A stretch of DNA of 64,000 bases from Escherichia coli. Its GTDB lineage: Bacteria > Pseudomonadota > Gammaproteobacteria > Enterobacterales > Enterobacteriaceae. This document shows positions 1 through 64,000 of this stretch, in pieces. The stretch lies in the NCBI RefSeq assembly GCF_046105845.1, contig NZ_CP151004.1; one strand, written 5' to 3'. Positions within the stretch are counted from its first letter, which is position 1. Each line of letters starts with the position of its first letter. The position numbers were made by a program, and so were the translations under genes. A model generated the notes under the pieces. That model searched no databases. It had not been told where the DNA came from and worked only from the letters and a program-made list of their open reading frames with translations.

Positions 1-922
1 GCGGTTTATCCACCGCCCACATGTGTGCTTCTGCCATCGTGTCCATCAGCACCTGCGCCGTGCGGGTGTAGTTTTCGAAGGCAAAGAGCGGGTCATCACT
101 CAGGCAGCGGGAACCCCAGAAGCGGAAACCGTCTTTACGCACAAGCGTGGTGACGTCGTTCTGGTTCAGCAGACCTGCATCGGTTGCCGGGTCCTGCAGA
201 TCCCAGAACACATCTGCAGAAATTCCGGTGACACCGTTCACGCCCACGTTGGACAGGCTTTTGTGCCATCCGGTCTGCTCGTCAATTTTGGCGCGCAGAC
301 CAAGCGCACGGGCGGTGGCATATGCCGTTGCTTCGGCATTCAGCACCGTGTCCCAGCCAGTAAAGTCAGGCCAGATCAGCATCCCTTCGCGCTGGCTGAA
401 GTTTTCGCGGTAAGTGATCGCCTCCTGCACTGTCTTGCAGCCATACGCTGACAGGTAAGCAAATCCACGCAGGCTTTGCGCCACGCTCAGCAACTCAGTC
501 GCAACGGCTTTGTTATCGTGACCTGGCACGCCGAGAATGCGCGGTTTAACGCCGAGCTGTGTCTGGGCAGATAACAGGGCTTTCATGCCTGTTTTTTTAC
601 CTTCAGCAGTCACTGCGCCGATGATATTGGTCGTGGTTTCTTCTTCCGTTTCACCCTGCGGCACACGCACAACAACGGTCACGGGTTTTGCCTGGTCAGA
701 GATGGCATCCAGCGAACGGGCCAACGTGCCGGACTCACCCGCTTTACCGCTGGCAGTCAGCACATCAGTGATCAGCACGGGTTTATTAAGAGGAAACATT
801 TTTGCATCGGCATCATCGCCCGTGCAGACCATGCCCACGATGGCGGTGCTCACCGTGGTAATGGATCGGGTACCTTCGTTGACTTCAACAACGCGCACCC
901 CGTGGTGGTAATCCTGAGCCAT
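1..922 (-). CDS. FI: Tail sheath protein (P2 gpFI-like), 3' end beyond window
   Basis: Minus-strand ORF with ATG at 920-922 preceded by AGGAGG; translation MAQDYHHGVRVVEVNEGTRSITTVSTAIVGMVCTGDDADA... resembles P2 FI N-terminus; no stop before position 1. Confidence 0.85.
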   Translation of the reverse strand, partial: MAQDYHHGVRVVEVNEGTRSITTVSTAIVGMVCTGDDADAKMFPLNKPVLITDVLTASGKAGESGTLARSLDAISDQAKPVTVVVRVPQGETEEETTTNIIGAVTAEGKKTGMKALLSAQTQLGVKPRILGVPGHDNKAVATELLSVAQSLRGFAYLSAYGCKTVQEAITYRENFSQREGMLIWPDFTGWDTVLNAEATAYATARALGLRAKIDEQTGWHKSLSNVGVNGVTGISADVFWDLQDPATDAGLLNQNDVTTLVRKDGFRFWGSRCLSDDPLFAFENYTRTAQVLMDTMAEAHMWAVDKP

Positions 923-1064
923 AGTGGCGAACCTCCTGATTGGATTAGGCTTCGCCCTATGTTGAAGTGATTGTGCCTGACAAACAGCTAAGCGCAGTTG
1001 TACCGTTATTCACACAAAATGACGGTATTTGTCTGCTTGCAGGGATAATCAAAATAATGCTGAT

Positions 1065-1631
1065 TCAGGGGGATTCATTACTCTTATTTGCCGGAAATTT
1101 TCTATAAATTGTGGAAACACCCACATCAAAAATCAGTGCAATACGCTGTCTTGATTCTCCGGCCTCGAGTAAGCGTCCAATCTGTGCCCACTGTTCGGTG
1201 GTCAACTTAGGACGGCGTCCACCTACTCTGCCTTTGTCGCGAGCTGCAGCAATCCCCGCCCTGGTACGTTCAACTATCAGTTCGCGTTCCATTTCAGCCA
1301 GGGCACCCATGACATGAAAAAAGAAACGGCCCATTGGGGTACTGGTATCAATACTGTCAGTCAGGCTTCGGAAATTCACGCCACGCTGGCGCAACTCTTC
1401 TATCAGCGTAACAAGATGCCGCATACTGCGTCCCAACCTGTCCAGCTTCCAGACAACCAGCGTGTCTCCTGCCGATAGTGTCCTGAGTAGTTTTTTCAGC
1501 CCCGGTCTGTCGGACTTAGTGCCACTGATTTTATCCTCAAAAATCCGCTCACATCCCGCGCAGTTCAGTGCATTACGTTGCAAATCGGTGTTCTGGTCAT
1601 TTGTTGACACGCGTACATAGCCAATAAGCAT
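1065..1631 (-). CDS. Serine DNA invertase (Gin/Cin/Pin/Hin family)
   Basis: Translation from internal start MLIGYVRVSTNDQNTDLQRNAL...; resolvase catalytic N-terminus with Ser in YVRVST motif and C-terminal HTH; lies next to the invertible segment. Confidence 0.9.
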   Translation of the reverse strand: MLIGYVRVSTNDQNTDLQRNALNCAGCERIFEDKISGTKSDRPGLKKLLRTLSAGDTLVVWKLDRLGRSMRHLVTLIEELRQRGVNFRSLTDSIDTSTPMGRFFFHVMGALAEMERELIVERTRAGIAAARDKGRVGGRRPKLTTEQWAQIGRLLEAGESRQRIALIFDVGVSTIYRKFPANKSNESP

Positions 1632-1658
1632 GATCAATCCCCTGAATAAAAACCGTGG

Positions 1659-2060
1659 ATGATGCCAGTTAGCCATTATCTCTGCATTTTCATAAACGTT
1701 GGTTTGGGAGAAGCGGCGAAAAGGGATGTGGGCACAGGAGAAAATCAGATACCGGATATGTCAGCCTGGAAAAGAAATCCGAGTTCTAATCGCTGGAGAA
1801 AATTGCCTGATGGAACCATCATTCAAATGGGAATATCAGCATCAGGACCATTAGGCTCACCTGTAAATATCACCCTGCCGATATCTTTCAGCAATACCAA
1901 TTATTGTGTTGTTGCATCGTACGATAATGCACGGTCAGGTGTGTCAACAATGGTTAGTTTTGCAGCATTGCCTGTTTCACCATCGCAATTTTCCCTGATG
2001 TCATCTGTGACTGAGCAAGGAATAAATCCTTTTGCTTACTGGATTGCTTTTGGAGATTGA
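1659..2060 (+). CDS. Alternative tail-fibre C-terminal variable segment, silent in the present orientation
   Basis: ORF whose residues NVGLGE (1695-1712) are encoded by the crossover site and match LGLGE at residue ~350 of gpH; inversion would fuse it in frame to the constant part of H. Confidence 0.6.
   Translation: MMPVSHYLCIFINVGLGEAAKRDVGTGENQIPDMSAWKRNPSSNRWRKLPDGTIIQMGISASGPLGSPVNITLPISFSNTNYCVVASYDNARSGVSTMVSFAALPVSPSQFSLMSSVTEQGINPFAYWIAFGD
1687..1712. repeat. gix/hix-like inversion crossover site (left)
   Basis: TTTTCATAAACG-TT-GGTTTGGGAGAA, two 12-bp half-sites around a 2-bp core as in Gin gix; 14 nt (1699-1712) are the exact reverse complement of 3537-3550. Confidence 0.65.
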
Positions 2061-2063
2061 TAA

Positions 2064-2483
2064 ATGGACAGATACTTCTATTCACAAAAAGAAAATGGTT
2101 TTTTTACCGATTTAAATAAAGCACCTTCAGATGCTGTTGAGATAACCACGGATGAATGGCTGTTACTACTGGATGGTCAGGATAATGGCATGAAAATAGT
2201 CAGCAATCAGGAGGGATATCCGGTTTTGATAGAGCAACCACCTTTATCAAAAGAAAACCTTATTGCATTGGTGGAGTTGAAAAAAAGAAAACTTATTAAT
2301 GAAGCCAACGAGCACATGAACAGCAGACAATGGCCAGGTAAAGCGGCTATTGGTCGTCTGAAAGGTGAGGAACTGGCGCAATATAATTTATGGCTGGATT
2401 ATCTGGACGCACTGGAACTGGTTGATCCCTCCAGTGCTCCAGATATTGAATGGCCTACGCCTCCGGCAGTTCAGGCCAGATGA
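2064..2483 (+). CDS. Alternative tail-fibre assembly chaperone (Tfa-like), partner of the silent fibre segment
   Basis: 139-aa ORF directly after the alternative fibre segment; C-terminus ...NLWLDYLDALELVDPSSAPDIEWPTPP parallels the active tfa C-terminus ...LDYIDAVTATDTSTAPDVIWPELP. Confidence 0.7.
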   Translation: MDRYFYSQKENGFFTDLNKAPSDAVEITTDEWLLLLDGQDNGMKIVSNQEGYPVLIEQPPLSKENLIALVELKKRKLINEANEHMNSRQWPGKAAIGRLKGEELAQYNLWLDYLDALELVDPSSAPDIEWPTPPAVQAR

Positions 2484-3057
2484 CATCCGGTGCGGTGCTG
2501 GTATCTGTTGCCGTCACCGCGTCAATGTAATCCAGCGCAGCGTTAAGTCGGGCGGTTTCTGCCTGCGTCAGATTCCGTCCGGCCTGTAATTTCAGTTGAA
2601 TCAGACTGATAGAAGCCATTGCTGTATCAATCAGCGACTGGCGCTGTGCTTCTGCTGCATCTACTACGGCGCTATGCTGTGCCTCGGTATCCGTCACCCA
2701 TTTCTCACCATCCCATTTATCGTATGGCGTTAACGGGGCGATAGTGGTTGTATTATCAGGGTAATCACCCGGTGCTGTGATTTCTTTTGATTCTCCTGTT
2801 TCGGTGCTAAAGACAATTTCACCGCGATGGTCTGGTACATATTCCCATGAGTTAAAATCTGCAGAGCGGCAGATTGCATAACCAGCTTTGTAGGTGCCTG
2901 GAGCATCTAAACAGGAATATGCCGGAATGCCGACACCAACAGCAAGATATTCAGTTGAAGCTGAAATATACTCCCGACTCATGACGTCAAAGTTATAAAC
3001 AGTAATTTCTCCTGCCATAGTGGCAATTAATTCACTGTTTAATTCTGCGTTATTCAT
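2455..3057 (-). CDS. G: Tail-fibre assembly protein (P2 gpG/Tfa-like)
   Basis: 200-aa ORF immediately downstream of H; Tfa-type C-terminal motif. Confidence 0.8.
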   Translation of the reverse strand: MNNAELNSELIATMAGEITVYNFDVMSREYISASTEYLAVGVGIPAYSCLDAPGTYKAGYAICRSADFNSWEYVPDHRGEIVFSTETGESKEITAPGDYPDNTTTIAPLTPYDKWDGEKWVTDTEAQHSAVVDAAEAQRQSLIDTAMASISLIQLKLQAGRNLTQAETARLNAALDYIDAVTATDTSTAPDVIWPELPEA

Positions 3058-4598
3058 TATGCAGCCCTCACAATATAGTTAAAAGCGACATTTCGTGGGC
3101 GTGTTTCATTCGCACCTGCAGGTTTAGTCGTTGCCGCAACAACACCACCCTCTGTAATAGCCGGGTTAGGAATTGGGTAATTATCGAAGTCAATGGCCGG
3201 AGACAGGGGCGTGATTTGTTTTAAAATCGTGGTGCCTGTAAAACTTTCCAGAGTCTGGTCGTTAGTTCGTGAAGTCCAGATTCCCCAATAGTGGTTATGA
3301 CTGACAATCGCACCGTCCTGAAGCGTTAATAATCCCCTTCCGTTATCCACTCCACGTCCGTCATCCCAGCCACGAATAAACTCACCGCGTAAATCAGGCA
3401 ATTTATTTGTCGGGTAAGCCTTTGCCAGTTCCGGGTATTCTTCAGCAGAAAAAGCCGCACCATTGCATTTCAGCCAGCCTGTCGGCGGAGTGGCGGAAGG
3501 CCACGGAACAGGCACACCAACAGGTAATGCAGAGCCTTCTCCCAAACCAAGGTATGCGAGAAGACCAGCTACATCCTTTCCACTCAAATTGGTAAGCGTA
3601 TTGTCCAGCGGTTGTTTACCTGCCAGCGCATTAAGCATTGTCGTGGCAAAGTTCGGATCATTCCCCAGTGCCGCCGCCAGTTCGTTCAGTGTATCCAATG
3701 CCGCGGGTGCAGAACCCACCATTGCTGCAATCGCTGATTTTACAAAAGCTGTAGTGGCAATCTGTGTATTGTTGACCGACTGTGCCGCAGTAGGTGCTGT
3801 TGGCGTTCCGGTGAGTGCCGGACTCGACAGTGGCGCTTTCAGTGCCAGCGCATTGTTAATGGTGGTACTGAATTTCGGATCATTGTTAATGGCTACGGCT
3901 ATTTCTTTCAGCGTGTCCAGCGTGGCTGGCGCACCATTAATAAGAGCCGTCAGTGCCGCCTGAACAAATGCGGTGGTCGCAAGCTGCGTGGTATTATTCC
4001 CCGCCGCTGGCGTTGGCGCTTTGGGGGTTCCGGTAAACGTTGGACTTTCTTTGGGTGCATACTGTGAATGCGGGTCCGGCGCGGCAAGATGTTTTGCCAT
4101 CAGGTCATCCACGTACACCTTCAGCTCCAGTGCCTTGTCATCCACATACTTGCGGGTTGCCAGCACTACTGCAGGGTCGATTTTCAGGGTGATATTGTCC
4201 GTGCTGCTGGTAATCAGCACCATGCGCACGGTCTGGGTGCGCCCGCTGCCTTCAGCCAGTTGCGGCTTATAGCTTTCCGGGCAGTTGCCCACGGCAATCA
4301 ATGCACCTGATTCATCAAACAGGCCCACTTCACGTATCCACCAACCGCCCTCGTTTTCAGGGATCACCTGTTCAGCAATAATCTGGCTGCTGTTCTGCGG
4401 GTCGATATAGAGCATATTCAGCGCAGCCCGGCGTTTCTCATTTACCAGTGCCGTCTGCTTTGCGTCCGGCGTTGGCAATGTTCCGCCGCCATCGCCGACC
4501 GCCATATGGGTAATTTTTAAAGGCACACCGAGCGCGGCGGCGCTGGCAAGTTTCGCCGCGCCAATATCCGTCAGCAGGGTATAAAATTTTGTGCTCAT
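3057..4598 (-). CDS. H: Tail fibre protein (P2 gpH-like) with a Mu S / T4 gp37-like C-terminus
   Basis: 513-aa ORF; N-terminus MSTKFYTLLTDIGAAKLA... typical of P2 H; internal repeats (TTQLATTAFVQAAL / NTQIATTAFVKSAI); C-terminus ...RPRNVAFNYIVRAA. Confidence 0.9.
   Translation of the reverse strand: MSTKFYTLLTDIGAAKLASAAALGVPLKITHMAVGDGGGTLPTPDAKQTALVNEKRRAALNMLYIDPQNSSQIIAEQVIPENEGGWWIREVGLFDESGALIAVGNCPESYKPQLAEGSGRTQTVRMVLITSSTDNITLKIDPAVVLATRKYVDDKALELKVYVDDLMAKHLAAPDPHSQYAPKESPTFTGTPKAPTPAAGNNTTQLATTAFVQAALTALINGAPATLDTLKEIAVAINNDPKFSTTINNALALKAPLSSPALTGTPTAPTAAQSVNNTQIATTAFVKSAIAAMVGSAPAALDTLNELAAALGNDPNFATTMLNALAGKQPLDNTLTNLSGKDVAGLLAYLGLGEGSALPVGVPVPWPSATPPTGWLKCNGAAFSAEEYPELAKAYPTNKLPDLRGEFIRGWDDGRGVDNGRGLLTLQDGAIVSHNHYWGIWTSRTNDQTLESFTGTTILKQITPLSPAIDFDNYPIPNPAITEGGVVAATTKPAGANETRPRNVAFNYIVRAA
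3537..3562. repeat. gix/hix-like inversion crossover site (right), inside gene H
   Basis: TTCTCCCAAACC-AA-GGTATGCGAGAA; inverted relative to the 1687-1712 site. Confidence 0.65.
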
Positions 4599-5200
4599 GG
4601 ATTCACTCTCATTGTGTCAATAACATGGACCGCCCCGCCTTCATGCGCGGTGCCACCGGAAATAATCGTTTCGTTGATATACGGATAGATCGTGATTTCT
4701 TCGCCAAGATAGCTGGCGGCTCCCACCCAATGCGGGCCGCTGGTCTGCAGATTGATGGACATGCCGATCATGTGACGGCTACATGGTTTGGCATCGCTTA
4801 TCAGTCGCTCAAGTTCCAGATAGGTATCTTCAGTGATGCCCTGGTCCTGCACGCCGATATCCAGGCGAAACGTGCCCGGTGCCTCTCCGGTCTGCCACCA
4901 CTCAATAATGCGGATCAGAAAGCCGAACGGCTCCACCACCCGCCGCACGGCACTGGTGGTCCCTTTATGCTGATGAATATAAAAAGCATCCTTCACTACC
5001 TGGCGTTTGACGCTTTCTGTCCAGCCCTCGTCCCAGCGATCCACAGAGAACGCCCAGGCGAGATAAGGCAGGAAACTGACCGGACAGGTTGCCGGATTCC
5101 ACAAGTCACGCAGCGGCACCTGCAGATCAGAAATCCCGCTGCAGGTTTGCGCCAGTCGGCGCTCCAGTGGCGTTGAACCCGGTGGCAGCAGACTATTCAT
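4595..5200 (-). CDS. I: Baseplate protein (P2 gpI-like)
   Basis: 201-aa ORF in conserved J-I-H order; ...WNPATCPVSFLPYLAWAFSVDRWDE... motif. Confidence 0.8.
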   Translation of the reverse strand: MNSLLPPGSTPLERRLAQTCSGISDLQVPLRDLWNPATCPVSFLPYLAWAFSVDRWDEGWTESVKRQVVKDAFYIHQHKGTTSAVRRVVEPFGFLIRIIEWWQTGEAPGTFRLDIGVQDQGITEDTYLELERLISDAKPCSRHMIGMSINLQTSGPHWVGAASYLGEEITIYPYINETIISGGTAHEGGAVHVIDTMRVNP

Positions 5201-6101
5201 CCGTTCCTCCGTTGGTTACGCTCCACTGCGTACATGATGCCGCCTGTGTTTTGTTCAGGACCACATCCGCCAGAGGAGAAGCCAGCTCCACACGCTGCAC
5301 ACCCTCAACATGCAGGGCGGCAAAGATGGCGCTACGGCGAATATCCCGACCAAGACGCGTCTGACTGGCGATGTACTTCTGCAGGCTGGCTTTTGCCGCT
5401 GCCATTACCGGCTCTGCTTCCGGTCCCGGATAGAGAAAAATGGTGGCTTCCACGCGATACGGGATGATTTCTGCGCTGCGAACCGTCAGACGGTCAGCCA
5501 CCGGGCGGAAGTTCTCACTGTTCAGAGCTTTTTCCACCACGTCCAGCAGGTCTTTTTCTGCAGTTCCATCGCCTTCGCGGCTAAGGACAGTCAGCACCAC
5601 CTCTGCAGGTGCCGGGCTGGTTGCACTGGCATCCGCCACCCGACCGTCGGCGCTTCGGGCATGAAATTCATAAGCTGCAGTTGGCCCCGCAACAGAAAGC
5701 CCTTCAAAGGCTGCAGGCACACGCAGGCGTAACGCTTCATCGCTTTCCATCACAGCCGCAATGGGTGGCACAGCGTCATTATCAGCAGGCGTCACCGTCA
5801 GGCGTTTCACGTTGTAGTTGGCAGCGAGCTGGTCAAGATCGCCGCCCATCGCGTAAGCCACCATCACAGCCTGCGCGGCTTCGTTAATGCGCTGGCGCAG
5901 AAGCAACTCACGGTAAGCGTTCTCCTGCAGCAATTTGGTGACGGGTTCAGATTCCAGTTCCAGCGTGCGGATCACTGCTTCCTGCTCATCTTTCGGATGA
6001 AGCGCAACAAATTCGGCCTTGCGTTCGGCAAGCAGCGTCTCAAAGTCCGGCACATCCACAATCTGCGGCGCAGGCAACTGCGAAAGGTCAATCACTGCCA
6101 T
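5193..6101 (-). CDS. J: Baseplate protein (P2 gpJ-like)
   Basis: Start placed at internal Met (MAVIDLSQLPAP...) by comparison with P2 J; ORF track gives 5193..6140. Confidence 0.85.
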   Translation of the reverse strand: MAVIDLSQLPAPQIVDVPDFETLLAERKAEFVALHPKDEQEAVIRTLELESEPVTKLLQENAYRELLLRQRINEAAQAVMVAYAMGGDLDQLAANYNVKRLTVTPADNDAVPPIAAVMESDEALRLRVPAAFEGLSVAGPTAAYEFHARSADGRVADASATSPAPAEVVLTVLSREGDGTAEKDLLDVVEKALNSENFRPVADRLTVRSAEIIPYRVEATIFLYPGPEAEPVMAAAKASLQKYIASQTRLGRDIRRSAIFAALHVEGVQRVELASPLADVVLNKTQAASCTQWSVTNGGTDE

Positions 6102-6447
6102 TCTCTGCTCCTGTTGATACGGAAAGGGAAACAGGCACACCGTTATTACGCCGCCCGGTCAGCTCCACCACCATTGAACCGTCAAAATTGCTGTTAATGG
6201 TGATGGAATCCAGCGTCAGCCGTGGCTCCCAGCGACTCAGCGCCACATACACTGCCGACATGACCTGCAGGCGTAATGCCGGATTTTGTGGCTGGTCTAT
6301 CAGTGCCGACAGCAGGGAACCATATTCCCGACGGGCAATGCGGCTACCCTGCGGCGTCAGCAAAATGTCCCGCACCGACTGGCGCAGATGGTCAATATCA
6401 GTAATGGCTTTACCGCTGGTATTGTTCATCCCGCTATAAAGCGTCAT
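6088..6447 (-). CDS. W: Baseplate wedge protein (P2 gpW / gp25-like)
   Basis: 119-aa ORF MTLYSGMNNTSGKAITDIDHLRQSVRDILLTPQGSRIARREYGS... Confidence 0.85.
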   Translation of the reverse strand: MTLYSGMNNTSGKAITDIDHLRQSVRDILLTPQGSRIARREYGSLLSALIDQPQNPALRLQVMSAVYVALSRWEPRLTLDSITINSNFDGSMVVELTGRRNNGVPVSLSVSTGAENGSD

Positions 6448-7022
6448 ACCGGGCCTCCGGTTGTATCGCCGCCTTTCAGGACGCCAGTATGCTGATGCGC
6501 ATCAACCACGATCCCGTTAGAACTCATCGCTCCGCCGCCCTGAGTAACGCCACCATTGACCACCACTTCGCTGTTAATACGCGTGCACTCAGCCTCCAGC
6601 ACAAACTCACTGGTTTTCAGGGTGATGTTATCGGCAGCCTCAATGACCATGGATTTGATGCCCCTGACATACCAGCGCCCGGTGGCAGGTTCGTATTCAA
6701 ACCAGCCACCGTCAGGATGTTCTGTCACGCAGGCGTCCGCCGACGTCGACGGTGGTGCGAACTGATTCGAATAGATGGCGGGCAGCGCAAAAGCTGTTTC
6801 CAGATTACCGCCCATACTCAGCAGCACCACCTGCTCACCTTCCGATGGTCGCCACCATGTCCGGGCATTCCCGGCACGCAGCGTCAGCCAGCTGATCCAG
6901 TTGGTTTCAAGGTCGCCCGTTTTCACCCGGCAAAGCCAGTTTGTCCTGTCCACTTCGGTGACTACCCCAGTGCGGATCAGGTTGGTGATAAGGCGCATGA
7001 TTTCGGTTAATTGTGCGTTCAT
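6444..7022 (-). CDS. V: Baseplate spike / assembly protein (P2 gpV-like)
   Basis: 192-aa ORF, synteny V-W-J-I. Confidence 0.8.
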   Translation of the reverse strand: MNAQLTEIMRLITNLIRTGVVTEVDRTNWLCRVKTGDLETNWISWLTLRAGNARTWWRPSEGEQVVLLSMGGNLETAFALPAIYSNQFAPPSTSADACVTEHPDGGWFEYEPATGRWYVRGIKSMVIEAADNITLKTSEFVLEAECTRINSEVVVNGGVTQGGGAMSSNGIVVDAHQHTGVLKGGDTTGGPV

Positions 7023-7090
7023 AGTGAAAGGTTGCCATCAGGGGAAGAAAGGCGGCAGTGCTGCAACTTGTATCAGTGCTGATACAAAAA

Positions 7091-7537
7091 TCACCCCGCC
7101 AGCCATTGCAGAATCATGTCGCGGGTCATTGCCTCAACATCATCATTTACACCCAGAAGGCGACGCTCTGCGTAACGGACCTCCGGTCCTTTGCGGCTGA
7201 CGCGATCACGTAAGCCGTAGTGATGAACACGGGCAATGCGCTGTACCTTGCCTTCAAACTGCACGCTGGCAGAGTCGGCGCTGGCGGAAGTTTTCAGGTA
7301 TTTTGTGGTGCGCAGCTTTGCAAACATCTGACGTTTGATACGGCCTTTTTTACTGCGTGCTGTTACCCGTCGCGGTTCATAACTGCTGCCATCTGGATTG
7401 CGCTGCATTCTGATATTTTGCTGCTGTGTCCGGCGTAGTTCCTGCGCCAGCTGGCGCATCATGCGGCTTCTTGCGGCTGGCTCCAGATTCGCCAGCAAGG
7501 CACTCAGCCAGTCGTCCACTTTCTGCAGTTCAGCCAC
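7091..7537 (-). CDS. S: Tail completion protein (P2 gpS-like)
   Basis: 148-aa ORF, synteny R-S-V. Confidence 0.8.
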   Translation of the reverse strand: MAELQKVDDWLSALLANLEPAARSRMMRQLAQELRRTQQQNIRMQRNPDGSSYEPRRVTARSKKGRIKRQMFAKLRTTKYLKTSASADSASVQFEGKVQRIARVHHYGLRDRVSRKGPEVRYAERRLLGVNDDVEAMTRDMILQWLAG

Positions 7538-7982
7538 GTTTCACCGTCCACATTTCTTCAGGTTCATCAGGTTCCGCTATAGCTTCAACGCTCGACACAC
7601 TGCCGTCAGTGCTGACCAGCACACGCTCCGTCAGTTGCAGGTTGAGGCTGATATCACAGACATCGTTGCGCAGAATATCCACCTCAAAGGTGAATAGCTT
7701 TTCCCGTAACGCCGGGTTATTGATGGCATCGGGCTGGTTATCACGCAGCCACAGCAAAACCGGGGCCATCAGCAGATTCTGGTCGCCGCTGAAATCCTCA
7801 ATCACCACGTTCAGGGTGTAGCGGTACTCCCATGACATGGAGCTGGCCCCCGTGGCAACCAGCGAACCGTTATCCACAAACAGATGCAGTTTGTCCGGGT
7901 TATTTCGGACATAAGGCACCGCTTTATTGAGGGCGTGGCGCAGGGATTGTGGTTTGTTCACTGTTTCGCTCCTGACACGCAA
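7530..7982 (-). CDS. R: Tail completion protein (P2 gpR-like)
   Basis: 150-aa ORF; ...RYTLNVVIEDFSGDQNLLMAPVLLWLRDNQPD... resembles P2 R. Confidence 0.8.
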   Translation of the reverse strand: MRVRSETVNKPQSLRHALNKAVPYVRNNPDKLHLFVDNGSLVATGASSMSWEYRYTLNVVIEDFSGDQNLLMAPVLLWLRDNQPDAINNPALREKLFTFEVDILRNDVCDISLNLQLTERVLVSTDGSVSSVEAIAEPDEPEEMWTVKRG

Positions 7983-8214
7983 TAATCATGTCCACTTTGT
8001 CTGCACAGACCGCCCAGGCGGCCTCCGTTTCATCCAGCAACTCGTTCAGGTCACCGTTAGTGCGCGGCGCTGCCTGCCCCAGCCGACACGGCGTCACTCG
8101 CGGACAACCACTGACGGTAAGCTGCACCTCCGGTGAGTGCCGGACGTTCCCGCAGCCGGATAATGTCAGCAGGCAAAGGAGTATCAGCCCAGCGGCGTAA
8201 ATCCTCGTTCTCAC
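7924..8214 (-). CDS. Outer-membrane spanin lipoprotein (LysC/Rz1-like), overlapping the 3' end of the i-spanin gene in another frame
   Basis: 96-aa ORF with signal peptide and lipobox-like LTLSGC, Pro-rich; overlaps 8057-8214 of the LysB-like gene. Confidence 0.6.
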   Translation of the reverse strand: MRTRIYAAGLILLCLLTLSGCGNVRHSPEVQLTVSGCPRVTPCRLGQAAPRTNGDLNELLDETEAAWAVCADKVDMIIACQERNSEQTTIPAPRPQ

Positions 8215-8485
8215 GTTTCAGTTCCTCGATCCGGCGTTGTCGTTGTCTCAGCTGTGCGCTGGTCTGTTCTGCTTCGGCATAGAGCCGCGCCTGCTCCCGG
8301 TTATTGGTTTCAGTCAGAATGGACAGGCTGATAAGCTGGCTGTTGCTCTTTGCCAGTGCCTGGCTTTTGCTCTGCAGCTCGTCTGCCTGCGTGCTGATGG
8401 TCTGGCTGGCATCAGCCAGCCGCCACGTCTGCCAGCCCAGCGCCGCCAGTAATAACGCCAGCACAACCAGCAGCAACCGGTTCAT
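8057..8485 (-). CDS. Inner-membrane spanin (LysB/Rz-like)
   Basis: 142-aa ORF with N-terminal transmembrane helix then coiled-coil-like, charged region. Confidence 0.7.
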   Translation of the reverse strand: MNRLLLVVLALLLAALGWQTWRLADASQTISTQADELQSKSQALAKSNSQLISLSILTETNNREQARLYAEAEQTSAQLRQRQRRIEELKRENEDLRRWADTPLPADIIRLRERPALTGGAAYRQWLSASDAVSAGAGSAAH

Positions 8486-8859
8486 GCTGCTACCTGTTGC
8501 GCCATCTGATTACGGGTGATCCAGAAGGCAATAACGGTCAGTAGATAAAAGACCAGGGTAATAGCCCACCCCGTCCAGGCGAGACTTACAACAATCAGCA
8601 ATCGCATCACCCAACTGGTAAATACGTTTTCTTTTCGGGTAATTGTCTTCAGCAAAGATGCCCTTAACTCCTGCCAGAGCGGGCCATTCTTAATTAACGC
8701 AGCCAGTGCTACCGGAATTACCGCCCATGTCAGCAAACAGGCTACCCAAACGCCGGACGCTGCCAGTACCGGAAAAATCCCCTGCGGATACACCATTGCT
8801 GCGATTAACAGCGCCATCCATAACATCAGAAACAGTCCGCTGATTAATTTCTTTTTCAT
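8482..8859 (-). CDS. Lysis-timing membrane protein (P2 LysA-like)
   Basis: Multi-pass hydrophobic protein from MKKKLISGLFLMLWMALLIAAMV...; ORF track start 8931 is probably an upstream extension. Confidence 0.6.
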   Translation of the reverse strand: MKKKLISGLFLMLWMALLIAAMVYPQGIFPVLAASGVWVACLLTWAVIPVALAALIKNGPLWQELRASLLKTITRKENVFTSWVMRLLIVVSLAWTGWAITLVFYLLTVIAFWITRNQMAQQVAA

Positions 8860-8860
8860 T

Positions 8861-9373
8861 TCAGTTTGCTCCCTGTAAGCACCAGGCCATCTCCCGCGCA
8901 CGGCGGTTATCCAGCCCCTGATTAAAAACACCTTTCACATAAACCCAGCGCGGCAACTGTCGGCACGCATCTGCCCAGCGCCGCTGATTGAGTAATTTCA
9001 CCAGCGTGGAACTGCAGGCATTGCCCGTTCCCACGTTGAAGGCAAACGACACCGCAGCGTCATACACCTTCTGCGGCGGCTGTTGCTTCACACACCTTTC
9101 CAGCGCCCGCTCCACACGCAGCACGTTGGAGATCAGCCCTTCTGCTGCCTGTCGCTCCGTAATGGTTTTGCCGGGAATGACGCCTGACGTATTACCAATG
9201 CCGTCGGTCCAGACACCCGCGCTGCACTGATACGGCTGCAGACGACAACCTTCGTAATCAGCAATCAGTTTCAGCCCCTCCACGGAGGTGTGAAGCTGCT
9301 GAAAACCCGGCAGCGTGGCAGCAATAGCCAGCACGGCCCCGACAAGGCAGCGTTTAACGATTGATGGATTCAT
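8861..9373 (-). CDS. Endolysin (lysozyme family) with N-terminal signal-anchor-release-like segment
   Basis: 170-aa ORF; hydrophobic N-terminus CLVGAVLAIAATLPG then LKLIADYEGCRLQPYQCSAGVWTDGIGNT, lysozyme catalytic region. Confidence 0.85.
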   Translation of the reverse strand: MNPSIVKRCLVGAVLAIAATLPGFQQLHTSVEGLKLIADYEGCRLQPYQCSAGVWTDGIGNTSGVIPGKTITERQAAEGLISNVLRVERALERCVKQQPPQKVYDAAVSFAFNVGTGNACSSTLVKLLNQRRWADACRQLPRWVYVKGVFNQGLDNRRAREMAWCLQGAN

Positions 9374-9569
9374 AGTCCTCCCGCGTGATCTGCCCGTCGC
9401 GCAGAAGCTGGTAGGCTTTGTGTTTGTAGTACCAGTTGATAGCCAGCATCAGCACACCAATCATCAGGCCGCCCAGCGTTGAGGCATCCTTGATGGACAA
9501 ATCGCCCAGCCAGGCCAGCACAACGGCGATGCAGTACGTGATAAAGGCGCTGATTCGCTCAAGCGTCAT
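9354..9569 (-). CDS. Holin
   Basis: 71-aa protein with two hydrophobic helices and a charged C-terminus, directly upstream of the endolysin. Confidence 0.7.
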   Translation of the reverse strand: MTLERISAFITYCIAVVLAWLGDLSIKDASTLGGLMIGVLMLAINWYYKHKAYQLLRDGQITREDYESINR

Positions 9570-9572
9570 AAT

Positions 9573-9776
9573 TCAGTCCCATAGCTGGACGGTCTGCACG
9601 GTGGTGGTAGTCGGAATGTCCGGCAGCTCCACCTGCAGCCCGTGAGGTAAAAAGGGGCCGTATTCGGCAAGCCCCGGATTTGCCTTCAGTACCTGCTCCG
9701 TGACACCCTGCGTGCGCCCGTAATGACGCCAGCAAAGCGCGTCCACCGTGTCATACTGATGCGCACGCACTTTCAT
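9573..9776 (-). CDS. X: Tail protein (P2 gpX-like)
   Basis: 67-aa ORF MKVRAHQYDTVDALCWRHYGRTQGVTEQVLKANPGL..., LysM-like, conserved between L and lysis genes. Confidence 0.8.
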   Translation of the reverse strand: MKVRAHQYDTVDALCWRHYGRTQGVTEQVLKANPGLAEYGPFLPHGLQVELPDIPTTTTVQTVQLWD

Positions 9777-10303
9777 CAGATAAGCTCCACTGTGCAGTGC
9801 GGCGCGTCCTGTACCCGGCTGATGGCCCAGCGGGCGTCACGCCATAAATTACCGCTGGCTTCTGCCAGTTCTTCGCCCCGCTTCACACCGGATGCCGTGG
9901 CGTCATAGTCCTGGTAACGTTCGTTGAGCATGGCGCGTGCCCAGCAGTAAACCGCGTTGAAATAGTGCTGAATGCGCTCGCTTTTGCCGTCCAGATGTTC
10001 TGCCGGAACCTCTGCCAGCGAGGCATACCCCAGCATCTGCTGGCGTCTGCGAAACTCATACAGCTCTGCGTTGACCTCCGAAATTGCCGACAGCGCAACC
10101 TGCTTTAAACGCGGCTGCGTCACCGTGCCATCAGTGCGCATCACGCTGCGAAACTCCGACAGGTCCACATCAGGCCAGAACGGCGTATTTCTGATGATTT
10201 CCGCCTGTTCCGGTGCCTGTTCTGGCGCAACAAACTTCATGCTGCTTTCTCCTGAAATAAAGGGCGGTGGACGGGGTTTTGATGTGGCAGTGCCTTTCGC
10301 CAC
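9776..10303 (-). CDS. L: Head completion / stabilisation protein (P2 gpL-like)
   Basis: ORF in conserved M-L-X order; true start may be the internal Met at 10240. Confidence 0.75.
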   Translation of the reverse strand: MAKGTATSKPRPPPFISGESSMKFVAPEQAPEQAEIIRNTPFWPDVDLSEFRSVMRTDGTVTQPRLKQVALSAISEVNAELYEFRRRQQMLGYASLAEVPAEHLDGKSERIQHYFNAVYCWARAMLNERYQDYDATASGVKRGEELAEASGNLWRDARWAISRVQDAPHCTVELI

Positions 10304-10335
10304 CCCGTGCCGCCCGTGCGCGGGGGCACGTTCTG

Positions 10336-10986
10336 TCAGCGGCTGTCATTGCGCAGTCTGCGCTCCAGCTGCTGTTTGTCTTTTTTCACGCCACAGCGGG
10401 GATCGAGCTGTAACGCATGGTTGAGATGATTAAGGGCGGAAGCCGGATTGCTTTCACTCAGAACAGCGCCAATCGCTTTATGCAGACGCGCCCGTGACTG
10501 GTCCGGCATATCCAGACCGTCTGTCAGCTCCAGCGTCTGCAGCAACAGATCGGCATCAAAGCCGGTGGCGGCAAGCATTGCGCTCTGCGCTGCATCTGCC
10601 ATTTCCTCTGCCAGCACGGTCTGCACATTGCGGTTACCCAGCGGCATCACCCAGCCATGACGCAGGGCATGACGCCCGATCTCCAGCGCCCCGGCATAAT
10701 CTCCGGCATCAATACGCCACAGCATCACGTACATCAGCACGTCATCCTGTTGAGCGCCTCCGGCAGCCAGAACACCCTCCGCCCAGGCGGCGTACTTCGG
10801 CAGCAGCTCCACTTTGATTTCCGCTTTTTTGACCGTGGACTGAACGCCCTTGAGACGGCGTCGGTCTTCCGCCAGTTGCAGCAGCATCAGGTCATAGCCC
10901 GACGCGTGGCGAACGCTGCCGCCCTCGCGGGCGGCCTGTTCAGCCTGAACGCGCAGGCGATGCTGCCGTGCGGGACTCAGGCTCAT
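10336..10986 (-). CDS. M: Terminase small (endonuclease) subunit (P2 gpM-like)
   Basis: 216-aa ORF with ...DDVLMYVMLWRIDAGDYAGALEIGRHAL... motif. Confidence 0.85.
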   Translation of the reverse strand: MSLSPARQHRLRVQAEQAAREGGSVRHASGYDLMLLQLAEDRRRLKGVQSTVKKAEIKVELLPKYAAWAEGVLAAGGAQQDDVLMYVMLWRIDAGDYAGALEIGRHALRHGWVMPLGNRNVQTVLAEEMADAAQSAMLAATGFDADLLLQTLELTDGLDMPDQSRARLHKAIGAVLSESNPASALNHLNHALQLDPRCGVKKDKQQLERRLRNDSR

Positions 10987-10989
10987 GGT

Positions 10990-12045
10990 TTATGCTCCGG
11001 CTTCTACGGCGACGCTGAAGTCGCCAATCTGGATGTTTTCCACCAGTGCTGCGCAGCGGTAGTCCTCAACCACATAGGCTTCGTTAACGGATTCAAAGTT
11101 TTCAATCCGGTCACGTTTCGGGTTGTCGATAACTGAACGGCGGCGGGTGTCTTCCTGCCAGTAGATGGACAGGTTATCCAGACGGGTGATCAGCAGCGCA
11201 TTCGGCGGGAAGAACGGCGCACGCACGGCCTGCAGGCCACCCATGCGTTTCTGGCTGATGATCATATCGGCAGCCAGTTTTTCACTGTTTTCCTGCTCTT
11301 TGTTGACCAGCGGGAAATACTTGTCAGACAACAGTTCACGACCGCAAATCACCACCAGATCGTCATCGTCCTGGTAGACCACGTCGATAAGCTCATTGAC
11401 GGCATCCATCACCACAGCGTCCAGGTTGGCATATTCGCCACCTTTCCCGACTTTCACCGCACCCGGTGTGGTTTCACCGCCCGTGGTGGTGCTGCCCATG
11501 ACGTGATCCGGTGCATCCTCACGGATTTTCTGCAGCCAGCCTTTATTCACATCCTGCAGCAGTGGGTTTTCGCTACGGTTTGAGGTTTTCGCACGCTTCA
11601 CGCCGTTAAAGCCGATCATGATGCGGTCCAGTGCCTGACGTTTCACGATCGCGTCACGAATACGCACCTGGAAATCCTGAAACTTCGCCCACAGGTCCAG
11701 CTTCGCGTAGGTCAGCACCGTGTCAAAGTTGGTCTGCTCGCATTTGTATTCCACATCGACCATCAGCGTCGGATCGACAGGCTCACGCTCTTTTGCGGTG
11801 GTATCAGTGGTTCCGGCAATGGTGCTGCCAACACCCAGCCCCAGCAGCTGACCAGACTGCTCGGTCACTGGCGTGACGTTAATCAGCGTAAGGAAAGCGG
11901 CGGATTGCTGGATCTGGTCTTCCAGCGTCTGCTGCACAGACGGCTCCACGGTGAACTTGCTGGACAGTTCTTCAACTGCCACACCGTTCAGACGCGCCAG
12001 CTGCTGCAGGTAAGCGTTAAAAGCAAAGCGGGTTTTCTTCTTCAT
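10990..12045 (-). CDS. N: Major capsid protein (P2 gpN-like)
   Basis: 351-aa ORF MKKKTRFAFNAYLQQLARLNGV...KFTVEPSVQQTL... closely resembles P2 N. Confidence 0.9.
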   Translation of the reverse strand: MKKKTRFAFNAYLQQLARLNGVAVEELSSKFTVEPSVQQTLEDQIQQSAAFLTLINVTPVTEQSGQLLGLGVGSTIAGTTDTTAKEREPVDPTLMVDVEYKCEQTNFDTVLTYAKLDLWAKFQDFQVRIRDAIVKRQALDRIMIGFNGVKRAKTSNRSENPLLQDVNKGWLQKIREDAPDHVMGSTTTGGETTPGAVKVGKGGEYANLDAVVMDAVNELIDVVYQDDDDLVVICGRELLSDKYFPLVNKEQENSEKLAADMIISQKRMGGLQAVRAPFFPPNALLITRLDNLSIYWQEDTRRRSVIDNPKRDRIENFESVNEAYVVEDYRCAALVENIQIGDFSVAVEAGA

Positions 12046-12061
12046 CGGGTTTTGTGCTCCA

Positions 12062-12895
12062 TCAGCAATTGGTCAGAGTGTCAGCGGGGGCGTTACCGCC
12101 TGTTGCACGCTGGCGGTAGTCCTGGCGGCTGTCTTCATGACTCAGCTTGTCCACCAGTTCGTTAAAGGCGGTTTGCTGTGCCTGCAGGGCAGTCTCCAGC
12201 TCAGACAGGCGTTCTTCCTGCTCAGACAGGGATTTTTCGGTGCGTGCGCTCAGGTTCTGCTGCTCAGTGGCGACCAGCTCCACGGCCTTATGCACATCAG
12301 AGAACCGGGCGTCATCGGACTGCTCTTTTTTGGTAAACAGCGCCGTGACACGGGCAAACAGGGACGGTTTGTCGTCCTGGATTTCTTCCAGTTCGATCAC
12401 CGTTTCCTCTGCAGCGGTAAAGAGATTGGCAGGATTCTGCTTGCGGTTTGCCAGTGGGTTATGGGCTGCACTGGCGCTGAATGTCAGCATTTCCGTACCC
12501 AGACTGGCAGGGTCATCAGTGGCAGCCAGGCCGACCAGGTAGGCTTTGCCCGTATCAGCGAACTTCGGGCTGACTTCCATAGAGGTGAATAATTTCTGGC
12601 CTTTTTTCACCAGTTCCACCAGGGACTCCGTTGGCTCAACGTCAGCATACAGCGCCATCTTGCCTGCCAGCGGACCTTCCGTGATTTCTTCAGCAAACAG
12701 CGCCGTCACCTTGCCGTAGCGGTTAAAGGTGCTGTCCGGCAGATAAGACTTGATGTGCTCAAGGTTAATCAGCGCGGTATACACCGCCGGGTTATAGCTG
12801 GCTGCCATCTGTTCCAGCCATTCACGCTGGATTTCGCGTCCGTCGGTGGTGGCACCTTCCACCCCGATGCGAAAACGCTTTGCTTTCACTGTCAT
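12062..12895 (-). CDS. O: Capsid scaffold protein (P2 gpO-like)
   Basis: 277-aa ORF upstream of N, divergent from P-Q. Confidence 0.85.
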   Translation of the reverse strand: MTVKAKRFRIGVEGATTDGREIQREWLEQMAASYNPAVYTALINLEHIKSYLPDSTFNRYGKVTALFAEEITEGPLAGKMALYADVEPTESLVELVKKGQKLFTSMEVSPKFADTGKAYLVGLAATDDPASLGTEMLTFSASAAHNPLANRKQNPANLFTAAEETVIELEEIQDDKPSLFARVTALFTKKEQSDDARFSDVHKAVELVATEQQNLSARTEKSLSEQEERLSELETALQAQQTAFNELVDKLSHEDSRQDYRQRATGGNAPADTLTNC

Positions 12896-13037
12896 GAGCC
12901 GTGCTCCGTTAGAAAAAACTTACTGGAGCCTTATGGTTGCGGTGATAGGGGCAGTGAAACAATGCGCGGTATTTGTACCGACAACCACACAAACCGCAGG
13001 CGGGGAAAGCCTTCATTCAAGGCTGTAGGTTTGTGCC

Positions 13038-14804
13038 ATGAACACCACACTAACACCCGCAGATCTCGATCCCCGTCGGCAGGCCATGCTGCTGTACTTT
13101 CAGGGATACCGCGTAGCCCGCATTGCTGAAATGCTGGGCGAGAAAGTTGCAACCGTTCACAGCTGGAAAAAACGCGACAAGTGGAGTGACTATGGGCCGC
13201 TGGATCAGATGCAGCTCACCACCGCCGCACGCTACTGCCAGCTCATTATGAAGGAGCACAAAGAAGGGAAAGATTTCAAAGAGATTGACCTGCTGGCGCG
13301 CCAGTCGGAGCGCCATGCGCGGATCGGCAAGTTTAACAATGGCGGCAACGAAGCCGACTTAAACCCTAACGTTGCCAACCGCAACAAAGGCCCGCGCCGT
13401 CAGCCGGAAAAGAACGTTTTCACCGATGAACAGATTGAGAAGCTGGAAGAAATCTTCCATTCCTCCATGTTCAACTACCAGCGCCACTGGTGGGAAGCCG
13501 GAAAAACCAACCGCATCCGCAACCTGCTGAAGTCACGCCAGATCGGCGCGACCTTCTATTTTGCCCGTGAAGCCCTGATTGACGCCCTGCTAACCGGGCG
13601 TAACCAGATTTTCCTTTCCGCCAGCAAGGCACAGGCCCACGTCTTTAAGCAGTACATCATCGACTTCGCCAAAGAAGTGGAGGTGGAGCTGAAAGGCGAT
13701 CCGATGGTGCTTCCTAACGGGGCCACGCTGTACTTCCTCGGCACCAATGCCCGCACGGCCCAGAGTTACCACGGCAACCTGTATCTGGATGAATATTTCT
13801 GGATACCGAAATTCCAGGAGCTGCGCAAAGTGGCTTCCGGTATGGCTATTCACAAGAAATGGCGACAGACCTATTTTTCCACGCCATCCAGTCTGACACA
13901 CAGTGCTTATCCGTTCTGGTCCGGTGCGCTGTTCAACCGTGGGCGCAACAGAGCCGATAAGGTGGACATCGACCTGTCCCACAGCAATCTGGCCCCCGGC
14001 CTGCTGTGCGCAGACGGGCAATACCGCCAGATAGTCACCGTGGAAGATGCGGTGCGCGGCGGCTGTAACCTGTTCGACCTTGACCAGTTGCGCATGGAGT
14101 ACAGCCCTGACGAATACCAGAACTTGCTGATGTGCGAGTTCGTGGACGATCTCGCGTCCGTGTTCCCGCTCAGCGAATTGCAGGCGTGCATGGTGGACAG
14201 CTGGGAAGTCTGGACCGACTTTCATGCACTGGCCCTGCGCCCGTTTGGCTGGCGCGAAGTGTGGATCGGTTATGACCCGGCAAAAGGTACGCAGAACGGC
14301 GACAGCGCCGGATGCGTGGTGGTGGCACCGCCAGCCGTGCCAGGCGGTAAGTTCCGCATTCTTGAGCGTCACCAGTGGCGCGGAATGGACTTTCGCGCCC
14401 AGGCTGACGCCATCAAAAAACTGACCGAACAGTACAACGTGACCTATATCGGCATCGACTCAACCGGCGTTGGTCACGGGGTTTACGAGAACGTGAAAGC
14501 GTTTTTTCCTGCCGTCCGGGAGTTTGTCTACAACCCCAACGTTAAAAACGCCCTGGTACTCAAGGCCTACGACATTATCAGCCACCGCCGTCTTGAGTTT
14601 GACGCCGGGCACACCGACATTGCGCAGTCATTCATGGCAATCCGTCGCGCCACCACCGCCAGCGGCAACCGCCCGACCTATGAAGCCAGCCGCAGCGAAG
14701 AAGCCAGCCATGCCGATCTGGCCTGGGCAACAATGCACGCACTGTTTAACGAACCACTGCAGGGCGAGTCCGCCAATACCAGCAATATTGTGGAGATTTT
14801 TTGA
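13038..14804 (+). CDS. P: Terminase large (ATPase) subunit (P2 gpP-like)
   Basis: 588-aa ORF MNTTLTPADLDPRRQAMLLYFQGYRVARIAEMLGEK... Confidence 0.9.
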   Translation: MNTTLTPADLDPRRQAMLLYFQGYRVARIAEMLGEKVATVHSWKKRDKWSDYGPLDQMQLTTAARYCQLIMKEHKEGKDFKEIDLLARQSERHARIGKFNNGGNEADLNPNVANRNKGPRRQPEKNVFTDEQIEKLEEIFHSSMFNYQRHWWEAGKTNRIRNLLKSRQIGATFYFAREALIDALLTGRNQIFLSASKAQAHVFKQYIIDFAKEVEVELKGDPMVLPNGATLYFLGTNARTAQSYHGNLYLDEYFWIPKFQELRKVASGMAIHKKWRQTYFSTPSSLTHSAYPFWSGALFNRGRNRADKVDIDLSHSNLAPGLLCADGQYRQIVTVEDAVRGGCNLFDLDQLRMEYSPDEYQNLLMCEFVDDLASVFPLSELQACMVDSWEVWTDFHALALRPFGWREVWIGYDPAKGTQNGDSAGCVVVAPPAVPGGKFRILERHQWRGMDFRAQADAIKKLTEQYNVTYIGIDSTGVGHGVYENVKAFFPAVREFVYNPNVKNALVLKAYDIISHRRLEFDAGHTDIAQSFMAIRRATTASGNRPTYEASRSEEASHADLAWATMHALFNEPLQGESANTSNIVEIF

Positions 14805-15832
14805 TGGGAAAGAGTAAGAAGAACCGCGCTGCGGCGACGAAACAGATCCAGCATAAAAACCAGACTTCAGCCGAAGCATTCAGCTTCGGTGATCCCGTTC
14901 CTGTTCTGGACCGCCGCGAACTGCTGGACTATGTGGAATGCGTACAGATGGACCGTTGGTATGAGCCACCAGTGAGTTTCGACGGCCTGGCGCGAACCTT
15001 CCGCGCCGCCGTACACCACAGCTCACCGATTGCAGTAAAGTGCAACATTCTGACCAGCACCTATATCCCTCACCCGTTGCTCAGCCAGCAGGCTTTTTCA
15101 CGTTTTGTGCAGGACTATCTGGTATTTGGTAATGCCTACCTGGAGAAACGCACGAACCGCTTCGGTGAAGTTATCGCCCTTGAACCTGCCCTGGCAAAAT
15201 ACACTCGACGCGGATTAGACCTGGATACCTACTGGTTTGTGCAATACGGTATGGCAACCCAGCCGTATCAGTTCACGAAAGGCAGCATCTTTCATCTGAT
15301 GGAACCGGATATTAATCAGGAGATCTACGGCCTGCCTGGCTATCTTTCTGCTATTCCATCCGCTCTGCTCAACGAGTCCGCCACGCTGTTCCGCCGGAAG
15401 TATTACATTAACGGCAGTCATGCAGGCTTCATCATGTACATGACCGATGCCGCGCAAAACCAGGAAGATGTGAACAACCTCCGCAACGCGATGAAAAGCG
15501 CCAAAGGTCCGGGCAATTTCCGCAACCTGTTTATGTACTCGCCTAACGGCAAAAAAGATGGCATTCAGATTATCCCGTTATCGGAAGTCGCGGCGAAGGA
15601 TGAGTTTTTGAATATCAAGAACGTGAGCCGGGACGACATGATGGCAGCACACCGTGTGCCGCCACAAATGATGGGGATTATGCCTAATAATGTTGGGGGA
15701 TTTGGGGATGTGGAGAAGGCGAGCTTGGTCTTTGTTCGTAATGAACTGATTCCTTTACAAAAAAGACTGATGGAAGTAAATGTCTGGCTCAATGAAGAAG
15801 TGATTGTATTCAATAGATACATTTTAGAGTAA
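14804..15832 (+). CDS. Q: Portal protein (P2 gpQ-like)
   Basis: 343-aa ORF; ATG at 14804 overlaps the P stop (TGATG); ORF track start 14801 is a TTG. Confidence 0.9.
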   Translation: MGKSKKNRAAATKQIQHKNQTSAEAFSFGDPVPVLDRRELLDYVECVQMDRWYEPPVSFDGLARTFRAAVHHSSPIAVKCNILTSTYIPHPLLSQQAFSRFVQDYLVFGNAYLEKRTNRFGEVIALEPALAKYTRRGLDLDTYWFVQYGMATQPYQFTKGSIFHLMEPDINQEIYGLPGYLSAIPSALLNESATLFRRKYYINGSHAGFIMYMTDAAQNQEDVNNLRNAMKSAKGPGNFRNLFMYSPNGKKDGIQIIPLSEVAAKDEFLNIKNVSRDDMMAAHRVPPQMMGIMPNNVGGFGDVEKASLVFVRNELIPLQKRLMEVNVWLNEEVIVFNRYILE

Positions 15833-15860
15833 AAAAATGGGCACCATGAGGTGCCCAAGT
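15831..15860. terminator. Hairpin terminator between the convergent portal and NTPase genes
   Basis: GGGCACC-atga-GGTGCCC stem-loop (15839-15856) flanked by an A7 run, which reads as a U-run for the minus-strand transcript. Confidence 0.5.
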
Positions 15861-15862
15861 TG

Positions 15863-17287
15863 TTACTTACGTGTTTCAACTATATTCAGCCCCTTATAAA
15901 GGCTTTGATGGATATATACAGAACCAGTATTTGGCAACATTAAATCAGCATCTTCACATCGGAATCTAGCCGTACCGGAATTGCCCAACCGGACACCAAT
16001 CACAGAAGCATTAAATAGAGTTTTCATCAATTCACGAGAAGTATAGCGCTTACAAAGGTCAGGCGCTTTCTCTTCAATCTTACTGATGAATTCTTCTGTA
16101 GAATTATATCTATGCTGCGTCTGACGTAAAGATTCCAATAGCTCACCAAAATGAGGGTAGAGCCTTTTGTATTCTTGTTTTAAGTCCTCAACTTTCCAAG
16201 CGCTGTACCGTTCTTCAGCTATTCTAATTATATCCTTTTTTATTTCAGAAGCATTAGCATCACAGCGTTTTTGGCATTCTTGCAAAAACTGAATAACTTC
16301 TCTTGGGCGCAAAAATGTGCGCTTCACCAAATAGTTAAACGGTGAAATACTCCCTCTCATTTCACCTTCCTCAAAAATATCATCTATAGTTATATTTTCC
16401 GGCAATCTGGCGTTCACCATATCTTTCAACAACTCTGGTGTCCAGATTATTTCTTCTTCAATTGCTCGGTGTTTATCTTTATCATCAAATTCCAGCCCTT
16501 GATAAATATCAGAGCGTAAAAATGTTACAATATGAATACCTTTGGCTCTAGTATCAGAATAACTATCATTAATATCTTTTGTTGCCTTCAACAAGCCAAT
16601 CAAAAGGCTTTTGGCATCATCCGATCCATCCCAAGAATCATCTAATCGATCAGTGGCAATTAGCACCCCAATATCTGTACAAATTTCTTTAAGCTCGTCA
16701 AGGATGATTTTTATTATTTGAGGTGTCAATGGTGCTTGCGAAGCATCCTTATTAAACCCCACAGCATATCCGAAAGCCTCAAAATTGAATGAACTTAATC
16801 CCGAGAGTAACTTCCTTGCAGTTCCCAAAGTAGTTGGCGATATACCACCATAGTTATCAGAAACAAATTTTTTAATTCTAGCAAGGGCCTCCCGAGGTCT
16901 TTTCTCTGAAAATTGCCTACCTGACCTAATAATTTCTGCCGCAGCCTCAACAGCTATTGCAAATTTCCAAGCATTACAATGTGCCTGTTCGGGTAACAAC
17001 CCTTGCTCTTGATATTGTTTTAATGCTCCCCAAGCATACTGGTCTGGGGTCATGACATTTACGATAACGTCCTGCCCATATTTTGCTCTTACCAACCTTG
17101 GGAGTTGGGTAAAGATGGATGATTTCCCAGCCCCCTTTCTTCCAAGAAAATGGGCACTATAGAAACTCAGAGCTTGCTCAACTTGAGGAGTATTGATGAA
17201 ATAATCAGCCAACCTTCTATCAGCTTCAGCATCGACAGTACCAAAGTTGAGTCCCTTAACTGTAAGGCCTAACGCATCTAACCGCAC
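15863..17287 (-). CDS. P-loop NTPase, divergent KAP-like (candidate anti-phage or accessory gene)
   Basis: 474-aa ORF with GTG start and AAGGA RBS; Walker A FLGRKGAGKSSIF; Walker B-like VLIATDRLDDSW; visibly AT-rich compared with flanking late genes; lies between the cos-like site and Q. Confidence 0.75.
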   Translation of the reverse strand: MRLDALGLTVKGLNFGTVDAEADRRLADYFINTPQVEQALSFYSAHFLGRKGAGKSSIFTQLPRLVRAKYGQDVIVNVMTPDQYAWGALKQYQEQGLLPEQAHCNAWKFAIAVEAAAEIIRSGRQFSEKRPREALARIKKFVSDNYGGISPTTLGTARKLLSGLSSFNFEAFGYAVGFNKDASQAPLTPQIIKIILDELKEICTDIGVLIATDRLDDSWDGSDDAKSLLIGLLKATKDINDSYSDTRAKGIHIVTFLRSDIYQGLEFDDKDKHRAIEEEIIWTPELLKDMVNARLPENITIDDIFEEGEMRGSISPFNYLVKRTFLRPREVIQFLQECQKRCDANASEIKKDIIRIAEERYSAWKVEDLKQEYKRLYPHFGELLESLRQTQHRYNSTEEFISKIEEKAPDLCKRYTSRELMKTLFNASVIGVRLGNSGTARFRCEDADLMLPNTGSVYIHQSLYKGLNIVETRK

Positions 17288-17374
17288 GATAATTCCTTAA
17301 TTGGTAAACTAAATTTGAACTTGATGCCAACAAAGATAATATCAATTTAATTAAAAAGAAAGCTGTTGCGCGCG

Positions 17375-17393
17375 CTCGTATCCCCGCCACGCC
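17375..17393 (-). other. cos-like cohesive-end site (P2/186 type)
   Basis: Minus-strand reading GGCGTGGCGGGGATACGAG; first 13 nt match my recollection of the 186 cos (GGCGTGGCGGGGAAAGCAT); flanked by repeated TTTCATGCA motifs. Confidence 0.5.
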
Positions 17394-17772
17394 TGCCCGC
17401 TTTATGCAGTGGTTTTCATGCACATGCATGACATGAGCAAAAGCCCGCCAGTTCTGGCGGATCTGAGCAAAGACGATCCTCAATCGATCATGCGATTTCA
17501 TGCAGCATAGTCATGCACTGTCAAAGAAGTAAAAATCCGTATCTGAATGGCCACTTGAAAAACGGATCATACGGGTTTACAAAGATGAATGTTCGCTGTG
17601 AACGGGAAGCGGAAGTTAACTTTCAGATAACATAATCCATATGCACGAGAACCTCTAAAATAGAATGGGACACCTAAGCGGGGTACTTACAACGATTCTT
17701 TCCATATTCACAGTTAACACTCTGTTTGGCGTATTTTTATTCAAATAGCAAACACCAATAAAAGGAGTTTCC

Positions 17773-18108
17773 ATGAACAATATTCCCCCTATACCACAGT
17801 TAGGAATTTATGTCTCAAAAATCGATCCCACCCTACGTATCACTGTAACCGATGTTGATATTGTTGATGGTGAGGATGATTCTCCTGATGATGAATTGTT
17901 TTATTTAGTCCACTGGATCGAGGGGGAAGATGAAAGTGATATGACAGCAATGGGATTTGAGCTAGACCCAGTAGAGTGGCAGGCTTTCGTTGAATCTGAG
18001 CAATTAGTGTTTGAGCGTGATCCGTACATGGATTCAATCCCCGAAAATTCAAACTTGGCAAAGATTCGGGATTTTCTCATGAAGACTAAACAGAATGATC
18101 ATTCGTAA
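17773..18108 (+). CDS. Small highly acidic hypothetical protein
   Basis: 111-aa ORF with strong AAGGAG RBS; Asp/Glu-rich (VDIVDGEDDSPDDELF, IEGEDESDM). Confidence 0.6.
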   Translation: MNNIPPIPQLGIYVSKIDPTLRITVTDVDIVDGEDDSPDDELFYLVHWIEGEDESDMTAMGFELDPVEWQAFVESEQLVFERDPYMDSIPENSNLAKIRDFLMKTKQNDHS

Positions 18109-18300
18109 GTGTAAGCATCCATCAGGAAAATGGTTTTGTAAGTGAATCATCAACTTTTAGAGAGTCTCAGACACTCCCACTTCTGCTTCTGACACAAAGC
18201 GGACGATCACTTATCAAAATAACCGCCCACCTTACGCCTTATTTCACTCATTGCCCAAACTAGCCCCCATCAGAATGAATCCTCCTGGGGGCAACATTTC

Positions 18301-18534
18301 TTAATGCAGCCAGCTGTCGTCCTCCCACACCTTCTGCATAATTTTCATCACTTGTTTTCTTTCTTCATCCAGTTGCAGTCCGGTTAGTTCCACACCGTTA
18401 GAGCTACCTTTGCGAATGCGAATTACCGTTTTGGGATACAGGGGGCGCAGATTGCGGTAAAGCTCGGATTCAAGGGCGTCCAGGGTAGACTGGCTAATCT
18501 TCTGCTCTTTATCGATCATTATTTCAATGCGCAT
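18301..18534 (-). CDS. DinI-family protein (186 Tum-like SOS antirepressor, C-terminal module)
   Basis: MRIEIMIDKEQKISQSTLDALESELYRNLRPLYP...KIMQKVWEDDSWLH aligns with the DinI fold; ORF track extends it to 18606 in the same frame. Confidence 0.7.
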   Translation of the reverse strand: MRIEIMIDKEQKISQSTLDALESELYRNLRPLYPKTVIRIRKGSSNGVELTGLQLDEERKQVMKIMQKVWEDDSWLH

Positions 18535-18544
18535 AAAAGTCACC

Positions 18545-18733
18545 TCAGCTGATGACATCCATTGAGCGGTTGTATTCGTGGCTTCTGATTTTTGCCATGA
18601 GTTCATCAGTCAATTCAGAAACCCACTGCAGAGCCAGCCCCTTCTCTTCATCACTACACTCACTAGCCGCTACAAGCTTAAGAAAAAAATCAATGCGCTG
18701 GAGCTTCAAAGACTCCAAAAAATAGTCCTGCAT
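18545..18733 (-). CDS. Small hypothetical protein, first gene of the LexA-boxed operon
   Basis: 62-aa ORF directly downstream of the LexA box, upstream of the DinI-like ORF, in a different frame. Confidence 0.5.
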   Translation of the reverse strand: MQDYFLESLKLQRIDFFLKLVAASECSDEEKGLALQWVSELTDELMAKIRSHEYNRSMDVIS

Positions 18734-18764
18734 CTTTCCTCCTATAACACCAAAACAATACTGT

Positions 18765-18780
18765 ACACATAACCACTGTT
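18765..18780. promoter_or_regulatory. LexA (SOS) box
   Basis: CTGTTTATATTTACAG, a perfect CTGT-N8-ACAG box about 30 bp upstream of the 18733 start. Confidence 0.6.
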
Positions 18781-18885
18781 TATATTTACAGTATATAATA
18801 ATCTTACTGATGTAAAACGTTTTTTTACGTTCATCGGCCTGATATGCCTGGTATTATTAAGAGCACGAATTGTTAACCCGCGTAA

Positions 18886-21300
18886 TTAATATAGGTTCCG
18901 CCACTTATCATCTTCCTTCAGACGCTGGTTCCGATAGAAGATACGCAGGCCTGCTCCTGACGGAATACTGCCGCCGCGAAGGAGCAAATCGACTTCTTTC
19001 TCGCTGCCATCAAATCCCCTGGACTTCAGTTCATAGACGAGCTGCTGTCGCTGATGGTCTGTAATTCGCTGTTTGTAGTCTTTACGCCGTTTCGGTTTCA
19101 CCTGGCGTAACCTTGCAGCCAGTTCCCGGCGCTCTTTTTTGCTCATACTGTGCAGGTAATCGTGCAACTCCTTGTCATTCATACGGGTAATATCCGTTCT
19201 GGAGTCCGCATCAGCTGATTTGTCTTTCCCTTGTTGGTTCAAATTTTCAGCAAGGGGACAGTTATTGCCACGAGTCCAAGGGGCGCAAGCGCCCTGGTCG
19301 GCTGCCGCCTCCTGAACGTCAACGACCTTACGAACCATTTTCCATTTCATTGCATGAGTGCAGATCTTGCCCTGTACAATGGGTGACCAGATGCCATAAA
19401 TACGAATACCGTGATCGCCATAAGCGGTCGGCTCTTCGTTAATTTCATAAGCTGTTCTGATAAGGTGATATTTGCGGGGAACCAGTACGCCGCCCTGCTT
19501 CATGATGTAGGTGGCAAAACAGCCAGCATCAGCGGCAGCCAGGATGGCATCAAGGCGCGGGTCATCCAGTACCGGCGCACCTGCTTTTTTGTCACCCTGT
19601 TGCCTTGCCGCCTGACCAGCCAGCAAGCGAAGTTCACGGTACGCCTGACGCCCCGGAATACCAAAGAAGCGGAACTGCTGAACACGATGCAGAGACGCCC
19701 AGGCATTAACGTATTCGGCGTTATCACGCAGGGATTTACCCGTTTCCTTGCTGATCTCGCCAGCCAGACCACGTCCGTCAATGTTCTTACTGATGTATTT
19801 CGCGATGTAGCTTGTCGGCGTTCCTTTGCGCGGGTTTATCAGCTCAGACTTAAAGCGTGGACCCGTGTTATTGCCCAGTTCCTCGCGGTCTTCACGGATG
19901 GCAAACTTACGCAACAATGCAGTAATGGCGCGGCGGTCTTTTTTGCGCATGAAACACATGAGATGCCAGTGCACAGTACCGTCATGGTGCGGCTCAGCCA
20001 CCCGCACGCCATACCAGCGCAACCCGGCTTTGTGCATAGCCTTACGAAATGCAGCAAACATGCCGACCAGATAATCGCTGCTTTGTCTTACCGTCGCATT
20101 TGTCCAGGTTGGGTTTGGTCTGCCGTTATTGAGCGTAGAATGGAAACGTGACGGACAGGTAATGGTGTAGAAAACGGCGCAGTCACCACGCATTTCCGCG
20201 ATAAGCTCCAGACCTTTAACACAGGCCATCATCTCATTGCGGCGGTGCGCCGGGTTGCTGCTGCTGGCGTTTACCACGTCTTCCATATCCAGCGTGTCGC
20301 CGTCTTCGTTCACCAGTTCATGAGAACGGAAAAACTCCAGCGACTTGCGGCGCTGCTCACGTTTATGCGTCACTGCTTCATAGCTGACATAGGGAGATGC
20401 TTTTTTGCTGACCAGGCAGACAGCACGCAACTGCTCTTCCCGCCATTCGCAACGTATCTTCCACAATTTTCGATACCACCAGTCGGCGCAAAGCATACGT
20501 GCCAGCGAACCCGGTATGAGTTCATAGGGCACGGGTTTGCGGCGGTTTCTTTTCCGACGGAGTTTCTCAAACGCAGGCGGGATAACATCCAGACGCAGGG
20601 TTTCCGCTGCCACCTTTTCCCATGTCTTGCGGATTTCTTCTGGCTTAACGTCATCGGTGGCATACAAATCACCACAAGCGGCCTCAAGACACATGCTCAT
20701 ATGCGCTGCTACCAAGGTGGACAGGCGTTTTACCTGATCCTGACTCATTTCAGGCAGGATCAGCAGGCCCTCAAGCCCTTGATGGCTTGCCATAAAACGG
20801 AAAGAAGCGGATAGCTGACTGTCGCGTACATACTCCAGTCGCTCCAGACATGACTTAATCGTCTCACGCAAATAGCGGGAATAAGCCTTTGGCCTGCCCA
20901 GGCTGCTGAAGTATTCGATACGTTGCATCAGCGGCTTGCTGATGTGGGTGGGCTGGGCGCTGACGTCCGCCAGAATGACCATGTCCGGGTTAAAACGCTG
21001 CTGCTCATGCGCCAGCTTTGCCCGACTAATGAGATTATCCTGCTCCATTTCGCGCTGGACAGGATCACGGGATTCATTAAAGAAATAACGCTCCCAGACC
21101 TGCTCACTCAGTGCATCGCGGCGCAGCTGTTCCTGCTCGTTATCGGCAGCGTACAGAGTGATCATGTTTGAAAGTGCAGACTCCGGCGCAACTTCCGCCG
21201 GGTCCAGATAAGGGTTAATGGCCTTTTTCGGGCCGTTCCATGAAAATGCTGCAGCGGCCTCGTTAAAGCCGCTAGAGTTGCTCATATCATCATGACTCAT
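18886..21300 (-). CDS. A: Replication initiation endonuclease (P2 gpA-like, rolling circle)
   Basis: 804-aa ORF, characteristic size and position. Confidence 0.85.
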
Positions 21301-22154
21301 ACACGCACCTCGTACACAGCAGAACTATCCACGCCACGCGAAGGATCAAATCCCACCCAGCAGCGCGCCCCGGAAACAGCAATGATTTCTGTTGCAGATT
21401 TACTCTCGCCAGCCGACACGCCGATGCTGCGTTTTGCCTTGATGTAGTGGTGAGTGAAATTGCGATACAGCGAACGAATCAGGGATGTGTCACTGTTAGA
21501 AACAATGACCGGATGACCTTCAGATGATCGATGTTCAAGAACGGATGCCAGGTGATACTGGTCATCCTCAGTGAAGCCATCAGTGTGATAGCCGGAAAAC
21601 GTACCGTCATAAGGCGGATCGCAATACACCACATCCCCCGCCTTCAACATCGCCAGCGTTTCATCAAAGCTGGCGCAGATAAACGTTGCTCGCTGGGCTT
21701 TTTCTGCAAATTTGCGAATTTCTTTTTCAGGGAAATACGGATTTTTATAATTCCCGTAGGGAATGTTGAAATGCCCGCTCTTGTTATAGCGACATAACCC
21801 ACGGTAACCATGACGATTGAGATACAGGAAATATACCGCTTTCATGAAATCAGTAATTTCAGTGGAGTAATTAAACTCCTGCCTTATGTTGTAATAAGCC
21901 ACCTCCCTGTTTGCTTCCTCAAATAAAGCTCTGGCACGAGATATAAACGCCTCGCAATCAGCAGCAACCTTTTTATAGAGGTTGATTAAATCAGGATTAA
22001 TATCCGCAACAAGATAGCTGGGGTAATCCGTCTCTATCATCACAGCACAAGAACCCGCGAAAGGTTCAACCAGTCGCGGGCCAGCAGGAAGGTATTTTTT
22101 CAGTTCTGGCATAATGGCGGTTTTATTACCCGCCCATTTCAGGATGGTGCTCAT
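21297..22154 (-). CDS. DNA adenine methyltransferase (Dam family)
   Basis: From internal start [11 protein letters not shown]...; motifs LVEPFAGS and DPPY; stop overlaps the A start. Confidence 0.85.
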
Positions 22155-22378
22155 ACAGCACCTCCGTTGTAATGTTTGCCTTTCAGCTCTGCGATTTCCT
22201 GACAGGTAATGCAAAGCTGCACACCCGGAATGGCGCGACGTCGTGCTGGCGGAATTGGTGCTTCACACTCAATGCAAAGCACGCGGGATACGCCCGGCGT
22301 TTTGGCGCGGGCAGCACGGATATGACGCTGGCGTTCTTCTTCAACGCGCTGCTGTACGAGATCCATTGCATCAGCCAT
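22151..22378 (-). CDS. DksA/TraR-type C4 zinc-finger protein
   Basis: 75 aa, CIECEAPIPPARRRAIPGVQLCITCQ. Confidence 0.7.
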   Translation of the reverse strand: MADAMDLVQQRVEEERQRHIRAARAKTPGVSRVLCIECEAPIPPARRRAIPGVQLCITCQEIAELKGKHYNGGAV

Positions 22379-22617
22379 CAGTGGATCTCCTGCGCTTCGT
22401 TCTGGATTGCTTCAGCAGTCACACGCAGCAGTTCTGCCGCTTCGACGTGGTTTAGCTGGCGGGATGTGATATGAGACGCCAGGCTATCAAGGCGAGCTGC
22501 CATTGCTTCAGCCCTTGCCCGGCGTTCTTCCAGACGAGCCTCTGTCAGTAAAATATTAAGCCCTGCATCATCCGGTCCGGTTTTAGTCATGAGGGTTTCA
22601 ATATTACGCATAATCAA
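22378..22617 (-). CDS. Hypothetical phage protein
   Basis: 79-aa ORF in the early operon, tightly packed with neighbours. Confidence 0.5.
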   Translation of the reverse strand: MIMRNIETLMTKTGPDDAGLNILLTEARLEERRARAEAMAARLDSLASHITSRQLNHVEAAELLRVTAEAIQNEAQEIH

Positions 22618-22678
22618 TTCTCCTGAATTTAGATAAAGGGATGCCTGGCGGGTTTACGCCATGAATTTCATTAGTTGG

Positions 22679-23020
22679 TTAATTCGGCATGGTTAGCCGT
22701 CTGGGAAATAAGCTCACCACTGCACGAAAATGATTCATTGCTTTAATCAGCTCCCGCTTTTCGTCAGTGGTCAGCTCATTAATGCTGATGCTATGACGTT
22801 CAGCTGGAATTTTTGCCATAAAGAATATGGCAGCCAGTGCCCGTTTATTTTGTTCATTATTGATATCCCGTGGATCACGCATATCTTTAATAAACCGCTC
22901 AAGCTCTGACTCAATATTCAGGCCAAAAACTTTCGCTCTTAATTCCGCAATATGATTAAGTCCATTCAGGCGTTCACCGGGGCTTAATGGAACAGTCGCC
23001 GCAGCGCCTTCAATAGCCAT
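22679..23020 (-). CDS. Hypothetical phage protein
   Basis: 113-aa ORF in the early operon. Confidence 0.5.
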   Translation of the reverse strand: MAIEGAAATVPLSPGERLNGLNHIAELRAKVFGLNIESELERFIKDMRDPRDINNEQNKRALAAIFFMAKIPAERHSISINELTTDEKRELIKAMNHFRAVVSLFPRRLTMPN

Positions 23021-23214
23021 TGGTTCCCCCGTTTTTTCGTTGATAGTTCTGCCAGCAATTCATCTTGTGAACGGCACGGATGCCAGCGTTTACCATCCTC
23101 ACCCATGATCCAGCCGTGACCGTAGTGCATTGCCGGACTTTGTTTTACCAGCAGCGATGCAAATGATGGTTCTTTCGTCAGCATAAGCACCTCACAGCAA
23201 ACCGAATGAAGCAC
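22984..23214 (-). CDS. Hypothetical phage protein
   Basis: 76-aa ORF overlapping neighbours by a few codons; start uncertain. Confidence 0.4.
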   Translation of the reverse strand: MLHSVCCEVLMLTKEPSFASLLVKQSPAMHYGHGWIMGEDGKRWHPCRSQDELLAELSTKKRGNQWLLKALRRLFH

Positions 23215-23701
23215 CGAGGCCAGTCACGGTATCAACTGCACTCGCCATCGCAGGATTAGCCTGTAAACGGGCCTGCAATGAAACAGCAGCCAGCGCCATC
23301 AGTCGTGTAACAGAGTTAATGCTGCTGATCGCATCACGACGGCCTGCACTGGTTTTTACATCGCCAGAAACCGCACCTGCCGCGACACGCCCTATCTCTG
23401 CAGTTGCACTCATGACGTAATGCGGCAGTTTCTCTTTTGCCACCTCATTAATCGGTACACATGGCAGGCAGTGAATCTGTGCCAGAAAGCCATCTACCAG
23501 CGTTGAATCTTCAGTCAGATCGGTAAGCAGCCAGATTTCTGGCGCATTGAGCTGATGCGGTTGATCTGGGTTGAGTTTGTTTCGCAGAGTCTGGACATTC
23601 ATTCCTGCACGTTCTGCCAGCTTCGCCATATTGTGACGAAGTGCAAAAGCTCTACAGGCTTCATCAAAATGCGGGTGTTTGGAAACTTGGTAATCAAACA
23701 T
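23192..23701 (-). CDS. cII: Lysogeny establishment regulator CII (186 type)
   Basis: [50 protein letters not shown]... resembles 186 CII. Confidence 0.85.
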
Positions 23702-23733
23702 GGTCAATGCCTCTGATGTATTTCAGAATCGAA

Positions 23734-23955
23734 CTAATTAAGGTTTAGATTGCATTCTGAAAGCGCATCAACGGTCATGGCTGCTATGTTGATCATCACT
23801 TTTTCGCGTTTTTTATCTTTCCGCAGACGGTGACGGATAAGACGTCCATCAGCCAACATGTCATTGATAGTATCGATGGATAGCCCTGTCAGCTCGCTAT
23901 AACGTTCAATAGTCACATGAGGCGTGGTAAGAGTGATTGAAATGTTAGGTTTCAT
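23734..23955 (-). CDS. apl: Apl/Cox-like excisionase-repressor
   Basis: 73-aa HTH protein, first gene of the lytic operon, divergent from cI. Confidence 0.65.
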
Positions 23956-24080
23956 GATGCAACATTCCTCGTTTAATGTTGATTAATCAGGACGAATACG
24001 GATCGTTTGTATTTTGTGAACATCATAAACATACGATCGCATAATGAAATCGTCAAGACAAAAGTTCACTTGGAGTGACC
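23956..24080. promoter_or_regulatory. Lysis-lysogeny switch region (face-to-face pR/pL type, inferred)
   Basis: ~120-bp AT-rich interval between divergent apl and cI with short repeats (ATACGGATCG / ATACGATCGC). Confidence 0.45.
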
Positions 24081-24650
24081 ATGAATTTGGAGAAAGGCGG
24101 ACGAGGCGCTATAGAGCGCATGGTAGAAGCATATGGCTTCAAGACTCGACAGGCGTTGTGCGATCACTTAGGAATCTCTAAAAGTACTCTCGCCACACGC
24201 TATATGCGTGACTCATTCCCTGCTGAATGGGTAATCCAGTGCGCACTTGAAACGGGCGCCTCGCTTAACTGGCTCACGACCGGACATGGTTCAAAGCAAA
24301 CTTCAGGTAATACAAATACTATGGAAGTCGTTAAATATGTATTATCTGATGGAACCTTGCAGGAAGATGGTTTTTATATTTTCGATAAAGAATTTCTACC
24401 ATCTACGCTCAAAAATCCGTTTGTAATCACCGATAACAATTCCGTTTTTATTTGCGATAAAGAGTTTAACGATATTCGTGACGGCAAATGGGTAATAAGT
24501 ATTGATGCCGAAGTAACAATCCGCGATATCACTCGTTTACCTGGTGGAAGAATCTTAGTTGAAGGTGGAAATAGGGCTTTCGAATGTAAAAAAGAAGAAA
24601 TCGAAATTATTGGAAAAATTATAAGCATAACAGTTAAGTACTTTGAGTAA
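24081..24650 (+). CDS. cI: Immunity repressor CI (186 type)
   Basis: ATG at 24081 after a GGAG RBS; ...IERMVEAYGFKTRQALCDHLGISKSTLATRYMRD..CALETGASLNWLTTG...ITRLPGG...FECK... Confidence 0.85.
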   Translation: MNLEKGGRGAIERMVEAYGFKTRQALCDHLGISKSTLATRYMRDSFPAEWVIQCALETGASLNWLTTGHGSKQTSGNTNTMEVVKYVLSDGTLQEDGFYIFDKEFLPSTLKNPFVITDNNSVFICDKEFNDIRDGKWVISIDAEVTIRDITRLPGGRILVEGGNRAFECKKEEIEIIGKIISITVKYFE

Positions 24651-24700
24651 TATAGGAATGTTTTTATGCTTGGTAAAGCATTTGTTGTGGTGTAAAAAAT

Positions 24701-25624
24701 ATGTCAACTCAAAAATTAAAATTTAGCCATATCAAAAACGATCTGAAAGCAATAGTTATGCAGAATCGTGGAGGGCAAAAAGTTATTGAGCGTATACTCC
24801 TAGCCTATGGCTTCAAGTCACGACAGGCATTATGTAATCATCTAGGTATTTCCCAAAGTACTATGGCCAACAGATATGCACGTAATACCTTTCCTGCAGA
24901 TTGGGTTGTTATATGTTCCATAGAAACAGGAGCATCAATTGAATGGTTAGTTCTTGGTTCAGATACTGCTCCTTCATCAGAGCAATATTCTGAAAAACAT
25001 GCCGTTAATGGCCTTTGCAATGAAGTATACATTCCCACTATAAAGTTCGATAATGAAAAACTCATGAATTTTAACCGAGGGGGTAAGGCAACAATAGAAC
25101 GAATTGTCGAGGCTTACGGTTACAAAACGCGCCAAGCATTAGCTGATCACCTAGGTATTTCAAAAAGCACATTAGCCACACGATACATGCGTGACATTTT
25201 TCCTGCAGACTGGGTTTTGCAGTGTGCAATAGAAACGGGCCATTCTATTGAATGGATTTCATTTGGTACAGGAGAAATGAAAAACACAAAAAATAAAGAT
25301 ACTTTAACATTAGTGAAAAAAGTATTAATCAATGGCAAGTTAATAAATGATGGCTCATATTTATTTGACCCATGCTTTCTACCTTCCAATTTAAAAAATG
25401 CATTCGTAGTATCTACCGAAGACTCTGAATTAATATGTGAAATGGGTTTTAAAGATGTACATGATGGTAAGTGGCTAGTAAATATTGATGGAGAGAATTC
25501 ATTTAGAATGATAACTCGACTACCTAAAGGACGAGTTTATATTTCATCCCAAAATCACTCTTTTGAATGTTCGCTTACAGACATTGAGTTTATTGCAAAA
25601 GTTATTATAAGTTGTTTACATTAA
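24701..25624 (+). CDS. CI paralogue with tandem duplicated N-terminal HTH domains plus a CI-like C-terminal domain
   Basis: 307 aa; residues ~22-90 and ~125-190 each resemble the CI N-domain (the second carries ISKSTLATRYMRD, identical to CI); C-terminal FECSLTDIEF region parallels the CI C-domain. Confidence 0.8.
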   Translation: MSTQKLKFSHIKNDLKAIVMQNRGGQKVIERILLAYGFKSRQALCNHLGISQSTMANRYARNTFPADWVVICSIETGASIEWLVLGSDTAPSSEQYSEKHAVNGLCNEVYIPTIKFDNEKLMNFNRGGKATIERIVEAYGYKTRQALADHLGISKSTLATRYMRDIFPADWVLQCAIETGHSIEWISFGTGEMKNTKNKDTLTLVKKVLINGKLINDGSYLFDPCFLPSNLKNAFVVSTEDSELICEMGFKDVHDGKWLVNIDGENSFRMITRLPKGRVYISSQNHSFECSLTDIEFIAKVIISCLH

Positions 25625-25649
25625 GTAAATTTTTCATGGAGACTTCATA

Positions 25650-27167
25650 GTGAAATGTGGTGATTGTAATTGGAACTGGGATGAAGAAACTACCTTTATA
25701 TTAGACGACGAAGAGGAAATTCTTTCCAAAGACAAACTTAATCGGAGACACTATGCAGAATATCTATATTTTTATCTTAAGGAAAAGGGGCAAAAGAACA
25801 ACACGGTAATCAACCTTAATGCAGAATGGGGAGCTGGTAAAAGTTTTTTCATAAAGAGATTTTATAACTCAATAAAAGATGCACACCCATGCGTTTACAT
25901 TGATGCCTGGAAGCAAGACTTTTCTGATGATGCATTTTTAACCCTTTTTTCTTCTTTGTCACAACAATTGCAAACATATGCAGGAAAACTTGATGCTCGA
26001 TTGATACAAAGCGGCCATGCTATCGGACGCTTTACAAAAGGTGTTCTACCTGAAATCATATCTGGCCTAATCAAGACTTATGCAGGAGTAGATAACGTAG
26101 GTGATATAGCCAAAGAAGCCTCATTAATAATGCTGAAGGAACACCAGGAAAAACTGAAGAGCATTAAGGTATTAAAAAAAGAACTAACGTTATGGTCTAG
26201 GTTGGCATATGAAAATAGTTTTTCATGTCCTATATTTATCTTTATAGATGAATTAGACAGATGCAGGCCAGATTATGCAATTTCTCTTTTAGAGATTGTT
26301 AAACATATATTCGATATTAAAAATTTTGTCTTTATTATTGCTACTGACACAGATCAATTACAACATTCAATCAAGAATGTTTACGGTAATGATTTTTCCG
26401 CAAATGACTATTTAGGCCGTTTTTTTCATAGAAGATTTACTTTAAAACAACCTGAACTTAAAGATTTAATTAATGGTGTTATTGGTGATTATATTGGTAC
26501 CGATTTTGAAAATATCACATCAAAAACATACCCACTAACAGCAACATTAGAAGACTTTTCAATAAATATTTCCAACGTATTTGAAGCATTTGGGTTAAAT
26601 CTAAGAGACTCAATCCGAAATACTGAAAGGTTAATAGACATTCTTAAATCTGATTTAGTCAAAAAGAAAGTAGATTATATTTTTATAATTTCGCTAATGA
26701 TTATATATGATAAGGATCGTCAAATTATAGATGGACTAATTGGTCGAAGAAATGCAGCACAACGTTTCACTGATTCGATAAAGCAAAGCTCCAATTTAAA
26801 AGGTGTTTCTCAAGCCATCCTTGAATTAAATCTTGATACAAATCAGCAAAGAATAGGTGTCAATTATATCTATAGAACGGCGAGCAGTAGATTATTCATC
26901 TCACAGATCGAGCCCAAAATAAATTTAACATTAATAAATTACTTAGATGTTGCATTGTATTTTATTAATAATATAAACATGCTTAAATCAAGTATAAAAA
27001 ACAATGGGCAAAATTCACTAATGATTATATCTCAACAAGGCCCTATTGATGGTGATACAGCTATAAAGTATTTGCAAGGAGCCCTTATAGAGAATGGTCT
27101 GAATACATCTTTTTATGCCTTACATAATTACATTGAATTAATTGAACTGGCCACATCATTTGATTAA
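25650..27167 (+). CDS. KAP-family P-loop NTPase
   Basis: 505 aa, GTG start with GGAGA RBS; NLNAEWGAGKSFF (Walker A), IDAWKQDFSDDAFLTLF, IFIFIDELDRCRPDYAISLLEIVKHIF (Walker B), all hallmark KAP motifs; AT-rich. Confidence 0.85.
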   Translation: MKCGDCNWNWDEETTFILDDEEEILSKDKLNRRHYAEYLYFYLKEKGQKNNTVINLNAEWGAGKSFFIKRFYNSIKDAHPCVYIDAWKQDFSDDAFLTLFSSLSQQLQTYAGKLDARLIQSGHAIGRFTKGVLPEIISGLIKTYAGVDNVGDIAKEASLIMLKEHQEKLKSIKVLKKELTLWSRLAYENSFSCPIFIFIDELDRCRPDYAISLLEIVKHIFDIKNFVFIIATDTDQLQHSIKNVYGNDFSANDYLGRFFHRRFTLKQPELKDLINGVIGDYIGTDFENITSKTYPLTATLEDFSINISNVFEAFGLNLRDSIRNTERLIDILKSDLVKKKVDYIFIISLMIIYDKDRQIIDGLIGRRNAAQRFTDSIKQSSNLKGVSQAILELNLDTNQQRIGVNYIYRTASSRLFISQIEPKINLTLINYLDVALYFINNINMLKSSIKNNGQNSLMIISQQGPIDGDTAIKYLQGALIENGLNTSFYALHNYIELIELATSFD

Positions 27168-27229
27168 AAGCATTGTTTGAATAAACTAAACCATACATTG
27201 ACCACTGGTCAAACATACAGTTAAATTTA

Positions 27230-27253
27230 GCCCTCTGATATGAGGGCTTTATT
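27230..27253 (+). terminator. Weak hairpin upstream of int
   Basis: GCCCTC-tgatat-GAGGGC followed by TTTATT. Confidence 0.35.
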
Positions 27254-28306
27254 ATGGCAGTACGAAAACTCACCACAGGAAAATGGCTTTGCGAATGTTA
27301 CCCCGCCGGACGTAGTGGGCGTCGTGTGCGTAAACAATTCGCCACCAAAGGCGAAGCACTGGCTTTTGAGCGTCACACGATGGAAGAAACCGAAGCAAAG
27401 CCCTGGCTGGGTGAATCAGTGGATCGTCGAACACTGAAAGACGTGGTTGAGCTATGGTTCAAACTACATGGTAAATCTCTGACTGCTGGGCAGCATGTCT
27501 ATGACAAATTGCTGCTGATGGTTGACGCTCTGGGCAATCCCCTTGCAACTGATCTAACCTCTAAAATGTTTGCCCACTATCGAGATAAACGCCTGACAGG
27601 TGAGATCTACTTCAGTGAGAAATGGAAGAAAGGAGCAAGCCCGGTCACCATTAACCTGGAGCAAAGCTATCTAAGTAGTGTTTTTAGCGAACTATCCCGC
27701 CTGGGCGAATGGTCGTATCCGAACCCACTGGAGAACATGCGAAAATTCACCATCGCAGAAAAAGAGATGGCATGGCTTACCCATGAGCAGATTGTTGAAT
27801 TACTAGCTGATTGCAAACGTCAGGACCCAATTCTGGCACTGGTAGTTAAGATATGCTTAAGCACAGGCGCACGCTGGCGAGAAGCCGTAAATCTTACCCG
27901 CTCACAGGTGACCAAATACCGAATTACCTTTGTAAGAACGAAGGGGAAGAAAAACAGAAGCATCCCTATCAGTAAAGAGCTTTACGAAGAGATCATGGCG
28001 CTTGATGGGTTCAATTTCTTCACAGACTGCTATTTTCAATTTTTATCCGTGATGGAAAAAACGTCTATCGTGCTCCCTCGCGGTCAACTCACACACGTTC
28101 TGCGCCATACGTTTGCGGCGCACTTCATGATGTCGGGTGGAAACATTCTGGCTTTACAAAAAATTCTCGGACACCACGATATAAAAATGACTATGCGTTA
28201 CGCACATCTGGCACCGGATCATCTGGAAACGGCGCTCCGTTTCAATCCTCTGGCAACGCTGCCAAGTGGCGACAAAGTGGCGGCAGCGGTTGGCATTACC
28301 CCGTAA
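27254..28306 (+). CDS. int: Tyrosine integrase (P2/186 Int family)
   Basis: 350 aa; C-terminal catalytic region ...HVLRHTFAAHFMMSGGNILALQKILGHHDIKMTMRYAHL. Confidence 0.9.
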   Translation: MAVRKLTTGKWLCECYPAGRSGRRVRKQFATKGEALAFERHTMEETEAKPWLGESVDRRTLKDVVELWFKLHGKSLTAGQHVYDKLLLMVDALGNPLATDLTSKMFAHYRDKRLTGEIYFSEKWKKGASPVTINLEQSYLSSVFSELSRLGEWSYPNPLENMRKFTIAEKEMAWLTHEQIVELLADCKRQDPILALVVKICLSTGARWREAVNLTRSQVTKYRITFVRTKGKKNRSIPISKELYEEIMALDGFNFFTDCYFQFLSVMEKTSIVLPRGQLTHVLRHTFAAHFMMSGGNILALQKILGHHDIKMTMRYAHLAPDHLETALRFNPLATLPSGDKVAAAVGITP

Positions 28307-28442
28307 TAACCACCACTGACCACCAACCCAACTTATTGTTTTTACTCTAAGTTATTGTTTTCATTAACCCGTTTACATAAATGGGTAATTTGTATTGTTG
28401 AATAGCATCTGATGAGAAATTGATGCTAATATTATAAACATA
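28307..28442. other. Junction between the P2/186-like prophage (int side) and the lambdoid element; expected position of the P2-type att core
   Basis: AT-rich 136-bp interval between the int stop and the first lambdoid gene. Confidence 0.4.
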
Positions 28443-28616
28443 CTAGATTAAATCAATCTTGATATCATAGCTTTCAAGACCAGTCATTTTTTCCCGTGCA
28501 GTAAACTGGATACTGGTAACTTCTTTCCCGGTCTTTTTCTTAAGCTCAATGATTTTTTTTGTTATATATTCAGAAATATCTGCTTCTGTTTTTGTTTTTA
28601 ACTCTTCAATGTTCAT
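28443..28616 (-). CDS. GnsA/GnsB-family protein
   Basis: MNIEELKTKTEADISEYITKKIIELKKKTGKEVTSIQFTAREKMTGLESYDIKIDLI resembles E. coli GnsB. Confidence 0.7.
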   Translation of the reverse strand: MNIEELKTKTEADISEYITKKIIELKKKTGKEVTSIQFTAREKMTGLESYDIKIDLI

Positions 28617-28788
28617 CATTTCCTCTTTTAGTCTGTTATGACTTTCCTGGTACACAGTAGTGTCAATTATATGGAGCAAACGTATAAAAGATAAGATGAA
28701 ACATCGCAATAATCAACATACGACGGTCTAAATTTCACACAAACAGATAAAGATGATTATCATTTATTATCAATGCATTAGAATCAAA

Positions 28789-29019
28789 TCAATTCAAGAG
28801 TCTCATTGCTGCTTCCAGAATTTCTTCTGAAGTTACATGTCGATCCGCTGCTACATAAATGACTTTATGATCTCCGGTCAGAGATGGAAACCCTGCAGCC
28901 ATTACAGTGAGGTGTGTTGTTTCGCCATTTGGATATTCACGCATGATGGTGTTAACTCCGGTCATCACTGGCACTACCATTGCTGGTTCAGAGTTAAAAA
29001 AAACTATTATTTTTTTCAT
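28789..29019 (-). CDS. Hypothetical small protein
   Basis: ORF MKKIIVFFNSEPAMVVPVMTGVNT...; start uncertain. Confidence 0.4.
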   Translation of the reverse strand: MKKIIVFFNSEPAMVVPVMTGVNTIMREYPNGETTHLTVMAAGFPSLTGDHKVIYVAADRHVTSEEILEAAMRLLN

Positions 29020-29290
29020 AATGTTACCGTAATATGTGAGTATCCATCGACTAGACACTAAGCAAAAAAGCTCCCGAAGGAGCCTTCATTTTCACTTTCT
29101 TAAATCTAACGACAGACGGCTAACATTTAAGTATTGTGAAATATTATCAAATGTAATCATCATTGATTTACAAAAGATACATTTTGCCCCGAAAGGATTC
29201 CTGTCAGAAACATCAAAAGATGATGTTCTATACTGAGAACCATGGCAACACGGGCATCTAAAGTGAATATGGTTTGTAATATTTTCTACC

Positions 29291-29506
29291 TCAAAGTGCC
29301 ACTACATGAACAGCCGCGGGGCCTTTAGGTCCGTTCTCAATACCAAATTCGACTTCCTGATTCTCAGTTAACGTTTTGAAATCGTTGCTCTGAATAACTG
29401 AGAAATGGACAAACACATCTTTGCTACCATCTTTCGGCGTGATGAAACCAAAACCTTTTTCAGGGTTAAACCATTTCACTAAACCAGTCATTTTGTTAGA
29501 CATCAT
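29291..29506 (-). CDS. Cold-shock protein (CspA family)
   Basis: [23 protein letters not shown]...VFVHFS, RNP motifs. Confidence 0.85.
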
Positions 29507-29866
29507 TATTACCTTTTGAAGAAGTTAGCCCTTGGGCAGAATGGTCCGAAAAAAAATATCAGAGAGAAAAACCAACAAGGAGATCTCAAGAGGTACAAAT
29601 AATAAAATTATAACAATGACTGCTTCAGATAATTTTGTAACAAACCAGAACACCATTAACGCATGATTAACCAACCATAGCAAGGATTACTTTTGTAAAG
29701 AAAAACACACGAATGAAACAATAGCTTTATTTATTAATAAAACGTGTCATTCTGTCTAATGACCTTTTATCTTACCCTTAAGATTTCAAGGATTTTGACT
29801 CATGGAAGAGTCCTTTTTATTTAAATTTCACATTCAGCGCTAAAAATAATCCGATTTAATATTAAT

Positions 29867-30894
<1,028 letters not shown>

Positions 30895-31215
30895 GGATAT
30901 TTATCAGGATTTATCGGCTTCAAATCCCCGGATATGTTAAATCTTACCTCACCAGTGATGGGCACTGGCGGGAGGAGGATGTCAATCTGATAAACACAGA
31001 GGTGACTATGGATTACACAAATCTACCAAAACAAACTTTTGCTGATTTAATCGCACTCAGGCAAGCAGTCGTAGCTCTAATCAACTTGTTGCCGGAGAAG
31101 GAAAAGGAATTAGTTAAAGCGCTTCTTAACAGAACTGCCGCCGATTTTTCATCATATCCACTGACAGATGACCTTGCGGACCTTCCTGAATTAATTGCAG
31201 CGTCCGCCATTAAGC

Positions 31216-31767
31216 TTACTGAAGAGATTTACCCTCCTCAAAAATCTTCACAAAATTCCTGCGAGTAACTTCAATGCAATAATCGTAAAACGCCGCAAAC
31301 TGCTCATCGCGGCGTTTTTTTTCATCTTCAGAAGGGATCAGCACCGACAATTTTTTATTCAGATCAGCGACGCTGCCCTCCAGTTTTTCAATGGGCGATT
31401 CAATATCATCTTTTTCTGACCGCAATGCCGTCGGTGGCGTCTTCAGAGAACCAGTAATTCTTCCCGGTAGCTTTCCTTTGTAGGTTATCCACACATTCTG
31501 CGCCTCTAAAATTATGGGGCGCTTTTCCGGCGACTGCTCATCCCCTACACATAACCCGGCAGCAACATCCAGGAATACCTGTCTGATTCTCATTCTGGCT
31601 GCTGCCTCATAAAACTCCAGCGCGGCACCTTCAACACGGTCCAGCGAGATGTCCAGGTCAAAAATTTCACCGTCAAAGCGTTTTTTGTCCCGTAAGGCTA
31701 CAGTTACCGCCACTTTATTCTCAAAATTGCGGACTCCTTTCACAACCAGTTCATAGTCTTGTGTCAT
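31216..31767 (-). CDS. YdfR-like protein (DUF1327-type), between holin and lysozyme
   Basis: Position matches Qin essQ-ydfR-rrrQ; family assignment from memory only. Confidence 0.5.
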   Translation of the reverse strand: MTQDYELVVKGVRNFENKVAVTVALRDKKRFDGEIFDLDISLDRVEGAALEFYEAAARMRIRQVFLDVAAGLCVGDEQSPEKRPIILEAQNVWITYKGKLPGRITGSLKTPPTALRSEKDDIESPIEKLEGSVADLNKKLSVLIPSEDEKKRRDEQFAAFYDYCIEVTRRNFVKIFEEGKSLQ

Positions 31768-31771
31768 TGGA

Positions 31772-31987
31772 TTACTCTCTTCTCGCAACCTTACGCCTGT
31801 CTTCTTTAATCTTGAAATAAAGGTTTGTCAGATACGTCAGCAGGCCAAAAACCAGACTACCCAGCACACCGATTGCAGCCCACTGTGACGGAGTTACTTT
31901 ATCGAGTAACTGCAATGCCCAGAAACCAGCATTACCAGCCGATGTGCCATAGGCGATACCTGTTGTTAACTTATCCATTGATTTCAT
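31772..31987 (-). CDS. Holin (EssD/EssQ-like)
   Basis: [66 protein letters not shown]. Confidence 0.85.
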
Positions 31988-32205
31988 ATCCTCACCCCGA
32001 TGTACACAGATGGTGCAATATGTTTGAAAAGATCGGAGTCTATGGGTTAGTTTTTATAGCAAACGTTGTTCTCAACGGCGCTAAAAAACAGACACATTAA
32101 AAATGTGGGTAATTATTTTAAAAGAAAATCATATATTAAATAATAATACGAGATATGTTTTCATATTTAGTGTACTGTATACGGCCATTTATACAGGAAA
32201 AGCCT

Positions 32206-32376
32206 ATGTCAGAACGTAAAGACTCAAAATCACGCCGTAATTATCTCGTTAAATGTTCCTGCCCAAACTGCACCCAAGAGTCAGAACACAGTTTTTCAAG
32301 AGTACAAAAAGGTGCCCTTTTGATCTGCCCTCATTGCAACAAAGTATTCCAGACAAATCTTAAAGCTGTAGCTTGA
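32206..32376 (+). CDS. Small zinc-ribbon protein (hypothetical)
   Basis: ATG at 32206 after an AGGAAAAG RBS; CSCPNCTQ...CPHCNK, two CxxC pairs. Confidence 0.5.
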   Translation: MSERKDSKSRRNYLVKCSCPNCTQESEHSFSRVQKGALLICPHCNKVFQTNLKAVA

Positions 32377-32739
32377 TTGATTTTATTCGTAACAAGTATT
32401 TTTTATATTTTAATAACATATTTAAAGCAGATAATAAAAAACCCGCCTGAGCGGGTTTAATATTGTGGTACTTTTTGTGGGAGTCATCCACTTACGCACT
32501 TTGTTTTGCTATGCCAGCAGTTAGCTTCTGCTGTAAAACTATTCATGCAGCAAACCTGCACTTCACCACAATGGTTAGCATACTTTTCCTGATTAAGTTA
32601 TTGCCAAATATGCTGGCCATTGTTTCATGTATTGGACCTCCTTACTATTTATTAAAGAGATCCAATATTCACCACTCTGTCTGTATCTCCACTCAGGCAT
32701 CAGCCTTCTTCGTTATCGTATACAGACAAACTATGAATT

Positions 32740-32955
32740 TTAATCAGTAATTATGACATTTGCTGCTGCAGGACCTTTAGCACCACTCTCTACAGAGAAG
32801 GTAACCTTTTGACCTTCAAATAAGGTTCGAAAATTATCATTCTGAATCGCAGAAAAATGCACAAACACATCTTTACTACCATCAACAGGAGAAATAAAGC
32901 CAAAACCTTTATCAGCGTTAAACCATTTTACTAAACCAGTCATTTTATTTGACAT
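32740..32955 (-). CDS. Cold-shock protein (CspA/B/G family)
   Basis: [23 protein letters not shown]...VFVHFSAI. Confidence 0.85.
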
Positions 32956-33255
32956 TCTACATTCCTTAACTTGAGCCTTTCGGCATAAATGGCTTGTATA
33001 ACAGAAACGACTTCGTACTTAATTGGAGAGACTCAAAGAAGGAATAAGTGAATAACACCTGAAATGAGAACTGCTTTAGTAAACTACTTCGTATATCGTC
33101 TGTTCTTCAAACCGACGCAATCATTAACGCATAGTTGAACATATGAAGCAATGTTTATTTTAGACATCCAGCCATCTTCAACCCCATCAAAAAACTATAG
33201 CTTTCTTCAGGAACGTGTGTATAGTGCGCCCAGTTATCAGTATTAAGGAATTTTT

Positions 33256-33468
33256 TTGTCCCGTAAAATGACAGGAATTGTCAAAACCTTTGACGGCAAA
33301 AGCGGCAAGGGTCTTATCACCCCATCCGATGGTCGTATCGATGTCCAGCTTCATGTTTCAGCGCTCAATCTCCGCGATGCAGAAGAAATTACCACCGGAT
33401 TACGCGTGGAATTTTGCCGGATAAATGGTCTGCGTGGCCCTTCAGCTGCCAATGTTTACCTTTCATGA
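33256..33468 (+). CDS. Cold-shock-like protein (CspF/CspH type)
   Basis: [37 protein letters not shown]...[16 protein letters not shown]. Confidence 0.8.
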
Positions 33469-33883
33469 GCTATATTAAAGCTTTAATTTCAGGCCCCATC
33501 GAATCAAACATGGAGAGTTTTCATGAATAACCCCGTCTGTCTTGATGACTGGTTGATTGGCTTTAAAAGCTTATGCTGTACTTTGACCGTAATAGCTCTG
33601 CTAATAATGTAATATGCAGACTCATTGTATCTAGGGACATAGTACTGGAAGAAAACATTTTAAACATCAGGCAAAGTCACCCGATAAATAATAAGTAAAC
33701 AAACATGAATCCCGGAATGAGATTCAACATCTCTATTACCCTATTTAAAGCACAAAAACCCGCTCATCAGCGGGTTTTCTACTTTTTCTTAACGTCGGGT
33801 ATATAAAGCCCATCGTTGAAAAAATTTTATCCATATTTTTTGAAAAATGCAAGCATTACGTCGCCATCTTCGGCGAAAATCAT

Positions 33884-34636
33884 TTATCTCGTCACTTTTC
33901 TTAATTGCACCTCAGCATATGCTTCTTCCTGCCAGCACTTTGTAACCAGTTTATCAATGACATCTGCATATCCTTTGTACCACTGATAATCAGTCAGGTC
34001 TGGTACCAGCTTCTGGACATGACACCGCGCCAGTGTCGTTGGTAAACGACTAAACCGGTTTCCATTGCAACGCCCACAAATCTTATAAACAGGCGCGCCA
34101 TGAAGCCGGGTCCTTTTTTCATCCAGGACAATACCTTTACCCTTACACCCTCTGCACGCTGTGCTGACTTCTCCCTTACCATGACAATGCTGACATAGTT
34201 CCTTCACCCACTCTTCCTTGATAACAGACTCCCCGCTTCTGGAGTATTTCACCACTTCGCGCAATACATTATGAAATCCAGTACCAGCACAAGGCTCACA
34301 GCGAGCCTTACTTGCCGCAGACCTGGAATAATCAGCAAAGGCAAAACTCACAAGGTAAGGGATGATCTGTAACCGGATTTCTTCACTCAATTTGTTCAAT
34401 GTCGGGTTATCCAGTGCCATCGCGTAATTGAGCAGACCTTCAATCGCAAACTGAGGATCCTGAACGCCAGCTTTTGCCAGGAATAAGGCAAACCCAAGCG
34501 GTGCTTTCGACTGCACCATCCCCTGCGCAGCCATCACATCCGTAATCGTTAAACCACCTGAGCCTGTCGCCGGTGCGGCATCACTCAATTTTGGAGATTT
34601 TGGGGAGTAATATTTTGGTAAGGCTTCAAGGTTCAT
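33884..34636 (-). CDS. Late-gene antiterminator Q (QuuD/QuuQ type)
   Basis: From MNLEALPKYY...; Cys-rich zinc-binding region CEPCAGTGF...CQHCHGKGE...CRGCKGKG...CGRCNGN. Confidence 0.8.
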   Translation of the reverse strand: MNLEALPKYYSPKSPKLSDAAPATGSGGLTITDVMAAQGMVQSKAPLGFALFLAKAGVQDPQFAIEGLLNYAMALDNPTLNKLSEEIRLQIIPYLVSFAFADYSRSAASKARCEPCAGTGFHNVLREVVKYSRSGESVIKEEWVKELCQHCHGKGEVSTACRGCKGKGIVLDEKRTRLHGAPVYKICGRCNGNRFSRLPTTLARCHVQKLVPDLTDYQWYKGYADVIDKLVTKCWQEEAYAEVQLRKVTR

Positions 34637-34649
34637 GCTCGTTCTCCAC

Positions 34650-35645
34650 TTACGCCAGTACGCCAATTGCCAGCGCACGATCGATAAAACGAAATATCAG
34701 CTCCAGTTGGGAGCCATACTTCTCTTCAAATGTCACGGTATCCGCATGCAGCTCGTCGTGATGCTTTCTGCACAAAGGCAACACAAAGAGATCATGCGCT
34801 TTTGTACCCATTCCACCCTGACCGTGGCCTATCAGGTGGTGGGGATCATCAGCTGGCTTTCCACAACATGCGCACGGCTGCGTCTTAACCCAGCGCGTGT
34901 ACTTTTCATTAACCCAGCGGCGACGTTTGGGGCGTAACATAAAAGACTCCGGCGACTCCGGATCCACTTTCAGCGCCAGCACCTTTTTCGCTTTATCCTG
35001 GATGATGCTGGTGGCAGGAACCGAAGGCACAAGGTCACTTTCCCGGGTGACAGATGGCACAACAGGCTTCGGTAATCTCAGTGCCTTACGGGCTGCACTT
35101 TCCGGTAAGGCATCCGCCAAATCATTACGAACCAGCCACCAGCACAGTTCCGGCATTGTCACAACGTGACTGTCATCAAAACCGAGATCCCGACGCACGA
35201 CAGACAACACCCAGCGGGCACAGTTATCCGTTGCCATTGATTCCAGCCGTTCCGTGAACTGGTCACGCAGCTGGTTATCGCAGTGCCAGCACAGACGAAT
35301 TGCTCCCGGAGCGTGCCGCATTGTGGTCATGTTCTCGCTGTGCCAGTCGGAATGAGGCCACTGACAGCCCTTTTCACGAAGTAACCAGCTTTCAAGACAT
35401 TCCACGCCACCAGCACGACGGATCACTGCCTCATTGCGGAACACGGCCCGAACGGCAGGATCATCCGCCAGCGGTTGTGATGCCGCCGGAACGGCACCAC
35501 TGGCGAAAGATGAATAACGTTCCGGCTCAGGCTCCAGCAGGACACGCCCCTGCATAAACAGGGGCATCAGCTCTGAACCTGGCCTGAACAATACAATCCC
35601 CATACGCGGGGCAATTTCAGGGGTCAGTAGTGCTCTCACGGTCAC
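34650..35645 (-). CDS. YdfU-like protein (DUF968)
   Basis: 331 aa; C-terminal ...CACCGKPADDPHHLIGHGQGGMGTKAHDLFVLPLCRKHHDELH; Qin-like position upstream of Q. Confidence 0.75.
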   Translation of the reverse strand: MTVRALLTPEIAPRMGIVLFRPGSELMPLFMQGRVLLEPEPERYSSFASGAVPAASQPLADDPAVRAVFRNEAVIRRAGGVECLESWLLREKGCQWPHSDWHSENMTTMRHAPGAIRLCWHCDNQLRDQFTERLESMATDNCARWVLSVVRRDLGFDDSHVVTMPELCWWLVRNDLADALPESAARKALRLPKPVVPSVTRESDLVPSVPATSIIQDKAKKVLALKVDPESPESFMLRPKRRRWVNEKYTRWVKTQPCACCGKPADDPHHLIGHGQGGMGTKAHDLFVLPLCRKHHDELHADTVTFEEKYGSQLELIFRFIDRALAIGVLA

Positions 35646-35646
35646 C

Positions 35647-36444
35647 TCAATGAACGGTATCGAGCAGCTTTAACAGCTCAGGGAATCGGGATTCGAAGAA
35701 ATGCGGCTGCGTCTCGCGCGGATTTGCAGGACTGGTGATGTTCTTGCCGAACATGCAGCCTTTCGCCGTCAGCGACCAGAATTTTTTGATGTTGTTAATC
35801 GCGGTACGGCTGTATCGTTCGCGTTGTTCAACGATCCCCAGCTTCACCATCTGGTGATATGCCTGATTAGCCGTCAGGCGGATACCATACTGCCTCAGCA
35901 GTGCACTCAGAGACAGCGTGGGGCGACTTGAGCCATCGTGTGCATCAGCAGGAGCATCAATGGCATAGCGCGGTGCCAGATTCGGTAAGCCAACAGCCTC
36001 CTGGAGTTTCTGGCAGGCACCAAGCACTGAAGAGTTAGACAGGTTTAATTCCCGGCGCATAAAGTCCAGCAGAATCACACCAGCCTGCATCTTGTCAGCA
36101 GCCTGTCCGGATAATTTTTCCGGTGCGCTGGTTACCATGTCGAAAGTACGGATCACCTTCAGATGGAATGACGGGCTGATCCACATTGCATAGGCATACA
36201 CCAGTTCTTTGCAGACATACGTCCCCTGGTTATTTCCGCCACGAATAACGTTAACTGGCTCTATATTGACCGAGTTGCAAATCTGCAACTCGCTTATTAA
36301 ACGCTCAGTTTGCTCATTGCGGAGCCAGAATGCGGGCTTATGCTTATCCAGAGAACCAGCAGCCCTGTGCAGATCGTTCAGGCTGTAACGCCCATAAGCA
36401 TCACGACGAACTTCAATACCATCAATAACCATCAGATTATTCAT
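35647..36444 (-). CDS. KilA-N domain protein (antirepressor-like)
   Basis: N-terminal VIDGIEVRRDAYGRYSLNDLHRAAG...KPAFWLRNEQTERLISEL. Confidence 0.75.
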   Translation of the reverse strand: MNNLMVIDGIEVRRDAYGRYSLNDLHRAAGSLDKHKPAFWLRNEQTERLISELQICNSVNIEPVNVIRGGNNQGTYVCKELVYAYAMWISPSFHLKVIRTFDMVTSAPEKLSGQAADKMQAGVILLDFMRRELNLSNSSVLGACQKLQEAVGLPNLAPRYAIDAPADAHDGSSRPTLSLSALLRQYGIRLTANQAYHQMVKLGIVEQRERYSRTAINNIKKFWSLTAKGCMFGKNITSPANPRETQPHFFESRFPELLKLLDTVH

Positions 36445-36463
36445 ACTTCGTTTCTCCTCTTAA

Positions 36464-36853
36464 TCAGGCGGCTGCACCCGCCGTTTTCTCGTACTTACTG
36501 ATAGTGATCTCGACCTTCCCTTCCGGGATAACCGGTCCCCACTCCACCAGCATTCTTTTCACCTGACTGTCGTCTTCCCACACACCCGCGTGGGTCAGGG
36601 CGTCAAACAGCGCCTTGTTATAGTTGTCCAGATCGCGGATCCGGTTATCCGGAGGAAACAACACGATCTCCACTGAAGCAGGTGCCGACGTTGGTTTTGG
36701 CAGACGACGTAACTGCTCAAATATTGCTGCACACGCCGCGCTCTGGAATTTGCGCCCCGCCGCGCTTATCAGGCTCTTACCAGCAAACGCCCCTTTGTTG
36801 GGGTGTCGCCAGTACGTGTTCACGCTGGGCGGGAAAGGCAGGATCAGCTTCAT
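36464..36853 (-). CDS. rusA: Holliday junction resolvase RusA
   Basis: MKLILPFPPSVNTYWRH...DLDNYNKALFDALTHAGVWEDDSQV. Confidence 0.85.
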   Translation of the reverse strand: MKLILPFPPSVNTYWRHPNKGAFAGKSLISAAGRKFQSAACAAIFEQLRRLPKPTSAPASVEIVLFPPDNRIRDLDNYNKALFDALTHAGVWEDDSQVKRMLVEWGPVIPEGKVEITISKYEKTAGAAA

Positions 36854-37176
36854 ACTTTCAGGCCCCTCTCATGTAACCAGTGGGCTGCACGCAGTCTGGC
36901 GTTTTCCTCACCGGCAAGCAGTGCGCGGATAATCCCGGCTGCCTCGCTGTCGTCGTCCTTCACTGTGGTATGAAGCGTGATACCCCGGGCCACGCCACGC
37001 TTTATCGTGATGACGCCTTTTTTCTCCAGTGCGCGAAGATGCTCCACCGCTGCATTCACCGAACGGTATCCCAGCATGGCTGCCACCTCCTGATTGGTTG
37101 GCGGGAAACCACGTTCTTTCTGATAAGAAATCAGCATATCCAGCACCTGCTGCTGGCATTGAGTTAACGTCGTCAT
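36850..37176 (-). CDS. LexA-N-terminal-like winged-helix DNA-binding protein
   Basis: LTQCQQQVLDMLISYQKERGFPPTNQEVAAMLGYRSVNAAVEHLRALEKKGVITI parallels the LexA DNA-binding domain; no S24 peptidase domain. Confidence 0.6.
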   Translation of the reverse strand: MTTLTQCQQQVLDMLISYQKERGFPPTNQEVAAMLGYRSVNAAVEHLRALEKKGVITIKRGVARGITLHTTVKDDDSEAAGIIRALLAGEENARLRAAHWLHERGLKV

Positions 37177-37664
37177 TAAGCCCACACGTAATTCCCTGAC
37201 AGATACCACTCATCACCCGATACAGCGCGCTTGCTGCTTTTCCGTAAGCACCGCTCACGGCGCGCCAGAAAATTGTTTCGTTCTGACTGGGAGTGGCTTT
37301 CACGGAATGCCGCCATCCACACGGTTGCAGCACGACGGTATAAGCCCCTGGACTCCAGTTCTTCAGCCTGGCGGGTCAGGCACAAAATTACCCGGGGATC
37401 GTTAGTGCCGACATAGAAATTGCGCACAGGTCTGGTTTCACGAACTGGTTGTGGTTCCGGCTCCTGCGCTCTCTCAGTCAGGCGCGGGAAATGTCTGCGT
37501 GTATTTCCTTCACAACGGTGAGCCACACGCCCACTCTGACGTAACTTGCTTGCTGACTGCAGAACGCGCTGCCGTGAGTAACCTGCAAAAGCATCTGCAA
37601 TGTCTCCGGAAGTACACCCCGGATGGGCTTCAATGAATTTCTGAACTTCATTCAAAAGACTCAT
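37176..37664 (-). CDS. PerC/ANR-like small regulator (hypothetical)
   Basis: C-terminal ELESRGLYRRAATVWMAAF resembles the PerC-family signature. Confidence 0.5.
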   Translation of the reverse strand: MSLLNEVQKFIEAHPGCTSGDIADAFAGYSRQRVLQSASKLRQSGRVAHRCEGNTRRHFPRLTERAQEPEPQPVRETRPVRNFYVGTNDPRVILCLTRQAEELESRGLYRRAATVWMAAFRESHSQSERNNFLARRERCLRKSSKRAVSGDEWYLSGNYVWA

Positions 37665-37666
37665 GA

Positions 37667-38485
37667 TTACCCCCTGAATCCTGCCGGGATCTGGCTGTAG
37701 TCCACGTTGTCGTAACTGGCTTTGAAGTACGGGTCCTCGCGTCTGGCTGCAGATACCGCAGGAACTTCCCAGGATTCTTCGAAATGACGATCCGGACCAA
37801 AGAACGTGACAGCCTGTTTCACAAATTGTGTGCCGCTGTTACCCATCGCAGATACCCAGCCCGCGTAGCGTTTCACACCTTCCAGCATGGTTTCGGGTTT
37901 TACCCCCTCATTCAAACGGGCTTTCCAGGCTTTGAAGGCTGCAGATTTTGAATTGCCACCAGCACGTTTGGGGTATGCCAGCCATGCCTGCTCAAACTCC
38001 GGAGAGTATTCCGGTCGGTTTGAACGAACTCGCACAGACTCATCAGCAGATGCACCAACAGCTATTGGTTCATTGACTGGTTCTTTGACTGGTTCAAAAG
38101 AGTGACTGGTTCTGGGTGAATCTCCTGCACCACCCCCTGGTGCAACTCCTGCACTACCTGGTGAATTTGCTGCACCAGATAGTGAATTATTTGCACTACC
38201 CCCTAGTGAATCTCCTGCACCATCAAGATGAAGGAGATAGATATTACTTGAGTTACCTTTTTCACCTTTCCGGGTGACTTTTTTTACCAGCCCGGAATCA
38301 CAAAGGGCCGCAATATGATTCATCACAGAACGTTTGCTAATCTCGCACTGGTCAGCAATATGCTGGTAGCTGGGCCAGCACTCACCCTGATCGCTGGCAT
38401 TATCAGCCAGCTTGATCAGAACCAGTTTTCGCAATGGATTACCCACTCGAATTTTCATCGCTTTAACCATCAGCTCCATACTCAT
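37667..38485 (-). CDS. Replication initiator (lambda O-like) with N-terminal winged HTH and DnaT-like C-terminal tail
   Basis: Start at 38485 after a GGAGG RBS; low-complexity middle encoded by iterons; C-terminus ...DYSQIPAGFRG matches host DnaT ...[10 protein letters not shown]. Confidence 0.7.
   Translation of the reverse strand: MSMELMVKAMKIRVGNPLRKLVLIKLADNASDQGECWPSYQHIADQCEISKRSVMNHIAALCDSGLVKKVTRKGEKGNSSNIYLLHLDGAGDSLGGSANNSLSGAANSPGSAGVAPGGGAGDSPRTSHSFEPVKEPVNEPIAVGASADESVRVRSNRPEYSPEFEQAWLAYPKRAGGNSKSAAFKAWKARLNEGVKPETMLEGVKRYAGWVSAMGNSGTQFVKQAVTFFGPDRHFEESWEVPAVSAARREDPYFKASYDNVDYSQIPAGFRG
38040..38230. repeat. Iteron-like direct repeats inside the initiator gene (putative replication origin)
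   Basis: Repeated TTGACTGGTTC units and ~21-bp units ending in ...CCTGCAC or TTTGCAC (e.g. CCCTGGTGCAACTCCTGCAC, TACCTGGTGAATTTGCTGCAC, CAGATAGTGAATTATTTGCAC, CCCTAGTGAATCTCCTGCAC). Confidence 0.6.
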
Positions 38486-38718
38486 GCTGCACCTCCGAGA
38501 TGCTTCATGTTTTTTCCGGAGCAAAAGGCTATAAGCGGCATACTGATGCGGTAATTACGGCCCAGCGGTTCACAAATCACCTTCTGACATTCACGGTCAA
38601 CCAGGCTAACACGTAGAACATGCCCTGCAGGCGTGGTGTACCACTGCCCAACTGTAGGAATTGATGTTTTTTTACGCTGAAGCAAACGGCAAATATTGAG
38701 GATCAACGGATTAAGCAT
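38482..38718 (-). CDS. Hypothetical protein
   Basis: 78-aa ORF translationally coupled to the initiator. Confidence 0.4.
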   Translation of the reverse strand: MLNPLILNICRLLQRKKTSIPTVGQWYTTPAGHVLRVSLVDRECQKVICEPLGRNYRISMPLIAFCSGKNMKHLGGAA

Positions 38719-39547
38719 GACGATGCCCTCCGCTGATATTCAGGAGACGGTGAATATGAAAATTAGCCTTATCCGCCAGACGAATACGTTCAGCCTGCAA
38801 GTTAAGAAGGGTTTCTACCAAAACCTGATGCGCCTGCGGATCCGAAAGAGTTACCTTGCGCAGAGCACGTAGTGCAGTTGTTACATAACTGAGTTTATGT
38901 AAGTCTTCATCATTCAGACGAGTGAGGGCTGGGACAGTAGCCATGATGGCAGCCTCCGATAACAGTGAATTACCTTCACCACCGGAAACGCCAATTTCGC
39001 TGGTGGTGAACTGAACGGGGTTGGCGTAACCGGCGTTATCGGAAACCGGCGCACCTTTCGGTGCCCCCGTCCAGCCCACCATAATTTGGGTGTGCACAGA
39101 CACAGACGATAAAAAAGACGCTGGCGCGTCATATATCGCCGATAACATTTCCAGGACGCCAATCCCGTCACCCGCTTTATAAGGTGCCTGAACAGTGTAA
39201 CGTCCCGGAATGGCAGAATCAATGTGCTGGTGGTCCTTCACACTCAACAAAATCACGCCTGAATTTCCACAAAGGACTAAAGCACTCATGCGGGTAGTCT
39301 TTGCGAAGATAGATAACGCGCTGTGTTTCTGGTTCCCAACGAATAACATGGACATAAAGCCCTCTTCCGTCACGAAACCAGCGGTTAAGTTCCCGCACAA
39401 CTCGCCCCCCACAGTCAGGTAAAGTTCTCTGTGGTTACTTACAGCCAGGTGATTTGGTAATCTGCATTCATGCCGTAACAACAGGTGTTCAGCGACACTG
39501 ACCACCAGCTGTTGCGACAAACGGTTATTTGCCGTTAAACTGTTCAT
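38711..39547 (-). CDS. Hypothetical phage early protein
   Basis: 278-aa ORF in the cro-proximal early-right operon. Confidence 0.5.
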   Translation of the reverse strand: MNSLTANNRLSQQLVVSVAEHLLLRHECRLPNHLAVSNHRELYLTVGGELCGNLTAGFVTEEGFMSMLFVGNQKHSALSIFAKTTRMSALVLCGNSGVILLSVKDHQHIDSAIPGRYTVQAPYKAGDGIGVLEMLSAIYDAPASFLSSVSVHTQIMVGWTGAPKGAPVSDNAGYANPVQFTTSEIGVSGGEGNSLLSEAAIMATVPALTRLNDEDLHKLSYVTTALRALRKVTLSDPQAHQVLVETLLNLQAERIRLADKANFHIHRLLNISGGHRHA

Positions 39548-40107
39548 GCGTTAGTTTCTCCACAGACACAAAACGCCACGACGCCCGGAGCTGCACACTC
39601 GCGGGCGTCACTCTTTTCTGGAGCGCAAAAGATTTTGTAGACCAGTGCTGCATGCTCTTGGAGCTTCGAAATTGACAGATACAACTCATCATTAATTGCT
39701 GTCTGCTCGTGTGGCTCCACGACCCCATCTTCGATTGCCGAACGAATCTGCTTTGAGTAATTCCCGATCTGTTCGATGACTTCCAGCAGGCGCTGGTTTA
39801 TATCGGCGTTCTCTACTTCCTCAATTTCAGGAAGCGATACGAACACCCCACCAGCAGACTGTGCGACAGCATCCGCAATGTAGTGAGTGTCAGCCGCGCG
39901 CTGTAAAACCATTGCCCATCCCAGCGGGAAAATCTGATCGCCATCGGCACGAAGGCGGTTAAATAATGCGTTCTCTGTTACATCCAGCCAGTCAGCTGCT
40001 TCAGCGTAACCACCCGGCAACGCTGCGATAGTTTTTCTGACAGCTTTCACGTACCACTCAGGCTGTTTTTCTACTTTCCAGTGATACTTACCCACGGTTA
40101 GCCTCAT
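39544..40107 (-). CDS. Hypothetical early regulator (YdaT/CII-like position)
   Basis: 187-aa ORF immediately downstream of cro; family not confirmed. Confidence 0.45.
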   Translation of the reverse strand: MRLTVGKYHWKVEKQPEWYVKAVRKTIAALPGGYAEAADWLDVTENALFNRLRADGDQIFPLGWAMVLQRAADTHYIADAVAQSAGGVFVSLPEIEEVENADINQRLLEVIEQIGNYSKQIRSAIEDGVVEPHEQTAINDELYLSISKLQEHAALVYKIFCAPEKSDARECAAPGVVAFCVCGETNA

Positions 40108-40138
40108 CGTTCTGTGGTTAAAAATTGAAGGTGTTCTG

Positions 40139-40339
40139 TTAATCTTTCGGATAGATATCCGGTCTTAAGTCAGATTTCGTAATTGCACCTGACGTGCATT
40201 GCTCAAGTTTTTTCGCCAGCACAAAACTGGCTTTTTTATAACCATTGAAAACCAGCCGTAAGTAGCCAGGTGTTGAGCCAACTTTTCCGGCCAACTCGCC
40301 CTGCTGTTCTTTGGTTAAAGAGTCCCAATACGCTTTCAT
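40139..40339 (-). CDS. Cro-like HTH repressor (YdaS-type)
   Basis: From MKAYWDSLTKEQQGELAGKVGSTPGYLRLVFNGYKKASFVLAKKLEQ with GGAGG RBS; divergent from cI. Confidence 0.6.
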   Translation of the reverse strand: MKAYWDSLTKEQQGELAGKVGSTPGYLRLVFNGYKKASFVLAKKLEQCTSGAITKSDLRPDIYPKD

Positions 40340-40429
40340 ACAATATGTACCTCCAGTATACATATTACATGATTGAAATGAACCTTCAAGATACTTGTAC
40401 CTTATCGGTACAAAGGTTTTAATTTCGTT
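40340..40429. promoter_or_regulatory. cro-cI intergenic switch with palindromic operator-like sites
   Basis: Imperfect palindromes ATATGTAC-ctccag-TATACATAT and CTTGTACC-ttatc-GGTACAAAG sharing a TGTAC core. Confidence 0.5.
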
Positions 40430-41104
40430 ATGAAAACAATCCATGACATCCGGCGGTCTAACGCCAGAAAACTGAGAGATGGTGTTGGCGGAAATTCATC
40501 CTTTGCCACCATGATTGATCGCGAGCCAACCCAAACCAGCAGGTTTATGGGGGATGGCGCTACTAAAAATATCGGTGACAGCATGGCACGGCACATCGAA
40601 AAATGTTTCGACCTGCCTGTCGGATGGCTTGATCAAGAACACCAGACAACGAACATCACAAAAAAACCTGATGTTTCAATCACTAACAAACAAATAACGT
40701 TAGTCCCTGTCATATCATGGGTACAGGCCGGAGCATGGAAAGAAGTTGGCTATTCTGAGGTTGATTTGAGCACAGCAGAAACGTATCCCTGCCCTGTACC
40801 CTGTGGCGAAATGACTTATATCTTGCGGGTGATTGGTGATTCAATGATTGATGAGTACCGCCCTGGAGACATGATTTTTGTTGATCCCGAAGTCCCTGCC
40901 TGCCACGGTGACGACGTTATTGCATTGATGCACGATACAGGCGAAACCACCTTCAAGCGATTGATAGAAGATGGAACACAGCGTTATCTCAAAGCATTAA
41001 ACCCAAACTGGCCTGAGCCTTACATTAAGATTAACGGTAATTGCTCTATAATTGGTACAGTGATTTTCTCGGGAAAACCAAGAAGATACACAATAAAGGC
41101 CTAA
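40430..41104 (+). CDS. CI-type repressor (HTH plus S24 LexA-like peptidase domain)
   Basis: C-terminal ...VISWVQAGAWKEV...LRVIGDSMIDEYRPGDMIFVDPE...TFKRLIEDGTQRYLKALNPNWPEPY... closely parallels the lambda CI C-domain with Ser and Lys catalytic pair. Confidence 0.85.
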   Translation: MKTIHDIRRSNARKLRDGVGGNSSFATMIDREPTQTSRFMGDGATKNIGDSMARHIEKCFDLPVGWLDQEHQTTNITKKPDVSITNKQITLVPVISWVQAGAWKEVGYSEVDLSTAETYPCPVPCGEMTYILRVIGDSMIDEYRPGDMIFVDPEVPACHGDDVIALMHDTGETTFKRLIEDGTQRYLKALNPNWPEPYIKINGNCSIIGTVIFSGKPRRYTIKA

Positions 41105-41116
41105 TCAATATTTATG

Positions 41117-41140
41117 AACCTGCTTCGGCAGGTTTTTTTA
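41117..41140 (+). terminator. Rho-independent terminator after cI
   Basis: AACCTGC-ttcg-GCAGGTT followed by TTTTTT. Confidence 0.65.
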
Positions 41141-41589
41141 TACTTGACAATGTACCTATGAGATACATAATGTATCCAAAAGAAACATGAGGCAGGCAAG
41201 ATTCAAACAAAATTTGGTTGTAACACGGCGTATGGCACATGCGTCGTTAGCGGTCTGGGGACGTTAAAGGGGACAATCCACTCCTTGCTAGGGCAAACAA
41301 ACCAGGTAGCCGGAATGTGCAAGTCAATGATGATGCTGATAAGACGCCTAACCAGCGTGGCGATCCGGTTTGACGCCTGGGAAGAGACCAGGGTGCAACG
41401 ATGAGGGCATTTATGGAGCCGCGACAAAGTGTGGTGCCGTAACTGGCTAAGTGCTCTCAGCGTTGTGGTCATCCGCGAAATGGCGCGGCGGTAAGTATGG
41501 CTGGGTTACTCTTTCCCCGTTGAGGACACCGGATTGTCAGGTTGACCATACGCCTGAGTGACAACCCCACCACAACAGCCACTGCTTTG

Positions 41590-41635
41590 GCGGTACCAGT
41601 TTGTACACTTGCTTCCGGCTGGTACCGCTCTTTTT
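41590..41635 (+). terminator. Rho-independent terminator-like hairpin in the cI / early-left intergenic region
   Basis: GCGGTACCAG (41590-41599), 19-nt loop, CTGGTACCGC (41619-41628), then TCTTTTT. Confidence 0.5.
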
Positions 41636-41724
41636 ACAAAACAGAGAAGAGCATCACCGGACGACGGGCTCATAACCCAATCCATCCGGGCGGCTGCCAC
41701 CGCAGGTGTTCTTCTCTGTTTTGT
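41636..41724. repeat. Perfect 15-bp inverted repeat with 59-bp spacer
   Basis: ACAAAACAGAGAAGA (41636-41650) and TCTTCTCTGTTTTGT (41710-41724). Confidence 0.6.
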
Positions 41725-41772
41725 GGAGAAACCAACCGACCTTGCAGGGTCGATATGATGAGGAGCAGCAAA

Positions 41773-42135
41773 ATGGCTAGCGAACGCAGTACTGATGTGC
41801 AGGCATTTATCGGGGAGCTGGACGGCGGCGTATTTGAAACCAAAATCGGCGCAGTTCTCAGTGAAGTCGCTTCCGGTGTGATGAACACGAAAACCAAAGG
41901 TAAGGTCTCACTCAACCTGGAAATCGAACCATTTGATGAGAACCGTGTGAAAATCAAACACAAACTCTCATATGTTCGCCCGACTAACCGCGGGAAAATT
42001 TCCGAAGAAGACACCACCGAAACGCCGATGTATGTCAATCGCGGTGGTCGCCTGACTATTCTGCAGGAAGACCAGGGACAATTACTGACTCTTGCCGGTG
42101 AACCTGACGGAAAACTACGCGCAGCAGGTCATTAA
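41773..42135 (+). CDS. YfdP-like early protein (hypothetical)
   Basis: Start at 41773 after an AGGAG RBS, 120 aa; upstream part of ORF track 41542..42135 spans the terminator hairpin. Confidence 0.55.
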   Translation: MASERSTDVQAFIGELDGGVFETKIGAVLSEVASGVMNTKTKGKVSLNLEIEPFDENRVKIKHKLSYVRPTNRGKISEEDTTETPMYVNRGGRLTILQEDQGQLLTLAGEPDGKLRAAGH

Positions 42136-42200
42136 TATCGTTCTTAATTAACTGATTATTTATCTCATCACTGAATATCTTTATATAGTGAGGACTTATT

Positions 42201-43025
42201 ATGTCTCAGAACTTAGACGCAACCGCAATTAATCAAATCCATGCCCTTATTTCTGCTCAGGGTGTTAATGAAATTATCAGTAAGATTGGTGCCGATGCTG
42301 TGGTATTGCCTGAGAATTTCCGCATTCATGATCTGGAAAAATTTAATTTAAATCGCTTCCGTTTCCGTGGTGCGCTTTCCACTGCCAGCATCGATGACTT
42401 TACCCGTTATTCTAAAGATCTTGCAGATGAAGGCACCCGCTGCTTTATCGATGCTGATAATATGCGTGCCGTCAGTGTACTTAACCTGGGTACTATTGAT
42501 GAACCAGGTCACGCAGATAACACCGCCACTCTCAAACTGAAAAAGACAGCACCGTTCTCTGCCCTGTTGTCTGTTAACGGCGAGCGTAACTCCCAGAAGT
42601 CACTGGCAGAATGGATTGAAGACTGGGCCGACTACCTTGTGGGCTTTGATGCTAATGGTGACGCTATTCAGGCAACAAAAGCGGCTGCGGCAGTCCGTAA
42701 AATCACGATTGAAGCAAACCAGACCGCTGATTTTGAAGATAATGACTTCAGCGGCAAACGCTCCCTGATGGAATCTGTCGAAGCGAAGACCAAAGACATT
42801 ATGCCAGTGGCATTTGAAATTAAATGCGTTCCGTTTGAAGGTCTGAAAGAACGTCCGTTTAAATTACGCCTCAGCATTATCACTGGCGATCGTCCTGTAC
42901 TGGTTCTGCGCATTATTCAGCTGGAAGCGGTGCAGGAAGATATGGCTAACGAATTTCGTGATCTGCTTGTTGAGAAATTCAAAGACAGCAAAGTAGAAAC
43001 CTTTATTGGTACTTTCACCGCCTGA
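42201..43025 (+). CDS. YfdQ-like protein (DUF2303-type)
   Basis: 274-aa ORF; family assignment by recollection of CPS-53 synteny yfdP-Q-R-S-T. Confidence 0.6.
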
Positions 43026-43152
43026 TTTCATTACTGCAAATGCCCCTGCGGGGGCATTTATGGAAACGTAATTAACTCAATAATCACCGGATGGTGAGGG
43101 CTTCCTTTTACCCAAACTCAGCGCGGTGCAGCGCATATACGTGGAGAACAAA

Positions 43153-43689
43153 ATGTCATTTATTAAAACTTTTTCCGGGAAGCATTTTTATTATGACAAG
43201 ATAAATAAAGACGACATCGTGATTAACGATATCGCGGTTTCCCTTTCAAATATCTGCCGCTTTGCCGGTCATCTTTCTCACTTCTACAGTGTCGCCCAAC
43301 ATGCGGTGCTTTGCAGCCAGCTGGTGCCGCAGGAATTTGCTTTTGAAGCGTTAATGCATGATGCAACAGAAGCGTATTGCCAGGATATTCCCGCTCCACT
43401 GAAACGCCTTCTTCCTGACTATAAACGGATGGAAGAAAAAATTGACGCCGTAATCCGTGAGAAATACGGGTTACCCCCAGTTATGAGTACGCCCGTGAAA
43501 TATGCCGATCTTATCATGCTGGCAACCGAACGCCGCGATCTCGGGCTTGATGATGGCTCTTTCTGGCCTGTACTGGAAGGCATCCCGGCAACAGAGATGT
43601 TCAACGTGATTCCACTGGCACCTAGCCATGCCTACGGGATGTTTATGGAACGTTTTAACGAGTTATCGGAGTTACGCAAATGCGCATGA
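43153..43689 (+). CDS. HD-domain phosphohydrolase (YfdR-like)
   Basis: ATG at 43153 after a GGAGA RBS; HD-type metal-binding motifs ...SVAQHAVLCSQ...ALMHDATEAY. Confidence 0.75.
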   Translation: MSFIKTFSGKHFYYDKINKDDIVINDIAVSLSNICRFAGHLSHFYSVAQHAVLCSQLVPQEFAFEALMHDATEAYCQDIPAPLKRLLPDYKRMEEKIDAVIREKYGLPPVMSTPVKYADLIMLATERRDLGLDDGSFWPVLEGIPATEMFNVIPLAPSHAYGMFMERFNELSELRKCA

Positions 43690-44042
43690 ATGTTTTCGAA
43701 ATGGAAGGGTTTCTTCGCGGTAAATGTGTACCGCGAGATCTGAAAGTGAACGAAACAAATGCTGAGTACCTGGTACGTAAATTCGACGCGCTTGAAGCTA
43801 AATGTGCGGCACTGGAAAACAAAATAATACCAGTGTCAGCTGAACTGCCACCAGCAAATGAAAGTGTTCTGTTATTTGATGCTAACGGAGAAGGCTGGCT
43901 GATTGGCTGGCGTTCTCTCTGGTACACCTGGGGACAAAAAGAAACCGGAGAATGGCAGTGGACATTTCAGGTCGGGGACCTTGAAAACTTCAATATCACT
44001 CACTGGGCAGTAATGCCAAAAGCGCCGGAGGCTGGAGCATAA
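43680..44042 (+). CDS. YfdS-like hypothetical protein
   Basis: 120-aa ORF overlapping the previous stop; synteny. Confidence 0.55.
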   Translation: MRMNVFEMEGFLRGKCVPRDLKVNETNAEYLVRKFDALEAKCAALENKIIPVSAELPPANESVLLFDANGEGWLIGWRSLWYTWGQKETGEWQWTFQVGDLENFNITHWAVMPKAPEAGA

Positions 44043-44662
44043 TGACCACATTTACCAATAAAGAACTGATTAAAGAAATCAAAGAACGAATCAGCAGCCT
44101 AGAGGTTCGAGACGATATTGAGCGCCGTGCTTATGAAATTGCTCTGGCATCGCTAGAAGAGGAGCCGGTGGCATGGCTGCATTCAGAAAATGGCTTAGGT
44201 ATTCCGGCAATAACGAGGAGTAAAAACATTGCTGACAGTTGGTTATCAAAGGGCTGGTATGTTCAGCCGCTATATATAGCCAAGCCAGTGCCGGTGGTGC
44301 CAGATGCTCGTCCGTCTTTAAATAATGGCATAGTCGGCTTTGATGAAGGCTGGAACGCCTGCCGCGCCGCCATGCTTAATGGTGCCGAACCTGTAAGCCA
44401 GACTTACAAGTTGAACGAGCTGTCGGGCAACTCTCCGGTAACTCCGGATGGTTGGATAAGCTGTAGTGAGCGAATGCCGAACGATAAACAGTATGTTTGG
44501 TGTTGGGGTAAGTCTTACGGCTGGACTGAGTACGATACCTTCGAAGGGTATTACGATTGTTCGAGAAACAAATGGTGGGCAGTTACTGACAATGGGGAAG
44601 AACCGGCATCGAAAGTAACCCACTGGATGCCGCTACCGGAGCCGCCGCAGGAGGTGAAGTAA
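44042..44662 (+). CDS. DUF551-domain protein (YfdT-like)
   Basis: C-terminal ...DGWISCSERMP......THWMPLPEPP typical of DUF551. Confidence 0.7.
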   Translation: MTTFTNKELIKEIKERISSLEVRDDIERRAYEIALASLEEEPVAWLHSENGLGIPAITRSKNIADSWLSKGWYVQPLYIAKPVPVVPDARPSLNNGIVGFDEGWNACRAAMLNGAEPVSQTYKLNELSGNSPVTPDGWISCSERMPNDKQYVWCWGKSYGWTEYDTFEGYYDCSRNKWWAVTDNGEEPASKVTHWMPLPEPPQEVK

Positions 44663-44856
44663 TGAACAACTTAATGACAACTAAACAAGTCGCCGATTTC
44701 TGTGGTGTTTCAGTATCGACAGTTCTTCGCTGGAACAGCGTAAACAGGAGAACTGGCCAGAAATACAGGCCTGACTTTCCAGATCCTGATATTAAATCCT
44801 GCCCAAATAAATGGGCATCACACAAGATTTACAGATTTGCGGGAGTGATTGATTAA
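44662..44856 (+). CDS. AlpA/Xis-like excisionase HTH protein
   Basis: MNNLMTTKQVADFCGVSVSTVLRWNS..., MerR-type HTH, int-proximal. Confidence 0.6.
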   Translation: MNNLMTTKQVADFCGVSVSTVLRWNSVNRRTGQKYRPDFPDPDIKSCPNKWASHKIYRFAGVID

Positions 44857-45138
44857 TATGTATTAGCTTAGATGTGAGCTGACACATCTATGATTAGATG
44901 CCAAACCAAATCTGAGCGTCCACTCTTTAACAAGAGCGGACGTTACCAATGACCATATGACATGAATCGATAAGATCAAAACATTATCGCCAAGAAATGT
45001 CATACCATTGATACAAATAAAATTGATTACCCCCTTACTCTTGTTGAAAAGTTAGTCGTAGAGTACCTATCGCAATGTAATCAGCTTTAATCATCTGAAA
45101 ATTACTCCTTAAAAATTAGCTTTTATATACTGAACAAA

Positions 45139-45858
45139 TTAAATCTCTGTTTCTTTTCCTGTTCGGCTCAACCAATACTCCATTGTTTGAGTATGAATCT
45201 TTTCAGCGTATATTTTATCAATTAATTTATCTCGTTTTTCTTTAATGACTTTACGCAGTGAATCATATAACATAAAAAAACGTTCATCATCTTCCTCATT
45301 ATTACCATAATTTATTTGATTGAGTTCTGAAAAAATATGATAGCACCTTTTTTTCTTGGTCCCCGGCAATATTAAAACCAAGCCACATTGATCATATTCA
45401 AATTCACCTTTATGGGCAGCAAAGTTATGTCTAACATTCATAATAGAATCATGTAAATCTCTGTATTTTTCTGGCACATGCTTTCTCTGCAATGTGAATC
45501 GACGCCCTTTCGCCTCTGTAAAACACTTACCGTAAGTAACAACTTTTGATATAAATAAAGACTTTAATATTAGATTCTTTTCTAAATCAGGATAAATAAA
45601 GTGTTGTTCTCTATTAATGTTATTACAAATGTTTTTTATTATATTCTCCCAACCAATAACATTCCGAAGATCTTTATCCAGCAACTGTAAGGCCACATAT
45701 TGTTCTACAAAGCGGCCTTTTAAAGGTATTCGTGGTAATATTACACCTTTCTGCTTATAAACTCTTTCTATCGTATTATCTGGATATTGGATCTTCCTTA
45801 TTTCTATTCCGTCTTCTTCTGATACCCTTACTAATGGTTCATTTTTTAACTTTGACAT
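45139..45858 (-). CDS. AT-rich hypothetical protein between xis and int (candidate accessory or defence gene)
   Basis: 239-aa ORF in a very AT-rich stretch with GAGGG RBS and ATG at 45856-45858; no motif I recognise. Confidence 0.6.
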   Translation of the reverse strand: MSKLKNEPLVRVSEEDGIEIRKIQYPDNTIERVYKQKGVILPRIPLKGRFVEQYVALQLLDKDLRNVIGWENIIKNICNNINREQHFIYPDLEKNLILKSLFISKVVTYGKCFTEAKGRRFTLQRKHVPEKYRDLHDSIMNVRHNFAAHKGEFEYDQCGLVLILPGTKKKRCYHIFSELNQINYGNNEEDDERFFMLYDSLRKVIKEKRDKLIDKIYAEKIHTQTMEYWLSRTGKETEI

Positions 45859-46143
45859 GTTAACCCTCTTAAATAAAAAACTAACTTTATCCAGATAGTG
45901 TCCGTTAAGAAGTTTTCGTTACAACTAAGTTTCTAGGTAAATCATGAATCAACCTATAGTATCAAAAACATTTGGTGGTAAACATCTGCATTTATCAAAT
46001 AGCAGGAGCGATTTAGGGGCATAGGGATAGTGATGATATCTATACCCGTGCCCTCTTATGTCAACACAATGGCGTAAACTTAACGCTCACATCTCGCTCA
46101 AAGTGTGCTAGGAGATTTGGTTATGTTCAGGTGATACAAACCG

Positions 46144-47367
46144 TCAGTTTGAATCAGAGATAGTACAATTAACAATCGATTCAACCCTCTTCCACCATGC
46201 CAGGTAAGCTTTACGCTGTTCTTCTAGATAATCGCTCTTATCATAAACTTGCCATACCCCTGGCAGCTTATGACCAAGCATAATTTCTGCGATATGAGGC
46301 GCAGTAAGATCAGAAAAATTTGTTCGTGCTGTCCGTCTCAAGTCATGAAGAGACCAATGAGGGAATTGATATCCTAAACGCCGCCACGCGTACTGCATTA
46401 AATTGTAAGGCAGCGACTGTAATGATGTCCTACCGACTGGCTCCCTGCTTCCTTCCTTAGTAAAAAGCATATCGGAACCGTTGTTCATAGAGATAACGTA
46501 TTTTATAAGCTCTTCAACCGGTTCAATAATGGGCCGCTTTAGCGGTTCGCCTGTTATGTCCCCTGTCTTATGTCGTTCAGGTGGTACAGTCCATACCTTA
46601 TTTATGAAATCAAAATCACCCACCCTAGCAGTAATTAGCTCCGAACTACGGCAACCAAAATGCAGTAATAGTTTAATGAAGGCCCGGTATTTGGGAACCA
46701 TTCTAGAGCCATCGATCGCAGCATAAAGAATTTTAATTTCATCGTGTGTCAGAAACCGTTTCTTCTGACCTTTACGGATATCCATATCTTTACCCGTGAT
46801 ATCCGACAGCGGGCGAGTTTCAATAAGCTTTCTCTTATACGCCCAGACATGGGCCTGCTTTGCGTTAATTAGCAATCGGTCTGCTATTGCTGGAGTCTTA
46901 GTGCTAAGAGGCTCCAGGACTTCTAACCAATCATGCAATGTAGCTGCATCGTGAGGGATATTCCCGATTTTAGAGAACAGGTGCAGCTCAAACGAGCGGA
47001 GTATCTGTTCAGAACCCTTTTTATTTTTTACACAATATGCTTCATACCAGGCACGGATCACAGACTCTACCGTCATGGCTTCAGTAGCTTTTCGTTTTTC
47101 AGCCTGCTTGACCAATCGTGGATTACGGTTTGACTCGAGTTCACCACGGAGACGGATAACTTCTTCTCTGGCCTCTTTTAATCCAGTTGCCGGGTAAGTT
47201 CCGATATCAAGACGCTCACCTTTCCCTGCCCATTGATAACGATATTGAAACACTACGCGACCTTTCGGTGATACTCTGACAGACAGACCATCACGATCGG
47301 ATTTAACCAAAACCTTATCACGTTCCTTTCCAACGACTGAACGCAACCACGCATCAGACAGCGCCAT
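46144..47367 (-). CDS. int: Tyrosine integrase (P4-like, arm-binding N-domain)
   Basis: 407 aa; N-terminal ...LSVRVSPKGRVVFQYRYQWAGKGERLDIGTYPATGLKEAREE; C-terminal ...HDLRRTARTNF...IMLGHKLPGVWQVYDKSDY. Confidence 0.9.
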   Translation of the reverse strand: MALSDAWLRSVVGKERDKVLVKSDRDGLSVRVSPKGRVVFQYRYQWAGKGERLDIGTYPATGLKEAREEVIRLRGELESNRNPRLVKQAEKRKATEAMTVESVIRAWYEAYCVKNKKGSEQILRSFELHLFSKIGNIPHDAATLHDWLEVLEPLSTKTPAIADRLLINAKQAHVWAYKRKLIETRPLSDITGKDMDIRKGQKKRFLTHDEIKILYAAIDGSRMVPKYRAFIKLLLHFGCRSSELITARVGDFDFINKVWTVPPERHKTGDITGEPLKRPIIEPVEELIKYVISMNNGSDMLFTKEGSREPVGRTSLQSLPYNLMQYAWRRLGYQFPHWSLHDLRRTARTNFSDLTAPHIAEIMLGHKLPGVWQVYDKSDYLEEQRKAYLAWWKRVESIVNCTISDSN

Positions 47368-47376
47368 TACTCACCT

Positions 47377-47433
47377 TGTACAAATCGCAAAACACCTCTG
47401 CTGCTTTGTACATTATGTACAAGCATATGTACA
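47377..47433. repeat. Cluster of four TGTACA hexamers upstream of int (possible arm or operator sites)
   Basis: TGTACA at 47377, 47407, 47416 and 47428. Confidence 0.4.
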
Positions 47434-47587
47434 GATTTTTGATGAAAGCAACCTGATCGATTTAAAGTTACATGAAAGAATTTTCAATTAAAGAAGCCAC
47501 ATAACTATATGTATTTAAATGAGTTATATAACCAGACCTCAATTAACTGAAAGGATTTTGAAAGAGTAAAAGAGCTTTAATTTGGGA

Positions 47588-47662
47588 TTAATTATTGGGG
47601 TGAGAAATAATGGCAAAAGTGCGGCGCTTCGCCACCTCTTGCAAATAAGGAGACAACGTCAT
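47588..47662 (-). pseudogene. prfC: prfC (peptide chain release factor 3) 5' fragment, truncated at the prophage junction
   Basis: Minus-strand ATG at 47660-47662; [22 protein letters not shown] then NN-stop; the host reading ...HPDAGKTT is lost at ~47597. Confidence 0.8.
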
Positions 47663-47752
47663 AATTCTTTCTTCTTGAGTAAGCGGCATCGCGCCGCGCT
47701 TGTTGAAAACGAAAAATTGCGGCTATTTTACCCATCAACGGGGGGGAGGCAA

Positions 47753-48430
47753 TCAGTGTTTACACAGGAGCTGCTCCAGTTCGTGCAACGAAGAAACTGT
47801 CCAGGTGGGCGCGATGCCTTCTGGTTGCTCGCGATTGTGCGCATTCAGCCAGCAGGTCGCAAGCCCGGCGTTGATGCCACCGAGAATATCGGACTCGGCA
47901 GTGTCGCCAACCATCAGCACGCGTGAACGGTCAGGATTGCCCGCCTGTTCCAGCGCATAATCGAAAATTTTCTTATTCGGTTTGGCAACGCCAACTTCTT
48001 CGGAAATCACCAGCAAATCGAAATAATCACGCAGGCCCGTGCGTTCCAGACGCACTTGCTGCAAAGCGCTAAAGCCGTTGGTGATGATGCCAATTTTAGC
48101 ATTGCCACGAATGGCGTTAAGCAGAGAAACCGCGCCCGGCAGCGGCGTACAGATTTCCGCCATCGCATTAATAAAGGCTTCGTTGAGTTTACCCGGCTCG
48201 ACGTTCAGCCGTTCGGCCCAGCTCTCAAACCGCCCGTGCTGAAGCTGTAATGAAGTGATCGCGCCGTTTTGATAATCCACCCACAGTGGCTTGTTAACGG
48301 CCTGATAGTCCTGAAAATCTTCAGCGGTAAAGGTGACGCTGTAATCAAGAAACATCCGCTGCAGGCCGGTGAATGAGTCAAAGGTAAACAGCGTTTCATC
48401 GGCATCAAAGAAAATCCAGTCCCACTTCAT
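47753..48430 (-). CDS. yjjG: Pyrimidine 5'-nucleotidase YjjG (HAD family)
   Basis: 225 aa, [15 protein letters not shown]... Confidence 0.9.
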
Positions 48431-48444
48431 TATTCCACCTTGTC

Positions 48445-48891
48445 TTACATACTGATTGGCAACGCCATGATGATGGCGTCTTCGCGACCGTCCGTGGTGG
48501 GGTAGTAATTGCGGCGAATCGTCGCCTCGTTAAAGCCTAAACTTTCGTACAGTGCAATGGCGGCAGCGTTTGAGGCACGGACTTCCAGCCATAGCGTCGC
48601 CACGCCGCGTTTTTCCAGTTCGTCGATCAGATGTTCCAGCAGCGCCCTTCCCAATCCCTGACGCTGATAGTCAGGATCGACCGCAATATTGAACAATGTA
48701 GCTTCATCCAGCACCACTTGCGTAATCGCAAACGCCGCCATTTTGCCGTTTTGCGTTAACTGAAAGTTGAGATAACGCTCGCCCTGGTTGCTGGCAAAGG
48801 TTTTTTCACTCCACGGAAAGGCGTGGGCGCGTTGTTCAATGTGGTAAGCCGCTGGTAAATCAGTCGTTTCGAGGGAAGAAATCGTGTTCAT
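48445..48891 (-). CDS. rimI: Ribosomal protein S18 alanine N-acetyltransferase
   Basis: 148 aa, GNAT motifs ...[13 protein letters not shown]... Confidence 0.9.
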
Positions 48892-49273
48892 ATGTGCAAA
48901 TTTGTTGCCATAACGCGGCGCGTGCCGTTGGGTTTGCCCGTAATTCGGTGAGCGCCGGTGATGCCACCTGAGCGCCTTCCAGTGATAGCGGTTCGTCAGT
49001 ACCCAACCGCCAGCTGTTGCAGCGACTGCCTTGCGGCAGCATCGCGATTTTTTCTGGCGTCAGTTGCAGCACTTGATCGGGGCTGACGGTTAATGCGCGC
49101 AGAACATCGCTCACTAAAGGATCAGTCAGGGCGGGAAGATCGTTTGCCACCATCACCAGACGGACGTGTGCCGGGATCGCAATGGCAATCTCCCCCTGCA
49201 ACGCGCCAGGGCGACGCAGCGACCACTGGGTAATGCCCAGTTGCTGTAACTGCCAGTCTCGTCGGGATGTCAT
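48860..49273 (-). CDS. holD: DNA polymerase III psi subunit
   Basis: 137 aa, MTSRRDWQLQQLGITQW...; overlaps rimI start as in E. coli. Confidence 0.9.
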   Translation of the reverse strand: MTSRRDWQLQQLGITQWSLRRPGALQGEIAIAIPAHVRLVMVANDLPALTDPLVSDVLRALTVSPDQVLQLTPEKIAMLPQGSRCNSWRLGTDEPLSLEGAQVASPALTELRANPTARAALWQQICTYEHDFFPRND

Positions 49274-49375
49274 AGCGAATCGCTCCTGTTGTCAGGGGCG
49301 CAAATATAGCAAATTCGTCGATACCGCGCCAACATATGGCTATAATCGCCGCCAGTATCAATTGAGGAGCATTCC

Positions 49376-50407
49376 ATGTCTGCATTTACCCCGGCAAGTG
49401 AAGTCTTGCTGCGTCACAGTGATGATTTCGAACAAAGCCGTATTCTTTTTGCCGGAGACTTACAGGATGACCTGCCCGCGCGTTTAGATACCGCGGCCAG
49501 CCGTGCTCATACCCAGCAATTCCACCATTGGCAGGTGTTAAGCCGCCAGATGGGGGATAACGCCCGTTTTAGTCTGGTCGCCACGGCGAATGATGTCGCA
49601 GATTGCGATACGTTGATTTACTACTGGCCGAAGAACAAACCGGAAGCCCAGTTCCAGTTGATGAATTTACTTTCTCTGCTGCCGGTGGGCACGGATATTT
49701 TTGTCGTTGGCGAGAACCGCAGCGGCGTGCGCAGCGCCGAACAGATGCTGGCAGATTATGCGCCGTTGAATAAAGTCGACAGCGCCCGTCGCTGTGGCCT
49801 CTATTTTGGTCGTCTGGAAAAACAGCCGGTGTTTGATGCCGATAAATTCTGGGGCGAATACAGCGTCGATGGCCTGACGGTCAAAACGCTGCCGGGCGTG
49901 TTTAGCCGCGACGGTCTGGATGTCGGTAGCCAGTTGCTGCTCTCGACGTTAACTCCGCACACGAAAGGTAAAGTGCTGGATGTCGGCTGTGGCGCGGGCG
50001 TGCTTTCTGTTGCCTTTGCGCGCCATTCGCCGAAAATTCGTCTCACTCTGTGCGATGTCTCTGCGCCAGCGGTAGAAGCCAGCCGCGCAACACTTGCCGC
50101 CAACGGTGTTGAAGGTGAAGTCTTTGCCAGTAACGTCTTTTCCGAGGTGAAAGGTCGTTTTGATATGATCATCTCCAACCCGCCGTTCCACGATGGGATG
50201 CAAACCAGCCTCGATGCGGCGCAAACGCTGATTCGCGGCGCGGTGCGTCATCTTAATAGCGGCGGCGAGCTGCGAATTGTAGCGAACGCCTTCCTGCCTT
50301 ATCCGGACGTGCTGGATGAGACATTTGGCTTCCACGAAGTGATCGCGCAAACCGGGCGCTTCAAGGTGTATCGCGCCATTATGACCCGCCAGGCGAAGAA
50401 AGGTTAA
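49376..50407 (+). CDS. rsmC: 16S rRNA m2G1207 methyltransferase
   Basis: 343 aa, ...[12 protein letters not shown]...IISNPPFH... Confidence 0.9.
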
Positions 50408-50420
50408 GTATCTGATATCT

Positions 50421-50460
50421 GTCGCCGCATACCGTGTCGGATGCGGCGTACACGCCTTCT
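50421..50460. repeat. REP-like palindromic element
   Basis: CGCCGCAT-accgtgtcgg-ATGCGGCG then TACACGCCTTCT. Confidence 0.4.
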
Positions 50461-50606
50461 CTGACCGACAAACGAATTATCCACAATCCGCTGATGGACA
50501 TTTTTCCAGCAATTACACCTCCGGCGATAATTAACTATTGACGAAAAGCTGAAAACCACTAGAATGCGCCTCCGTGGTAGCAATTCTTTTTAAGAATTGA
50601 TGGTAT

Positions 50607-50693
50607 GCGAAGGTGGCGGAATTGGTAGACGCGCTAGCTTCAGGTGTTAGTGTCCTTACGGACGTGGGGGTTCAAGTCCCCCCCCTCGCACCA
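50607..50693 (+). tRNA. leuQ: tRNA-Leu (anticodon CAG)
   Basis: GCGAAGGTGGCGGAATTGGTAGACGCG...CTTCAGGTG...GGTTCAAGTCCCCCCCCTCGCACCA; long variable arm; first of three tandem copies. Confidence 0.95.
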
Positions 50694-50721
50694 AAAACCA
50701 CGTTGATATTGCTCGCACTGG

Positions 50722-50808
50722 GCGAAGGTGGCGGAATTGGTAGACGCGCTAGCTTCAGGTGTTAGTGTTCTTACGGACGTGGGGGTTCAAGTCCCCCCCC
50801 TCGCACCA
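50722..50808 (+). tRNA. leuP: tRNA-Leu (anticodon CAG)
   Basis: Second tandem copy, one substitution in the variable arm (GTGTTC vs GTGTCC). Confidence 0.95.
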
Positions 50809-50842
50809 AACGAGGCGATATCAAAAAAAGTAAGATGACTGT

Positions 50843-50929
50843 GCGAAGGTGGCGGAATTGGTAGACGCGCTAGCTTCAGGTGTTAGTGTCCTTACGGACG
50901 TGGGGGTTCAAGTCCCCCCCCTCGCACCA
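50843..50929 (+). tRNA. leuV: tRNA-Leu (anticodon CAG)
   Basis: Third tandem copy, identical to the first. Confidence 0.95.
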
Positions 50930-50967
50930 ATTATCTTTACTTCCTTTCTTGTTGCTTCCCTGTTTTA

Positions 50968-51204
50968 TCATCCCTGCTTCAAATTCATTATCATCAGCAT
51001 GATGCCAGCAATAAGCGCCAGGCACGATGGCAGCAAAACGTAATGCCGCAACTGTTTGTGATACAGCATCACCGGCGTCAATACTAATCCCATCAGAATG
51101 ATAATCCGCCATTGATCCGGCGATAAATCCGCATACATCAGCCCTGCAATCAGCAATCCCGGCAGCAACACTCCCCAGCCACTGCCCAGCGTACGTTGCA
51201 ACAT
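50968..51204 (-). CDS. yjjZ: Small inner-membrane protein YjjZ
   Basis: From MLQRTLGSGWGVLLPGLLIAGLMY..., 78 aa; divergent from fhuF. Confidence 0.7.
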   Translation of the reverse strand: MLQRTLGSGWGVLLPGLLIAGLMYADLSPDQWRIIILMGLVLTPVMLYHKQLRHYVLLPSCLALIAGIMLMIMNLKQG

Positions 51205-51220
51205 GGTTTCATCTCTTTCA

Positions 51221-51262
51221 TTGATAATGATAACTAATATCATATGATAATTTTTATCATTT
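51221..51262. promoter_or_regulatory. Fur boxes (iron box) in the yjjZ-fhuF divergent promoter
   Basis: GATAATGATAACTAATATCATATGATAATTTTTATCATT, overlapping GATAAT hexamers. Confidence 0.6.
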
Positions 51263-51310
51263 GCAAGCCAGAGAAATCCCTTGCTATCGGGTAAACCTAT
51301 CGCTAGGATT

Positions 51311-51328
51311 AGCAATCATTATCATTTA
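51311..51328. promoter_or_regulatory. Second Fur-box-like site proximal to fhuF
   Basis: GCAATCATTATCATTTAG. Confidence 0.5.
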
Positions 51329-51344
51329 GATTACTATCCCGATT

Positions 51345-52133
51345 ATGGCCTATCGTTCCGCACCGCTCTATGAAGATGTTATCTGGCGAACGCATCTCCA
51401 GCCGCAGGATGCTGGGCTTGCACAAGCCATACGGGCGACGATCGCCGAACATCGTGAACATTTGCTCGAGTTTATCCGCCTGGATGAACCCGCTCCGCTT
51501 AACGCCATGACGCTGGCGCAATGGTCATCAACGAATGCGCTAAGTTCTCTACTCGCGGTCTATTCCGATCATATCTATCGCAACCAACCAACGATGATCC
51601 GCGAGAACAAACCGCTGATCTCACTATGGGCGCAATGGTATATCGGCCTGATGGTGCCACCATTAATGCTGGCGCTACTGACGCAGGAAAAAGCATTAGA
51701 TGTGTCGCCGGAACATTTCCACGTTGAGTTTCACGAAACCGGACGCGCCGCCTGTTTCTGGGTCGATGTGTGTGAAGATAAAAACGCAACACTACATTCG
51801 CCGCAGCAGCGAATGGAAACGTTAATCAGCCAGGCGCTTGTTCCGGTTGTGCAGGCACTAGAAGCGACGGGAGAGATCAACGGCAAACTTATCTGGAGTA
51901 ATACCGGTTATTTGATCAACTGGTATCTCACTGAGATGAAGCAGCTGCTTGGCGAGGCGACGGTTGAATCGCTGCACCATGCCCTCTTTTTTGAGAAAAT
52001 GCTCACGAACGGTGAAGATAATCCACTCTGGCGTACCGTGGTACTGCGCGACGGCCTGCTGGTGCGCCGCACTTGCTGCCAGCGTTATCGCTTACCGGAT
52101 GTGCAGCAATGTGGCGATTGTACGCTGAAATGA
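51345..52133 (+). CDS. fhuF: Ferric-siderophore reductase FhuF
   Basis: 262 aa; C-terminal Cys cluster CCQRYRLPDVQQCGDC. Confidence 0.9.
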   Translation: MAYRSAPLYEDVIWRTHLQPQDAGLAQAIRATIAEHREHLLEFIRLDEPAPLNAMTLAQWSSTNALSSLLAVYSDHIYRNQPTMIRENKPLISLWAQWYIGLMVPPLMLALLTQEKALDVSPEHFHVEFHETGRAACFWVDVCEDKNATLHSPQQRMETLISQALVPVVQALEATGEINGKLIWSNTGYLINWYLTEMKQLLGEATVESLHHALFFEKMLTNGEDNPLWRTVVLRDGLLVRRTCCQRYRLPDVQQCGDCTLK

Positions 52134-52170
52134 AAGCACTGCCGGGGAAGTAAACCCGGCATCATGCGGA

Positions 52171-52848
52171 TTAATAGGGATGCAACACATTACTTGCTTC
52201 GCAATGCCGCATACATAACAGAATATCTGCGGCCTCCAACAACCCTGCGTCAGAACTTACGCCCAGTTTCGACATCACATTAAATTTATGTGCACGGATC
52301 GTTTTGATATTGCGTTTAAGCTGCTCGGCAATTTGTGTCATTGAGTAGCCACGCGACATAAAGCGCAATATTTCTCTCTCCGTCGGGCTTAGCGTCCGGC
52401 TTTGGTTAATGTACCACTGATTGTTCAGTCGGTCGGTCGCCTGACGTACACCATTTAATGACAAAAAGAGTTCCTGATGAAAAATCTCCAGCGTTGACGC
52501 TTTACTTAATACACCGTCCAGCGGTGATGGCGACAATGAACCAATCAGCCGAGCTTCAATATCATCATCCGCAATAACTAAACGCCGGGTACGCGGAAAC
52601 TTAATCGCCAGTTCAGTCAGGCAAGATAATCCCTCTCTGCGCTCACTTCTCATGGCAGAAAAAGAAAAAATGACCGCCGCAAACGAGATCCGCGACATGG
52701 CATCCTGAAATGACTCCTGACTGGTATAGGTATGGAGCTTATAAGGGTTACCCGCAAACTTTCTGAATAAACTCTCAATACCGATACTACTCATGACGCA
52801 TTTTTCTATGAGTGCGACATTTCTCTTCTTAATTCGGCTGTGTTCCAT
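52171..52848 (-). CDS. bglJ: LuxR-family transcriptional regulator BglJ
   Basis: 225 aa, C-terminal LuxR HTH ...[25 protein letters not shown]. Confidence 0.85.
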
Positions 52849-53531
52849 TCTGCGGCATCTCCATAAACAGAAGGCAAGTTAAGTTCTCTTGCACCCTGCG
52901 CGCTATTTATCCATGCATACATTTCAGCGTTGCTGTGAATTGCCAGTCGACGCATCGCACTGTTTTTTTGGGCGCTGATAGTTTTATTACTTTTCTTAAG
53001 CAATGAAGCTATCTGGTTGATGCCCCATCCTTTACCTAATAGCCGCAGTACCTTGCGCTCTGAAAGAGTGAGAATGACGGAGCGATAGCTAAAATCATGA
53101 GTTTCAATCATTGCCGGAGAGGTCAGCATGGCGCTGATACGCTCTGAGTGCGTATTGCCGGAACGTACGGTCTTGACCAGATTCTCAATGGGTTCAACAT
53201 CAGACAATAACGTCGCCGTAGGGCACATGAGCATTTCTACTGCCTGGGAATACCAGGAACGTGACACCATGAAAACCCAGTGAATTTCCCGATATTGTGA
53301 GATTAAAGAATAATAATGTTCACAAACAGAACGTGGATCTTCACTTTCACCGGCTAAATCAGCAATGACTAATCCGGAACGACGTAATTGTAATAAGGTA
53401 AGGTCCTCCGCAGAGGCGCTGGATATTATTTCATATTCAGGGAAGTGAGTCCTCATGACCTCTTTTAACCCTGCTTGCATAACAGGTATTTTACTGATAA
53501 CAATTCCATTTTTGCAGCATCCTGGCAACAT
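52806..53531 (-). CDS. yjjQ: LuxR-family regulator YjjQ
   Basis: 241 aa, ...[23 protein letters not shown]; overlaps bglJ start. Confidence 0.85.
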
Positions 53532-54150
53532 ATTTCCTCCACATCCACTGTCTATAAATCATGATGGTTTATTCAGGATATTCATCCCTTAAATATTTTC
53601 AGCAAATTAATAGATTAAGCGAATAAATTATCCTTTGCATTCACTTTTATATCAGCATACTCCTGCTGCACATTAACTCCACTGCATGTGTCAGAAGGTT
53701 AGCATCAAATGATAACCTGGTGAAATAGCCTGGAGACATTTAAAATATCTACATTAAGTTGTTAGAAATACTTAATGAAAAACAGAAATCTCATTCATTT
53801 AATTTATAATTAAATGATATCTCTTCTCGCAGAATGCGGGAATCACACAATCAATATTTATTCAATAAAATCTAATGGTTTTAACTTGTTAACATTAAAA
53901 AACGCGCCCAGCTATCTATTATCCTGACTCGTAAAGGTCAAACAATAAATTCATTATAGTGATAATATTCATTCGATAGTTTGTTTACGGCGAGAGATAA
54001 TTCGCTTTTTATCACCAAGCGTCTCCCGATAACCAGGATTAATCAGCGCAATTTTGATCTTAACCTACCGCAAAACAGCCGTGCTTCATGATACAAATGG
54101 ATTCTCATTATCTGAACAATACGCAGCACGTCTATGACAAAGGGCGAGTT

Positions 54151-54921
54151 ATGCAAACTGAGCAACAGCGAGCCGTAACACGGCTTTGTATCCAGTGTGG
54201 ATTATTTCTTTTGCAACATGGTGCGGAAAGCGCGTTGGTTGATGAGCTTTCCTCACGACTGGGTCGGGCGCTGGGAATGGACAGCGTCGAAAGTTCTATC
54301 TCTTCGAACGCCATAGTGCTGACAACTATTAAAGATGGGCAATGCCTGACATCGACACGAAAAAATCAAGATCGCGGCATTAATATGCATGTGGTGACTG
54401 AAGTCCAGCACATTGTGATTCTGGCGGAGCATCATCTGCTGGATTACAAAGGTGTAGAGAAACGATTTAGCCAAATTCAGCCATTACGTTACCCGAGATG
54501 GCTGGTAGCCTTAATGGTCGGCCTTTCTTGCGCCTGTTTCTGTAAACTCAATAAAGGTGGCTGGGATGGTGCCGTCATCACCTTCTTTGCCAGTACGGTC
54601 GCGATGTATATCCGCCAGCTACTGGCACAGCGTCATCTTCATCCACAGATCAACTTTTGCCTCACCGCTTTCGCCGCCACCACCATTTCCGGATTGCTTT
54701 TGCAACTTCCCACTTTCAGCAATACCCCCACCATCGCGATGGCCGCCAGCGTTCTGCTGCTGGTGCCGGGCTTTCCGTTGATTAATGCCGTCGCCGATAT
54801 GTTTAAAGGCCACATCAATACCGGACTGGCACGCTGGGCGATCGCCAGTCTGCTGACACTGGCTACCTGCGTCGGCGTAGTGATGGCACTGACGATTTGG
54901 GGGCTACGCGGATGGGTGTGA
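54151..54921 (+). CDS. yjjP: Inner-membrane protein YjjP (ThrE/succinate exporter family)
   Basis: Start chosen at MQTEQQRAV...; ORF track begins 54088. Confidence 0.8.
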
Positions 54922-55385
54922 TCGAATTTCTGTTAGCGTTGGCGCAGGATATTATCCTCGCCGCCATTCCTGCGGTCGGCTTTGCGATGGTGTTCAACGT
55001 TCCCGTGCGGGCGTTACGCTGGTGTGCGCTGCTTGGCGCGATTGGTCATGGTTCACGAATGATCTTAATGACCAGCGGGCTGAATATTGAGTGGTCAACC
55101 TTTATGGCCTCCATGCTGGTCGGCACCATTGGTATTCAATGGTCGCGCTGGTATCTGGCGCATCCGAAAGTGTTTACCGTGGCGGCTGTTATCCCCATGT
55201 TTCCGGGCATATCGGCTTATACCGCAATGATTTCGGCGGTAAAAATCAGCCAGCTAGGTTACAGCGAACCGTTGATGATTACCCTGTTAACCAACTTTCT
55301 TACAGCTTCATCGATTGTTGGTGCGTTATCTATCGGTCTTTCCATTCCTGGATTATGGTTGTACCGCAAGCGCCCTCGCGTATAA
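54912..55385 (+). CDS. yjjB: Inner-membrane protein YjjB
   Basis: From [13 protein letters not shown]..., 157 aa; overlaps yjjP stop. Confidence 0.8.
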
Positions 55386-55491
55386 AATTGCCTCGCTTAA
55401 GCACACGGATGAGAGACAGCCTCCTCTCCTCCGTGTGTTACTATAAAAGTTATCTCCCTTCTCGTTCATCGTTCCATATTTGAGAAACAGT

Positions 55492-56031
55492 ATGTCTTCC
55501 AGAGTTTTAACCCCGGACGTCGTTGGTATTGACGCCCTGGTACACGATCACCAAACCGTTCTGGCAAAAGCTGAAGGCGGTGTGGTTGCCGTATTTGCTA
55601 ACAATGCCCCGGCGTTTTATGCCGTCACGCCTGCACGCCTGGCTGAACTGCTAGCGCTGGAAGAAAAGCTGGCGCGTCCGGGAAGCGATGTCGCTCTGGA
55701 CGATCAACTCTATCAGGAACCGCAAGCTGCTCCCGTTGCTGTACCCATGGGGAAATTCGTCATGTATCCGGACTGGCAACCCGATGCCGACTTTATCCGC
55801 CTGGCGGCGCTATGGGGCGTGGCACTAAGAGAGCCGGTGACCACCGAAGAACTGGCCTCATTCATTGCCTACTGGCAGGCGGAAGGTAAAGTCTTTCACC
55901 ATGTGCAGTGGCAACAAAAACTGGCGCGCAGCCTGCAAATCGGTCGTGCCAGCAACGGCGGACTGCCGAAACGAGATGTGAATACGGTCAGTGAACCTGA
56001 CAGCCAAATTCCACCAGGATTCAGAGGGTAA
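55492..56031 (+). CDS. dnaT: Primosomal protein DnaT
   Basis: From [17 protein letters not shown]...; C-terminus ...[13 protein letters not shown]. Confidence 0.9.
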
Positions 56032-56033
56032 CG

Positions 56034-56771
56034 ATGAAAAACGTTGGCGACCTGATGCAACGCCTGCAAAAAATGATGCCTGCCCATATCAAACCTGCTT
56101 TCAAAACGGGTGAAGAACTACTGGCCTGGCAGAAAGAACAAGGGGCGATCCGCTCCGCCGCTCTCGAACGTGAAAATCGGGCGATGAAAATGCAGCGCAC
56201 CTTTAACCGCTCCGGTATTCGTCCACTGCATCAGAACTGCTCCTTTGAGAACTATCGCGTTGAGTGTGAAGGGCAAATGAATGCGTTAAGCAAAGCGCGC
56301 CAGTATGTCGAAGAGTTTGACGGCAACATCGCCAGCTTCATCTTTTCTGGTAAGCCAGGAACCGGCAAAAACCATCTGGCGGCGGCAATCTGCAACGAGC
56401 TGCTGCTACGCGGTAAATCCGTATTGATCATCACCGTGGCCGATATTATGTCGGCGATGAAAGATACCTTCAGGAATAGCGGTACCAGCGAAGAACAACT
56501 GCTTAACGATCTGAGCAACGTTGATCTGCTGGTGATCGATGAGATCGGCGTGCAGACCGAATCGAAATACGAAAAAGTGATCATCAACCAGATCGTCGAT
56601 CGCCGCTCTTCTTCCAAACGCCCAACCGGGATGCTGACCAACAGTAATATGGAAGAGATGACCAAGTTGCTGGGCGAACGCGTGATGGACCGTATGCGCC
56701 TGGGTAATAGTTTGTGGGTGATCTTCAACTGGGATAGCTACCGTAGTCGGGTAACGGGTAAAGAGTATTAA
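56034..56771 (+). CDS. dnaC: Helicase loader DnaC
   Basis: 245 aa, Walker A GKPGTGKNHL, Walker B LLVIDEIG. Confidence 0.9.
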   Translation: MKNVGDLMQRLQKMMPAHIKPAFKTGEELLAWQKEQGAIRSAALERENRAMKMQRTFNRSGIRPLHQNCSFENYRVECEGQMNALSKARQYVEEFDGNIASFIFSGKPGTGKNHLAAAICNELLLRGKSVLIITVADIMSAMKDTFRNSGTSEEQLLNDLSNVDLLVIDEIGVQTESKYEKVIINQIVDRRSSSKRPTGMLTNSNMEEMTKLLGERVMDRMRLGNSLWVIFNWDSYRSRVTGKEY

Positions 56772-56816
56772 TCTCCGTTTCTGGCGGTATACTGCGACAC
56801 AATTCCACCTTGAGTA

Positions 56817-57314
56817 ATGATGATGAAAACTGTTAAACACCTTCTGTGCTGTGCCATTGCCGCCAGCGCATTAATTTCCACCGGGGTGCATGCTGCGTCC
56901 TGGAAAGATGCGCTCTCCAGCGCCGCCAGCGAACTTGGCAACCAAAACAGCACGACACAAGAAGGCGGTTGGTCGCTCGCGTCATTAACTAACTTGCTTA
57001 GCAGCGGGAATCAGGCCTTAAGCGCAGATAACATGAACAACGCCGCAGGCATTCTGCAATACTGCGCGAAGCAAAAGCTGGCTTCGGTAACCGATGCCGA
57101 AAACATCAAGAATCAGGTACTGGAAAAACTGGGCCTGAACAGTGAAGAGCAAAAAGAAGACACCAACTATCTGGATGGCATTCAGGGTTTGCTGAAAACT
57201 AAAGATGGTCAGCAACTCAATCTGGATAATATCGGAACGACTCCGCTGGCAGAAAAGGTGAAAACCAAAGCCTGCGATCTGGTGTTAAAGCAGGGGCTGA
57301 ACTTCATTTCCTGA
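56817..57314 (+). CDS. yjjA: Periplasmic protein YjjA (signal peptide)
   Basis: 165 aa, MMMKTVKHLLCCAIAASALISTGVHA... Confidence 0.8.
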   Translation: MMMKTVKHLLCCAIAASALISTGVHAASWKDALSSAASELGNQNSTTQEGGWSLASLTNLLSSGNQALSADNMNNAAGILQYCAKQKLASVTDAENIKNQVLEKLGLNSEEQKEDTNYLDGIQGLLKTKDGQQLNLDNIGTTPLAEKVKTKACDLVLKQGLNFIS

Positions 57315-57567
57315 ACCGCGAAACGCCGCGTTTTAGCTGTTACCCGGCTGACGCGGCTCTCTCCTGCCCTTTTCCCTGCTCCTGGACGGTTTTCCCCCTG
57401 TTACACGGGAAGCGACCGTAATCAAAAAAGTCTGTTTATAAACTAATTCCTAACAACATCGCATTTTTTTGACACTAGAATTGCAGCAATATGGCGACGC
57501 CATTACATTGTGCTTCTCAAAAAGCTTAAACGTTGGCTAAACGGCCCGGTTTAGTGAGGATCGCCCG

Positions 57568-59859
57568 TTGTCAGAACTACTCTCTTTCGCCCTTTTTCTC
57601 GCCTCTGTGCTGATTTACGCATGGAAAGCGGGACGTAACACCTGGTGGTTTGCAGCCACATTAACGGTACTGGGGCTATTTGTCGTTTTAAATATCACCC
57701 TGTTTGCCAGCGACTATTTTACTGGCGATGGTATTAACGACGCGGTTCTCTATACCTTAACCAACAGCCTGACCGGTGCTGGTGTCAGCAAATACATTCT
57801 TCCGGGTATCGGCATTGTGCTGGGGCTGACGGCGGTGTTCGGTGCGCTGGGCTGGATCCTGCGCCGTCGTCGCCATCATCCGCACCATTTTGGTTACAGC
57901 CTGCTGGCACTATTACTGGCGCTGGGTTCAGTGGATGCCAGCCCGGCATTTCGTCAGATAACGGAACTGGTGAAATCCCAGTCACGCGACGGCGACCCGG
58001 ACTTTGCGGCTTATTATAAAGAGCCGTCGAAAACTATCCCTGACCCGAAACTCAACCTGGTTTATATCTACGGCGAAAGTCTCGAGCGAACCTATTTTGA
58101 TAACGAGGCTTTCCCGGATCTCACGCCTGAACTGGGCGCGTTGAAAAATGAAGGCCTGGATTTCAGCCACACGCAGCAGCTGCCAGGAACGGATTACACG
58201 ATTGCGGGCATGGTGGCTTCTCAGTGCGGAATACCGCTGTTTGCCCCATTTGAAGGCAACGCCTCCGCTTCTGTTTCCAGCTTCTTCCCGCAGAACATCT
58301 GTCTGGGCGATATCCTGAAAAACTCGGGTTATCAGAACTATTTCGTGCAGGGCGCGAATCTGCGTTTTGCCGGTAAAGATGTGTTCCTGAAGTCGCATGG
58401 CTTCGACCACTTATATGGCTCAGAAGAGCTGAAAAGCGTGGTGGCCGACCCGCACTATCGCAACGACTGGGGATTCTACGACGATACCGTTCTCGACGAA
58501 GCGTGGAAAAAGTTTGAAGAGCTTTCCCGCTCAGGTCAGCGATTCTCACTGTTTACCCTGACAGTCGATACCCATCACCCGGATGGTTTTATCTCGCGCA
58601 CCTGTAACCGCAAAAAATATGATTTTGACGGTAAGCCTAATCAGTCATTCAGCGCGGTAAGTTGCAGCCAGGAGAACATCGCGACGTTTATCAACAAAAT
58701 CAAAGCGTCACCGTGGTTTAAAGATACCGTCATCGTCGTCTCTTCTGACCATTTAGCGATGAACAACACGGCGTGGAAATACCTCAATAAGCAGGATCGC
58801 AATAACCTGTTTTTTGTCATCCGTGGCGACAAGCCGCAGCAAGAGACGCTGGCAGTGAAGCGTAATACGATGGATAACGGCGCGACGGTGCTGGACATTC
58901 TCGGTGGCGATAACTATCTCGGACTTGGTCGTAGCAGTTTATCCGGGCAGTCAATGTCGGAAATCTTCCTCAATATCAAAGAGAAAACATTGGCGTGGAA
59001 GCCGGATATCATCCGCCTGTGGAAATTCCCTAAAGAGATGAAAGAGTTCACCATCGACCAGCAGAAAAACATGATTGCCTTCTCGGGTAGCCATTTCCGT
59101 TTGCCGCTGCTGTTGCGGGTTTCAGACAAGCGCGTAGAACCGCTGCCGGAAAGCGAATACTCAGCACCGCTGCGTTTCCAGCTGGCCGATTTCGCTCCAC
59201 GCGACAATTTCGTCTGGGTTGACCGTTGCTACAAGATGGCACAACTTTGGGCTCCGGAACTGGCACTCTCCACCGACTGGTGTGTCTCGCAAGGGCAGCT
59301 TGGCGGTCAGCAAATTGTCCAGCATGTTGATAAAACAATGTGGAAGGGCAAAACGGCATTTAAAGATACGGTCATCGACATGGCGCGTTACAAAGGCAAT
59401 GTCGATACGCTGAAGATTGTTGATAACGATATTCGCTACAAAGCCGACAGTTTCATCTTTAACGTCGCCGGTGCGCCAGAAGAGGTGAAACAGTTTAGCG
59501 GAATTTCCCGTCCGGAGTCGTGGGGCCGCTGGTCCAACGCTCAGCTGGGCGATGAAGTAAAAATCGAGTACAAGCATCCGCTGCCGAAGAAATTTGACCT
59601 GGTGATTACCGCCAAAGCATACGGCAATAACGCCAGCCGTCCTATTCCGGTACGCGTAGGCAATGAAGAACAAACCCTTGTGCTGGGCAATGAAGTGACC
59701 ACCACCACACTGCATTTCGATAACCCAACCGATGCAGGCACACTGGTAATTGTGCCGCCGGAACCTGTCTCAACCAACGAAGGGAATATCCTCGGACACT
59801 CGCCGCGTAAGCTCGGGATCGGCATGGTGGAAATTAAAGTGGTAGAACGTGAAGGGTAA
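57568..59859 (+). CDS. opgB: Phosphoglycerol transferase I (OPG biosynthesis)
   Basis: 763 aa, N-terminal transmembrane helices plus sulfatase-like domain. Confidence 0.9.
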
Positions 59860-59865
59860 TTCCTG

Positions 59866-59915
59866 ACTGATGTGTAGGTCGCATAAGGTGCGACCTACAC
59901 ACCTTCTCCGGCCTA
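59866..59915. repeat. REP element
   Basis: GTAGGTCGCATAAGGTGCGACCTAC palindrome then CACACCTTCTCCGGCCTACAAAA. Confidence 0.55.
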
Positions 59916-59997
59916 CAAAACATCATTGAGAAACAGAAAAAAACAGCGCCCAACACTTCCCCGGACGCTGCATGGCAACTTTAATAATCTCGCCTTA

Positions 59998-61020
59998 TCA
60001 GAAAGTAATTACACCCTTAATCAACTCACGATTGTTAATCACATCGCGCTCGTAGGTTTCTGCCAGCGTGGCGAACGGATAGCGATGGGTTAACATCATG
60101 TCGGCAGTGATTTTCCCTTCCGCCATCAGTCGACCGACTTTAGCGAAATCTTCTGGCGTGGCGTTGCGGCTGCCCATCATCGTCGTTTCTTTTTTATGGA
60201 ATTCCGGATCGGAGAACTGCAACTCACCTTTAAACAGGCCGACAAATACCACCGTGCCGCCGTGACGAATCAGATTCACGGTGTTATTCATCGCATGTTG
60301 ATTACCTGTCGCGTCGATCACTTTCTGCGCCAGAGAACCACCAAACTGCGCCCGCAGCTGCGCGTCAAAATCTTCGGCTGACGGGTCCAGTACAGGTAAT
60401 TCCAGACGCGTTGCCACATGTTCACGGCGCGCCGGACTGGTATCCGCCACCACCACCTGTGCGCCATCGGCTTTAGCGATTGCCGCCGCGCCCAGACCGA
60501 TTGGCCCCGCCCCGACCACCAGCACCTGCTCGCCGGGAGCAATGGCTGCGCGACGCACCGCATGAGCGCTAATAGCGAAAGGTTCAATTAATGCTGCCGC
60601 CTGCGGGTCAATACCGTCTGCGGGCAAAATGTTCGCCACCGGCACGCTCAAATACTCACTAAAACCGCCATCCTGATGCACGCCAATGACTGAAATTTTT
60701 TCACAGCAATTGGTACGACCGCTTTTACATGCAGGGCATTGCTGACAGGCAACATAAGGGATCACAGCAACTTGCTGACCATTTTTAAGATCAGCAATAT
60801 TTTTACCCAGCCCAACAATCTCCCCACATATTTCATGGCCTAAAACACGTGGATAACTAAAAAATGGTTGATTTCCACCCCAGGCATGAATATCGGTACC
60901 GCAAATCCCGACAGACTTAATTTTTATTAATGCTTCATTGTCACCCGGAATAGGTATCTCGCGTTGTTTCCAGACTAATTCTTTCGGCTGCTGGCAAATT
61001 AAAACATTCATCGTAGACAT
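59998..61020 (-). CDS. lgoD: L-galactonate 5-dehydrogenase (Zn-dependent ADH family)
   Basis: From MSTMNVLICQQPKELVW...; GHEICGEI Zn motif, GAGPIGLG NAD fold. Confidence 0.85.
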   Translation of the reverse strand: MSTMNVLICQQPKELVWKQREIPIPGDNEALIKIKSVGICGTDIHAWGGNQPFFSYPRVLGHEICGEIVGLGKNIADLKNGQQVAVIPYVACQQCPACKSGRTNCCEKISVIGVHQDGGFSEYLSVPVANILPADGIDPQAAALIEPFAISAHAVRRAAIAPGEQVLVVGAGPIGLGAAAIAKADGAQVVVADTSPARREHVATRLELPVLDPSAEDFDAQLRAQFGGSLAQKVIDATGNQHAMNNTVNLIRHGGTVVFVGLFKGELQFSDPEFHKKETTMMGSRNATPEDFAKVGRLMAEGKITADMMLTHRYPFATLAETYERDVINNRELIKGVITF

Positions 61021-61158
61021 GATTCGGCTCTCCATTTTTTGTTGCCTTAGATATCAATGAAAATGAAAAATGGCAGCGGAACGGAAAATCTATTTTGTGA
61101 AAACACACGCATAAAAATGTTTTAAATCGGGTTTTAATGGACTCACAAGGAGGAAAAT

Positions 61159-62073
61159 ATGAGTCGTTCACAAAATTTACGCCACAATGTGATTAACCAG
61201 GTCATTGATGATATGGCGCGGGGTCATATCCCTTCCCCACTTCCATCGCAAAGTGCGCTGGCGGAAATGTACAACATCAGCCGCACTACAGTGCGTCATA
61301 TTCTCAGCCACTTACGCGAATGCGGCGTCTTAACGCAGGTTGGAAACGACTATGTTATTGCGCGTAAACCTGACCATGATGACGGTTTCGCCTGTACTAC
61401 CGCTTCAATGAGTGAACAAAACAAAGTGTTTGAGCAGGCTTTTTTCACGATGATAAACCAGCGCCAGTTACGCCCTGGGGAAACTTTTTCTGAACTGCAA
61501 CTGGCTCGGGCCGCGGGTGTCAGCCCGGTTGTAGTAAGAGAATATCTTTTAAAATTCGGCCGTTATAATCTTATTCAAAGCGAAAAGCGCGGCCAGTGGA
61601 GCATGAAGCAATTCGATCAATCCTACGCTGAGCAGCTGTTTGAGCTACGCGAAATGCTCGAAACTCATTCACTTCAGCACTTTCTCAACCTGCCTGATCA
61701 TGATCCTCGCTGGCTGCAGGCGAAAACCATGCTCGAACGTCATCGGCTACTGCGTGACAACATCGGCAATAGCTTTCGCATGTTCTCGCAACTTGACAGA
61801 GATTTTCACTCCTTACTGCTTTCAGCTGCCGACAATATCTTTTTTGATCAATCGCTTGAGATCATCTCAGTCATCTTTCATTTTCACTATCAATGGGACG
61901 AAAGCGATCTTAAACAGCGCAATATCATTGCCGTCGATGAGCATATGACCATTCTCAGCGCTCTGATTTGCCGCAGTGACCTTGATGCCACCCTTGCGCT
62001 CCGTAACCATTTGAATTCAGCTAAACAATCAATGATTCGATCCATTAATGAGAACACGCGTTATGCTCATTAA
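61159..62073 (+). CDS. lgoR: GntR-family regulator LgoR (YjjM)
   Basis: 304 aa, N-terminal GntR HTH ...SQSALAEMYNISRTTVRHIL. Confidence 0.85.
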   Translation: MSRSQNLRHNVINQVIDDMARGHIPSPLPSQSALAEMYNISRTTVRHILSHLRECGVLTQVGNDYVIARKPDHDDGFACTTASMSEQNKVFEQAFFTMINQRQLRPGETFSELQLARAAGVSPVVVREYLLKFGRYNLIQSEKRGQWSMKQFDQSYAEQLFELREMLETHSLQHFLNLPDHDPRWLQAKTMLERHRLLRDNIGNSFRMFSQLDRDFHSLLLSAADNIFFDQSLEIISVIFHFHYQWDESDLKQRNIIAVDEHMTILSALICRSDLDATLALRNHLNSAKQSMIRSINENTRYAH

Positions 62074-62287
62074 GTACGGATTAAAAACAGCAAACTATTA
62101 GCGGGTGCACGGTTTTATCAAAAGATAAATACCGGGAAATTCCCGCTTACCTATGCTCACAATCAGTCGACTAAAAATGTTTTTGTGAGCGGTAGTAAAG
62201 TCCTAAAACTTTAACCTGCCGTTAATGTCAACCTTGCGTAATGCACAATTACGTAAACAATTAAAATTATAAATACAGGAGTCCGGC

Positions 62288-63649
62288 GTGGAAAAAGAAA
62301 ATATCACCCTCGATCCGCGTTCTTCATTTACTCCATCTTCGTCGGCAGATATTCCCGTGCCACCAGATGGATTAGTTCAACGCAGTACCCGAATTAAACG
62401 CATTCAAACCACCGCCATGTTGTTATTATTTTTTGCGGCGGTAATCAATTATCTCGACCGCAGTTCGCTGTCGGTAGCAAATTTAACGATTCGTGAAGAA
62501 TTGGGATTAAGTGCCACCGAAATCGGCGCTTTGCTCTCCGTGTTTTCACTCGCTTACGGGATTGCGCAACTTCCTTGCGGCCCACTATTGGATCGTAAAG
62601 GCCCACGCCTGATGCTGGGACTGGGGATGTTCTTCTGGTCACTGTTCCAGGCCATGTCTGGCATGGTGCACAGCTTTACGCAGTTCGTGTTGGTGCGTAT
62701 CGGTATGGGAATTGGTGAAGCGCCGATGAACCCATGCGGTGTAAAAGTCATTAACGACTGGTTCAACATCAAAGAGCGCGGACGCCCGATGGGCTTCTTC
62801 AACGCAGCTTCTACCATTGGCGTTGCCGTAAGCCCACCGATTCTGGCGGCGATGATGCTGGTGATGGGCTGGCGCGGGATGTTTATTACCATTGGTGTAC
62901 TGGGGATTTTTCTCGCCATCGGCTGGTATATGCTCTATCGCAACCGCGAGCACGTAGAACTGACTGCCGTTGAACAAGCTTATCTCAATGCAGGTAGCGT
63001 CAATGCCCGCCGAGATCCGCTCAGTTTTGCCGAATGGCGCAGCCTGTTCCGTAACCGCACAATGTGGGGAATGATGCTCGGATTCAGTGGCATCAACTAC
63101 ACTGCGTGGCTGTATCTGGCCTGGCTTCCTGGTTACCTGCAAACAGCCTATAACCTGGATTTAAAAAGCACAGGGTTGATGGCGGCTATCCCTTTCCTGT
63201 TTGGGGCTGCCGGGATGCTGGTCAACGGTTACGTTACTGACTGGCTGGTCAAAGGGGGAATGGCTCCGATTAAAAGCCGTAAGATCTGCATTATTGCCGG
63301 GATGTTCTGTTCTGCCGCCTTTACGCTGGTCGTACCGCAAGCGACAACATCCATGACGGCGGTTCTGCTGATTGGCATGGCACTGTTCTGTATTCACTTT
63401 GCCGGAACATCCTGCTGGGGCTTGATCCACGTCGCAGTTGCTTCTCGCATGACGGCATCGGTGGGCAGTATCCAGAACTTTGCCAGCTTCATCTGCGCCT
63501 CTTTCGCGCCGATCATTACTGGTTTTATTGTTGATACCACCCACTCATTCCGTCTGGCACTAATCATCTGCGGTTGCGTCACTGCAGCGGGGGCACTGGC
63601 GTACATCTTCCTGGTTCGTCAGCCGATCAACGACCCGCGTAAAGATTAA
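62288..63649 (+). CDS. lgoT: L-galactonate:H+ symporter (MFS)
   Basis: 453 aa with about 12 transmembrane segments. Confidence 0.85.
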   Translation: MEKENITLDPRSSFTPSSSADIPVPPDGLVQRSTRIKRIQTTAMLLLFFAAVINYLDRSSLSVANLTIREELGLSATEIGALLSVFSLAYGIAQLPCGPLLDRKGPRLMLGLGMFFWSLFQAMSGMVHSFTQFVLVRIGMGIGEAPMNPCGVKVINDWFNIKERGRPMGFFNAASTIGVAVSPPILAAMMLVMGWRGMFITIGVLGIFLAIGWYMLYRNREHVELTAVEQAYLNAGSVNARRDPLSFAEWRSLFRNRTMWGMMLGFSGINYTAWLYLAWLPGYLQTAYNLDLKSTGLMAAIPFLFGAAGMLVNGYVTDWLVKGGMAPIKSRKICIIAGMFCSAAFTLVVPQATTSMTAVLLIGMALFCIHFAGTSCWGLIHVAVASRMTASVGSIQNFASFICASFAPIITGFIVDTTHSFRLALIICGCVTAAGALAYIFLVRQPINDPRKD

Positions 63650-63658
63650 ACTCCCTAT

Positions 63659-63691
63659 GCCCGATAACATTTTGCTTATCGGGCATTTTTA
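63659..63691. terminator. Bidirectional rho-independent terminator between lgoT and tsr
   Basis: GCCCGATAA-cattttgc-TTATCGGGC followed by ATTTTTA. Confidence 0.65.
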
Positions 63692-63697
63692 TGGCGA

Positions 63698-64000
63698 TTA
63701 AAACGTTTCCCAATTCTCGCCGCTATCTGCCACGGCCATTTTACGCGGCGTAGCTGGCGTCACGGTTTTTACTACAGCCGATGTTTCACGCTGCTGTTGC
63801 TGCTGTTGCTGAATCCGGAACACTGCCACAGCTTCGGTCAGGCGACTGGCCTGCTCTTCCAGCGCGGCGGCGGCGGCGGCAGATTCTTCCACCAGCGCGG
63901 CGTTCTGTTGAGTTACCCGGTCCATCTCAGCAACCGCTAAGCCAACCTGATCGATACCACGGCTCTGCTCATCAGAAGCAGAAGCAATTTCGCCCATAAT
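63698..64000 (-). CDS. tsr: Methyl-accepting chemotaxis protein Tsr, C-terminal part (5' end beyond window)
   Basis: Ends ...[40 protein letters not shown] with the NWETF pentapeptide. Confidence 0.85.

Follow-up and report, generated by a model that had tools for sequence, protein, structure and literature searches.

Does the Tum-like module of this prophage consist of two genes, or of one gene that has been broken? We analysed a window of 64,000 nt of Escherichia coli DNA in which a 62-aa ORF (ORF1) and a DinI-like ORF (ORF2) follow a LexA box in different reading frames. An earlier note on this DNA had described tum of phage 186 as a single LexA-controlled polypeptide and, for the split, had offered two separate proteins, a frameshift or a sequencing error. 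This description was accurate: tum of 186 forms a single ORF of 146 aa whose C-terminal half is DinI-like, and a LexA site is annotated at its promoter p95. In the window, we give a probability of about 85% to the module being the SOS operon of 186 in a two-gene (tumA-tumB) form, within a Fels-2-like E. coli prophage of the P2 family. The features of the operon are as follows.

18263..18292, minus strand: candidate terminator hairpin for the operon (GCCCCCA...TGGGGGC), 9 nt downstream of the tumB stop codon; confidence is low
18301..18534, minus strand: tumB (ORF2), DinI-like gene, 77 aa, with its own SD sequence GAGGTG 6 nt upstream of the ATG
18545..18733, minus strand: tumA-like gene (ORF1), whose 62-aa product is a predicted small anti-repressor acting on the prophage CI; the SD sequence GGAGGA lies upstream
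18774..18793, no strand assigned: LexA operator, the 20-mer TACTGTAAATATAAACAGTG on the minus strand, with its core CTGT-N8-ACAG at 18776-18791
18788..18793, minus strand: putative -10 hexamer TACTGT, the left half of the LexA box, by analogy with annotated 186 p95
18811..18816, minus strand: putative -35 hexamer TTTACA of a p95-like SOS promoter, read from the sequence and by analogy with 186 p95
18886..21300, minus strand: P2 gpA-type replication endonuclease gene (an ORF, annotated in relatives), immediately upstream of the operon

The LexA operator and the two products

A perfect LexA box (CTGTTTATATTTACAG) had been reported at 18765-18780. The box is present but its core lies 11 nt away, at 18776-18791, and the end of the region described in the earlier note (18780) falls inside it. 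As a loose pattern, CTGT-N8-ACAG turns up 3 times in the window where 0.82 would be expected, an excess that by itself lacks significance. Employing the 20-nt consensus TACTGTATATATATACAGTA with up to 3 mismatches, we found a single match in the 64-kb window, at 18774-18793, and none in 100 shuffles. The pattern also occurs at 39429-39444 and 58549-58564 (CTGTGGTTACTTACAG and CTGTTTACCCTGACAG); neither site is within 3 mismatches of the consensus, and both are therefore probably chance occurrences. A canonical LexA box was found 36-66 nt 5' of the tumA start in 8 of 8 phage lineages, even without alignable flanks. Among 80 IMG/VR loci, which are those recovered with TumA (98-100% identical), the box is perfect in 75 and differs by one base in 4 more.

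We placed the window promoter by analogy with annotated 186 p95, in which the -35 is TTCACA and the -10, TACTGT, is the first six bases of the LexA site. The geometry is that of the window, where the putative -35 TTTACA lies 17 nt upstream of TACTGT; TTTACA is kept in 75 of the 80 related loci. A generic sigma-70 promoter scan called no promoter at the tumA-tumB operon, because TACTGT fits TATAAT at just 3 of 6 positions.

Both ORFs were recovered on the minus strand exactly as the earlier note gave them: the 62-aa ORF at 18545-18733, and the DinI-like ORF at 18301-18534 with an in-frame ATG at 18606 from which a 101-aa product overlapping ORF1 could be read. Against Pfam PF06183 (DinI), ORF2 scored 81.3 bits (cut-off 24.2; 6.6e-23), and its assignment to the DinI family by sequence is solid. 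It is 100% identical to the DinI-family protein of Fels-2, 78% to PsP3 TumB and 30% to E. coli DinI, and it begins MRIEIMIDK, with the MRIE start of cellular DinI. With the chromosomal DinI equivalog model, NCBIfam NF007893, it reached 42.7 bits against a cut-off of 111; therefore ORF2 is a phage DinI paralogue and not the orthologue of host dinI. The tumB frame is open for 25 codons upstream, including the ATG at 18606. The 101-aa form starting there was ruled out, the extension varying in length and sequence among relatives and the DinI/TumB homologues starting with MRI.

The earlier note had proposed alignment to 186 tum and orf97 as a check. ORF2 matched the C-terminal half of 186 Tum (41% identity by BLASTP to residues 71-145, E 3e-24; 42% identity to the C-terminal 76 residues). 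ORF1 could be connected to Tum by profiles only. No orf97 homologue was found downstream of tumB in the window.

Searched against PHROG profiles, ORF1 hit phrog_698 (5.9e-38), phrog_8554 (1.1e-8) and phrog_1993 (0.002), and the first 70 residues of 186 Tum hit phrog_1993 (1.5e-23), phrog_8554 (3.4e-12) and phrog_698 (5.9e-6). PsP3 TumA belongs to phrog_1993. Because ORF1 had no match to 186 Tum in pairwise BLASTP and is ~20% identical to it in a multiple alignment, its homology to Tum residues 1-70 holds at the profile level only. By this measure, ORF1 is a remote homologue of the N-terminal anti-repressor half of 186 Tum.

ORF1 is 97% identical to STM2728 of Fels-2. Searches of Pfam, NCBIfam and PDB sequences gave no match to it, and a structure search found no solved structure for the Tum N-terminal half or TumA. 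RefSeq lists it as the 62-aa hypothetical protein WP_001154431.1, and E. coli 100181 and BL21(DE3) both have it at the matching site. Many database entries for the protein are 84-106 aa long rather than 62. The tumA reading frame is open upstream, through the LexA box and the promoter (window 18734-18835), so the longer entries look N-terminally over-extended.

ORF1 might instead be an unrelated small SOS protein or a leader, with induction coming from elsewhere, for example from a trans-acting anti-repressor of another prophage. Such anti-repressors are documented in Salmonella (PMC3121763), the cognate CI is very unlike that of Fels-2, and ORF1 has neither pairwise similarity to 186 Tum nor a Pfam, NCBIfam or PDB family. 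We nevertheless consider this unlikely, since the profiles link ORF1 to both the 186 Tum N-terminal half and PsP3 TumA, its position, LexA control and size class match tumA in 8 lineages, and ESSI-2-like and Yersinia phages have a tumA-like gene alone behind a LexA box. With ORF2 matching the C-terminal half of 186 Tum and ORF1 a profile-level relative of the N-terminal half, the earlier reading of the locus as a LexA-controlled anti-repressor operon was supported. The window has what marks a tumA-tumB operon of the PsP3/Fels-2 type, namely cistrons of ~60 and ~77 aa, the sequences of both proteins and a LexA operator after gene A.

On homology only, the tumA-tumB operon would be the SOS switch of the window prophage. 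In the lysogen, host LexA on 18774-18793 would occlude the -10 hexamer and keep both genes silent. Upon DNA damage RecA would become active, LexA would cleave itself and the promoter would fire. The 62-aa TumA would then bind the non-cleavable 186-type CI (24075-24650) and block its binding to the operators, so that the lytic promoter would be derepressed and the prophage induced. Shearwin et al. 1998, whose work PMC3121763 and PMC7708051 summarise, reported that 186 Tum binds CI and prevents its operator binding. The 77-aa TumB, co-transcribed and independently translated, may bind RecA filaments as DinI does and tune the SOS signal; the 186 record describes truncated DinI-like Tum products as modulators of SOS induction. 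The sequence features, with their homologies and conservation, are observed directly; that LexA binds the operator, that TumA acts on CI and what TumB does are inferred from 186, PsP3 and Fels-2.

The operon may end at the GC-rich hairpin 18292..18263, as at t95a in 186, a partial terminator at the equivalent position. The hairpin has a predicted energy of -22.6 kcal/mol in a 66-nt context, a z-score of just -1.68 and a weak T-tract, and a terminator scan did not call it.

The junction between tumA and tumB

ORF2 starts 199 nt after the start of ORF1 and so reads in the +1 frame; 10 nt separate it from the ORF1 stop. The junction consists of the stop, a 10-nt spacer with GAGGTG and the ATG, and it is the same in Fels-2 and in 80 of 80 IMG/VR loci, all of which have tumB equally spaced, across a TGAGGTGACTTTTATG-type junction. 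Among complete E. coli genomes, the tumA-tumB module was present in 1082 of 5426 (about a fifth; module coverage of at least 80%, mostly 95-99% identity), including BL21(DE3). PGAP calls two intact genes, WP_001154431.1 and WP_001217575.1, in BL21(DE3) as well.

Among the relatives, tumB is placed at +1, +2 or 0 relative to tumA, each time with its own ribosome-binding site. In the window and Fels-2 the offset is +1 and the gap 10 nt, in SopEPhi and Klebsiella phi4.1 they are +2 and 11 nt, and in PsP3 they are 0 and 3 nt; in 186 tumB is fused to the tumA part. The in-frame extension upstream of tumB is 25, 14 or 1 codons long across the lineages and also differs in sequence. In ESSI2_ev015 and Yersinia vB_YenM_06.16-2, tumA occurs alone, without tumB, and is annotated in one of the two as 'tum protein'.

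Employing a TumA profile, we searched 1.84 billion representative proteins and obtained 176 TumA-like clusters. Almost all of the best 150 are stand-alone proteins of 44-100 aa, and only 2 (146 and 157 aa) are fused to DinI. The fused 186 Tum is therefore the exception, and the two-cistron split is the normal, majority state of the tumA-tumB family. What the earlier note had regarded as a possible anomaly is thus the ordinary layout, annotated as such in PsP3 and Fels-2. Of the options it had left, two separate proteins proved right, given the conserved junction, the variable frame offsets and the stand-alone majority of TumA; conservation in IMG/VR and complete genomes, together with the frame offsets of the relatives, excluded a frameshift and a sequencing error. 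No DinI domain shares a polypeptide with ORF1, since a stop codon and a shift to the +1 frame lie between the modules. As judged from its sequence, the window module is predicted to function like Tum, yet it is a non-fused Tum.

The two products could be accompanied by a third. Programmed +1 ribosomal frameshifting at an A5 run (18593..18589) would yield an extra, ~140-aa fused Tum-like protein: a +1 slip at GCA AAA ATC joins TumA residues 1-48 to the open extension of the tumB frame, and in 186 several Tum products come from one ORF. The A5 run is found in 79 of 80 close relatives, but these loci are 98-100% identical, which makes its conservation uninformative. SopEPhi and Klebsiella phi4.1, with an offset of +2, have just 14 open codons and an unrelated extension peptide, and PsP3, with an offset of 0, has a stop codon between the genes. 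Because offsets, extension length and extension sequence differ among the relatives, there is no conserved frameshift mechanism or product. No stimulatory structure was found either, the junction hairpin having a z-score of -0.94 and being missing in SopEPhi. Taken together, we consider programmed frameshifting highly improbable. The same hairpin (GTCATCAGCTGAGGTGAC, 18556..18539), which includes the ORF1 stop and the ORF2 SD sequence, was also rejected as a means of translational coupling, since it does not go beyond shuffled sequences.

There is next to no chance that the two ORFs are a pseudogene or an artefact left by a frameshift mutation, or by an indel from sequencing or assembly, in a fused 186-like tum, even though 186 has both halves in one ORF and the halves lie here in different frames with an overlapping in-frame extension, for the same junction recurs in 80 of 80 independent IMG/VR loci, Fels-2 and more than 1000 complete E. 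coli genomes, tumB starts with MRIE exactly like cellular DinI, relatives with 85-90% identical TumA have another frame offset and spacer, and TumA is mostly a stand-alone protein among the best 150 of 176 clusters.

Reading the locus as an intact tumA-tumB operon has a value for annotation: ~20% of complete E. coli genomes, BL21(DE3) among them, have WP_001154431.1 beside a 'DinI-like family protein'; it is the product of the predicted tumA-type anti-repressor gene of Fels-2-like prophages, and its locus should not be flagged as a broken tum.

The CI repressor and the prophage neighbourhood

The predicted target of TumA and the other genes considered here are the following.

15863-17287, minus strand, shared with the tum operon: 474-aa P-loop ATPase of the Sll1717 family (NCBIfam 2.5e-84)
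17773-18108, opposite strand to the tum operon: very acidic 111-aa ORF (phrog_17127, unknown function)
24075..24650, plus strand: cI, 191 aa, 186-type immunity repressor and predicted TumA target (Pfam and PDB matches)
25650-27167, plus strand: KAP-family P-loop NTPase (PADLOC candidate defence PDC-S20, 9.3e-78)
27254-28306, plus strand: int, after the KAP-family NTPase

Both domains of a 186-type repressor were found in the window CI (Pfam Phage_CI_repr, 3e-33; Phage_CI_C, 7.3e-27), which also matched the 186 CI structure 2fjr (3.6e-31). It is 31% identical to 186 CI and 39% to Fels-2 CI. Because the CI proteins are 39% but the TumA proteins 97% identical between the window and Fels-2, the pairing of TumA with the window CI is assumed. 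We compared the window with 67 IMG/VR loci; all share its TumA (98-100% identical) and have a single-HTH CI. Identities (minimum/median/maximum unless stated) within these loci, and to 186, ESSI-2 and Yersinia phages, were as follows.

CI N-terminal domain: 53/74/100% within the loci; 38-52% to 186, ESSI-2 and Yersinia
CI C-terminal domain: 23/35/100% within; 24-44% to the same three
Apl: 17/72/100% within; 18-47% to the same three
CII: 85/96/100% within; 43-72% to the same three
gpA: median 97% within; 19-38% to the same three

For the CI N-terminal domain, identity within the group was always above the values for the outgroup, that is, phages with other TumA types, whereas the CI C-terminal domain and Apl diverged as much within the group as from the outgroup. 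The N-terminal domain is flanked on both sides by hypervariable segments. Apl sits between cI and tumA and is far more variable, which weakens plain linkage as the cause of the retention of the CI N-terminal domain. This retention is a correlation, and it is compatible with recognition of the DNA-binding domain by TumA. It is possible, although we hold it to be rather doubtful, that a near-invariant TumA serves many immunity types by recognising a surface that is kept in the DNA-binding domain of CI, and that, as an anti-repressor for the whole lineage, it could cross-induce heteroimmune Fels-2-like prophages residing in one cell. The pattern of one TumA facing many CI proteins could reveal which CI domain is recognised by Tum-type anti-repressors.

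The window has tandem CI-type repressor genes: cI (24075-24650, plus strand) is followed after 50 nt by the gene of a 307-aa paralogue (24701-25624, plus strand) with two Phage_CI_repr HTH domains and Phage_CI_C. A double-HTH CI is normally the sole repressor, as in PsP3 and 10 of the 80 IMG/VR loci; single- and double-HTH CI occur together in 1 of the 80 loci and in 16 of 5426 E. coli genomes. Possible roles of the paralogue are a second immunity, regulation of the NTPase or modification of Tum induction. If TumA does recognise the CI DNA-binding domain, the paralogue could modulate or escape induction by TumA. In 186 and Fels-2, unlike in the window, cI abuts int.

A DNA adenine methylase-like gene (21297-22214, minus strand) runs into the start of gene A, an arrangement also found in Fels-2 and SopEPhi ('retron EC67 Dam-like'). 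A variable cargo slot (window 15863-18108) separates tumB from the portal gene. The Sll1717-family ATPase encoded there shows a weak similarity to an 'anti-phage protein' model and had no PADLOC match. In BL21(DE3) the acidic 111-aa ORF is kept beside tumB, and a St85-family retron replaces the ATPase. For window 15500-19000, the sole E. coli match over the whole stretch was NZ_JBRERE010000002.1 (99.0%), labelled as the 150-kb plasmid pE100181_149; 8 of 1161 placements of the tum module are on plasmid records. Either a plasmid carries a P2-like prophage here or the contig is mislabelled.

Comparison with known systems

The tumA-tumB layout is already known, being published or annotated for PsP3 and Fels-2, and the split itself brings no new biology. 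Lemire et al. 2011 (PMC3121763) noted that 186 Tum resembles an anti-repressor fused to DinI and, citing Bunny, Liu and Roth 2002, that tum is split in two in Fels-2 and PSP3; a passage of PMC3121763 also cites a personal communication according to which the upstream gene of PSP3 has anti-repressor activity. Tum is not mentioned in PMC3448106.

The module of Fels-2, a prophage of Salmonella LT2, is 96.7% identical to that of the window at the DNA level, and STM2728 and STM2726.1 are the same two ORFs. The LexA box sequence, the site after gene A and the +1 frame junction are all as in the window. The two prophages differ in CI, which is 39% identical overall (~69% in the N-terminal and ~28% in the C-terminal domain), and downstream of tumB, where Fels-2 has STM2726 and the window has the acidic 111-aa ORF and the Sll1717-family ATPase. 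STM2726 of Fels-2 (L001:3160-3891) and orf97 of 186 (L002:4105-4836) both encode 243 aa and both come after the tum genes. BLASTP found no similarity between them; therefore, these phages do not have a conserved third gene in their SOS operons.

PsP3 likewise has a two-cistron SOS operon behind a LexA box, with a tumA of 60 aa and a tumB of 77 aa. In its record the two genes are described, respectively, as 'similar to 5' end 186 tum; UV induction of prophage' and 'similar to dinI and 3' end of 186 tum'. The TumB proteins of PsP3 and the window are 78% identical, whereas the TumA proteins are only ~20% identical, that of PsP3 falling into PHROG 1993 and that of the window into 698. The two genes of PsP3 are in one frame, separated by a stop codon and 3 nt, and its CI is a 286-aa double-HTH protein.

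Phage 186 shares with the window a LexA operator over a TACTGT -10 after gene A, the anti-repressor and DinI-like modules and a 186-type CI. It differs in having a single 146-aa Tum with internal starts, one of which gives the DinI-like part alone, whereas the window has separate cistrons.

The dinI-gfoA/gftA operons of Gifsy-1, -2 and -3 (Salmonella) can be likened to the window in layout. These are lambdoid phages with dinI in the first position, the reverse of the order in the window; their LexA-controlled genes nevertheless pair a DinI homologue with a small anti-repressor that acts against a non-cleavable repressor (PMC3121763).

Follow-up and report, generated by a model that had tools for sequence, protein, structure and literature searches.

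Why would a prophage of E. coli, a host with a Dam of its own, carry a Dam-type DNA methyltransferase gene directly in front of its replication gene A? The known hosts of such phages (E. coli, Klebsiella and Salmonella) are all Dam+ already, and the selective gain from a second Dam is not obvious. We addressed this question in a 64,000-nucleotide stretch of Escherichia coli DNA from contig NZ_CP151004.1 (the window). Our reading as a whole, which we hold with good confidence, is that the gene is an orphan Dam-family gene of a Fels-2/186-type P2-family (Peduoviridae) prophage, which would be expressed from the lytic operon and might top up GATC methylation.

A Dam-family gene in front of gene A

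The gene, hereafter dam, is intact on the minus strand at 21297..22154 (ATG at 22154-22152, TGA at 21299-21297) and encodes 285 aa; these are exactly the coordinates given by an earlier, sequence-only reading, which had named the product a Dam homologue with a DPPY motif and had proposed a profile search as a check. In that search the protein scored above the cutoffs of two profiles over practically their full length: 260.3 bits for PF02086 (D12 class; cutoff 22, E 2.8e-77, profile positions 1-253 of 253) and 325 bits for TIGR00571 (cutoff 114.85, positions 1-266 of 267). The structures 2g1p/4gol of the E. coli enzyme (EcoDam) match residues 4-260 at E 2e-73, with 47.5% identity to 2g1p over 255 columns. 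Given these profile and structure scores, the Dam match is beyond chance, and the DPPY motif is found at residues 179-182. PHROG 56 (DNA methyltransferase) also matches, at E 1.6e-123, and the top PADLOC model is ‘orphan methyltransferase’ (oMTase PDLC03729, 369 bits). The product is thus assigned to the alpha-class (D12) N6-adenine DNA methyltransferases.

Although a longer reading frame is possible from a TTG at 22214, the ATG at 22154 is the likelier start, because a Shine-Dalgarno sequence, GGAGGTG (22159..22165, minus strand), lies 4 nt upstream of it, the Dam profile alignment runs from residue 1, and the 858-nt RefSeq coding sequence in E. coli O127:H6 E2348/69 is identical. Because the score against the host-Dam equivalog NF008152 does not reach its cutoff (288.6 bits < 441), the product is, by this profile, a diverged phage paralogue and not a copy of host dam; no further Dam copy was found elsewhere in the window. 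The flanking genes are a DksA/TraR zinc-finger gene and gene A. No restriction gene adjoins dam, and judged from its surroundings the product is an orphan (solitary) methyltransferase.

Both the synteny of the early operon and the Peduoviridae relatives bear out the assignment of the prophage to the P2 family. P2 itself, which the sequence-only reading gave as having no Dam, indeed has no methylase annotated in NC_001895; tblastn of the prophage Dam on the 33,593-bp P2 genome gives a 15-aa stretch as its best match (E 0.43), and P2 is described as having no Dam homologue in the literature as well (PMC3091744).

The novelty that this earlier reading implied did not hold up. The stretch containing dam has 100% nucleotide identity over 951 nt to E2348/69, where the gene of a P2-family prophage is RefSeq WP_000104133.1, ‘DNA adenine methylase’, and dam is present in 1240 of 5426 complete E. 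coli genomes. Among phages, nine Klebsiella records match dam at 99.4% nucleotide identity and Salmonella RE-2010 at 94.9%. The gene is found in three Peduoviridae genera, in phages of Klebsiella and Salmonella that keep the order DksA-Dam-A; a Gegavirus protein 70.8% identical to the prophage Dam shares this order and the 4-nt overlap with A. Because of the E2348/69 annotation, this abundance, the spread over three genera and a note on coupling in the 186 record (below), we conclude that dam before gene A is real, ordinary and already known. Its prevalence is of modest practical relevance: close to one in four complete E. coli genomes has a second, diverged Dam that is predicted to be on at prophage induction, which is relevant when reading methylomes, dam-mutant phenotypes and DpnI/MboI-based assays in wild strains.

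Operon context and possible coupling to gene A

Gene A (18886..21300, minus strand) encodes an 804-aa rolling-circle replication initiator, a nicking endonuclease (PF05840 Phage_GPA, E 4.4e-128), which shares 95-96% identity with the A proteins of the Klebsiella and Salmonella phages and 30-35% with those of P2 and 186. As the sequence-only reading had stated, dam overlaps the A start codon: the TGA of dam and the ATG of A share the ATGA at 21300-21297. The Shine-Dalgarno sequence of A, GAGGTG (21306..21311, minus strand), lies within the last dam codons, in the Glu-Val of a C-terminal E-V-R that is conserved in our alignment of Dam proteins (alignment A1). On the other side, the ATG of dam overlaps, as ATGA at 22154-22151, the TGA of a DksA/TraR-type C4 zinc-finger gene (22151..22378, minus strand; P2 orf82 equivalent; PF01258, E 3e-11; TIGR02419, 65.8 bits > 59.7). 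The ATG of this gene in turn shares one base (TGATG) with the stop codon of a DUF2732 gene (22378..22617, minus strand; P2 orf80 / 186 orf79 equivalent; PF10809, E 1.5e-28). Stop and start codons therefore overlap along a chain of four genes, with DUF2732 first, followed by the zinc-finger gene and dam, and with A last.

Directly upstream of this block lies a homologue of the 186 tR1 terminator, TGGCGTAAACCCGCC.GGCAT.C.TTT (22632..22661, minus strand), recognized in an alignment of the window with the annotated tR1 region of 186, RE-2010 and one Gegavirus (alignment A3); a simple terminator scan did not flag it. The gene order as a whole is that of the early operon of 186/Fels-2-type Peduoviridae, namely cI, apl/cox, cII, fil, DUF5347, tR1, DUF2732, DksA/TraR, (cargo), A and DinI/Tum, with Pfam assignments for cII, DUF5347, DUF2732, the zinc finger, GPA, DinI and CI. 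For the corresponding operon, the 186 record annotates tR1 and a CI-repressed pR.

The ATGA overlap can reasonably be read as a sign of translational coupling from dam to A. Junctions of this type, ATGA or GTGA, are also present in Kapieceevirus, Felsduovirus and Gegavirus relatives and at 186 orf84/A, for which the 186 record states that ‘translation to end of orf84 appears necessary for translation of A protein’. Obligatory coupling of dam and A is unproven, because A has a good Shine-Dalgarno sequence of its own, which counts against it, and the hairpin that could occlude its start is weak. This 8-bp hairpin, which pairs the AUG of A, was predicted in an alignment; in the window it is no better than shuffles (-4.1 kcal/mol, z +0.9) and it is stronger in RE-2010 (-13.2, z -2.8), while folding of a 141-nt region over the A start was likewise no better than shuffles (z -0.9). 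We thus rejected RNA structure hiding the A start, convincing only in RE-2010, as proof of obligatory coupling. A candidate for a 186 tM1-like terminator early in A was also rejected; this stem-loop, ~25-50 nt into A, has no proper T-run and was not flagged by the scan.

By synteny with 186, transcription of dam would start solely at the early lytic promoter, which CI represses, and would reach the gene by read-through of the tR1-like terminator. Dam would then be made together with A during phage replication, and not in a quiescent lysogen. The same synteny suggests that ribosomes ending dam at the ATGA may reinitiate on, or open, the A start, and A synthesis would thereby be tied to translation of the preceding gene, as in the statement on orf84/A in the 186 record. 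The likely role of the enzyme, as predicted from sequence, would be to methylate GATC sites in phage DNA as it replicates in the lytic cycle. Least certain is the benefit: the extra Dam might top up GATC methylation where phage replication outpaces a limiting host Dam. Packaged phage genomes would then be fully GATC-methylated and protected in the next host from GATC restriction of the methylation-sensitive MboI/DpnII type; SeqA would bind them, and MutH nick them, only poorly.

The operon context also bears on a different role, lysogenic conversion, in which Dam from the resident prophage would raise or retime GATC methylation of the host, with a shorter hemimethylated period and effects on SeqA, mismatch repair or phase-variable genes. 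The occurrence of dam in 23% of complete E. coli genomes could mirror a benefit to the host, and its GC content (46.9%) is below that of its neighbours (52-56%), as is usual for accessory cargo. However, dam lies within the early lytic operon, chained by codon overlaps to the zinc-finger gene and A, and downstream of the conserved tR1 homologue in an operon that in 186 is driven by the CI-repressed pR. The prophage has its recognised conversion cargo at other sites, some of it between cI and int and some downstream of A. In addition, no sense-strand promoter-like site precedes dam, the sole consensus match being antisense inside it, in a scan that gave fewer matches than shuffles lead one to expect and that is insensitive to an internal promoter active in lysogens. 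Because dam is in a CI-repressed lytic operon behind a tR1-like terminator, and because E. coli has its own Dam, the prophage enzyme is less likely to change the methylation of its lysogenic host than to protect phage DNA. We consider conversion improbable and protection of phage DNA by the prophage Dam plausible.

Predicted GATC specificity

The lytic methylation proposed above presumes that the enzyme modifies GATC. The order of its motifs is that of the alpha class, FxG followed by the recognition hairpin and DPPY. The AdoMet-binding motif I, F32-A33-G34-S35 in the sequence PFAGS (22050..22061, minus strand), aligns with EcoDam F35-G37, and F32 and G34 are unchanged throughout alignment A1. 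Mapping onto EcoDam places the DNA-recognition hairpin at residues 116-137 (21744..21809, minus strand), where Y117, R118, L120, R122, P132 and Y136 correspond to EcoDam Y119, N120, L122, R124, P134 and Y138. The catalytic motif IV, D179-P180-P181-Y182 (21609..21620, minus strand), is read straight from the sequence and is invariant in alignment A1.

In EcoDam, GATC is read by K9, Y119, N120, L122, R124, P134 and Y138 (PMC4417163). Six of these seven contact residues are kept in the prophage Dam (K9, Y119, L122, R124, P134 and Y138, as K6, Y117, L120, R122, P132 and Y136), and the sole contact residue that differs is N120, which is R118 here; EcoDam R137 is also replaced, by Asn. Among phage Dams, the P1-type enzymes are 36% and the T4-type enzymes 24% identical to the prophage Dam, and R122 is invariant across the T4-type, P1-type and P2-family proteins of alignment A1. 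We infer that the prophage Dam methylates the N6 of adenine in GATC with AdoMet as donor. We searched the literature for experiments testing this Dam or the Fels-2 Dam and found none; STM2730 came up there in a microarray list only.

Might this Dam fold instead recognize another target, or be less strict about GATC, and so protect against more restriction enzymes? Identity to EcoDam is only 47.5%, the score lies under the host-Dam equivalog cutoff, the base-contacting N120 is Arg in this Dam clade, and a relaxed-specificity prophage adenine methylase, of another family, is known from Serratia phage OS31 (PMC7556043). Against this, the equivalent of R124, which enforces the fourth base pair, is conserved, as are those of the intercalating Tyr, of L122 and P134, and of K9 and Y138; the full protein exceeds the TIGR00571 Dam cutoff almost three-fold; and the N120 position varies in the aligned P1-type and T4-type Dams too, being Ser in the T4-type. 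We therefore regard a specificity other than GATC as quite improbable, and GATC as the predicted target.

The distribution of GATC itself bears no sign of selection. The prophage part of the window contains 92 GATC sites (3.2 per kb) as potential substrate for the enzyme, and the remainder has 3.4 per kb; with 213 sites in the window against 228 ± 13.5 expected, there is no signal of avoidance or enrichment, and we rejected site counts so near expectation as a sign of selection. That methylated GATC sites in the cI/apl switch region, of which there are two (24001 and 24035), alter the binding of repressor or RNA polymerase and so bias lysis-lysogeny is a reading to which we give almost no credence, and we rejected these sites as a Dam-linked regulatory feature: across nine phages GATC presence there does not follow dam presence (1-2 sites in dam+ relatives, 1 each in P2 and PsP3, which have no dam, and 0 in 186 and HP1), two sites in 125 bp are only mildly over the background of 3.2 per kb, and dam+ phages have mosaic immunity regions that bear no relation to one another.

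A possible modification slot upstream of A

We surveyed 79 related IMG/VR contigs with an A protein 77-98% identical to that of the window; these contigs are not independent of one another. In 72 of the 79, the A start is met by the end of one of four protein types, namely Dam, a C5-cytosine methylase, a PAPS-reductase-domain protein or a transglycosylase-like protein, with functions that for the latter two are family names only; Dam ends at the A start in 61 of the 79. SI7 has Dam plus Dcm in the slot upstream of A. The transglycosylase-like protein matches PHROG 887 only, named ‘queuine tRNA-ribosyltransferase’ (DpdA-like?), and had no match in Pfam, NCBIfam or PDB sequence search.

We tentatively raise the possibility, itself rather doubtful, that the site 5' of A in 186/Fels-2-type phages is a dedicated, exchangeable DNA-modification slot, codon-chained to A, from which an enzyme would be made along with new phage DNA. 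Those who work on P2 may know this pattern already. The changing content of the slot could serve as a small model of how temperate phages exchange DNA-modification (anti-restriction) cargo.

Comparison with known systems

Phage-borne Dam methylases have been known for decades, and for P1 Dam there is a defined role in pac cleavage; we know of no role of this kind for Dam in the cos-packaging phages of the P2 family. Like the prophage Dam, P1 Dmt, T2/T4 Dam, VT-2 Dam, HP1 Dam and the K139 enzyme are orphan adenine methylases in phages of Dam+ hosts. GATC activity has been proven for the enzymes of P1, T-even phages, VT-2 and the P2-family phage HP1 (PMC7556043), and the P2-family Vibrio phages K139 and PV94 encode N6-adenine methylases (PMC8537503). 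HP1 differs in that its 173-aa methylase is encoded downstream of rep, whereas dam in the window is upstream of A.

EcoDam resembles the prophage enzyme in fold family, in the order from FxG through the hairpin to DPPY, in six of seven contact residues and in an alignment over the full length. In contrast, the prophage Dam has a C-terminal tail that is ~14 aa longer and holds the ribosome-binding site of gene A, and it is encoded in a phage lytic operon, while host dam lies in the damX-dam operon.

Closer in arrangement is 186, in which orf84 is also non-essential cargo directly 5' of A, with an ATGA overlap and the same DUF2732, zinc-finger and tR1 context. The 186 slot differs in content: orf84 encodes a PAPS-reductase-domain protein and no methylase, and orf82 and orf83 also occupy it.

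Finally, the E2348/69 prophage, the Klebsiella phages ST11-VIM1phi8.4 and ST512-KPC3phi13.2 (Kapieceevirus) and RE-2010 (Felsduovirus) have the same DksA/TraR-Dam-A order with identical 4-nt overlaps. The two E. coli prophages differ in position, that of the window adjoining a lambdoid prophage and that of E2348/69 adjoining rcdA/ybjJ. A Klebsiella host, to which the first phage matches pointed, was rejected, as stretches at 100% identity to the window occur in E. coli genomes and its flanking genes are dnaT/dnaC/opgB. In dam itself, nothing of substance differs among these relatives.

Results

Identity and specificity of the prophage methylase

The sequence-only reading had placed a Dam homologue with a DPPY motif at 21297-22154, and these coordinates proved exact. 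According to the ORF listing and the raw sequence, dam runs on the minus strand from an ATG at 22154 to a TGA at 21299-21297 and encodes 285 aa. A longer ORF from a TTG at 22214 is possible, but the ATG is preferred because a GGAGGTG Shine-Dalgarno lies 4 nt before it, Dam profile alignments begin at residue 1 of its product, and the identical RefSeq CDS (858 nt) of E. coli strain E2348/69 has the same start. Profile search, the check that had been proposed, gave 260 bits against PF02086 (Pfam; cutoff 22) and 325 bits against TIGR00571, “Dam family” (cutoff 114.85), and residues 4-260 match E. coli Dam crystal structures (E 2e-73). The AdoMet-side motif reads F32-A-G34-S and the DPPY motif D179-P-P-Y182 (21620-21609), both on the minus strand. 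Judged from its sequence, the product is a full-length D12-class methylase. A GATC site lies inside the D-P codons of DPPY (GAT-CCG, 21620-21615). Against the host-Dam equivalog model the product scores 288.6 bits, under the cutoff of 441, which marks it as an old phage paralogue and not a host gene copied recently. Its top PADLOC model is “orphan methyltransferase”, and no restriction gene adjoins dam.

The product is 47.5% identical to the chromosomal E. coli enzyme (EcoDam) over 255 aligned columns. In EcoDam, R124 is the main discriminator and touches the guanine of the fourth base pair, Y119 intercalates, L122 and P134 contact the third base pair, N120 hydrogen-bonds to a base, and K9 and Y138 read the first base pair (PMC4417163). 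The equivalents here are R122, Y117, L120, P132, R118, K6 and Y136, respectively; six of the seven are identical, the exception being N120, replaced by Arg. In an alignment of the product with T4-type Dam, P1-type Dmt and three other P2-family Dams, the R124-equivalent Arg is invariant and the N120 position varies (Ser in the T4 type, Asn in the P1 type), so that Arg at this position is no argument against GATC. With the GATC contact residues conserved, relaxed specificity is unlikely, and we strongly infer that the product makes m6A at GATC.

dam lies in a probable early lytic operon

Around dam we found CI, apl/cox-like, CII, Fil, DUF5347, DUF2732, zinc-finger, Dam, A and DinI genes, then an integrase; together they make up the early region of a 186/Fels-2-type Peduoviridae member. 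On the minus strand, the DUF2732 gene (22617..22378) has one base (TGATG) in common with a DksA/TraR zinc-finger gene (22378..22151), which is directly upstream of dam and joined to it by ATGA. Directly downstream lies A (21300..18886), an 804-aa P2-family replication initiator (PF05840, E 4e-128). Since stop and start codons overlap at each junction, the four genes form a chain. The tR1 terminator annotated in phage 186 has a homologue here, a 30-nt stretch at 22661-22632 (minus), which is also conserved in phage RE-2010 and a Gegavirus. Phage 186 suggests by analogy that dam and A are distal genes of a CI-repressed early lytic operon, and we infer that Dam is probably produced in lytic replication and absent from the resting lysogen.

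Putative coupling of A to dam

The claimed overlap of dam with the A start codon also held: 21300-21297 is ATGA on the minus strand, in which the ATG of A overlaps the TGA of dam, and the arrangement is conserved in relatives. In phage 186 the gene that precedes A is orf84, cargo of another kind (encoding a PAPS-reductase-domain protein), and its stop and the A start likewise overlap as ATGA. The 186 RefSeq record notes that A translation appears to need translation to the end of orf84 and marks, early in A, a terminator expected to be active if A is untranslated; by analogy, this record is the best outside support for dam-A coupling. The GAGGTG Shine-Dalgarno of A lies 5 nt upstream, inside dam's last codons. 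The C-terminal Glu-Val-Arg is conserved in P2-family Dams, and its codons GAG-GTG-CGT (21300-21311, minus) double as Shine-Dalgarno and spacer of A, so that the Dam tail is probably constrained by the A ribosome-binding site. A hairpin pairing the A start codon with the last dam codons is predicted across relatives; it reaches -13.2 kcal/mol (z -2.8) in RE-2010, whereas in the window it is -4.1 kcal/mol, no better than shuffled sequence. A's own Shine-Dalgarno and this weak hairpin count to some extent against coupling, which we nevertheless consider likely.

The slot in front of A

We surveyed 80 IMG/VR viral contig loci with A proteins 77-98% identical and, for 79, could identify which ORF ends at the A start. 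These contigs are not independent, and for two of the four protein types the name comes from family resemblance alone. The ORF was Dam in 61, a PAPS-reductase-domain protein like 186 orf84 (PF01507) in six (among them L052-L054, L078 and L081, about 2446-3456), a 276/285-aa protein in four (L055-L057 and L089, about 2660-3492) and a C5-cytosine methylase (PF00145) in one (L091, 2497-3495); the zinc-finger gene directly preceded A in five, and DUF5405 and an unknown ORF accounted for one each. The 276/285-aa protein matches only PHROG 887, “queuine tRNA-ribosyltransferase” (E 2.7e-96), with no Pfam, NCBIfam or PDB sequence match. Three annotated phages extend the survey: in Salmonella phage SI7, A is preceded by Dam and Dcm genes and followed by another methylase, SEN8 has an exonuclease and Dam before A, and in HP1 the methylase lies downstream of rep. 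As a lead, these arrangements suggest that DNA-modification cargo is swapped in and out at this slot.

Host and neighbouring loci

First phage matches pointed to a Klebsiella host. This was rejected: the dam region matches E2348/69 and several further E. coli strains at 100% identity, the lambdoid prophage right of the integrase occurs in E. coli genomes, and dnaT, dnaC and opgB lie at the window's far end. The host is E. coli.

The plus strand at 24081-25624 carries a tandem pair of CI-type repressor genes: a normal 186-type gene (24081..24650) and a second one (24701..25624; 307 aa, GC 35%), in whose product two Phage_CI_repr HTH domains precede a single CI C-terminal domain. Both are ‘phage repressor protein CI’ in E2348/69 RefSeq; the second could provide a second immunity specificity or a decoy. 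Between them and the integrase sits a KAP-family P-loop NTPase gene (25650-27167, plus; PF07693 E 7.5e-46; PADLOC candidate defence family PDC-S20 E 9e-78; GC 32%), probably defence cargo. The P2-family prophage ends ~75 bp past its integrase, directly adjoining a lambdoid region (~28381-45000) with DUF968, KilA-N and antiterminator Q, which other E. coli genomes match from 28381 onward. In E2348/69, by contrast, the same P2-type prophage adjoins rcdA/ybjJ; the junction may mean that integration took place at another site or that one prophage sits within another.

Past A and DinI, at the tin/old position of P2, lies a cargo region (15863-18108) with a 474-aa ORF (15863..17287, minus; GC 40%) and a 111-aa ORF (17773..18108, plus), neither with a Pfam or PADLOC match at E<=0.01. 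The non-coding stretch between them has three GATC sites in 30 bp (17460-17489). Seven more fall within ~95 bp (56508-56601, plus) inside the host helicase loader gene dnaC (56034..56771), against about 3.3 per kb for the window as a whole; this cluster could be SeqA/Dam-related.

Discussion

The observation of a prophage Dam gene is confirmed, and its interpretation is essentially supported. With 92 GATC sites and no GATC avoidance seen, the prophage part of the window offers ample Dam substrate. Lambda DNA is only partly Dam-methylated. The explanation we prefer is that host Dam would methylate fast-replicating phage DNA incompletely and that phage-made Dam would top it up. Full methylation may then let packaged genomes escape methylation-sensitive GATC restriction and leave replicating DNA free of SeqA and MutH. 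Action of dam in the lysogen is disfavoured by its operon position. Two GATC sites (24001 and 24035) lie in the 125-bp cI/apl switch region, beside promoter-like hexamers from a scan. A regulatory role through them is not supported: in this prophage and eight other P2-family phages, GATC presence there does not track with dam.

That P2 itself carries no Dam, as the sequence-only reading stated, is borne out: P2 has orf83 (DUF5405) at this place and no annotated methylase anywhere, tblastn of the product against the whole P2 genome gave a best match of only E 0.43, and P2 is described as being without any putative methylase (PMC3091744). Relatives do carry the gene. Klebsiella phages (Kapieceevirus) have it at 99.4% nucleotide identity, annotated “DNA adenine methylase”, Salmonella phage RE-2010 (Felsduovirus) has a 94.9% identical homologue, and a Gegavirus has a 70.8%-identical protein at the same place; the DksA-Dam-A order and the 4-nt overlap are alike in all three genera. 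Among 5426 complete E. coli genomes, 1240 have dam, nearly always single and chromosomal. As a prophage gene it is ordinary, extremely widespread and annotated already. Phage Dams are cited as established for P1, T-even phages, VT-2 and P2-family HP1 (PMC7556043), and K139 and PV94 are described as having N6-adenine methylases of their own (PMC8537503).

Follow-up and report, generated by a model that had tools for sequence, protein, structure and literature searches.

The CI repressor of coliphage 186 (PDB 2FJR, 2FKD), which forms a 14-mer wheel, combines a PF07022 helix-turn-helix (HTH) domain with a PF16452 C-terminal domain and acts at pR operators with two-turn spacing (PMC3675496). Among other phage repressors, the immunity repressor C of P2 reads direct repeats (PMC2995052), while the monomeric repressor of mycobacteriophage TipsytheTRex has two DNA-binding domains per chain and asymmetric sites (PMC9283540). 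In P2-related Vibrio phages, defence genes are known to concentrate between cI and int (PMC9122126), and defence hotspots have also been described in P2-like phages (Rousset et al. 2022).

We analysed a window of 64,000 nucleotides from Escherichia coli (contig NZ_CP151004.1) in which the cI-int interval of a 186/P2-like prophage holds a KAP NTPase gene and, ahead of it, a gene for a 307-aa protein, T307. Like 186 CI, T307 has the PF07022 and PF16452 domains, and its residues 131-302 align to 186 CI residues 10-182 (E 8.6e-23). T307 departs from 186 CI in its additional N-terminal HTH domain, which is of a distinct clade, in its conserved N-terminal tail and in its disordered linker of ~30 residues. 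Its gene is second in the operon without a switch of its own, and the type to which it belongs has direct repeats as candidate operators, one of which falls within coding sequence. The CI of Klebsiella phage 4LV2017 (ARB15674.1; Peduoviridae, Elveevirus) and related Klebsiella prophage CIs have the same tandem architecture. The 4LV2017 protein is 62% identical to T307 overall, 90% in the first HTH domain (N1) and 85% in the second (N2), and the recognition helices of both domains are identical (SQSTMANRYAR in N1, followed by N in T307 and by D in 4LV2017). However, 4LV2017 CI is its phage's only repressor, its gene is separated from apl by 88 nt and overlapped by pR at the start codon, and its C-terminal domain is just 40% identical to that of T307. 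Single-domain cI-KAP modules (IMG/VR loci L034, L036 and L094-L096) share the gene order and spacing of T307 and KAP, with 59-68% identity in the C-terminal domain and 62-71% in KAP, but their CIs carry one HTH domain and serve as primary repressors. P2 C and the TipsytheTRex repressor belong to unrelated families, neither of which joins a duplicated HTH to a 186-type oligomerisation domain, and the present cargo differs from that of the P2-like hotspots in including a complete heterologous immunity repressor, for which we found no report in the literature. From these and the following comparisons, T307 is very probably an intact, horizontally acquired tandem-HTH CI. The explanation we favour, to which we give about an even chance as a whole, is that it is a captured rival repressor, co-transcribed from pL, that adds immunity against tandem-CI relatives.

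Domain architecture and intactness of T307

The order of T307 is N1, disordered linker, N2 and CI C-terminal domain. BLASTP aligned residues 3-183 of the resident CI without gaps to T307 residues 122-302 (56% identity, E 6e-78) and CI residues 7-77 to T307 residues 23-93 (58% identity, E 3e-30). Pfam placed PF07022 at residues 28-89 (E 1e-25) and 130-194 (E 2.7e-27) and PF16452 at 207-302 (E 2.4e-25), and structures 2FJR and 2FKD were matched in the PDB. T307 therefore has both domains by which 186-type CIs are recognised, the N-terminal CI-type HTH and the C-terminal beta-rich oligomerisation domain. By gene position it falls outside that type, being a second gene that starts 50 nt after the resident cI, and no promoter/operator region of its own was found upstream of the gene. 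In the AF2 model, both HTH domains formed bundles of five helices, and pLDDT in 10-residue blocks was 82-93 over most of these two domains and 83-95 in the C-terminal domain. The linker (residues 91-121), whose length and sequence vary across the family, had pLDDT <50, and the mutual arrangement of the confident N1 and N2 domains was undefined (pTM 0.42), such that the model neither supports nor excludes a packed, covalently fixed N1-N2 pseudo-dimer.

The preliminary description had recognised three copies of the CI-type HTH domain between 24081 and 25624, conserved in protein and diverged in DNA, and BLASTP and Pfam confirmed the three copies. Comparison of their 62-aa cores (24096-24281, 24770-24955 and 25079-25264) gave 63-74% identity in protein and 63-66% in DNA, and at the codon level synonymous sites were saturated (pS 0.78-0.90) with dN of 0.19-0.29, which supports its proposal of a covalently tandem DNA-binding module under purifying selection. 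The segment GISKSTLATRYMRD was indeed the same in CI and N2, with 9 synonymous differences in 42 nt, and different in N1 (ISQSTMANRYARN). The description also read this identity as selection for the same operator specificity, and named a merely generic HTH scaffold or a disrupted reading frame as grounds for doubt. Shared specificity is plausible, given the identical helix and GTTCAC(A) motifs at equivalent positions relative to pR. Yet SKST[LM]A[TN]RY[ML]RD is nearly family-wide in enterobacterial 186-type CIs, across at least four different switch regions, and because the recognition helix is generic to the family, its identity in CI and N2 shows no locus-specific relationship.

The T307 ORF was uninterrupted, without stops or frameshifts, in all six independent copies compared. 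T307 was also annotated as a CDS in each of the 16 complete E. coli genomes that bear the locus. These carriers are near-clonal (≥99.4% identical), which makes the intact ORF a poor guide to selection after capture, and the 1-6 nt differences per copy within the lineage are too few to inform on selection. The domains themselves are without decay: N1 differs from the tandem consensus in only one of 48 conserved columns (D62N), while the five changes in N2 are conservative and L034-like. PADLOC and NCBIfam gave no significant match for T307 (best PADLOC E 0.029, Upx), and we rejected it as a known defence component on these grounds.

Table 1 Features of the resident switch, the cI-int cargo slot and its flanks, in window positions.
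Feature	Position	Strand	Basis or detail
apl/cox-like excisionase-repressor, first gene of lytic operon	23734..23955	-	phrog_575, E 7e-30
Resident (W-type) pR-pL switch	23956..24080		Promoter scan and motif scan
Predicted resident pR	-35 24051-24056; -10 24028-24033	-	Promoter scan
GTTCAC(A) motifs of resident switch, candidate operators	24015-24021; 24064-24069	-; +	Motif scan
Resident 186-type CI repressor	24081..24650	+	phrog_4, E 1e-44; adjoins switch
Resident CI N-terminal domain (NTD) core	24096-24281	+	
cI 3' flank and left edge of cargo slot	24651..24692		Junction 24691/24693
T307, tandem-HTH 186-type CI, 307 aa	24701..25624	+	ORF, BLASTP, Pfam, PDB match, AF2
Degenerate remnant AAATTAAAATTTAGCCAT of frozen block in T307	24713..24730	+	
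N1 HTH domain, aa 28-89, recognition helix SQSTMANRYAR	24782..24967	+	PF07022; pLDDT 82-91
Inter-domain tether, aa 90-129 (linker, aa 91-121, and start of N2)	24968..25087	+	
N2 HTH domain, aa 130-194, recognition helix SKSTLATRYMRD, equal to resident CI helix	25088..25282	+	PF07022
CI C-terminal oligomerisation domain of T307, aa 207-302	25319..25606	+	PF16452
KAP-family P-loop NTPase, candidate anti-phage gene, final cargo gene before int	25650..27167	+	PADLOC, phrog_8614
Conserved region 5' of int, right edge of cargo slot	27185..27253		Hairpin 27229-27248
P2/186-type integrase	27254..28306	+	ORF list

A tandem-HTH subfamily and the mosaic origin of T307

On sequence grounds, T307 is a member of a tandem-HTH subfamily of 186-type CI that is widespread and apparently undescribed, and which we define here from an alignment (A1) by an N1 of the SQSTMANRYAR clade, a disordered linker and an N2 of the general CI NTD clade, all of which T307 has. 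Literature on tandem or two-HTH 186-type CIs, on 4LV2017 and on second-repressor hetero-immunity yielded nothing specific. Proteins of tandem length (257-330 aa) made up ~50 of the best 120 90%-identity clusters listed, with hosts in E. coli, Salmonella, Klebsiella, Enterobacter, Citrobacter, Kosakonia and Edwardsiella, and about a dozen 50%-identity clusters; many Klebsiella prophages also have the architecture. Across 4LV2017, the IMG/VR tandem-CI loci and ~20 GenBank Klebsiella phage records, the tandem CI was the only repressor and adjoined apl in 4LV2017 and every other tandem-CI locus retrieved (~40), with 82-125 nt between tandem cI and the divergent apl (88 nt in most N1-type loci). 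The earlier reading had missed that many related phages rely on this architecture as their sole immunity repressor. A tandem-type N1 region occurred in 238 of 5426 complete E. coli genomes (~4%), and a tandem CI in second place only in the 16 genomes of the present lineage.

The resident module around T307 is shared widely. The resident CI has 189 aa from its ATG (191 aa from a GTG at 24075), the apl/cox-like protein was 85-100% identical in all related loci, and the segment 23700-24691 had ~91% DNA identity in about half of 60 rows sampled from 1084 matching E. coli genomes, BL21 included. The W-type switch sequence was also found with the single-domain CIs of L042, L067, L070, L073 and L080, whose NTDs are 95-97% identical. 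The prophage additionally has a tum/DinI-like gene pair preceded by an SOS-type box.

T307 lies precisely within the variable cargo slot between cI and int, an interval that varied from ~0.3 to >3 kb in the loci compared and often contained KAP-like NTPases. At 24691 homology to the L044 group and BL21-type prophages stopped, at 24693, 8 nt before the T307 ATG, homology to tandem cI genes began, and homology with nearly all related loci restarted at about 27185-27195. Between these edges, 24693-25268 had 79% DNA identity to 4LV2017 and 25060-26850 a continuous 73% to L034. The C-terminal domain was 62-67% identical to those of L034 and L036, 46% to that of the resident CI and 30-43% to those of other N1-type tandem CIs. 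These comparisons indicate that T307 is a mosaic, its double head resembling that of 4LV2017 and its C-terminal domain, along with the KAP gene, resembling those of single-head cI-KAP prophages. The cluster matches listed included no donor phage whose primary repressor was T307-like (>62% identical).

The domain tree agrees with separate sources. N1 fell in a deep clade restricted to the first domains of tandem CIs, T307 N2 clustered with the N2 of other tandem CIs and the L034 NTD (85-89%, L006 and L001 N2 included), and the resident CI NTD clustered with the single-domain CIs of L042 and L073 (97%). The preliminary description had instead proposed an ancient local duplication of the resident cI, held for the same operator specificity, which would suit two adjacent, co-oriented genes with saturated synonymous sites and 56% protein identity. 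The age of the duplication stands, but an origin within the locus does not: each copy's relatives elsewhere are closer (85-97% vs 63-74% within the locus), the junction at 24691/24693 is sharp, and sampled E. coli prophages with the resident-type cI have a slot of only ~290 nt without a second cI, such that the copies are not mutually closest and their arrangement is not common to close prophages. On the strength of the domain tree and the mosaic mapping, together with the frequent short-slot prophages that share this cI, we rejected local duplication and give it almost no credence.

The KAP neighbour of T307

The 505-aa KAP protein matched PADLOC PDC-S20 (E 9e-78), with weaker matches to PifA and QatA, and its relatives (47-71% identity) are always the final gene before int in 186-like prophages. 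T307 and KAP could form a two-gene defence system in which T307 senses incoming 186-type DNA or regulates expression of the NTPase, since the genes are only 25 nt apart and C-terminal domain type and KAP co-diverge in the five cI-KAP loci. In all five, however, the cI ahead of KAP encodes a single-domain protein that is the primary repressor of that phage itself, and more distant KAPs (47-52%) follow cIs with unrelated C-terminal domains or lie 1-1.7 kb from cI, from which we rejected a dependence of KAP on tandem CI. PADLOC models PDC-S20 as one gene, which KAP matches and T307 does not, and no operator-like motif was found between T307 and KAP. We judge such a partnership improbable.

The same linkage bears on whether T307 has any selected role in the prophage or is a by-product of illegitimate recombination that delivered KAP. 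The association of C-terminal domain and KAP is old and DNA-continuous, so cI sequence travels with KAP; the L034 slot, with its truncated int and frameshifted CI-like fragment, indicates that such scars occur; the carriers are near-clonal; and the conserved block at codons 6-10 is already gone from T307. Against this, the breakpoint keeps the whole ORF while removing the donor's leftward pR, there is no excess of changes at conserved T307 positions, and six copies are without stops or frameshifts. A role-free T307 appears unlikely on balance.

Switches, operator motifs and the proposed capture of a rival repressor

The tandem-type switch, 82-106 nt long (mostly 88 nt), has three directly repeated TCACA-type motifs (S1-S3) around pR, one within cI codons 6-10, and a pR -35 that overlaps the cI ATG. 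S1 and S2 lie 20-21 bp apart, as in the two-turn spacing of the 186 operators, and S2 is GGTTCACA in 4LV2017-like tandem-CI phages; these putative operators were assigned from conservation and position. A frozen DNA block (..CACATTTCGCCAT) was present at codons 6-10 in all other N1-type tandem cI genes, and of 44 invariant degenerate codons, four were synonymously frozen, three of these being codons 7, 9 and 10. T307, by contrast with these, has the degenerate remnant AAATTAAAATTTAGCCAT and no such switch upstream, and it alone among N1-type tandem CIs carries T7K and R9S. The pairing of N2 helix and S2 was perfect (GGTTC with ..LAT.., GGATC with ..LAN/VAN..), but it traces to one clade and carries no statistical weight, and we discarded it as evidence. 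The composite tandem-type site TCACAWWWCG had no occurrence in positions 1-29000 of the window, and a tandem-type composite operator there was rejected.

In the resident switch, one motif (GTTCACA) is placed at the start predicted for pR and the other (GTTCAC) is 8 nt further upstream than the pR -35, and we infer that both are operators. They occupy the same pR-relative positions as tandem-type S1 and S3, in inverted orientation vs the direct repeats of the tandem type. T307 might act here as an auxiliary, tightening or retuning lysogeny through binding of N2 to GTTCAC(A), through mixed CI oligomers or as an antirepressor sink, a reading close to the idea in the preliminary description, which had suggested an auxiliary repressor, an operator decoy or a sensor as possible roles. 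The identical helices of N2 and resident CI, the equivalent site positions and the SOS-type box 5' of the tum/DinI-like pair would fit such a role, whereas the family-wide occurrence of the helix in CIs with at least four different switch sequences, the inverted sites, the lack of TCACAWWWCG in 1-29000 and the only 46% identity between the two C-terminal domains speak against it, making it quite unlikely in our assessment.

In the captured-repressor explanation, the tandem cI entered the variable slot between resident cI and int together with the KAP NTPase. The capture started 8 nt before the ATG, so the donor promoters and operators were left behind. Neither a terminator nor a promoter was predicted between cI and T307, where the fold was no better than that of shuffled sequence (z = 0.13), and both were rejected; with no terminator after cI, T307 would be transcribed from the lysogenic promoter pL in one unit with cI, KAP and int. 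A weak Shine-Dalgarno sequence upstream of T307 counts against this explanation. The two recognition helices of T307 correspond to those found in genuine tandem repressors, 4LV2017 CI among them (N2 identically), and the pR operators of incoming tandem-CI phages are therefore its most likely binding sites. The integrase of the prophage is 99-100% identical to that of most tandem-CI prophages, and these target phages would therefore presumably share its attachment site. By repressing them, T307 would extend the lysogen's immunity to a second specificity, beside an abortive-infection-type NTPase, a hetero-immunity function that, from the sequence comparisons, we regard as possible at somewhat less than even chance. 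In a tandem CI, a single chain would use two non-equivalent heads to read direct repeats, including a site in its own coding sequence. The C-terminal domain of T307 is 30-43% identical to those of its presumed targets, and cooperative binding on the target operator geometry is conjecture.

We tentatively propose both repressor capture as anti-phage cargo in the cI-int defence hotspot beside KAP, and two-head reading of direct repeats as a distinct repressor design. If confirmed, the latter would be a new design for the well-studied 186 switch family, with two different HTH heads per chain before the wheel-forming domain, associated with direct-repeat sites that bracket pR, one of them embedded in the repressor's own codons. 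The former, if confirmed, would be a simple example of 'immunity stacking' between competing prophages with the same integrase. Even if T307 is inert, the locus records the reshuffling of immunity cassettes and cargo at the cI-int junction.

Domain composition of T307

The immunity and integration functions of a 186/P2-like prophage lie at one of its ends, at positions 23192-28306 of the window, where the gene for a 307-aa protein (T307) follows that of the resident CI. Sixteen of 5426 complete E. coli genomes, EPEC E2348/69 among them, carry the whole 3.6-kb segment at an identity of 99.4% or more. RefSeq gives the label ‘phage repressor protein CI’ twice at the locus in these carriers, and the T307 ORF was intact in every copy examined, with few polymorphisms, all outside the helix-turn-helix (HTH) domains.

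Features of the prophage, with window coordinates
Feature	Coordinates	Strand
Sll1717-family P-loop ATPase, 474 aa	15863-17287	-
DinI-like ORF	18301-18606	-
62-aa ORF	18545-18733	-
LexA-box-like CTGTTTATATTTACAG	18776	
cII	23192-23707	-
apl/cox-like gene	23734-23955	-
Predicted resident pR, -10	24028-24033	
Predicted resident pR, -35	24051-24056	
cI (resident)	24081-24650	+
T307, 307-aa ORF	24701-25624	+
KAP-family P-loop NTPase, 505 aa	25650-27167	+
Hairpin upstream of int	27229-27248	
int	27254-28306	+

Resident CI gave an ungapped alignment with residues 122-302 of T307 (56% identity, E = 6 × 10−78), and its N-domain matched a second time at residues 23-93 (58%, E = 3 × 10−30). Pfam placed PF07022 at residues 28-89 (N1) and 130-194 (N2) and PF16452 at 207-302, bearing out the preliminary description, in which the CI N-domain recurs twice inside the protein. 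The CI of phage 186 (PDB 2FJR) matched residues 131-302 (E = 8.6 × 10−23). Among the three HTH cores (N1, N2 and the N-terminal domain, NTD, of resident CI), identity was 63–74% in protein and 63–66% in DNA, and the codon-level comparison found synonymous sites saturated (pS 0.78–0.90; dN 0.19–0.29). The helix GISKSTLATRYMRD is the same in resident CI and N2 with 9 synonymous changes between them, as had been noted of a putative recognition segment shared over diverged DNA.

The AF2 model of T307 (36 homologues) shows two five-helix domains, both confident, and a C-terminal domain (CTD) rich in beta structure, with residues 91-121 disordered and a pTM of 0.42. It predicts that a flexible tether joins the two heads, and it speaks neither for nor against a fixed pseudo-dimer. 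The covalently dimeric module proposed earlier stands as two HTH domains on one chain. N1 departs from the subfamily consensus at 1 of 48 conserved columns (D62N) and N2 at 5 of 43, all five conservative and resembling L034, a single-domain cI-KAP prophage.

Tandem repressors and their switch

A protein search showed the combination of T307-like length and two PF07022 domains to be widespread. At 90% identity, ~50 of the 120 top-ranking clusters were of tandem length (257–330 aa), with members in E. coli, Salmonella, Klebsiella, Enterobacter, Citrobacter, Kosakonia and Edwardsiella; at 50% identity, about a dozen clusters reach this length. Databases label them simply ‘phage repressor protein CI’, and we found no paper in the literature on a tandem-HTH 186-type CI or on a captured second repressor in the cI-int slot. 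Klebsiella phage 4LV2017 (Peduoviridae) has no repressor other than a tandem CI of 313 aa, encoded 88 nt from a divergent apl. A tandem CI is likewise the sole repressor in ~20 GenBank Klebsiella phage records and in all the other IMG/VR loci retrieved with a tandem CI, which are nearly half of the 80 loci kept. Among the loci retrieved, only the window's own lineage has a tandem cI placed behind a single-domain one. Different first domains were seen in other tandem CIs (alignment A1; loci L035, L037, L062-L065; proteins P0053, P0055), one with the helix SASTMGTRWMRD, and N1 of P0053 and P0055 is almost identical to the resident CI NTD, a pattern in which head domains appear to have been repeatedly shuffled among CIs.

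We aligned 21 unique tandem-CI switch sequences and read invariant blocks from them. The block AC.TCACA...CGG.GA.TAGG.TC.CA holds candidate sites S1 and S2, flanking a TATTCT -10 element that is present as its reverse complement; ATGTCAA spans the start codon region of cI and, on the complementary strand, reads as a TTGACA -35 element, and a promoter scan gave 10/12 matches for this minus-strand promoter. A third, CACATTTCGCCAT, is candidate site S3, within tandem cI codons 6-10. S1, S2 and S3 are direct repeats around pR, at ~+1, in the spacer and ~9 nt upstream of -35, and the S1-S2 spacing of 20–21 bp agrees with the two-turn spacing of 186 pR operators (PMC3675496). Across 20 unique tandem cI gene sequences, just 4 of 44 invariant amino-acid positions with degenerate codons show no variation in codon choice, and codons 7, 9 and 10 are among the four, which argues for constraint on the DNA itself and for S3 as a cis-acting site. 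T307 has lost the S3 block, reading AAATTAAAATTTAGCCAT there, with the changes T7K and R9S; the loss is unique among the tandem copies compared and fits a gene separated from its switch.

At the resident switch, GTTCACA lies at the predicted pR transcription start and GTTCAC 8 nt upstream of -35, in positions equivalent to S1 and S3 but in inverted orientation. We treat all operator assignments, tandem-type and resident, as candidate sites. The E2348/69 copy differs from the window in non-coding DNA only at 24010, 24023 and 24033, all in the pR-pL switch, one change turning the predicted pR -10 from TATGTT into CATGTT at its first base. The motif GATCG[CT][AT]T occurs five times in window positions 1-29000, all within 23327-24736 (three in the switch, one ~690 bp left in cII, one ~715 bp right inside T307), and may be operator, Dam or flanking-site related, or due to chance.

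Origin of T307

The domain tree puts N1 (helix SQSTMANRYAR) in a deep clade of its own. Among the 268 proteins fetched, no single-domain CI had this domain; it always headed a tandem CI, in 32 full-length proteins and 3 fragments. N2 domains were interspersed among the NTDs of CIs with a single HTH. T307-N1 shares 90% identity with N1 of 4LV2017, T307-N2 85–89% with N2 of loci L006 and L001 and the NTD of L034, and the resident CI NTD 97% with single-domain CIs that have the same switch sequence. The closest relatives of each domain thus lie in other phages, and we rejected an origin of the three copies by duplication within this locus; the preliminary description had suggested an old duplication.

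Homology to prophages with the same or similar cI stops at 24691, 41 nt past the cI stop. One such relative, with ~91% DNA identity over 23700-24691, accounts for roughly half of a 60-row sample from 1084 matching E. coli genomes, BL21 included, and its cI-int slot is only ~290 nt. Tandem-cI homology starts at 24693, 8 nt before the T307 ATG, and continues at 79% through 25268, the end of N2; L034 shows 73% homology over 25060-26850, unbroken from N2 through the CTD into KAP. The conserved int-upstream region returns at ~27185-27195, and T307 and KAP therefore fill the variable cI-int cargo slot exactly. The T307 CTD is 62–67% identical to those of L034 and L036, another single-domain cI-KAP prophage, 46% to that of resident CI and 30–43% to those of other N1-type tandem CIs. 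By these comparisons T307 is mosaic: its double head resembles that of 4LV2017 and its CTD that of L034.

Resident CI is also mosaic relative to IMG/VR loci: its NTD and switch are 95–97% like L042/L073, whose CTDs are only 48–57% identical, and its CTD is 84% like the L044 group, which has a different switch. In L034 (IMG/VR 3300027766_000138, 7117-10570), cI-KAP is followed by an int truncated to 85 codons, a frameshifted CI-like fragment, more cargo ORFs and a full int, an arrangement that resembles nested scars of recombination. The Sll1717-family ATPase (NCBIfam NF047389, E = 2.5 × 10−84; weak anti-phage-model match) occupies a second variable cargo spot, which separates the portal gene from the DinI/tum-like region; E2348/69 has DprA there. 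The 62-aa ORF, with the LexA-box-like sequence ~40 nt upstream, overlaps the DinI-like ORF, which matches phrog_189 at positions 64-148 only; 18301-18800 (-) may represent an SOS-controlled tum-like module, either split or made of two genes.

Expression and probable role of T307

Terminator prediction and folding found no terminator or stable hairpin between cI and T307, which would probably be transcribed from pL together with cI, KAP and int. The conserved, GC-rich hairpin directly upstream of the int start codon, followed by a T-run, sits within the region common to nearly all related prophages and may act as an attenuator or regulator when int is expressed from pL.

In P2-related Vibrio phages the cI-int interval is a recognized defense hotspot (PMC9122126), and in the prophages related to this one it often houses KAP-like NTPases. 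T307 may be a partner of KAP, a reading weakened by KAP relatives that come after ordinary single-domain or unrelated cIs and by PDC-S20 being a single-gene system in PADLOC. It may instead be an inert hitch-hiker of KAP transfer; a decaying CI fragment and a truncated int occupy the same slot in L034. The carriers are all near-clonal, such that selection since capture is not measurable from them. A further possibility is that T307 acts as a modulator of the resident switch, via N2 or mixed oligomers. We infer that it is probably a second immunity repressor. Its recognition helices match those of functional tandem repressors: the N2 helix is identical, and in N1 the one difference falls on the residue that follows the helix. 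Phages with tandem repressors are common, because the N1-type region occurs in 238 of 5426 E. coli genomes (16 being the window's lineage), and most have an integrase 99–100% identical to that of the window prophage, which would presumably make them competitors for its attachment site.

What the first reader, a model, noticed from the sequence alone, without database searches (positions are those of the whole stretch)
24701..27167. Lysogeny-operon insertion: tandem-HTH CI paralogue plus KAP-family NTPase between cI and int
Between the 186-type repressor gene cI (24081-24650) and int (27254-28306), on the same strand with gaps of 51, 26 and 87 bp, sit two AT-rich genes that a minimal P2/186 immunity region does not need. 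One is a 307-aa CI paralogue with two copies of the CI DNA-binding domain. The other is a 505-aa protein with hallmark KAP P-loop NTPase motifs (NAEWGAGKSFF, IDAWKQDFSDDAFLTLF, IFIFIDELDRCRPDYAISLL). Their position mirrors lambda rexAB, a defence expressed from the repressor transcript in lysogens. I know of no named defence system that pairs a repressor-like DNA-binding protein with a KAP NTPase, so this is my best candidate for an undescribed superinfection-exclusion or abortive-infection module.
Basis: partly seen in the sequence, partly recalled or inferred. Interest (0 to 1): 0.85.

Follow-up and report, generated by a model that had tools for sequence, protein, structure and literature searches.

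The report
Spare repressor plus KAP defence cargo
A P2/186-like prophage of E. coli carries, between its repressor and integrase genes, a 2.5-kb block borrowed from a related phage. The block holds that phage's own two-headed repressor and a stand-alone KAP ATPase from an already catalogued family of candidate anti-phage genes, so it is two modules joined by recombination rather than a new two-gene defence system.

Summary
Both ORFs, their domains (two CI HTH domains plus a CI C-domain; a KAP P-loop NTPase) and the low GC content are at the stated coordinates.

- **The KAP gene stands alone.** It matches PADLOC candidate family PDC-S20 (E 9e-78). Homologues at 34-80% identity sit in the same cI-int slot of 186-like prophages of Klebsiella, Enterobacter, Yersinia and E. 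coli. Each follows one ordinary single-HTH CI, never a tandem one.
- **Tandem-HTH CIs are not KAP partners.** They are a widespread class and serve as the only immunity repressor of other prophages and of Klebsiella phage 4LV2017, with different cargo downstream.
- **The window's tandem CI is a chimera.** Its HTH1 is 87-89% identical to those primary tandem repressors. Its C-domain is 59-70% identical to the CIs that precede four close KAP homologues.
- **The block is a recent replacement.** It replaced a 63-aa ORF, leaving a 9-codon stump, and has no promoter or operators of its own. It occurs in 16 of 5,426 complete E. coli genomes and 5 of 74 IMG/VR relatives, nearly identical in all.

Most likely, two "repressor + cargo" modules were stacked. 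KAP is probably an unvalidated single-gene defence expressed with cI. The extra repressor is either a heteroimmunity bonus or a passenger.

The parts
23734..23955 (-). apl-like gene (73 aa), first gene of the lytic operon; part of the resident immunity module
   Evidence: ORF. Same position as the gene next to cII in all related loci. 87-93% nt identity to L002/L017.
23956..24080 (.). Resident 125-bp switch region, with face-to-face promoter-like sites (+ 24017-24045; - 24056-24028)
   Evidence: The sequence is collinear with the L002-type switch and unrelated to the tandem-CI (L017) or KAP-lineage (L012) switches. The promoter matches are consensus hits only, no more frequent than in shuffles.
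24081..24650 (+). Resident immunity repressor cI (189 aa, single HTH + CI C-domain)
   Evidence: PHROG phrog_4 transcriptional repressor, E 1.8e-43. 90% aa identity to the cI of L002-type prophages, and contiguous with their switch DNA at 92.8%.
24666..24695 (+). 9-codon stump (MLGKAFVVV*) of the 63-aa phrog_6000 ORF that normally fills the cI-int slot; the left recombination junction lies at about 24690-24693
   Evidence: Alignment of the window with L002 and L017. blastn homology to L002 ends at 24691 and homology to tandem-CI phages starts at 24693. phrog_6000 assignment.
24701..25624 (+). Second, promoterless repressor gene (307 aa): HTH1 (nt 24782-24967), HTH2 (nt 25088-25282) and CI C-domain (nt 25319-25606). 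It is a chimera of a tandem-type N-terminus and a KAP-lineage C-domain
   Evidence: Pfam; PDB 2FJR match. Domain identities: HTH1 87-89% to the primary tandem CIs of L017/L018/L001; C-domain 59-70% to the L012/L004/L007/L009 CIs versus 33-36% to the tandem CIs.
25650..27167 (+). KAP-family P-loop NTPase (505 aa): NTPase domain residues 32-293 (nt 25743-26528) and a C-terminal alpha/beta domain of unknown fold, residues about 283-505 (nt 26496-27164)
27229..27248 (+). GC-rich hairpin plus T-run directly before the int start codon; part of the spacer that came in with the KAP block
   Evidence: Terminator-like hit. The spacer resembles L012/L004 more than L002, and the stem is kept in all four loci with sequence changes.
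27254..28306 (+). Tyrosine integrase of the resident (L002-type) phage; the right crossover lies at or just before its start
   Evidence: phrog_1 integrase E 6.3e-75. 97.7% nt identity to L002 from 27192 onward, versus about 75-79% to KAP-lineage phages.

Best explanation
The interval 24692-27250 is a recombinational replacement in the cI-int cargo slot of a 186-like prophage. It stacks a second 'immunity repressor + cargo' module behind the resident cI.

Shown:
- The donor module is the repressor-KAP unit of a separate 186-like lineage, in which CI and KAP are always adjacent and have diverged roughly together.
- In the window's copy the repressor carries an extra N-terminal HTH of the kind found in tandem-HTH primary repressors.
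- The block arrived without its own switch DNA.

Inferred:
- Both genes are transcribed by read-through from the resident pL/cI transcript in lysogens.
- The KAP NTPase acts alone. It is a soluble, ATP-driven, probably ring-forming sensor/effector of the PADLOC PDC-S20 candidate family. It is made constitutively in the lysogen and interferes with superinfecting phages, as PifA and other single-gene KAP defences do. Its 220-residue C-terminal domain probably supplies target recognition or the effector activity.
- The tandem CI is not needed for KAP. I put about 0.4 on it still being an active repressor that adds immunity against phages with 4LV2017/L017-type operators, because its two recognition helices are identical or nearly identical to theirs. 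I put about 0.4 on it being a young, still-intact passenger.
For: Mosaic structure:
- Window 23001-24691 matches L002-type prophages at 92.8%.
- Window 24693-25268 is about 79% identical to tandem-CI phages, starting 8 bp before their ATG.
- Window 25065-28393 is about 75% collinear with L012 (single cI-KAP-int), starting at the L012 cI start codon, which corresponds to internal Met123 of the tandem CI.

KAP stands alone:
- P0002 (80%), P0003 (73%), P0005 (71%), P0020 (63%), P0029 (51%) and P0088 (34%) all lie between one 186-189-aa CI and int.
- A Pseudoalteromonas relative has no phage context at all.

Tandem CI stands alone:
- It is the sole repressor next to apl in L017, L018 and phage 4LV2017, followed by DUF4747 or phrog_2628 cargo.
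- Dozens of 90% clusters of 290-330-aa tandem CIs exist.

Linkage by descent:
- The upstream CI is 69/68/67/62/49/45% identical to tandem-CI residues 123-307 where KAP identity is 80/73/71/63/34/51%.

Recent single origin:
- All carriers are 97-100% identical over the block, and their cI is 99-100% identical, versus 90-93% in non-carriers.

Stacking precedent:
- L007 has a 50-aa CI C-domain relic after KAP, followed by PDC-M11A/B.

Defence assignment:
- PDC-S20 E 9.3e-78, PifA 1.1e-16, QatA 6.8e-14.
- RdrA is the best fold match.
- Single-gene KAP defences have been validated elsewhere (PMC12632615; 10.64898/2026.02.27.708500).

Co-transcription:
- Spacers are short, and the only terminator-like hit on the + strand between the pL-like promoter site and 27229 is a weak one at 25240-25255 inside the tandem CI gene.
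Against: - No member of PDC-S20 has, to my knowledge, been tested. No paper in the searched library names it.
- The KAP protein has no recognisable effector domain, so the mechanism is inference.
- Expression from pL is inferred from gene order only.
- The tight, conserved CI-KAP adjacency and co-divergence would also be expected if KAP needed its cognate repressor.
- The tandem CI shows 3N/0S, 3N/2S and 1N/0S substitutions against three other carriers. That is too few to show either constraint or decay.
- The donor phage, with this exact tandem CI as sole repressor, was not found.
Confidence: 0.7

Rival explanations
1. One reading: the tandem-HTH CI and the KAP NTPase form one two-component superinfection-exclusion or abortive-infection system. 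The repressor-like protein would sense or bind incoming phage DNA, or regulate KAP, and the NTPase would execute.
For: The two genes are adjacent, 25 bp apart, on the same strand, and moved together as one block, including into a phage background with a different int. Across the family a CI gene always precedes KAP in phage contexts, and the two co-diverge.
Against: Six KAP homologues have only the phage's ordinary single-HTH primary repressor upstream, so in those phages no extra DNA-binding partner exists. In Yersinia another gene separates CI and KAP. Pseudoalteromonas homologues have no CI nearby. Tandem CIs pair with unrelated cargo. PADLOC models the family as a single-gene candidate. 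Co-divergence is what linkage alone predicts.
Confidence: 0.08
2. The tandem CI is the functional point of the block. It would be an extra immunity repressor, expressed from the resident lysogenic transcript, that extends superinfection immunity to heteroimmune 186-like phages using tandem-CI operators, with KAP as independent cargo.
For: HTH1 is 87-89% and HTH2 70-78% identical to the primary tandem CIs of L017/L018/4LV2017. The HTH2 recognition helix (SKSTLATRYMRD) is identical and the HTH1 helix (SQSTMANRYARN versus ...RD) differs at one residue. The ORF is intact in all carriers. Its C-domain belongs to a clade that works as a primary repressor. Relatives of the L017-type tandem-CI gene and switch give megablast matches in 377 of 5,426 E. 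coli genomes, although only 11 hold most of the query and many matches cover only short stretches of it.
Against: There is no evidence of purifying selection, since substitutions are mostly non-synonymous, though very few. The arrangement has a single recent origin and is rare. The only other extra CI found in this slot (L007) has decayed to a 50-aa relic. I could not define operators for tandem CIs, so the predicted target match is untested.
Confidence: 0.4
3. The tandem CI is a neutral passenger. It was dragged in because the crossover fell just upstream of the donor's repressor gene, and it is intact only because the event is recent.
For: The left junction is an abrupt, non-homologous join 8 bp before the ATG, inside a truncated resident ORF. 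The block is nearly identical in all carriers. Substitutions are compatible with neutrality. The CI relic in L007 shows the expected fate.
Against: The full 924-bp ORF, with all three domains, is kept across carriers that have since exchanged int alleles. Making a second oligomerising CI-family protein alongside the resident repressor is unlikely to be entirely without effect.
Confidence: 0.4
4. The KAP NTPase is not an anti-phage gene. It would serve the prophage's own biology, such as lysogeny maintenance, induction control or host manipulation.
For: It is always placed in the lysogenic operon immediately after cI. It has no recognisable toxic effector domain. The family has no experimental defence data.
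Against: It is absent from most phages of the same type (69 of 74), so it is not a core regulatory function. Low GC and patchy distribution fit accessory cargo. It matches defence-candidate and defence ATPase profiles and folds. The same slot holds other defence candidates (PDC-M11). The repressor-integrase interval is a reported defence hotspot in P2-related phages (PMC9122126).
Confidence: 0.15

Closest known systems
PADLOC PDC-S20 (single-gene 'phage defence candidate' family of KAP NTPases)
   Same: Strong full-domain profile match (E 9.3e-78, residues 20-389 on profile positions 11-382 of 464; three further PDC-S20 profiles also hit) and a single-gene architecture.
   Different: PDC-S20 is a computational candidate. 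I found no publication naming or testing it. The C-terminal ~115 residues lie outside the profile match.
PifA of the F plasmid (KAP NTPase that excludes T7)
   Same: KAP P-loop domain (PADLOC PifA profile E 1.1e-16 over residues 26-273). Constitutively expressed from a mobile element. No separate effector gene.
   Different: Similarity is limited to the NTPase domain (profile positions 15-261 of 720). The protein is about 200 residues shorter and its C-terminal part does not match. It is not an orthologue.
Experimentally validated single-gene KAP defences: EF_KAP of Enterococcus (PMC12632615) and 'Reve' from P4-like satellites (10.64898/2026.02.27.708500)
   Same: One gene with a KAP NTPase plus an uncharacterised C-terminal region, carried on a mobile element. 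EF_KAP needs its Walker B motif.
   Different: EF_KAP has two N-terminal transmembrane helices; this protein has none. No sequences were available, so homology beyond the domain could not be tested.
RADAR RdrA and Qat QatA (defence ATPases)
   Same: RdrA is the best solved-structure match (Foldseek E 5e-6). The QatA profile hits around Walker B.
   Different: TM-scores are low (0.31-0.34). The partners that define those systems (RdrB deaminase; QatB/C/D) are absent from the locus. The NCBIfam QatA score of 43 is far below the cutoff of 600.
Lambda rexAB and Vibrio phage K139 glo: cargo between or behind the repressor and integrase genes; cI-int hotspot of K139-like phages (PMC9122126); integrase-primase hotspot of P2-like phages (10.64898/2026.02.27.708500)
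   Same: Accessory gene placed in the repressor operon so that it is made in lysogens. The slot shows different cargo in different relatives.
   Different: No sequence relationship. Here the cargo varies together with the repressor type rather than independently of it.
186 CI (PDB 2FJR) and the tandem-HTH CI repressors of 186-like prophages, e.g. Klebsiella phage 4LV2017 ARB15674.1
   Same: Same domains. Residues 131-302 align over the whole 186 CI. The two-HTH architecture is 62% identical overall to the 4LV2017 repressor.
   Different: In those phages the protein is the only repressor and sits next to its own switch. Here it lies downstream of another cI, lacks operators and a promoter, and has a C-domain of a different clade.

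Membership tests
KAP family P-loop NTPase (Pfam PF07693) | Profile match over the NTPase domain with intact Walker A (GxGK[ST]) and Walker B (hhhhDE) motifs | tested here: met
   PF07693 E 7.5e-46, residues 32-293. GAGKS at 61-65 and IFIFIDELD at 195-203, invariant in 39 homologues.
KAP family P-loop NTPase (Pfam PF07693) | Transmembrane helices inserted in or flanking the NTPase domain (common in the family, not universal) | tested here: not met
   The maximum 19-residue Kyte-Doolittle mean is 1.43, so no transmembrane segment is predicted. This places it among the soluble KAP proteins and does not exclude membership.
PADLOC PDC-S20 candidate defence | Match to the PDC-S20 profile HMMs | tested here: met
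   PDLC04959 E 9.3e-78, and three more PDC-S20 profiles from E 2e-46 to 7e-26.
PADLOC PDC-S20 candidate defence | Demonstrated anti-phage activity | not testable with these tools
   No paper in the searched library mentions PDC-S20. A phage challenge experiment is needed.
PifA (F-plasmid T7 exclusion) | Full-length similarity to PifA, including the region beyond the NTPase domain | tested here: not met
   Only profile positions 15-261 of 720 are matched.
Qat system | QatA at equivalog score, plus neighbouring QatB, QatC (QueC-like) and QatD (TatD-like) genes | tested here: not met
   The NCBIfam QatA score is 43.3 against a cutoff of 600. The neighbours are a CI repressor and an integrase.
RADAR | RdrA ATPase with an adjacent RdrB adenosine deaminase | tested here: not met
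   Only a distant fold resemblance to RdrA (TM 0.31-0.34). There is no RdrB-like gene in the locus.
186-type CI immunity repressor (Phage_CI_repr + Phage_CI_C) | N-terminal CI HTH domain and C-terminal CI oligomerisation domain | tested here: met
   Two PF07022 domains and one PF16452 domain. Alignment to 2FJR.
186-type CI immunity repressor (Phage_CI_repr + Phage_CI_C) | Located at a divergent apl/cI switch carrying its own operators and promoters, i.e. acting as the phage's primary repressor | tested here: not met
   The gene starts 50 bp after the resident cI. Donor-type DNA begins only 8 bp before its ATG. The one switch in the window is collinear with the resident cI type.
   0 of 6 independent KAP contexts have a tandem CI. 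3 of 3 examined primary tandem-CI loci lack KAP. The pair occurs only in one near-clonal block.

The most novel reading that the evidence does not exclude
KAP may work only together with its cognate CI-family repressor, for example as a 'guard' that monitors the repressor or the DNA it binds and fires when a superinfecting phage or satellite inactivates or titrates it. That would explain why CI and KAP are always adjacent and co-diverge, and why the donor repressor was kept intact when the module was placed behind a second cI. It would be a defence whose sensor is the prophage's own immunity repressor.
Probability: 0.07. Interest if true: 0.8.

Novelty: new member of a known kind. Interest (0 to 1): 0.35.

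Why it matters
If the KAP gene protects lysogens, it would give the first phenotype to a catalogued but untested candidate family (PDC-S20). It would also add the cI-int slot of E. coli/Klebsiella 186-like prophages to the working list of defence hotspots. In this slot the cargo travels linked to the immunity repressor rather than as a free cassette. The double-repressor arrangement is a natural test of whether a prophage can widen its immunity range by stacking a second, promoterless repressor. It also offers a clean system (EPEC E2348/69 carries it) for asking how two 186-type CI oligomers coexist in one cell. None of this changes current concepts, so the value is incremental.

Tried and rejected
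1. **Operators for the tandem CI.** I compared ten switch regions and ran repeat searches. No shared, convincing operator motif emerged, so the heteroimmunity prediction could not be tested by looking for target sites.
2. **Selection test.** I compared the window with three other carriers. There are only 1-5 differences in the tandem CI, which is uninformative.
3. **Apparent single-HTH donor.** A 186-aa protein (P0252) in the tandem-CI cluster looked like a donor, but all four instances start within 60 bp of a contig end. They are truncated gene calls, not a distinct gene.
4. **'Two places per record' for the tandem CI in Klebsiella phages.** Local tblastn shows these are only the two HTH repeats aligning out of register. 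There is no second CI gene.
6. **Named defence systems.** PADLOC gave no hit for either CI or for int. KAP is not a member of PifA, QatA or RdrA (see membership tests).
7. **Literature.** I found no paper on PDC-S20 and none describing tandem-HTH 186-type repressors or double-repressor P2-like prophages.
8. **Internal promoter-like site at 25026-25054 before Met123.** Dismissed, because such matches are as frequent in shuffled sequence.
Full report
**1. What is there**

The window around the finding is the early/immunity end of a P2/186-like prophage integrated next to rcdA/ybjJ. It is 99.7-99.9% identical over 4.7 kb to prophages in 13 complete E. coli genomes, including EPEC E2348/69; three further carriers are 97.4-99.0% identical.

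On the + strand lie:
- cI (24081-24650);
- a 307-aa ORF (24701-25624);
- a 505-aa ORF (25650-27167);
- int (27254-28306).

On the other strand, apl (23734-23955), cII, fil and the replication genes run leftward. GC content falls to 0.28-0.36 over the two middle genes, against 0.42-0.54 on both sides.

Pfam confirms two Phage_CI_repr HTH domains and one Phage_CI_C domain in the 307-aa protein. Its residues 131-302 align with the solved 186 CI structure 2FJR. Pfam also confirms a KAP_NTPase domain in the 505-aa protein (E 7.5e-46). The Walker A and B residues are invariant among 39 homologues.

**2. The KAP gene is independent cargo**

PADLOC places the protein in PDC-S20, a single-gene "phage defence candidate" family (E 9.3e-78). 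It also gives weaker domain-level hits to PifA and QatA. NCBIfam's QatA model scores far below its cutoff.

A search of 5.8 billion proteins found a well-populated enterobacterial family. I looked up the genomic context of seven members:
- The homologues at 80, 73, 71, 63, 51 and 34% identity come from Klebsiella-, Enterobacter-, Yersinia- and E. coli-type contigs. Each lies in exactly the same place: after the repressor gene and before int of a 186-like prophage.
- In each case the upstream repressor is one ordinary 186-189-aa single-HTH CI sitting at the apl/cI switch. None has a tandem-HTH CI.
- In Yersinia a 327-aa phrog_2628 protein is inserted between cI and KAP.
- A Pseudoalteromonas relative is a lone chromosomal gene with no phage context.

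**3. The tandem-HTH CI is a standard primary repressor elsewhere**

Proteins of 290-330 aa with the same architecture form dozens of 90% clusters in Enterobacteriaceae. In E. coli prophages at the same att site (L017, L018) and in Klebsiella phage 4LV2017 (L001), such a protein is the only CI. It lies directly next to apl and is followed by unrelated cargo: a DUF4747 protein plus a hypothetical, or a phrog_2628 protein. The tandem CI is therefore not a KAP partner either.

**4. How the window's arrangement arose**

Pairwise blastn shows a clean mosaic:
- 23001-24691 follows the common L002-type prophage at 92.8%. That stretch covers the switch, cI and the first bases of a 63-aa phrog_6000 ORF.
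- At 24690-24693 the sequence switches abruptly, inside what is now a 9-codon stump (24666-24695), to DNA that begins 8 bp before the start codon of tandem-CI genes.
- From 25065, which is the internal Met123 of the tandem CI, the window is collinear with the single cI-KAP-int phages, starting at their cI start codon.
- The KAP-int spacer still resembles those phages, whereas int itself returns to the L002 type at 97.7%.

At the protein level the tandem CI is chimeric:
- HTH1 is 87-89% identical to the primary tandem repressors.
- HTH2 is about 70-79% identical to the tandem repressors and to the four closest KAP-linked CIs alike.
- The C-domain is 59-70% identical to the CIs that precede the four closest KAP homologues, but only 33-36% identical to the tandem repressors' C-domains.

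Across loci, identity of the upstream CI tracks identity of KAP: 69/68/67/62/49/45% against 80/73/71/63/34/51%. Repressor and KAP have therefore been inherited as neighbours for a long time.

The simplest history is that a "repressor + KAP" immunity-cargo module from another 186-like lineage replaced the small ORF behind the resident cI. Its repressor had acquired a second HTH. The module brought no switch DNA of its own.

**5. How common it is**

- Only 16 of 5,426 complete E. coli genomes have the block, while 1,134 in all match some part of the 4.7-kb query.
- In an IMG/VR sample of 74 prophage contigs with this cI type and a locatable int, 69 have the ~400-bp interval with the small ORF. 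Five have the 2.6-kb block, and those five have cI 99-100% identical to the window, against 90-93% for the rest.
- Every context recovered for the exact tandem-CI protein is the same cI-tandem CI-KAP-int arrangement.
- Apparent 186-aa versions are contig-edge truncations.
- One carrier (L019, a 150-kb plasmid record) has the identical block joined to an int differing at 96 positions, so the block has since moved between integrase backgrounds.

This is one recent event, not a recurrent architecture. One relative (L007) has a 50-aa CI C-domain relic downstream of its KAP, followed by a PADLOC PDC-M11A/B pair. So stacking of "cI + cargo" modules happens, and surplus repressors can decay.

**6. 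Likely function**

*Shown.* The KAP protein is a soluble P-loop NTPase with no transmembrane segment. Its catalytic motifs are intact. The family is under long-term conservation (34-80% identity, full length). It is placed so that it lies in the repressor's operon.

*Inferred.* Co-transcription from the pL-like promoter (24017-24045) is supported by short spacers. The only terminator-like hit on the + strand before the hairpin at 27229-27248 is a weak one (6 pairs, 3 G-C) at 25240-25255 inside the tandem CI gene.

*Structure.* The AF2 model (pLDDT 80) most resembles the ring-forming RADAR ATPase RdrA among solved structures, but distantly. The last 220 residues form a confidently predicted alpha/beta domain (pLDDT 92) with no informative structural neighbour.

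*Literature.* Single-gene KAP NTPases have been shown to block phages, and EF_KAP does so in a Walker-B-dependent way (EF_KAP, PMC12632615; Reve in P4 satellites, 10.64898/2026.02.27.708500). Repressor-integrase or integrase-primase intervals are recognised cargo/defence hotspots in P2-related phages (PMC9122126; 10.64898/2026.02.27.708500).

I therefore favour a stand-alone, constitutively expressed, ATP-dependent sensor/effector that interferes with superinfecting phages. The mechanism beyond "NTPase-dependent" is unknown, and PDC-S20 itself is untested.

For the tandem CI, the DNA-reading heads are nearly those of a common E. coli/Klebsiella immunity type. The HTH2 recognition helix is identical and the HTH1 helix differs at one residue. 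Its oligomerisation domain comes from a working repressor clade. If it is made, it should repress phages of that immunity type. Whether it is maintained for that purpose or is a young passenger cannot be decided. Substitutions among carriers are too few, and I could not define operators.

**7. Comparison with known systems, and verdict**

The KAP gene is a new member of a catalogued candidate family. It is functionally closest to PifA-like and other single-gene KAP defences, and positionally analogous to lambda rexAB or K139 glo. It is not a member of PifA, Qat or RADAR (see membership tests).

The "repressor + KAP pair" fails the key test for a system, which is conserved co-occurrence. What remains moderately interesting is twofold. 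First, cargo in this slot travels linked to the repressor type. Second, this lineage carries two intact CI-family repressors in one lysogenic operon.

A coupled "repressor-guard" model is not excluded. It is made unlikely by the Yersinia and Pseudoalteromonas contexts, and because linkage alone explains the co-divergence. I rate overall interest as modest (0.35).

Noticed in passing
L007:8224-10410 (JGI metagenome contig Ga0058694_1000006): Downstream of a KAP homologue, still before int, lie a 50-aa remnant of a CI C-domain, an 8xMP-domain protein and a PADLOC PDC-M11A/B pair. This is a second cargo module stacked in the same slot, with a decayed repressor between the two.
   Followed up: partly
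L014:3986-4969 (Yersinia enterocolitica) and L018:4466-5440 (E. coli 20KM2222): A ~325-aa protein of phrog_2628 (unknown function; the Yersinia copy looks coiled-coil with hydrophobic C-terminal segments) recurs in the cI-int slot. It appears once alone after a tandem CI and once between a single CI and KAP. It has no PADLOC hit and is another untested candidate cargo gene.
   Followed up: partly
L019 (NZ_JBRERE010000002.1, 149.8-kb record labelled plasmid pE100181_149): The identical cI-tandem CI-KAP block sits next to an integrase differing at 96 of 1,053 nt, and is flanked by a serine acetyltransferase gene instead of rcdA. The prophage or block is therefore in a different replicon or att context.
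   Followed up: no
window 27229-27248: A GC-rich hairpin followed by a T-run ends 5 nt before the int start codon. The stem is preserved, with sequence changes, in L012, L004 and L002. It may attenuate read-through from the lysogenic operon into int or occlude the int ribosome-binding site.
   Followed up: partly
window 15863-18606: The classical P2 hotspot between the replication gene and the portal gene holds a 474-aa ORF (phrog_13260, unknown), a 111-aa ORF (phrog_17127, unknown) and a DinI-like gene. None hits PADLOC. E2348/69 annotates a DprA-like protein here.
   Followed up: partly
L017:4453-6109 and L001:3953-5002: Prophages and Klebsiella phage 4LV2017 that use the tandem CI as primary repressor carry a 349-aa DUF4747 protein in the cI-int slot (plus a 201-aa protein in E. 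coli). There is no PADLOC hit. This is further repressor-linked cargo of unknown function.
   Followed up: no
L030:21070-26838 (E2348/69 copy of the prophage): In the E2348/69 annotation the tail/baseplate region is rearranged. A virion morphogenesis gene is truncated, the neighbouring tail genes are inverted, and a 'recombinase family protein' lies nearby. This copy of the prophage may therefore be defective or carry an invertible segment.
   Followed up: no
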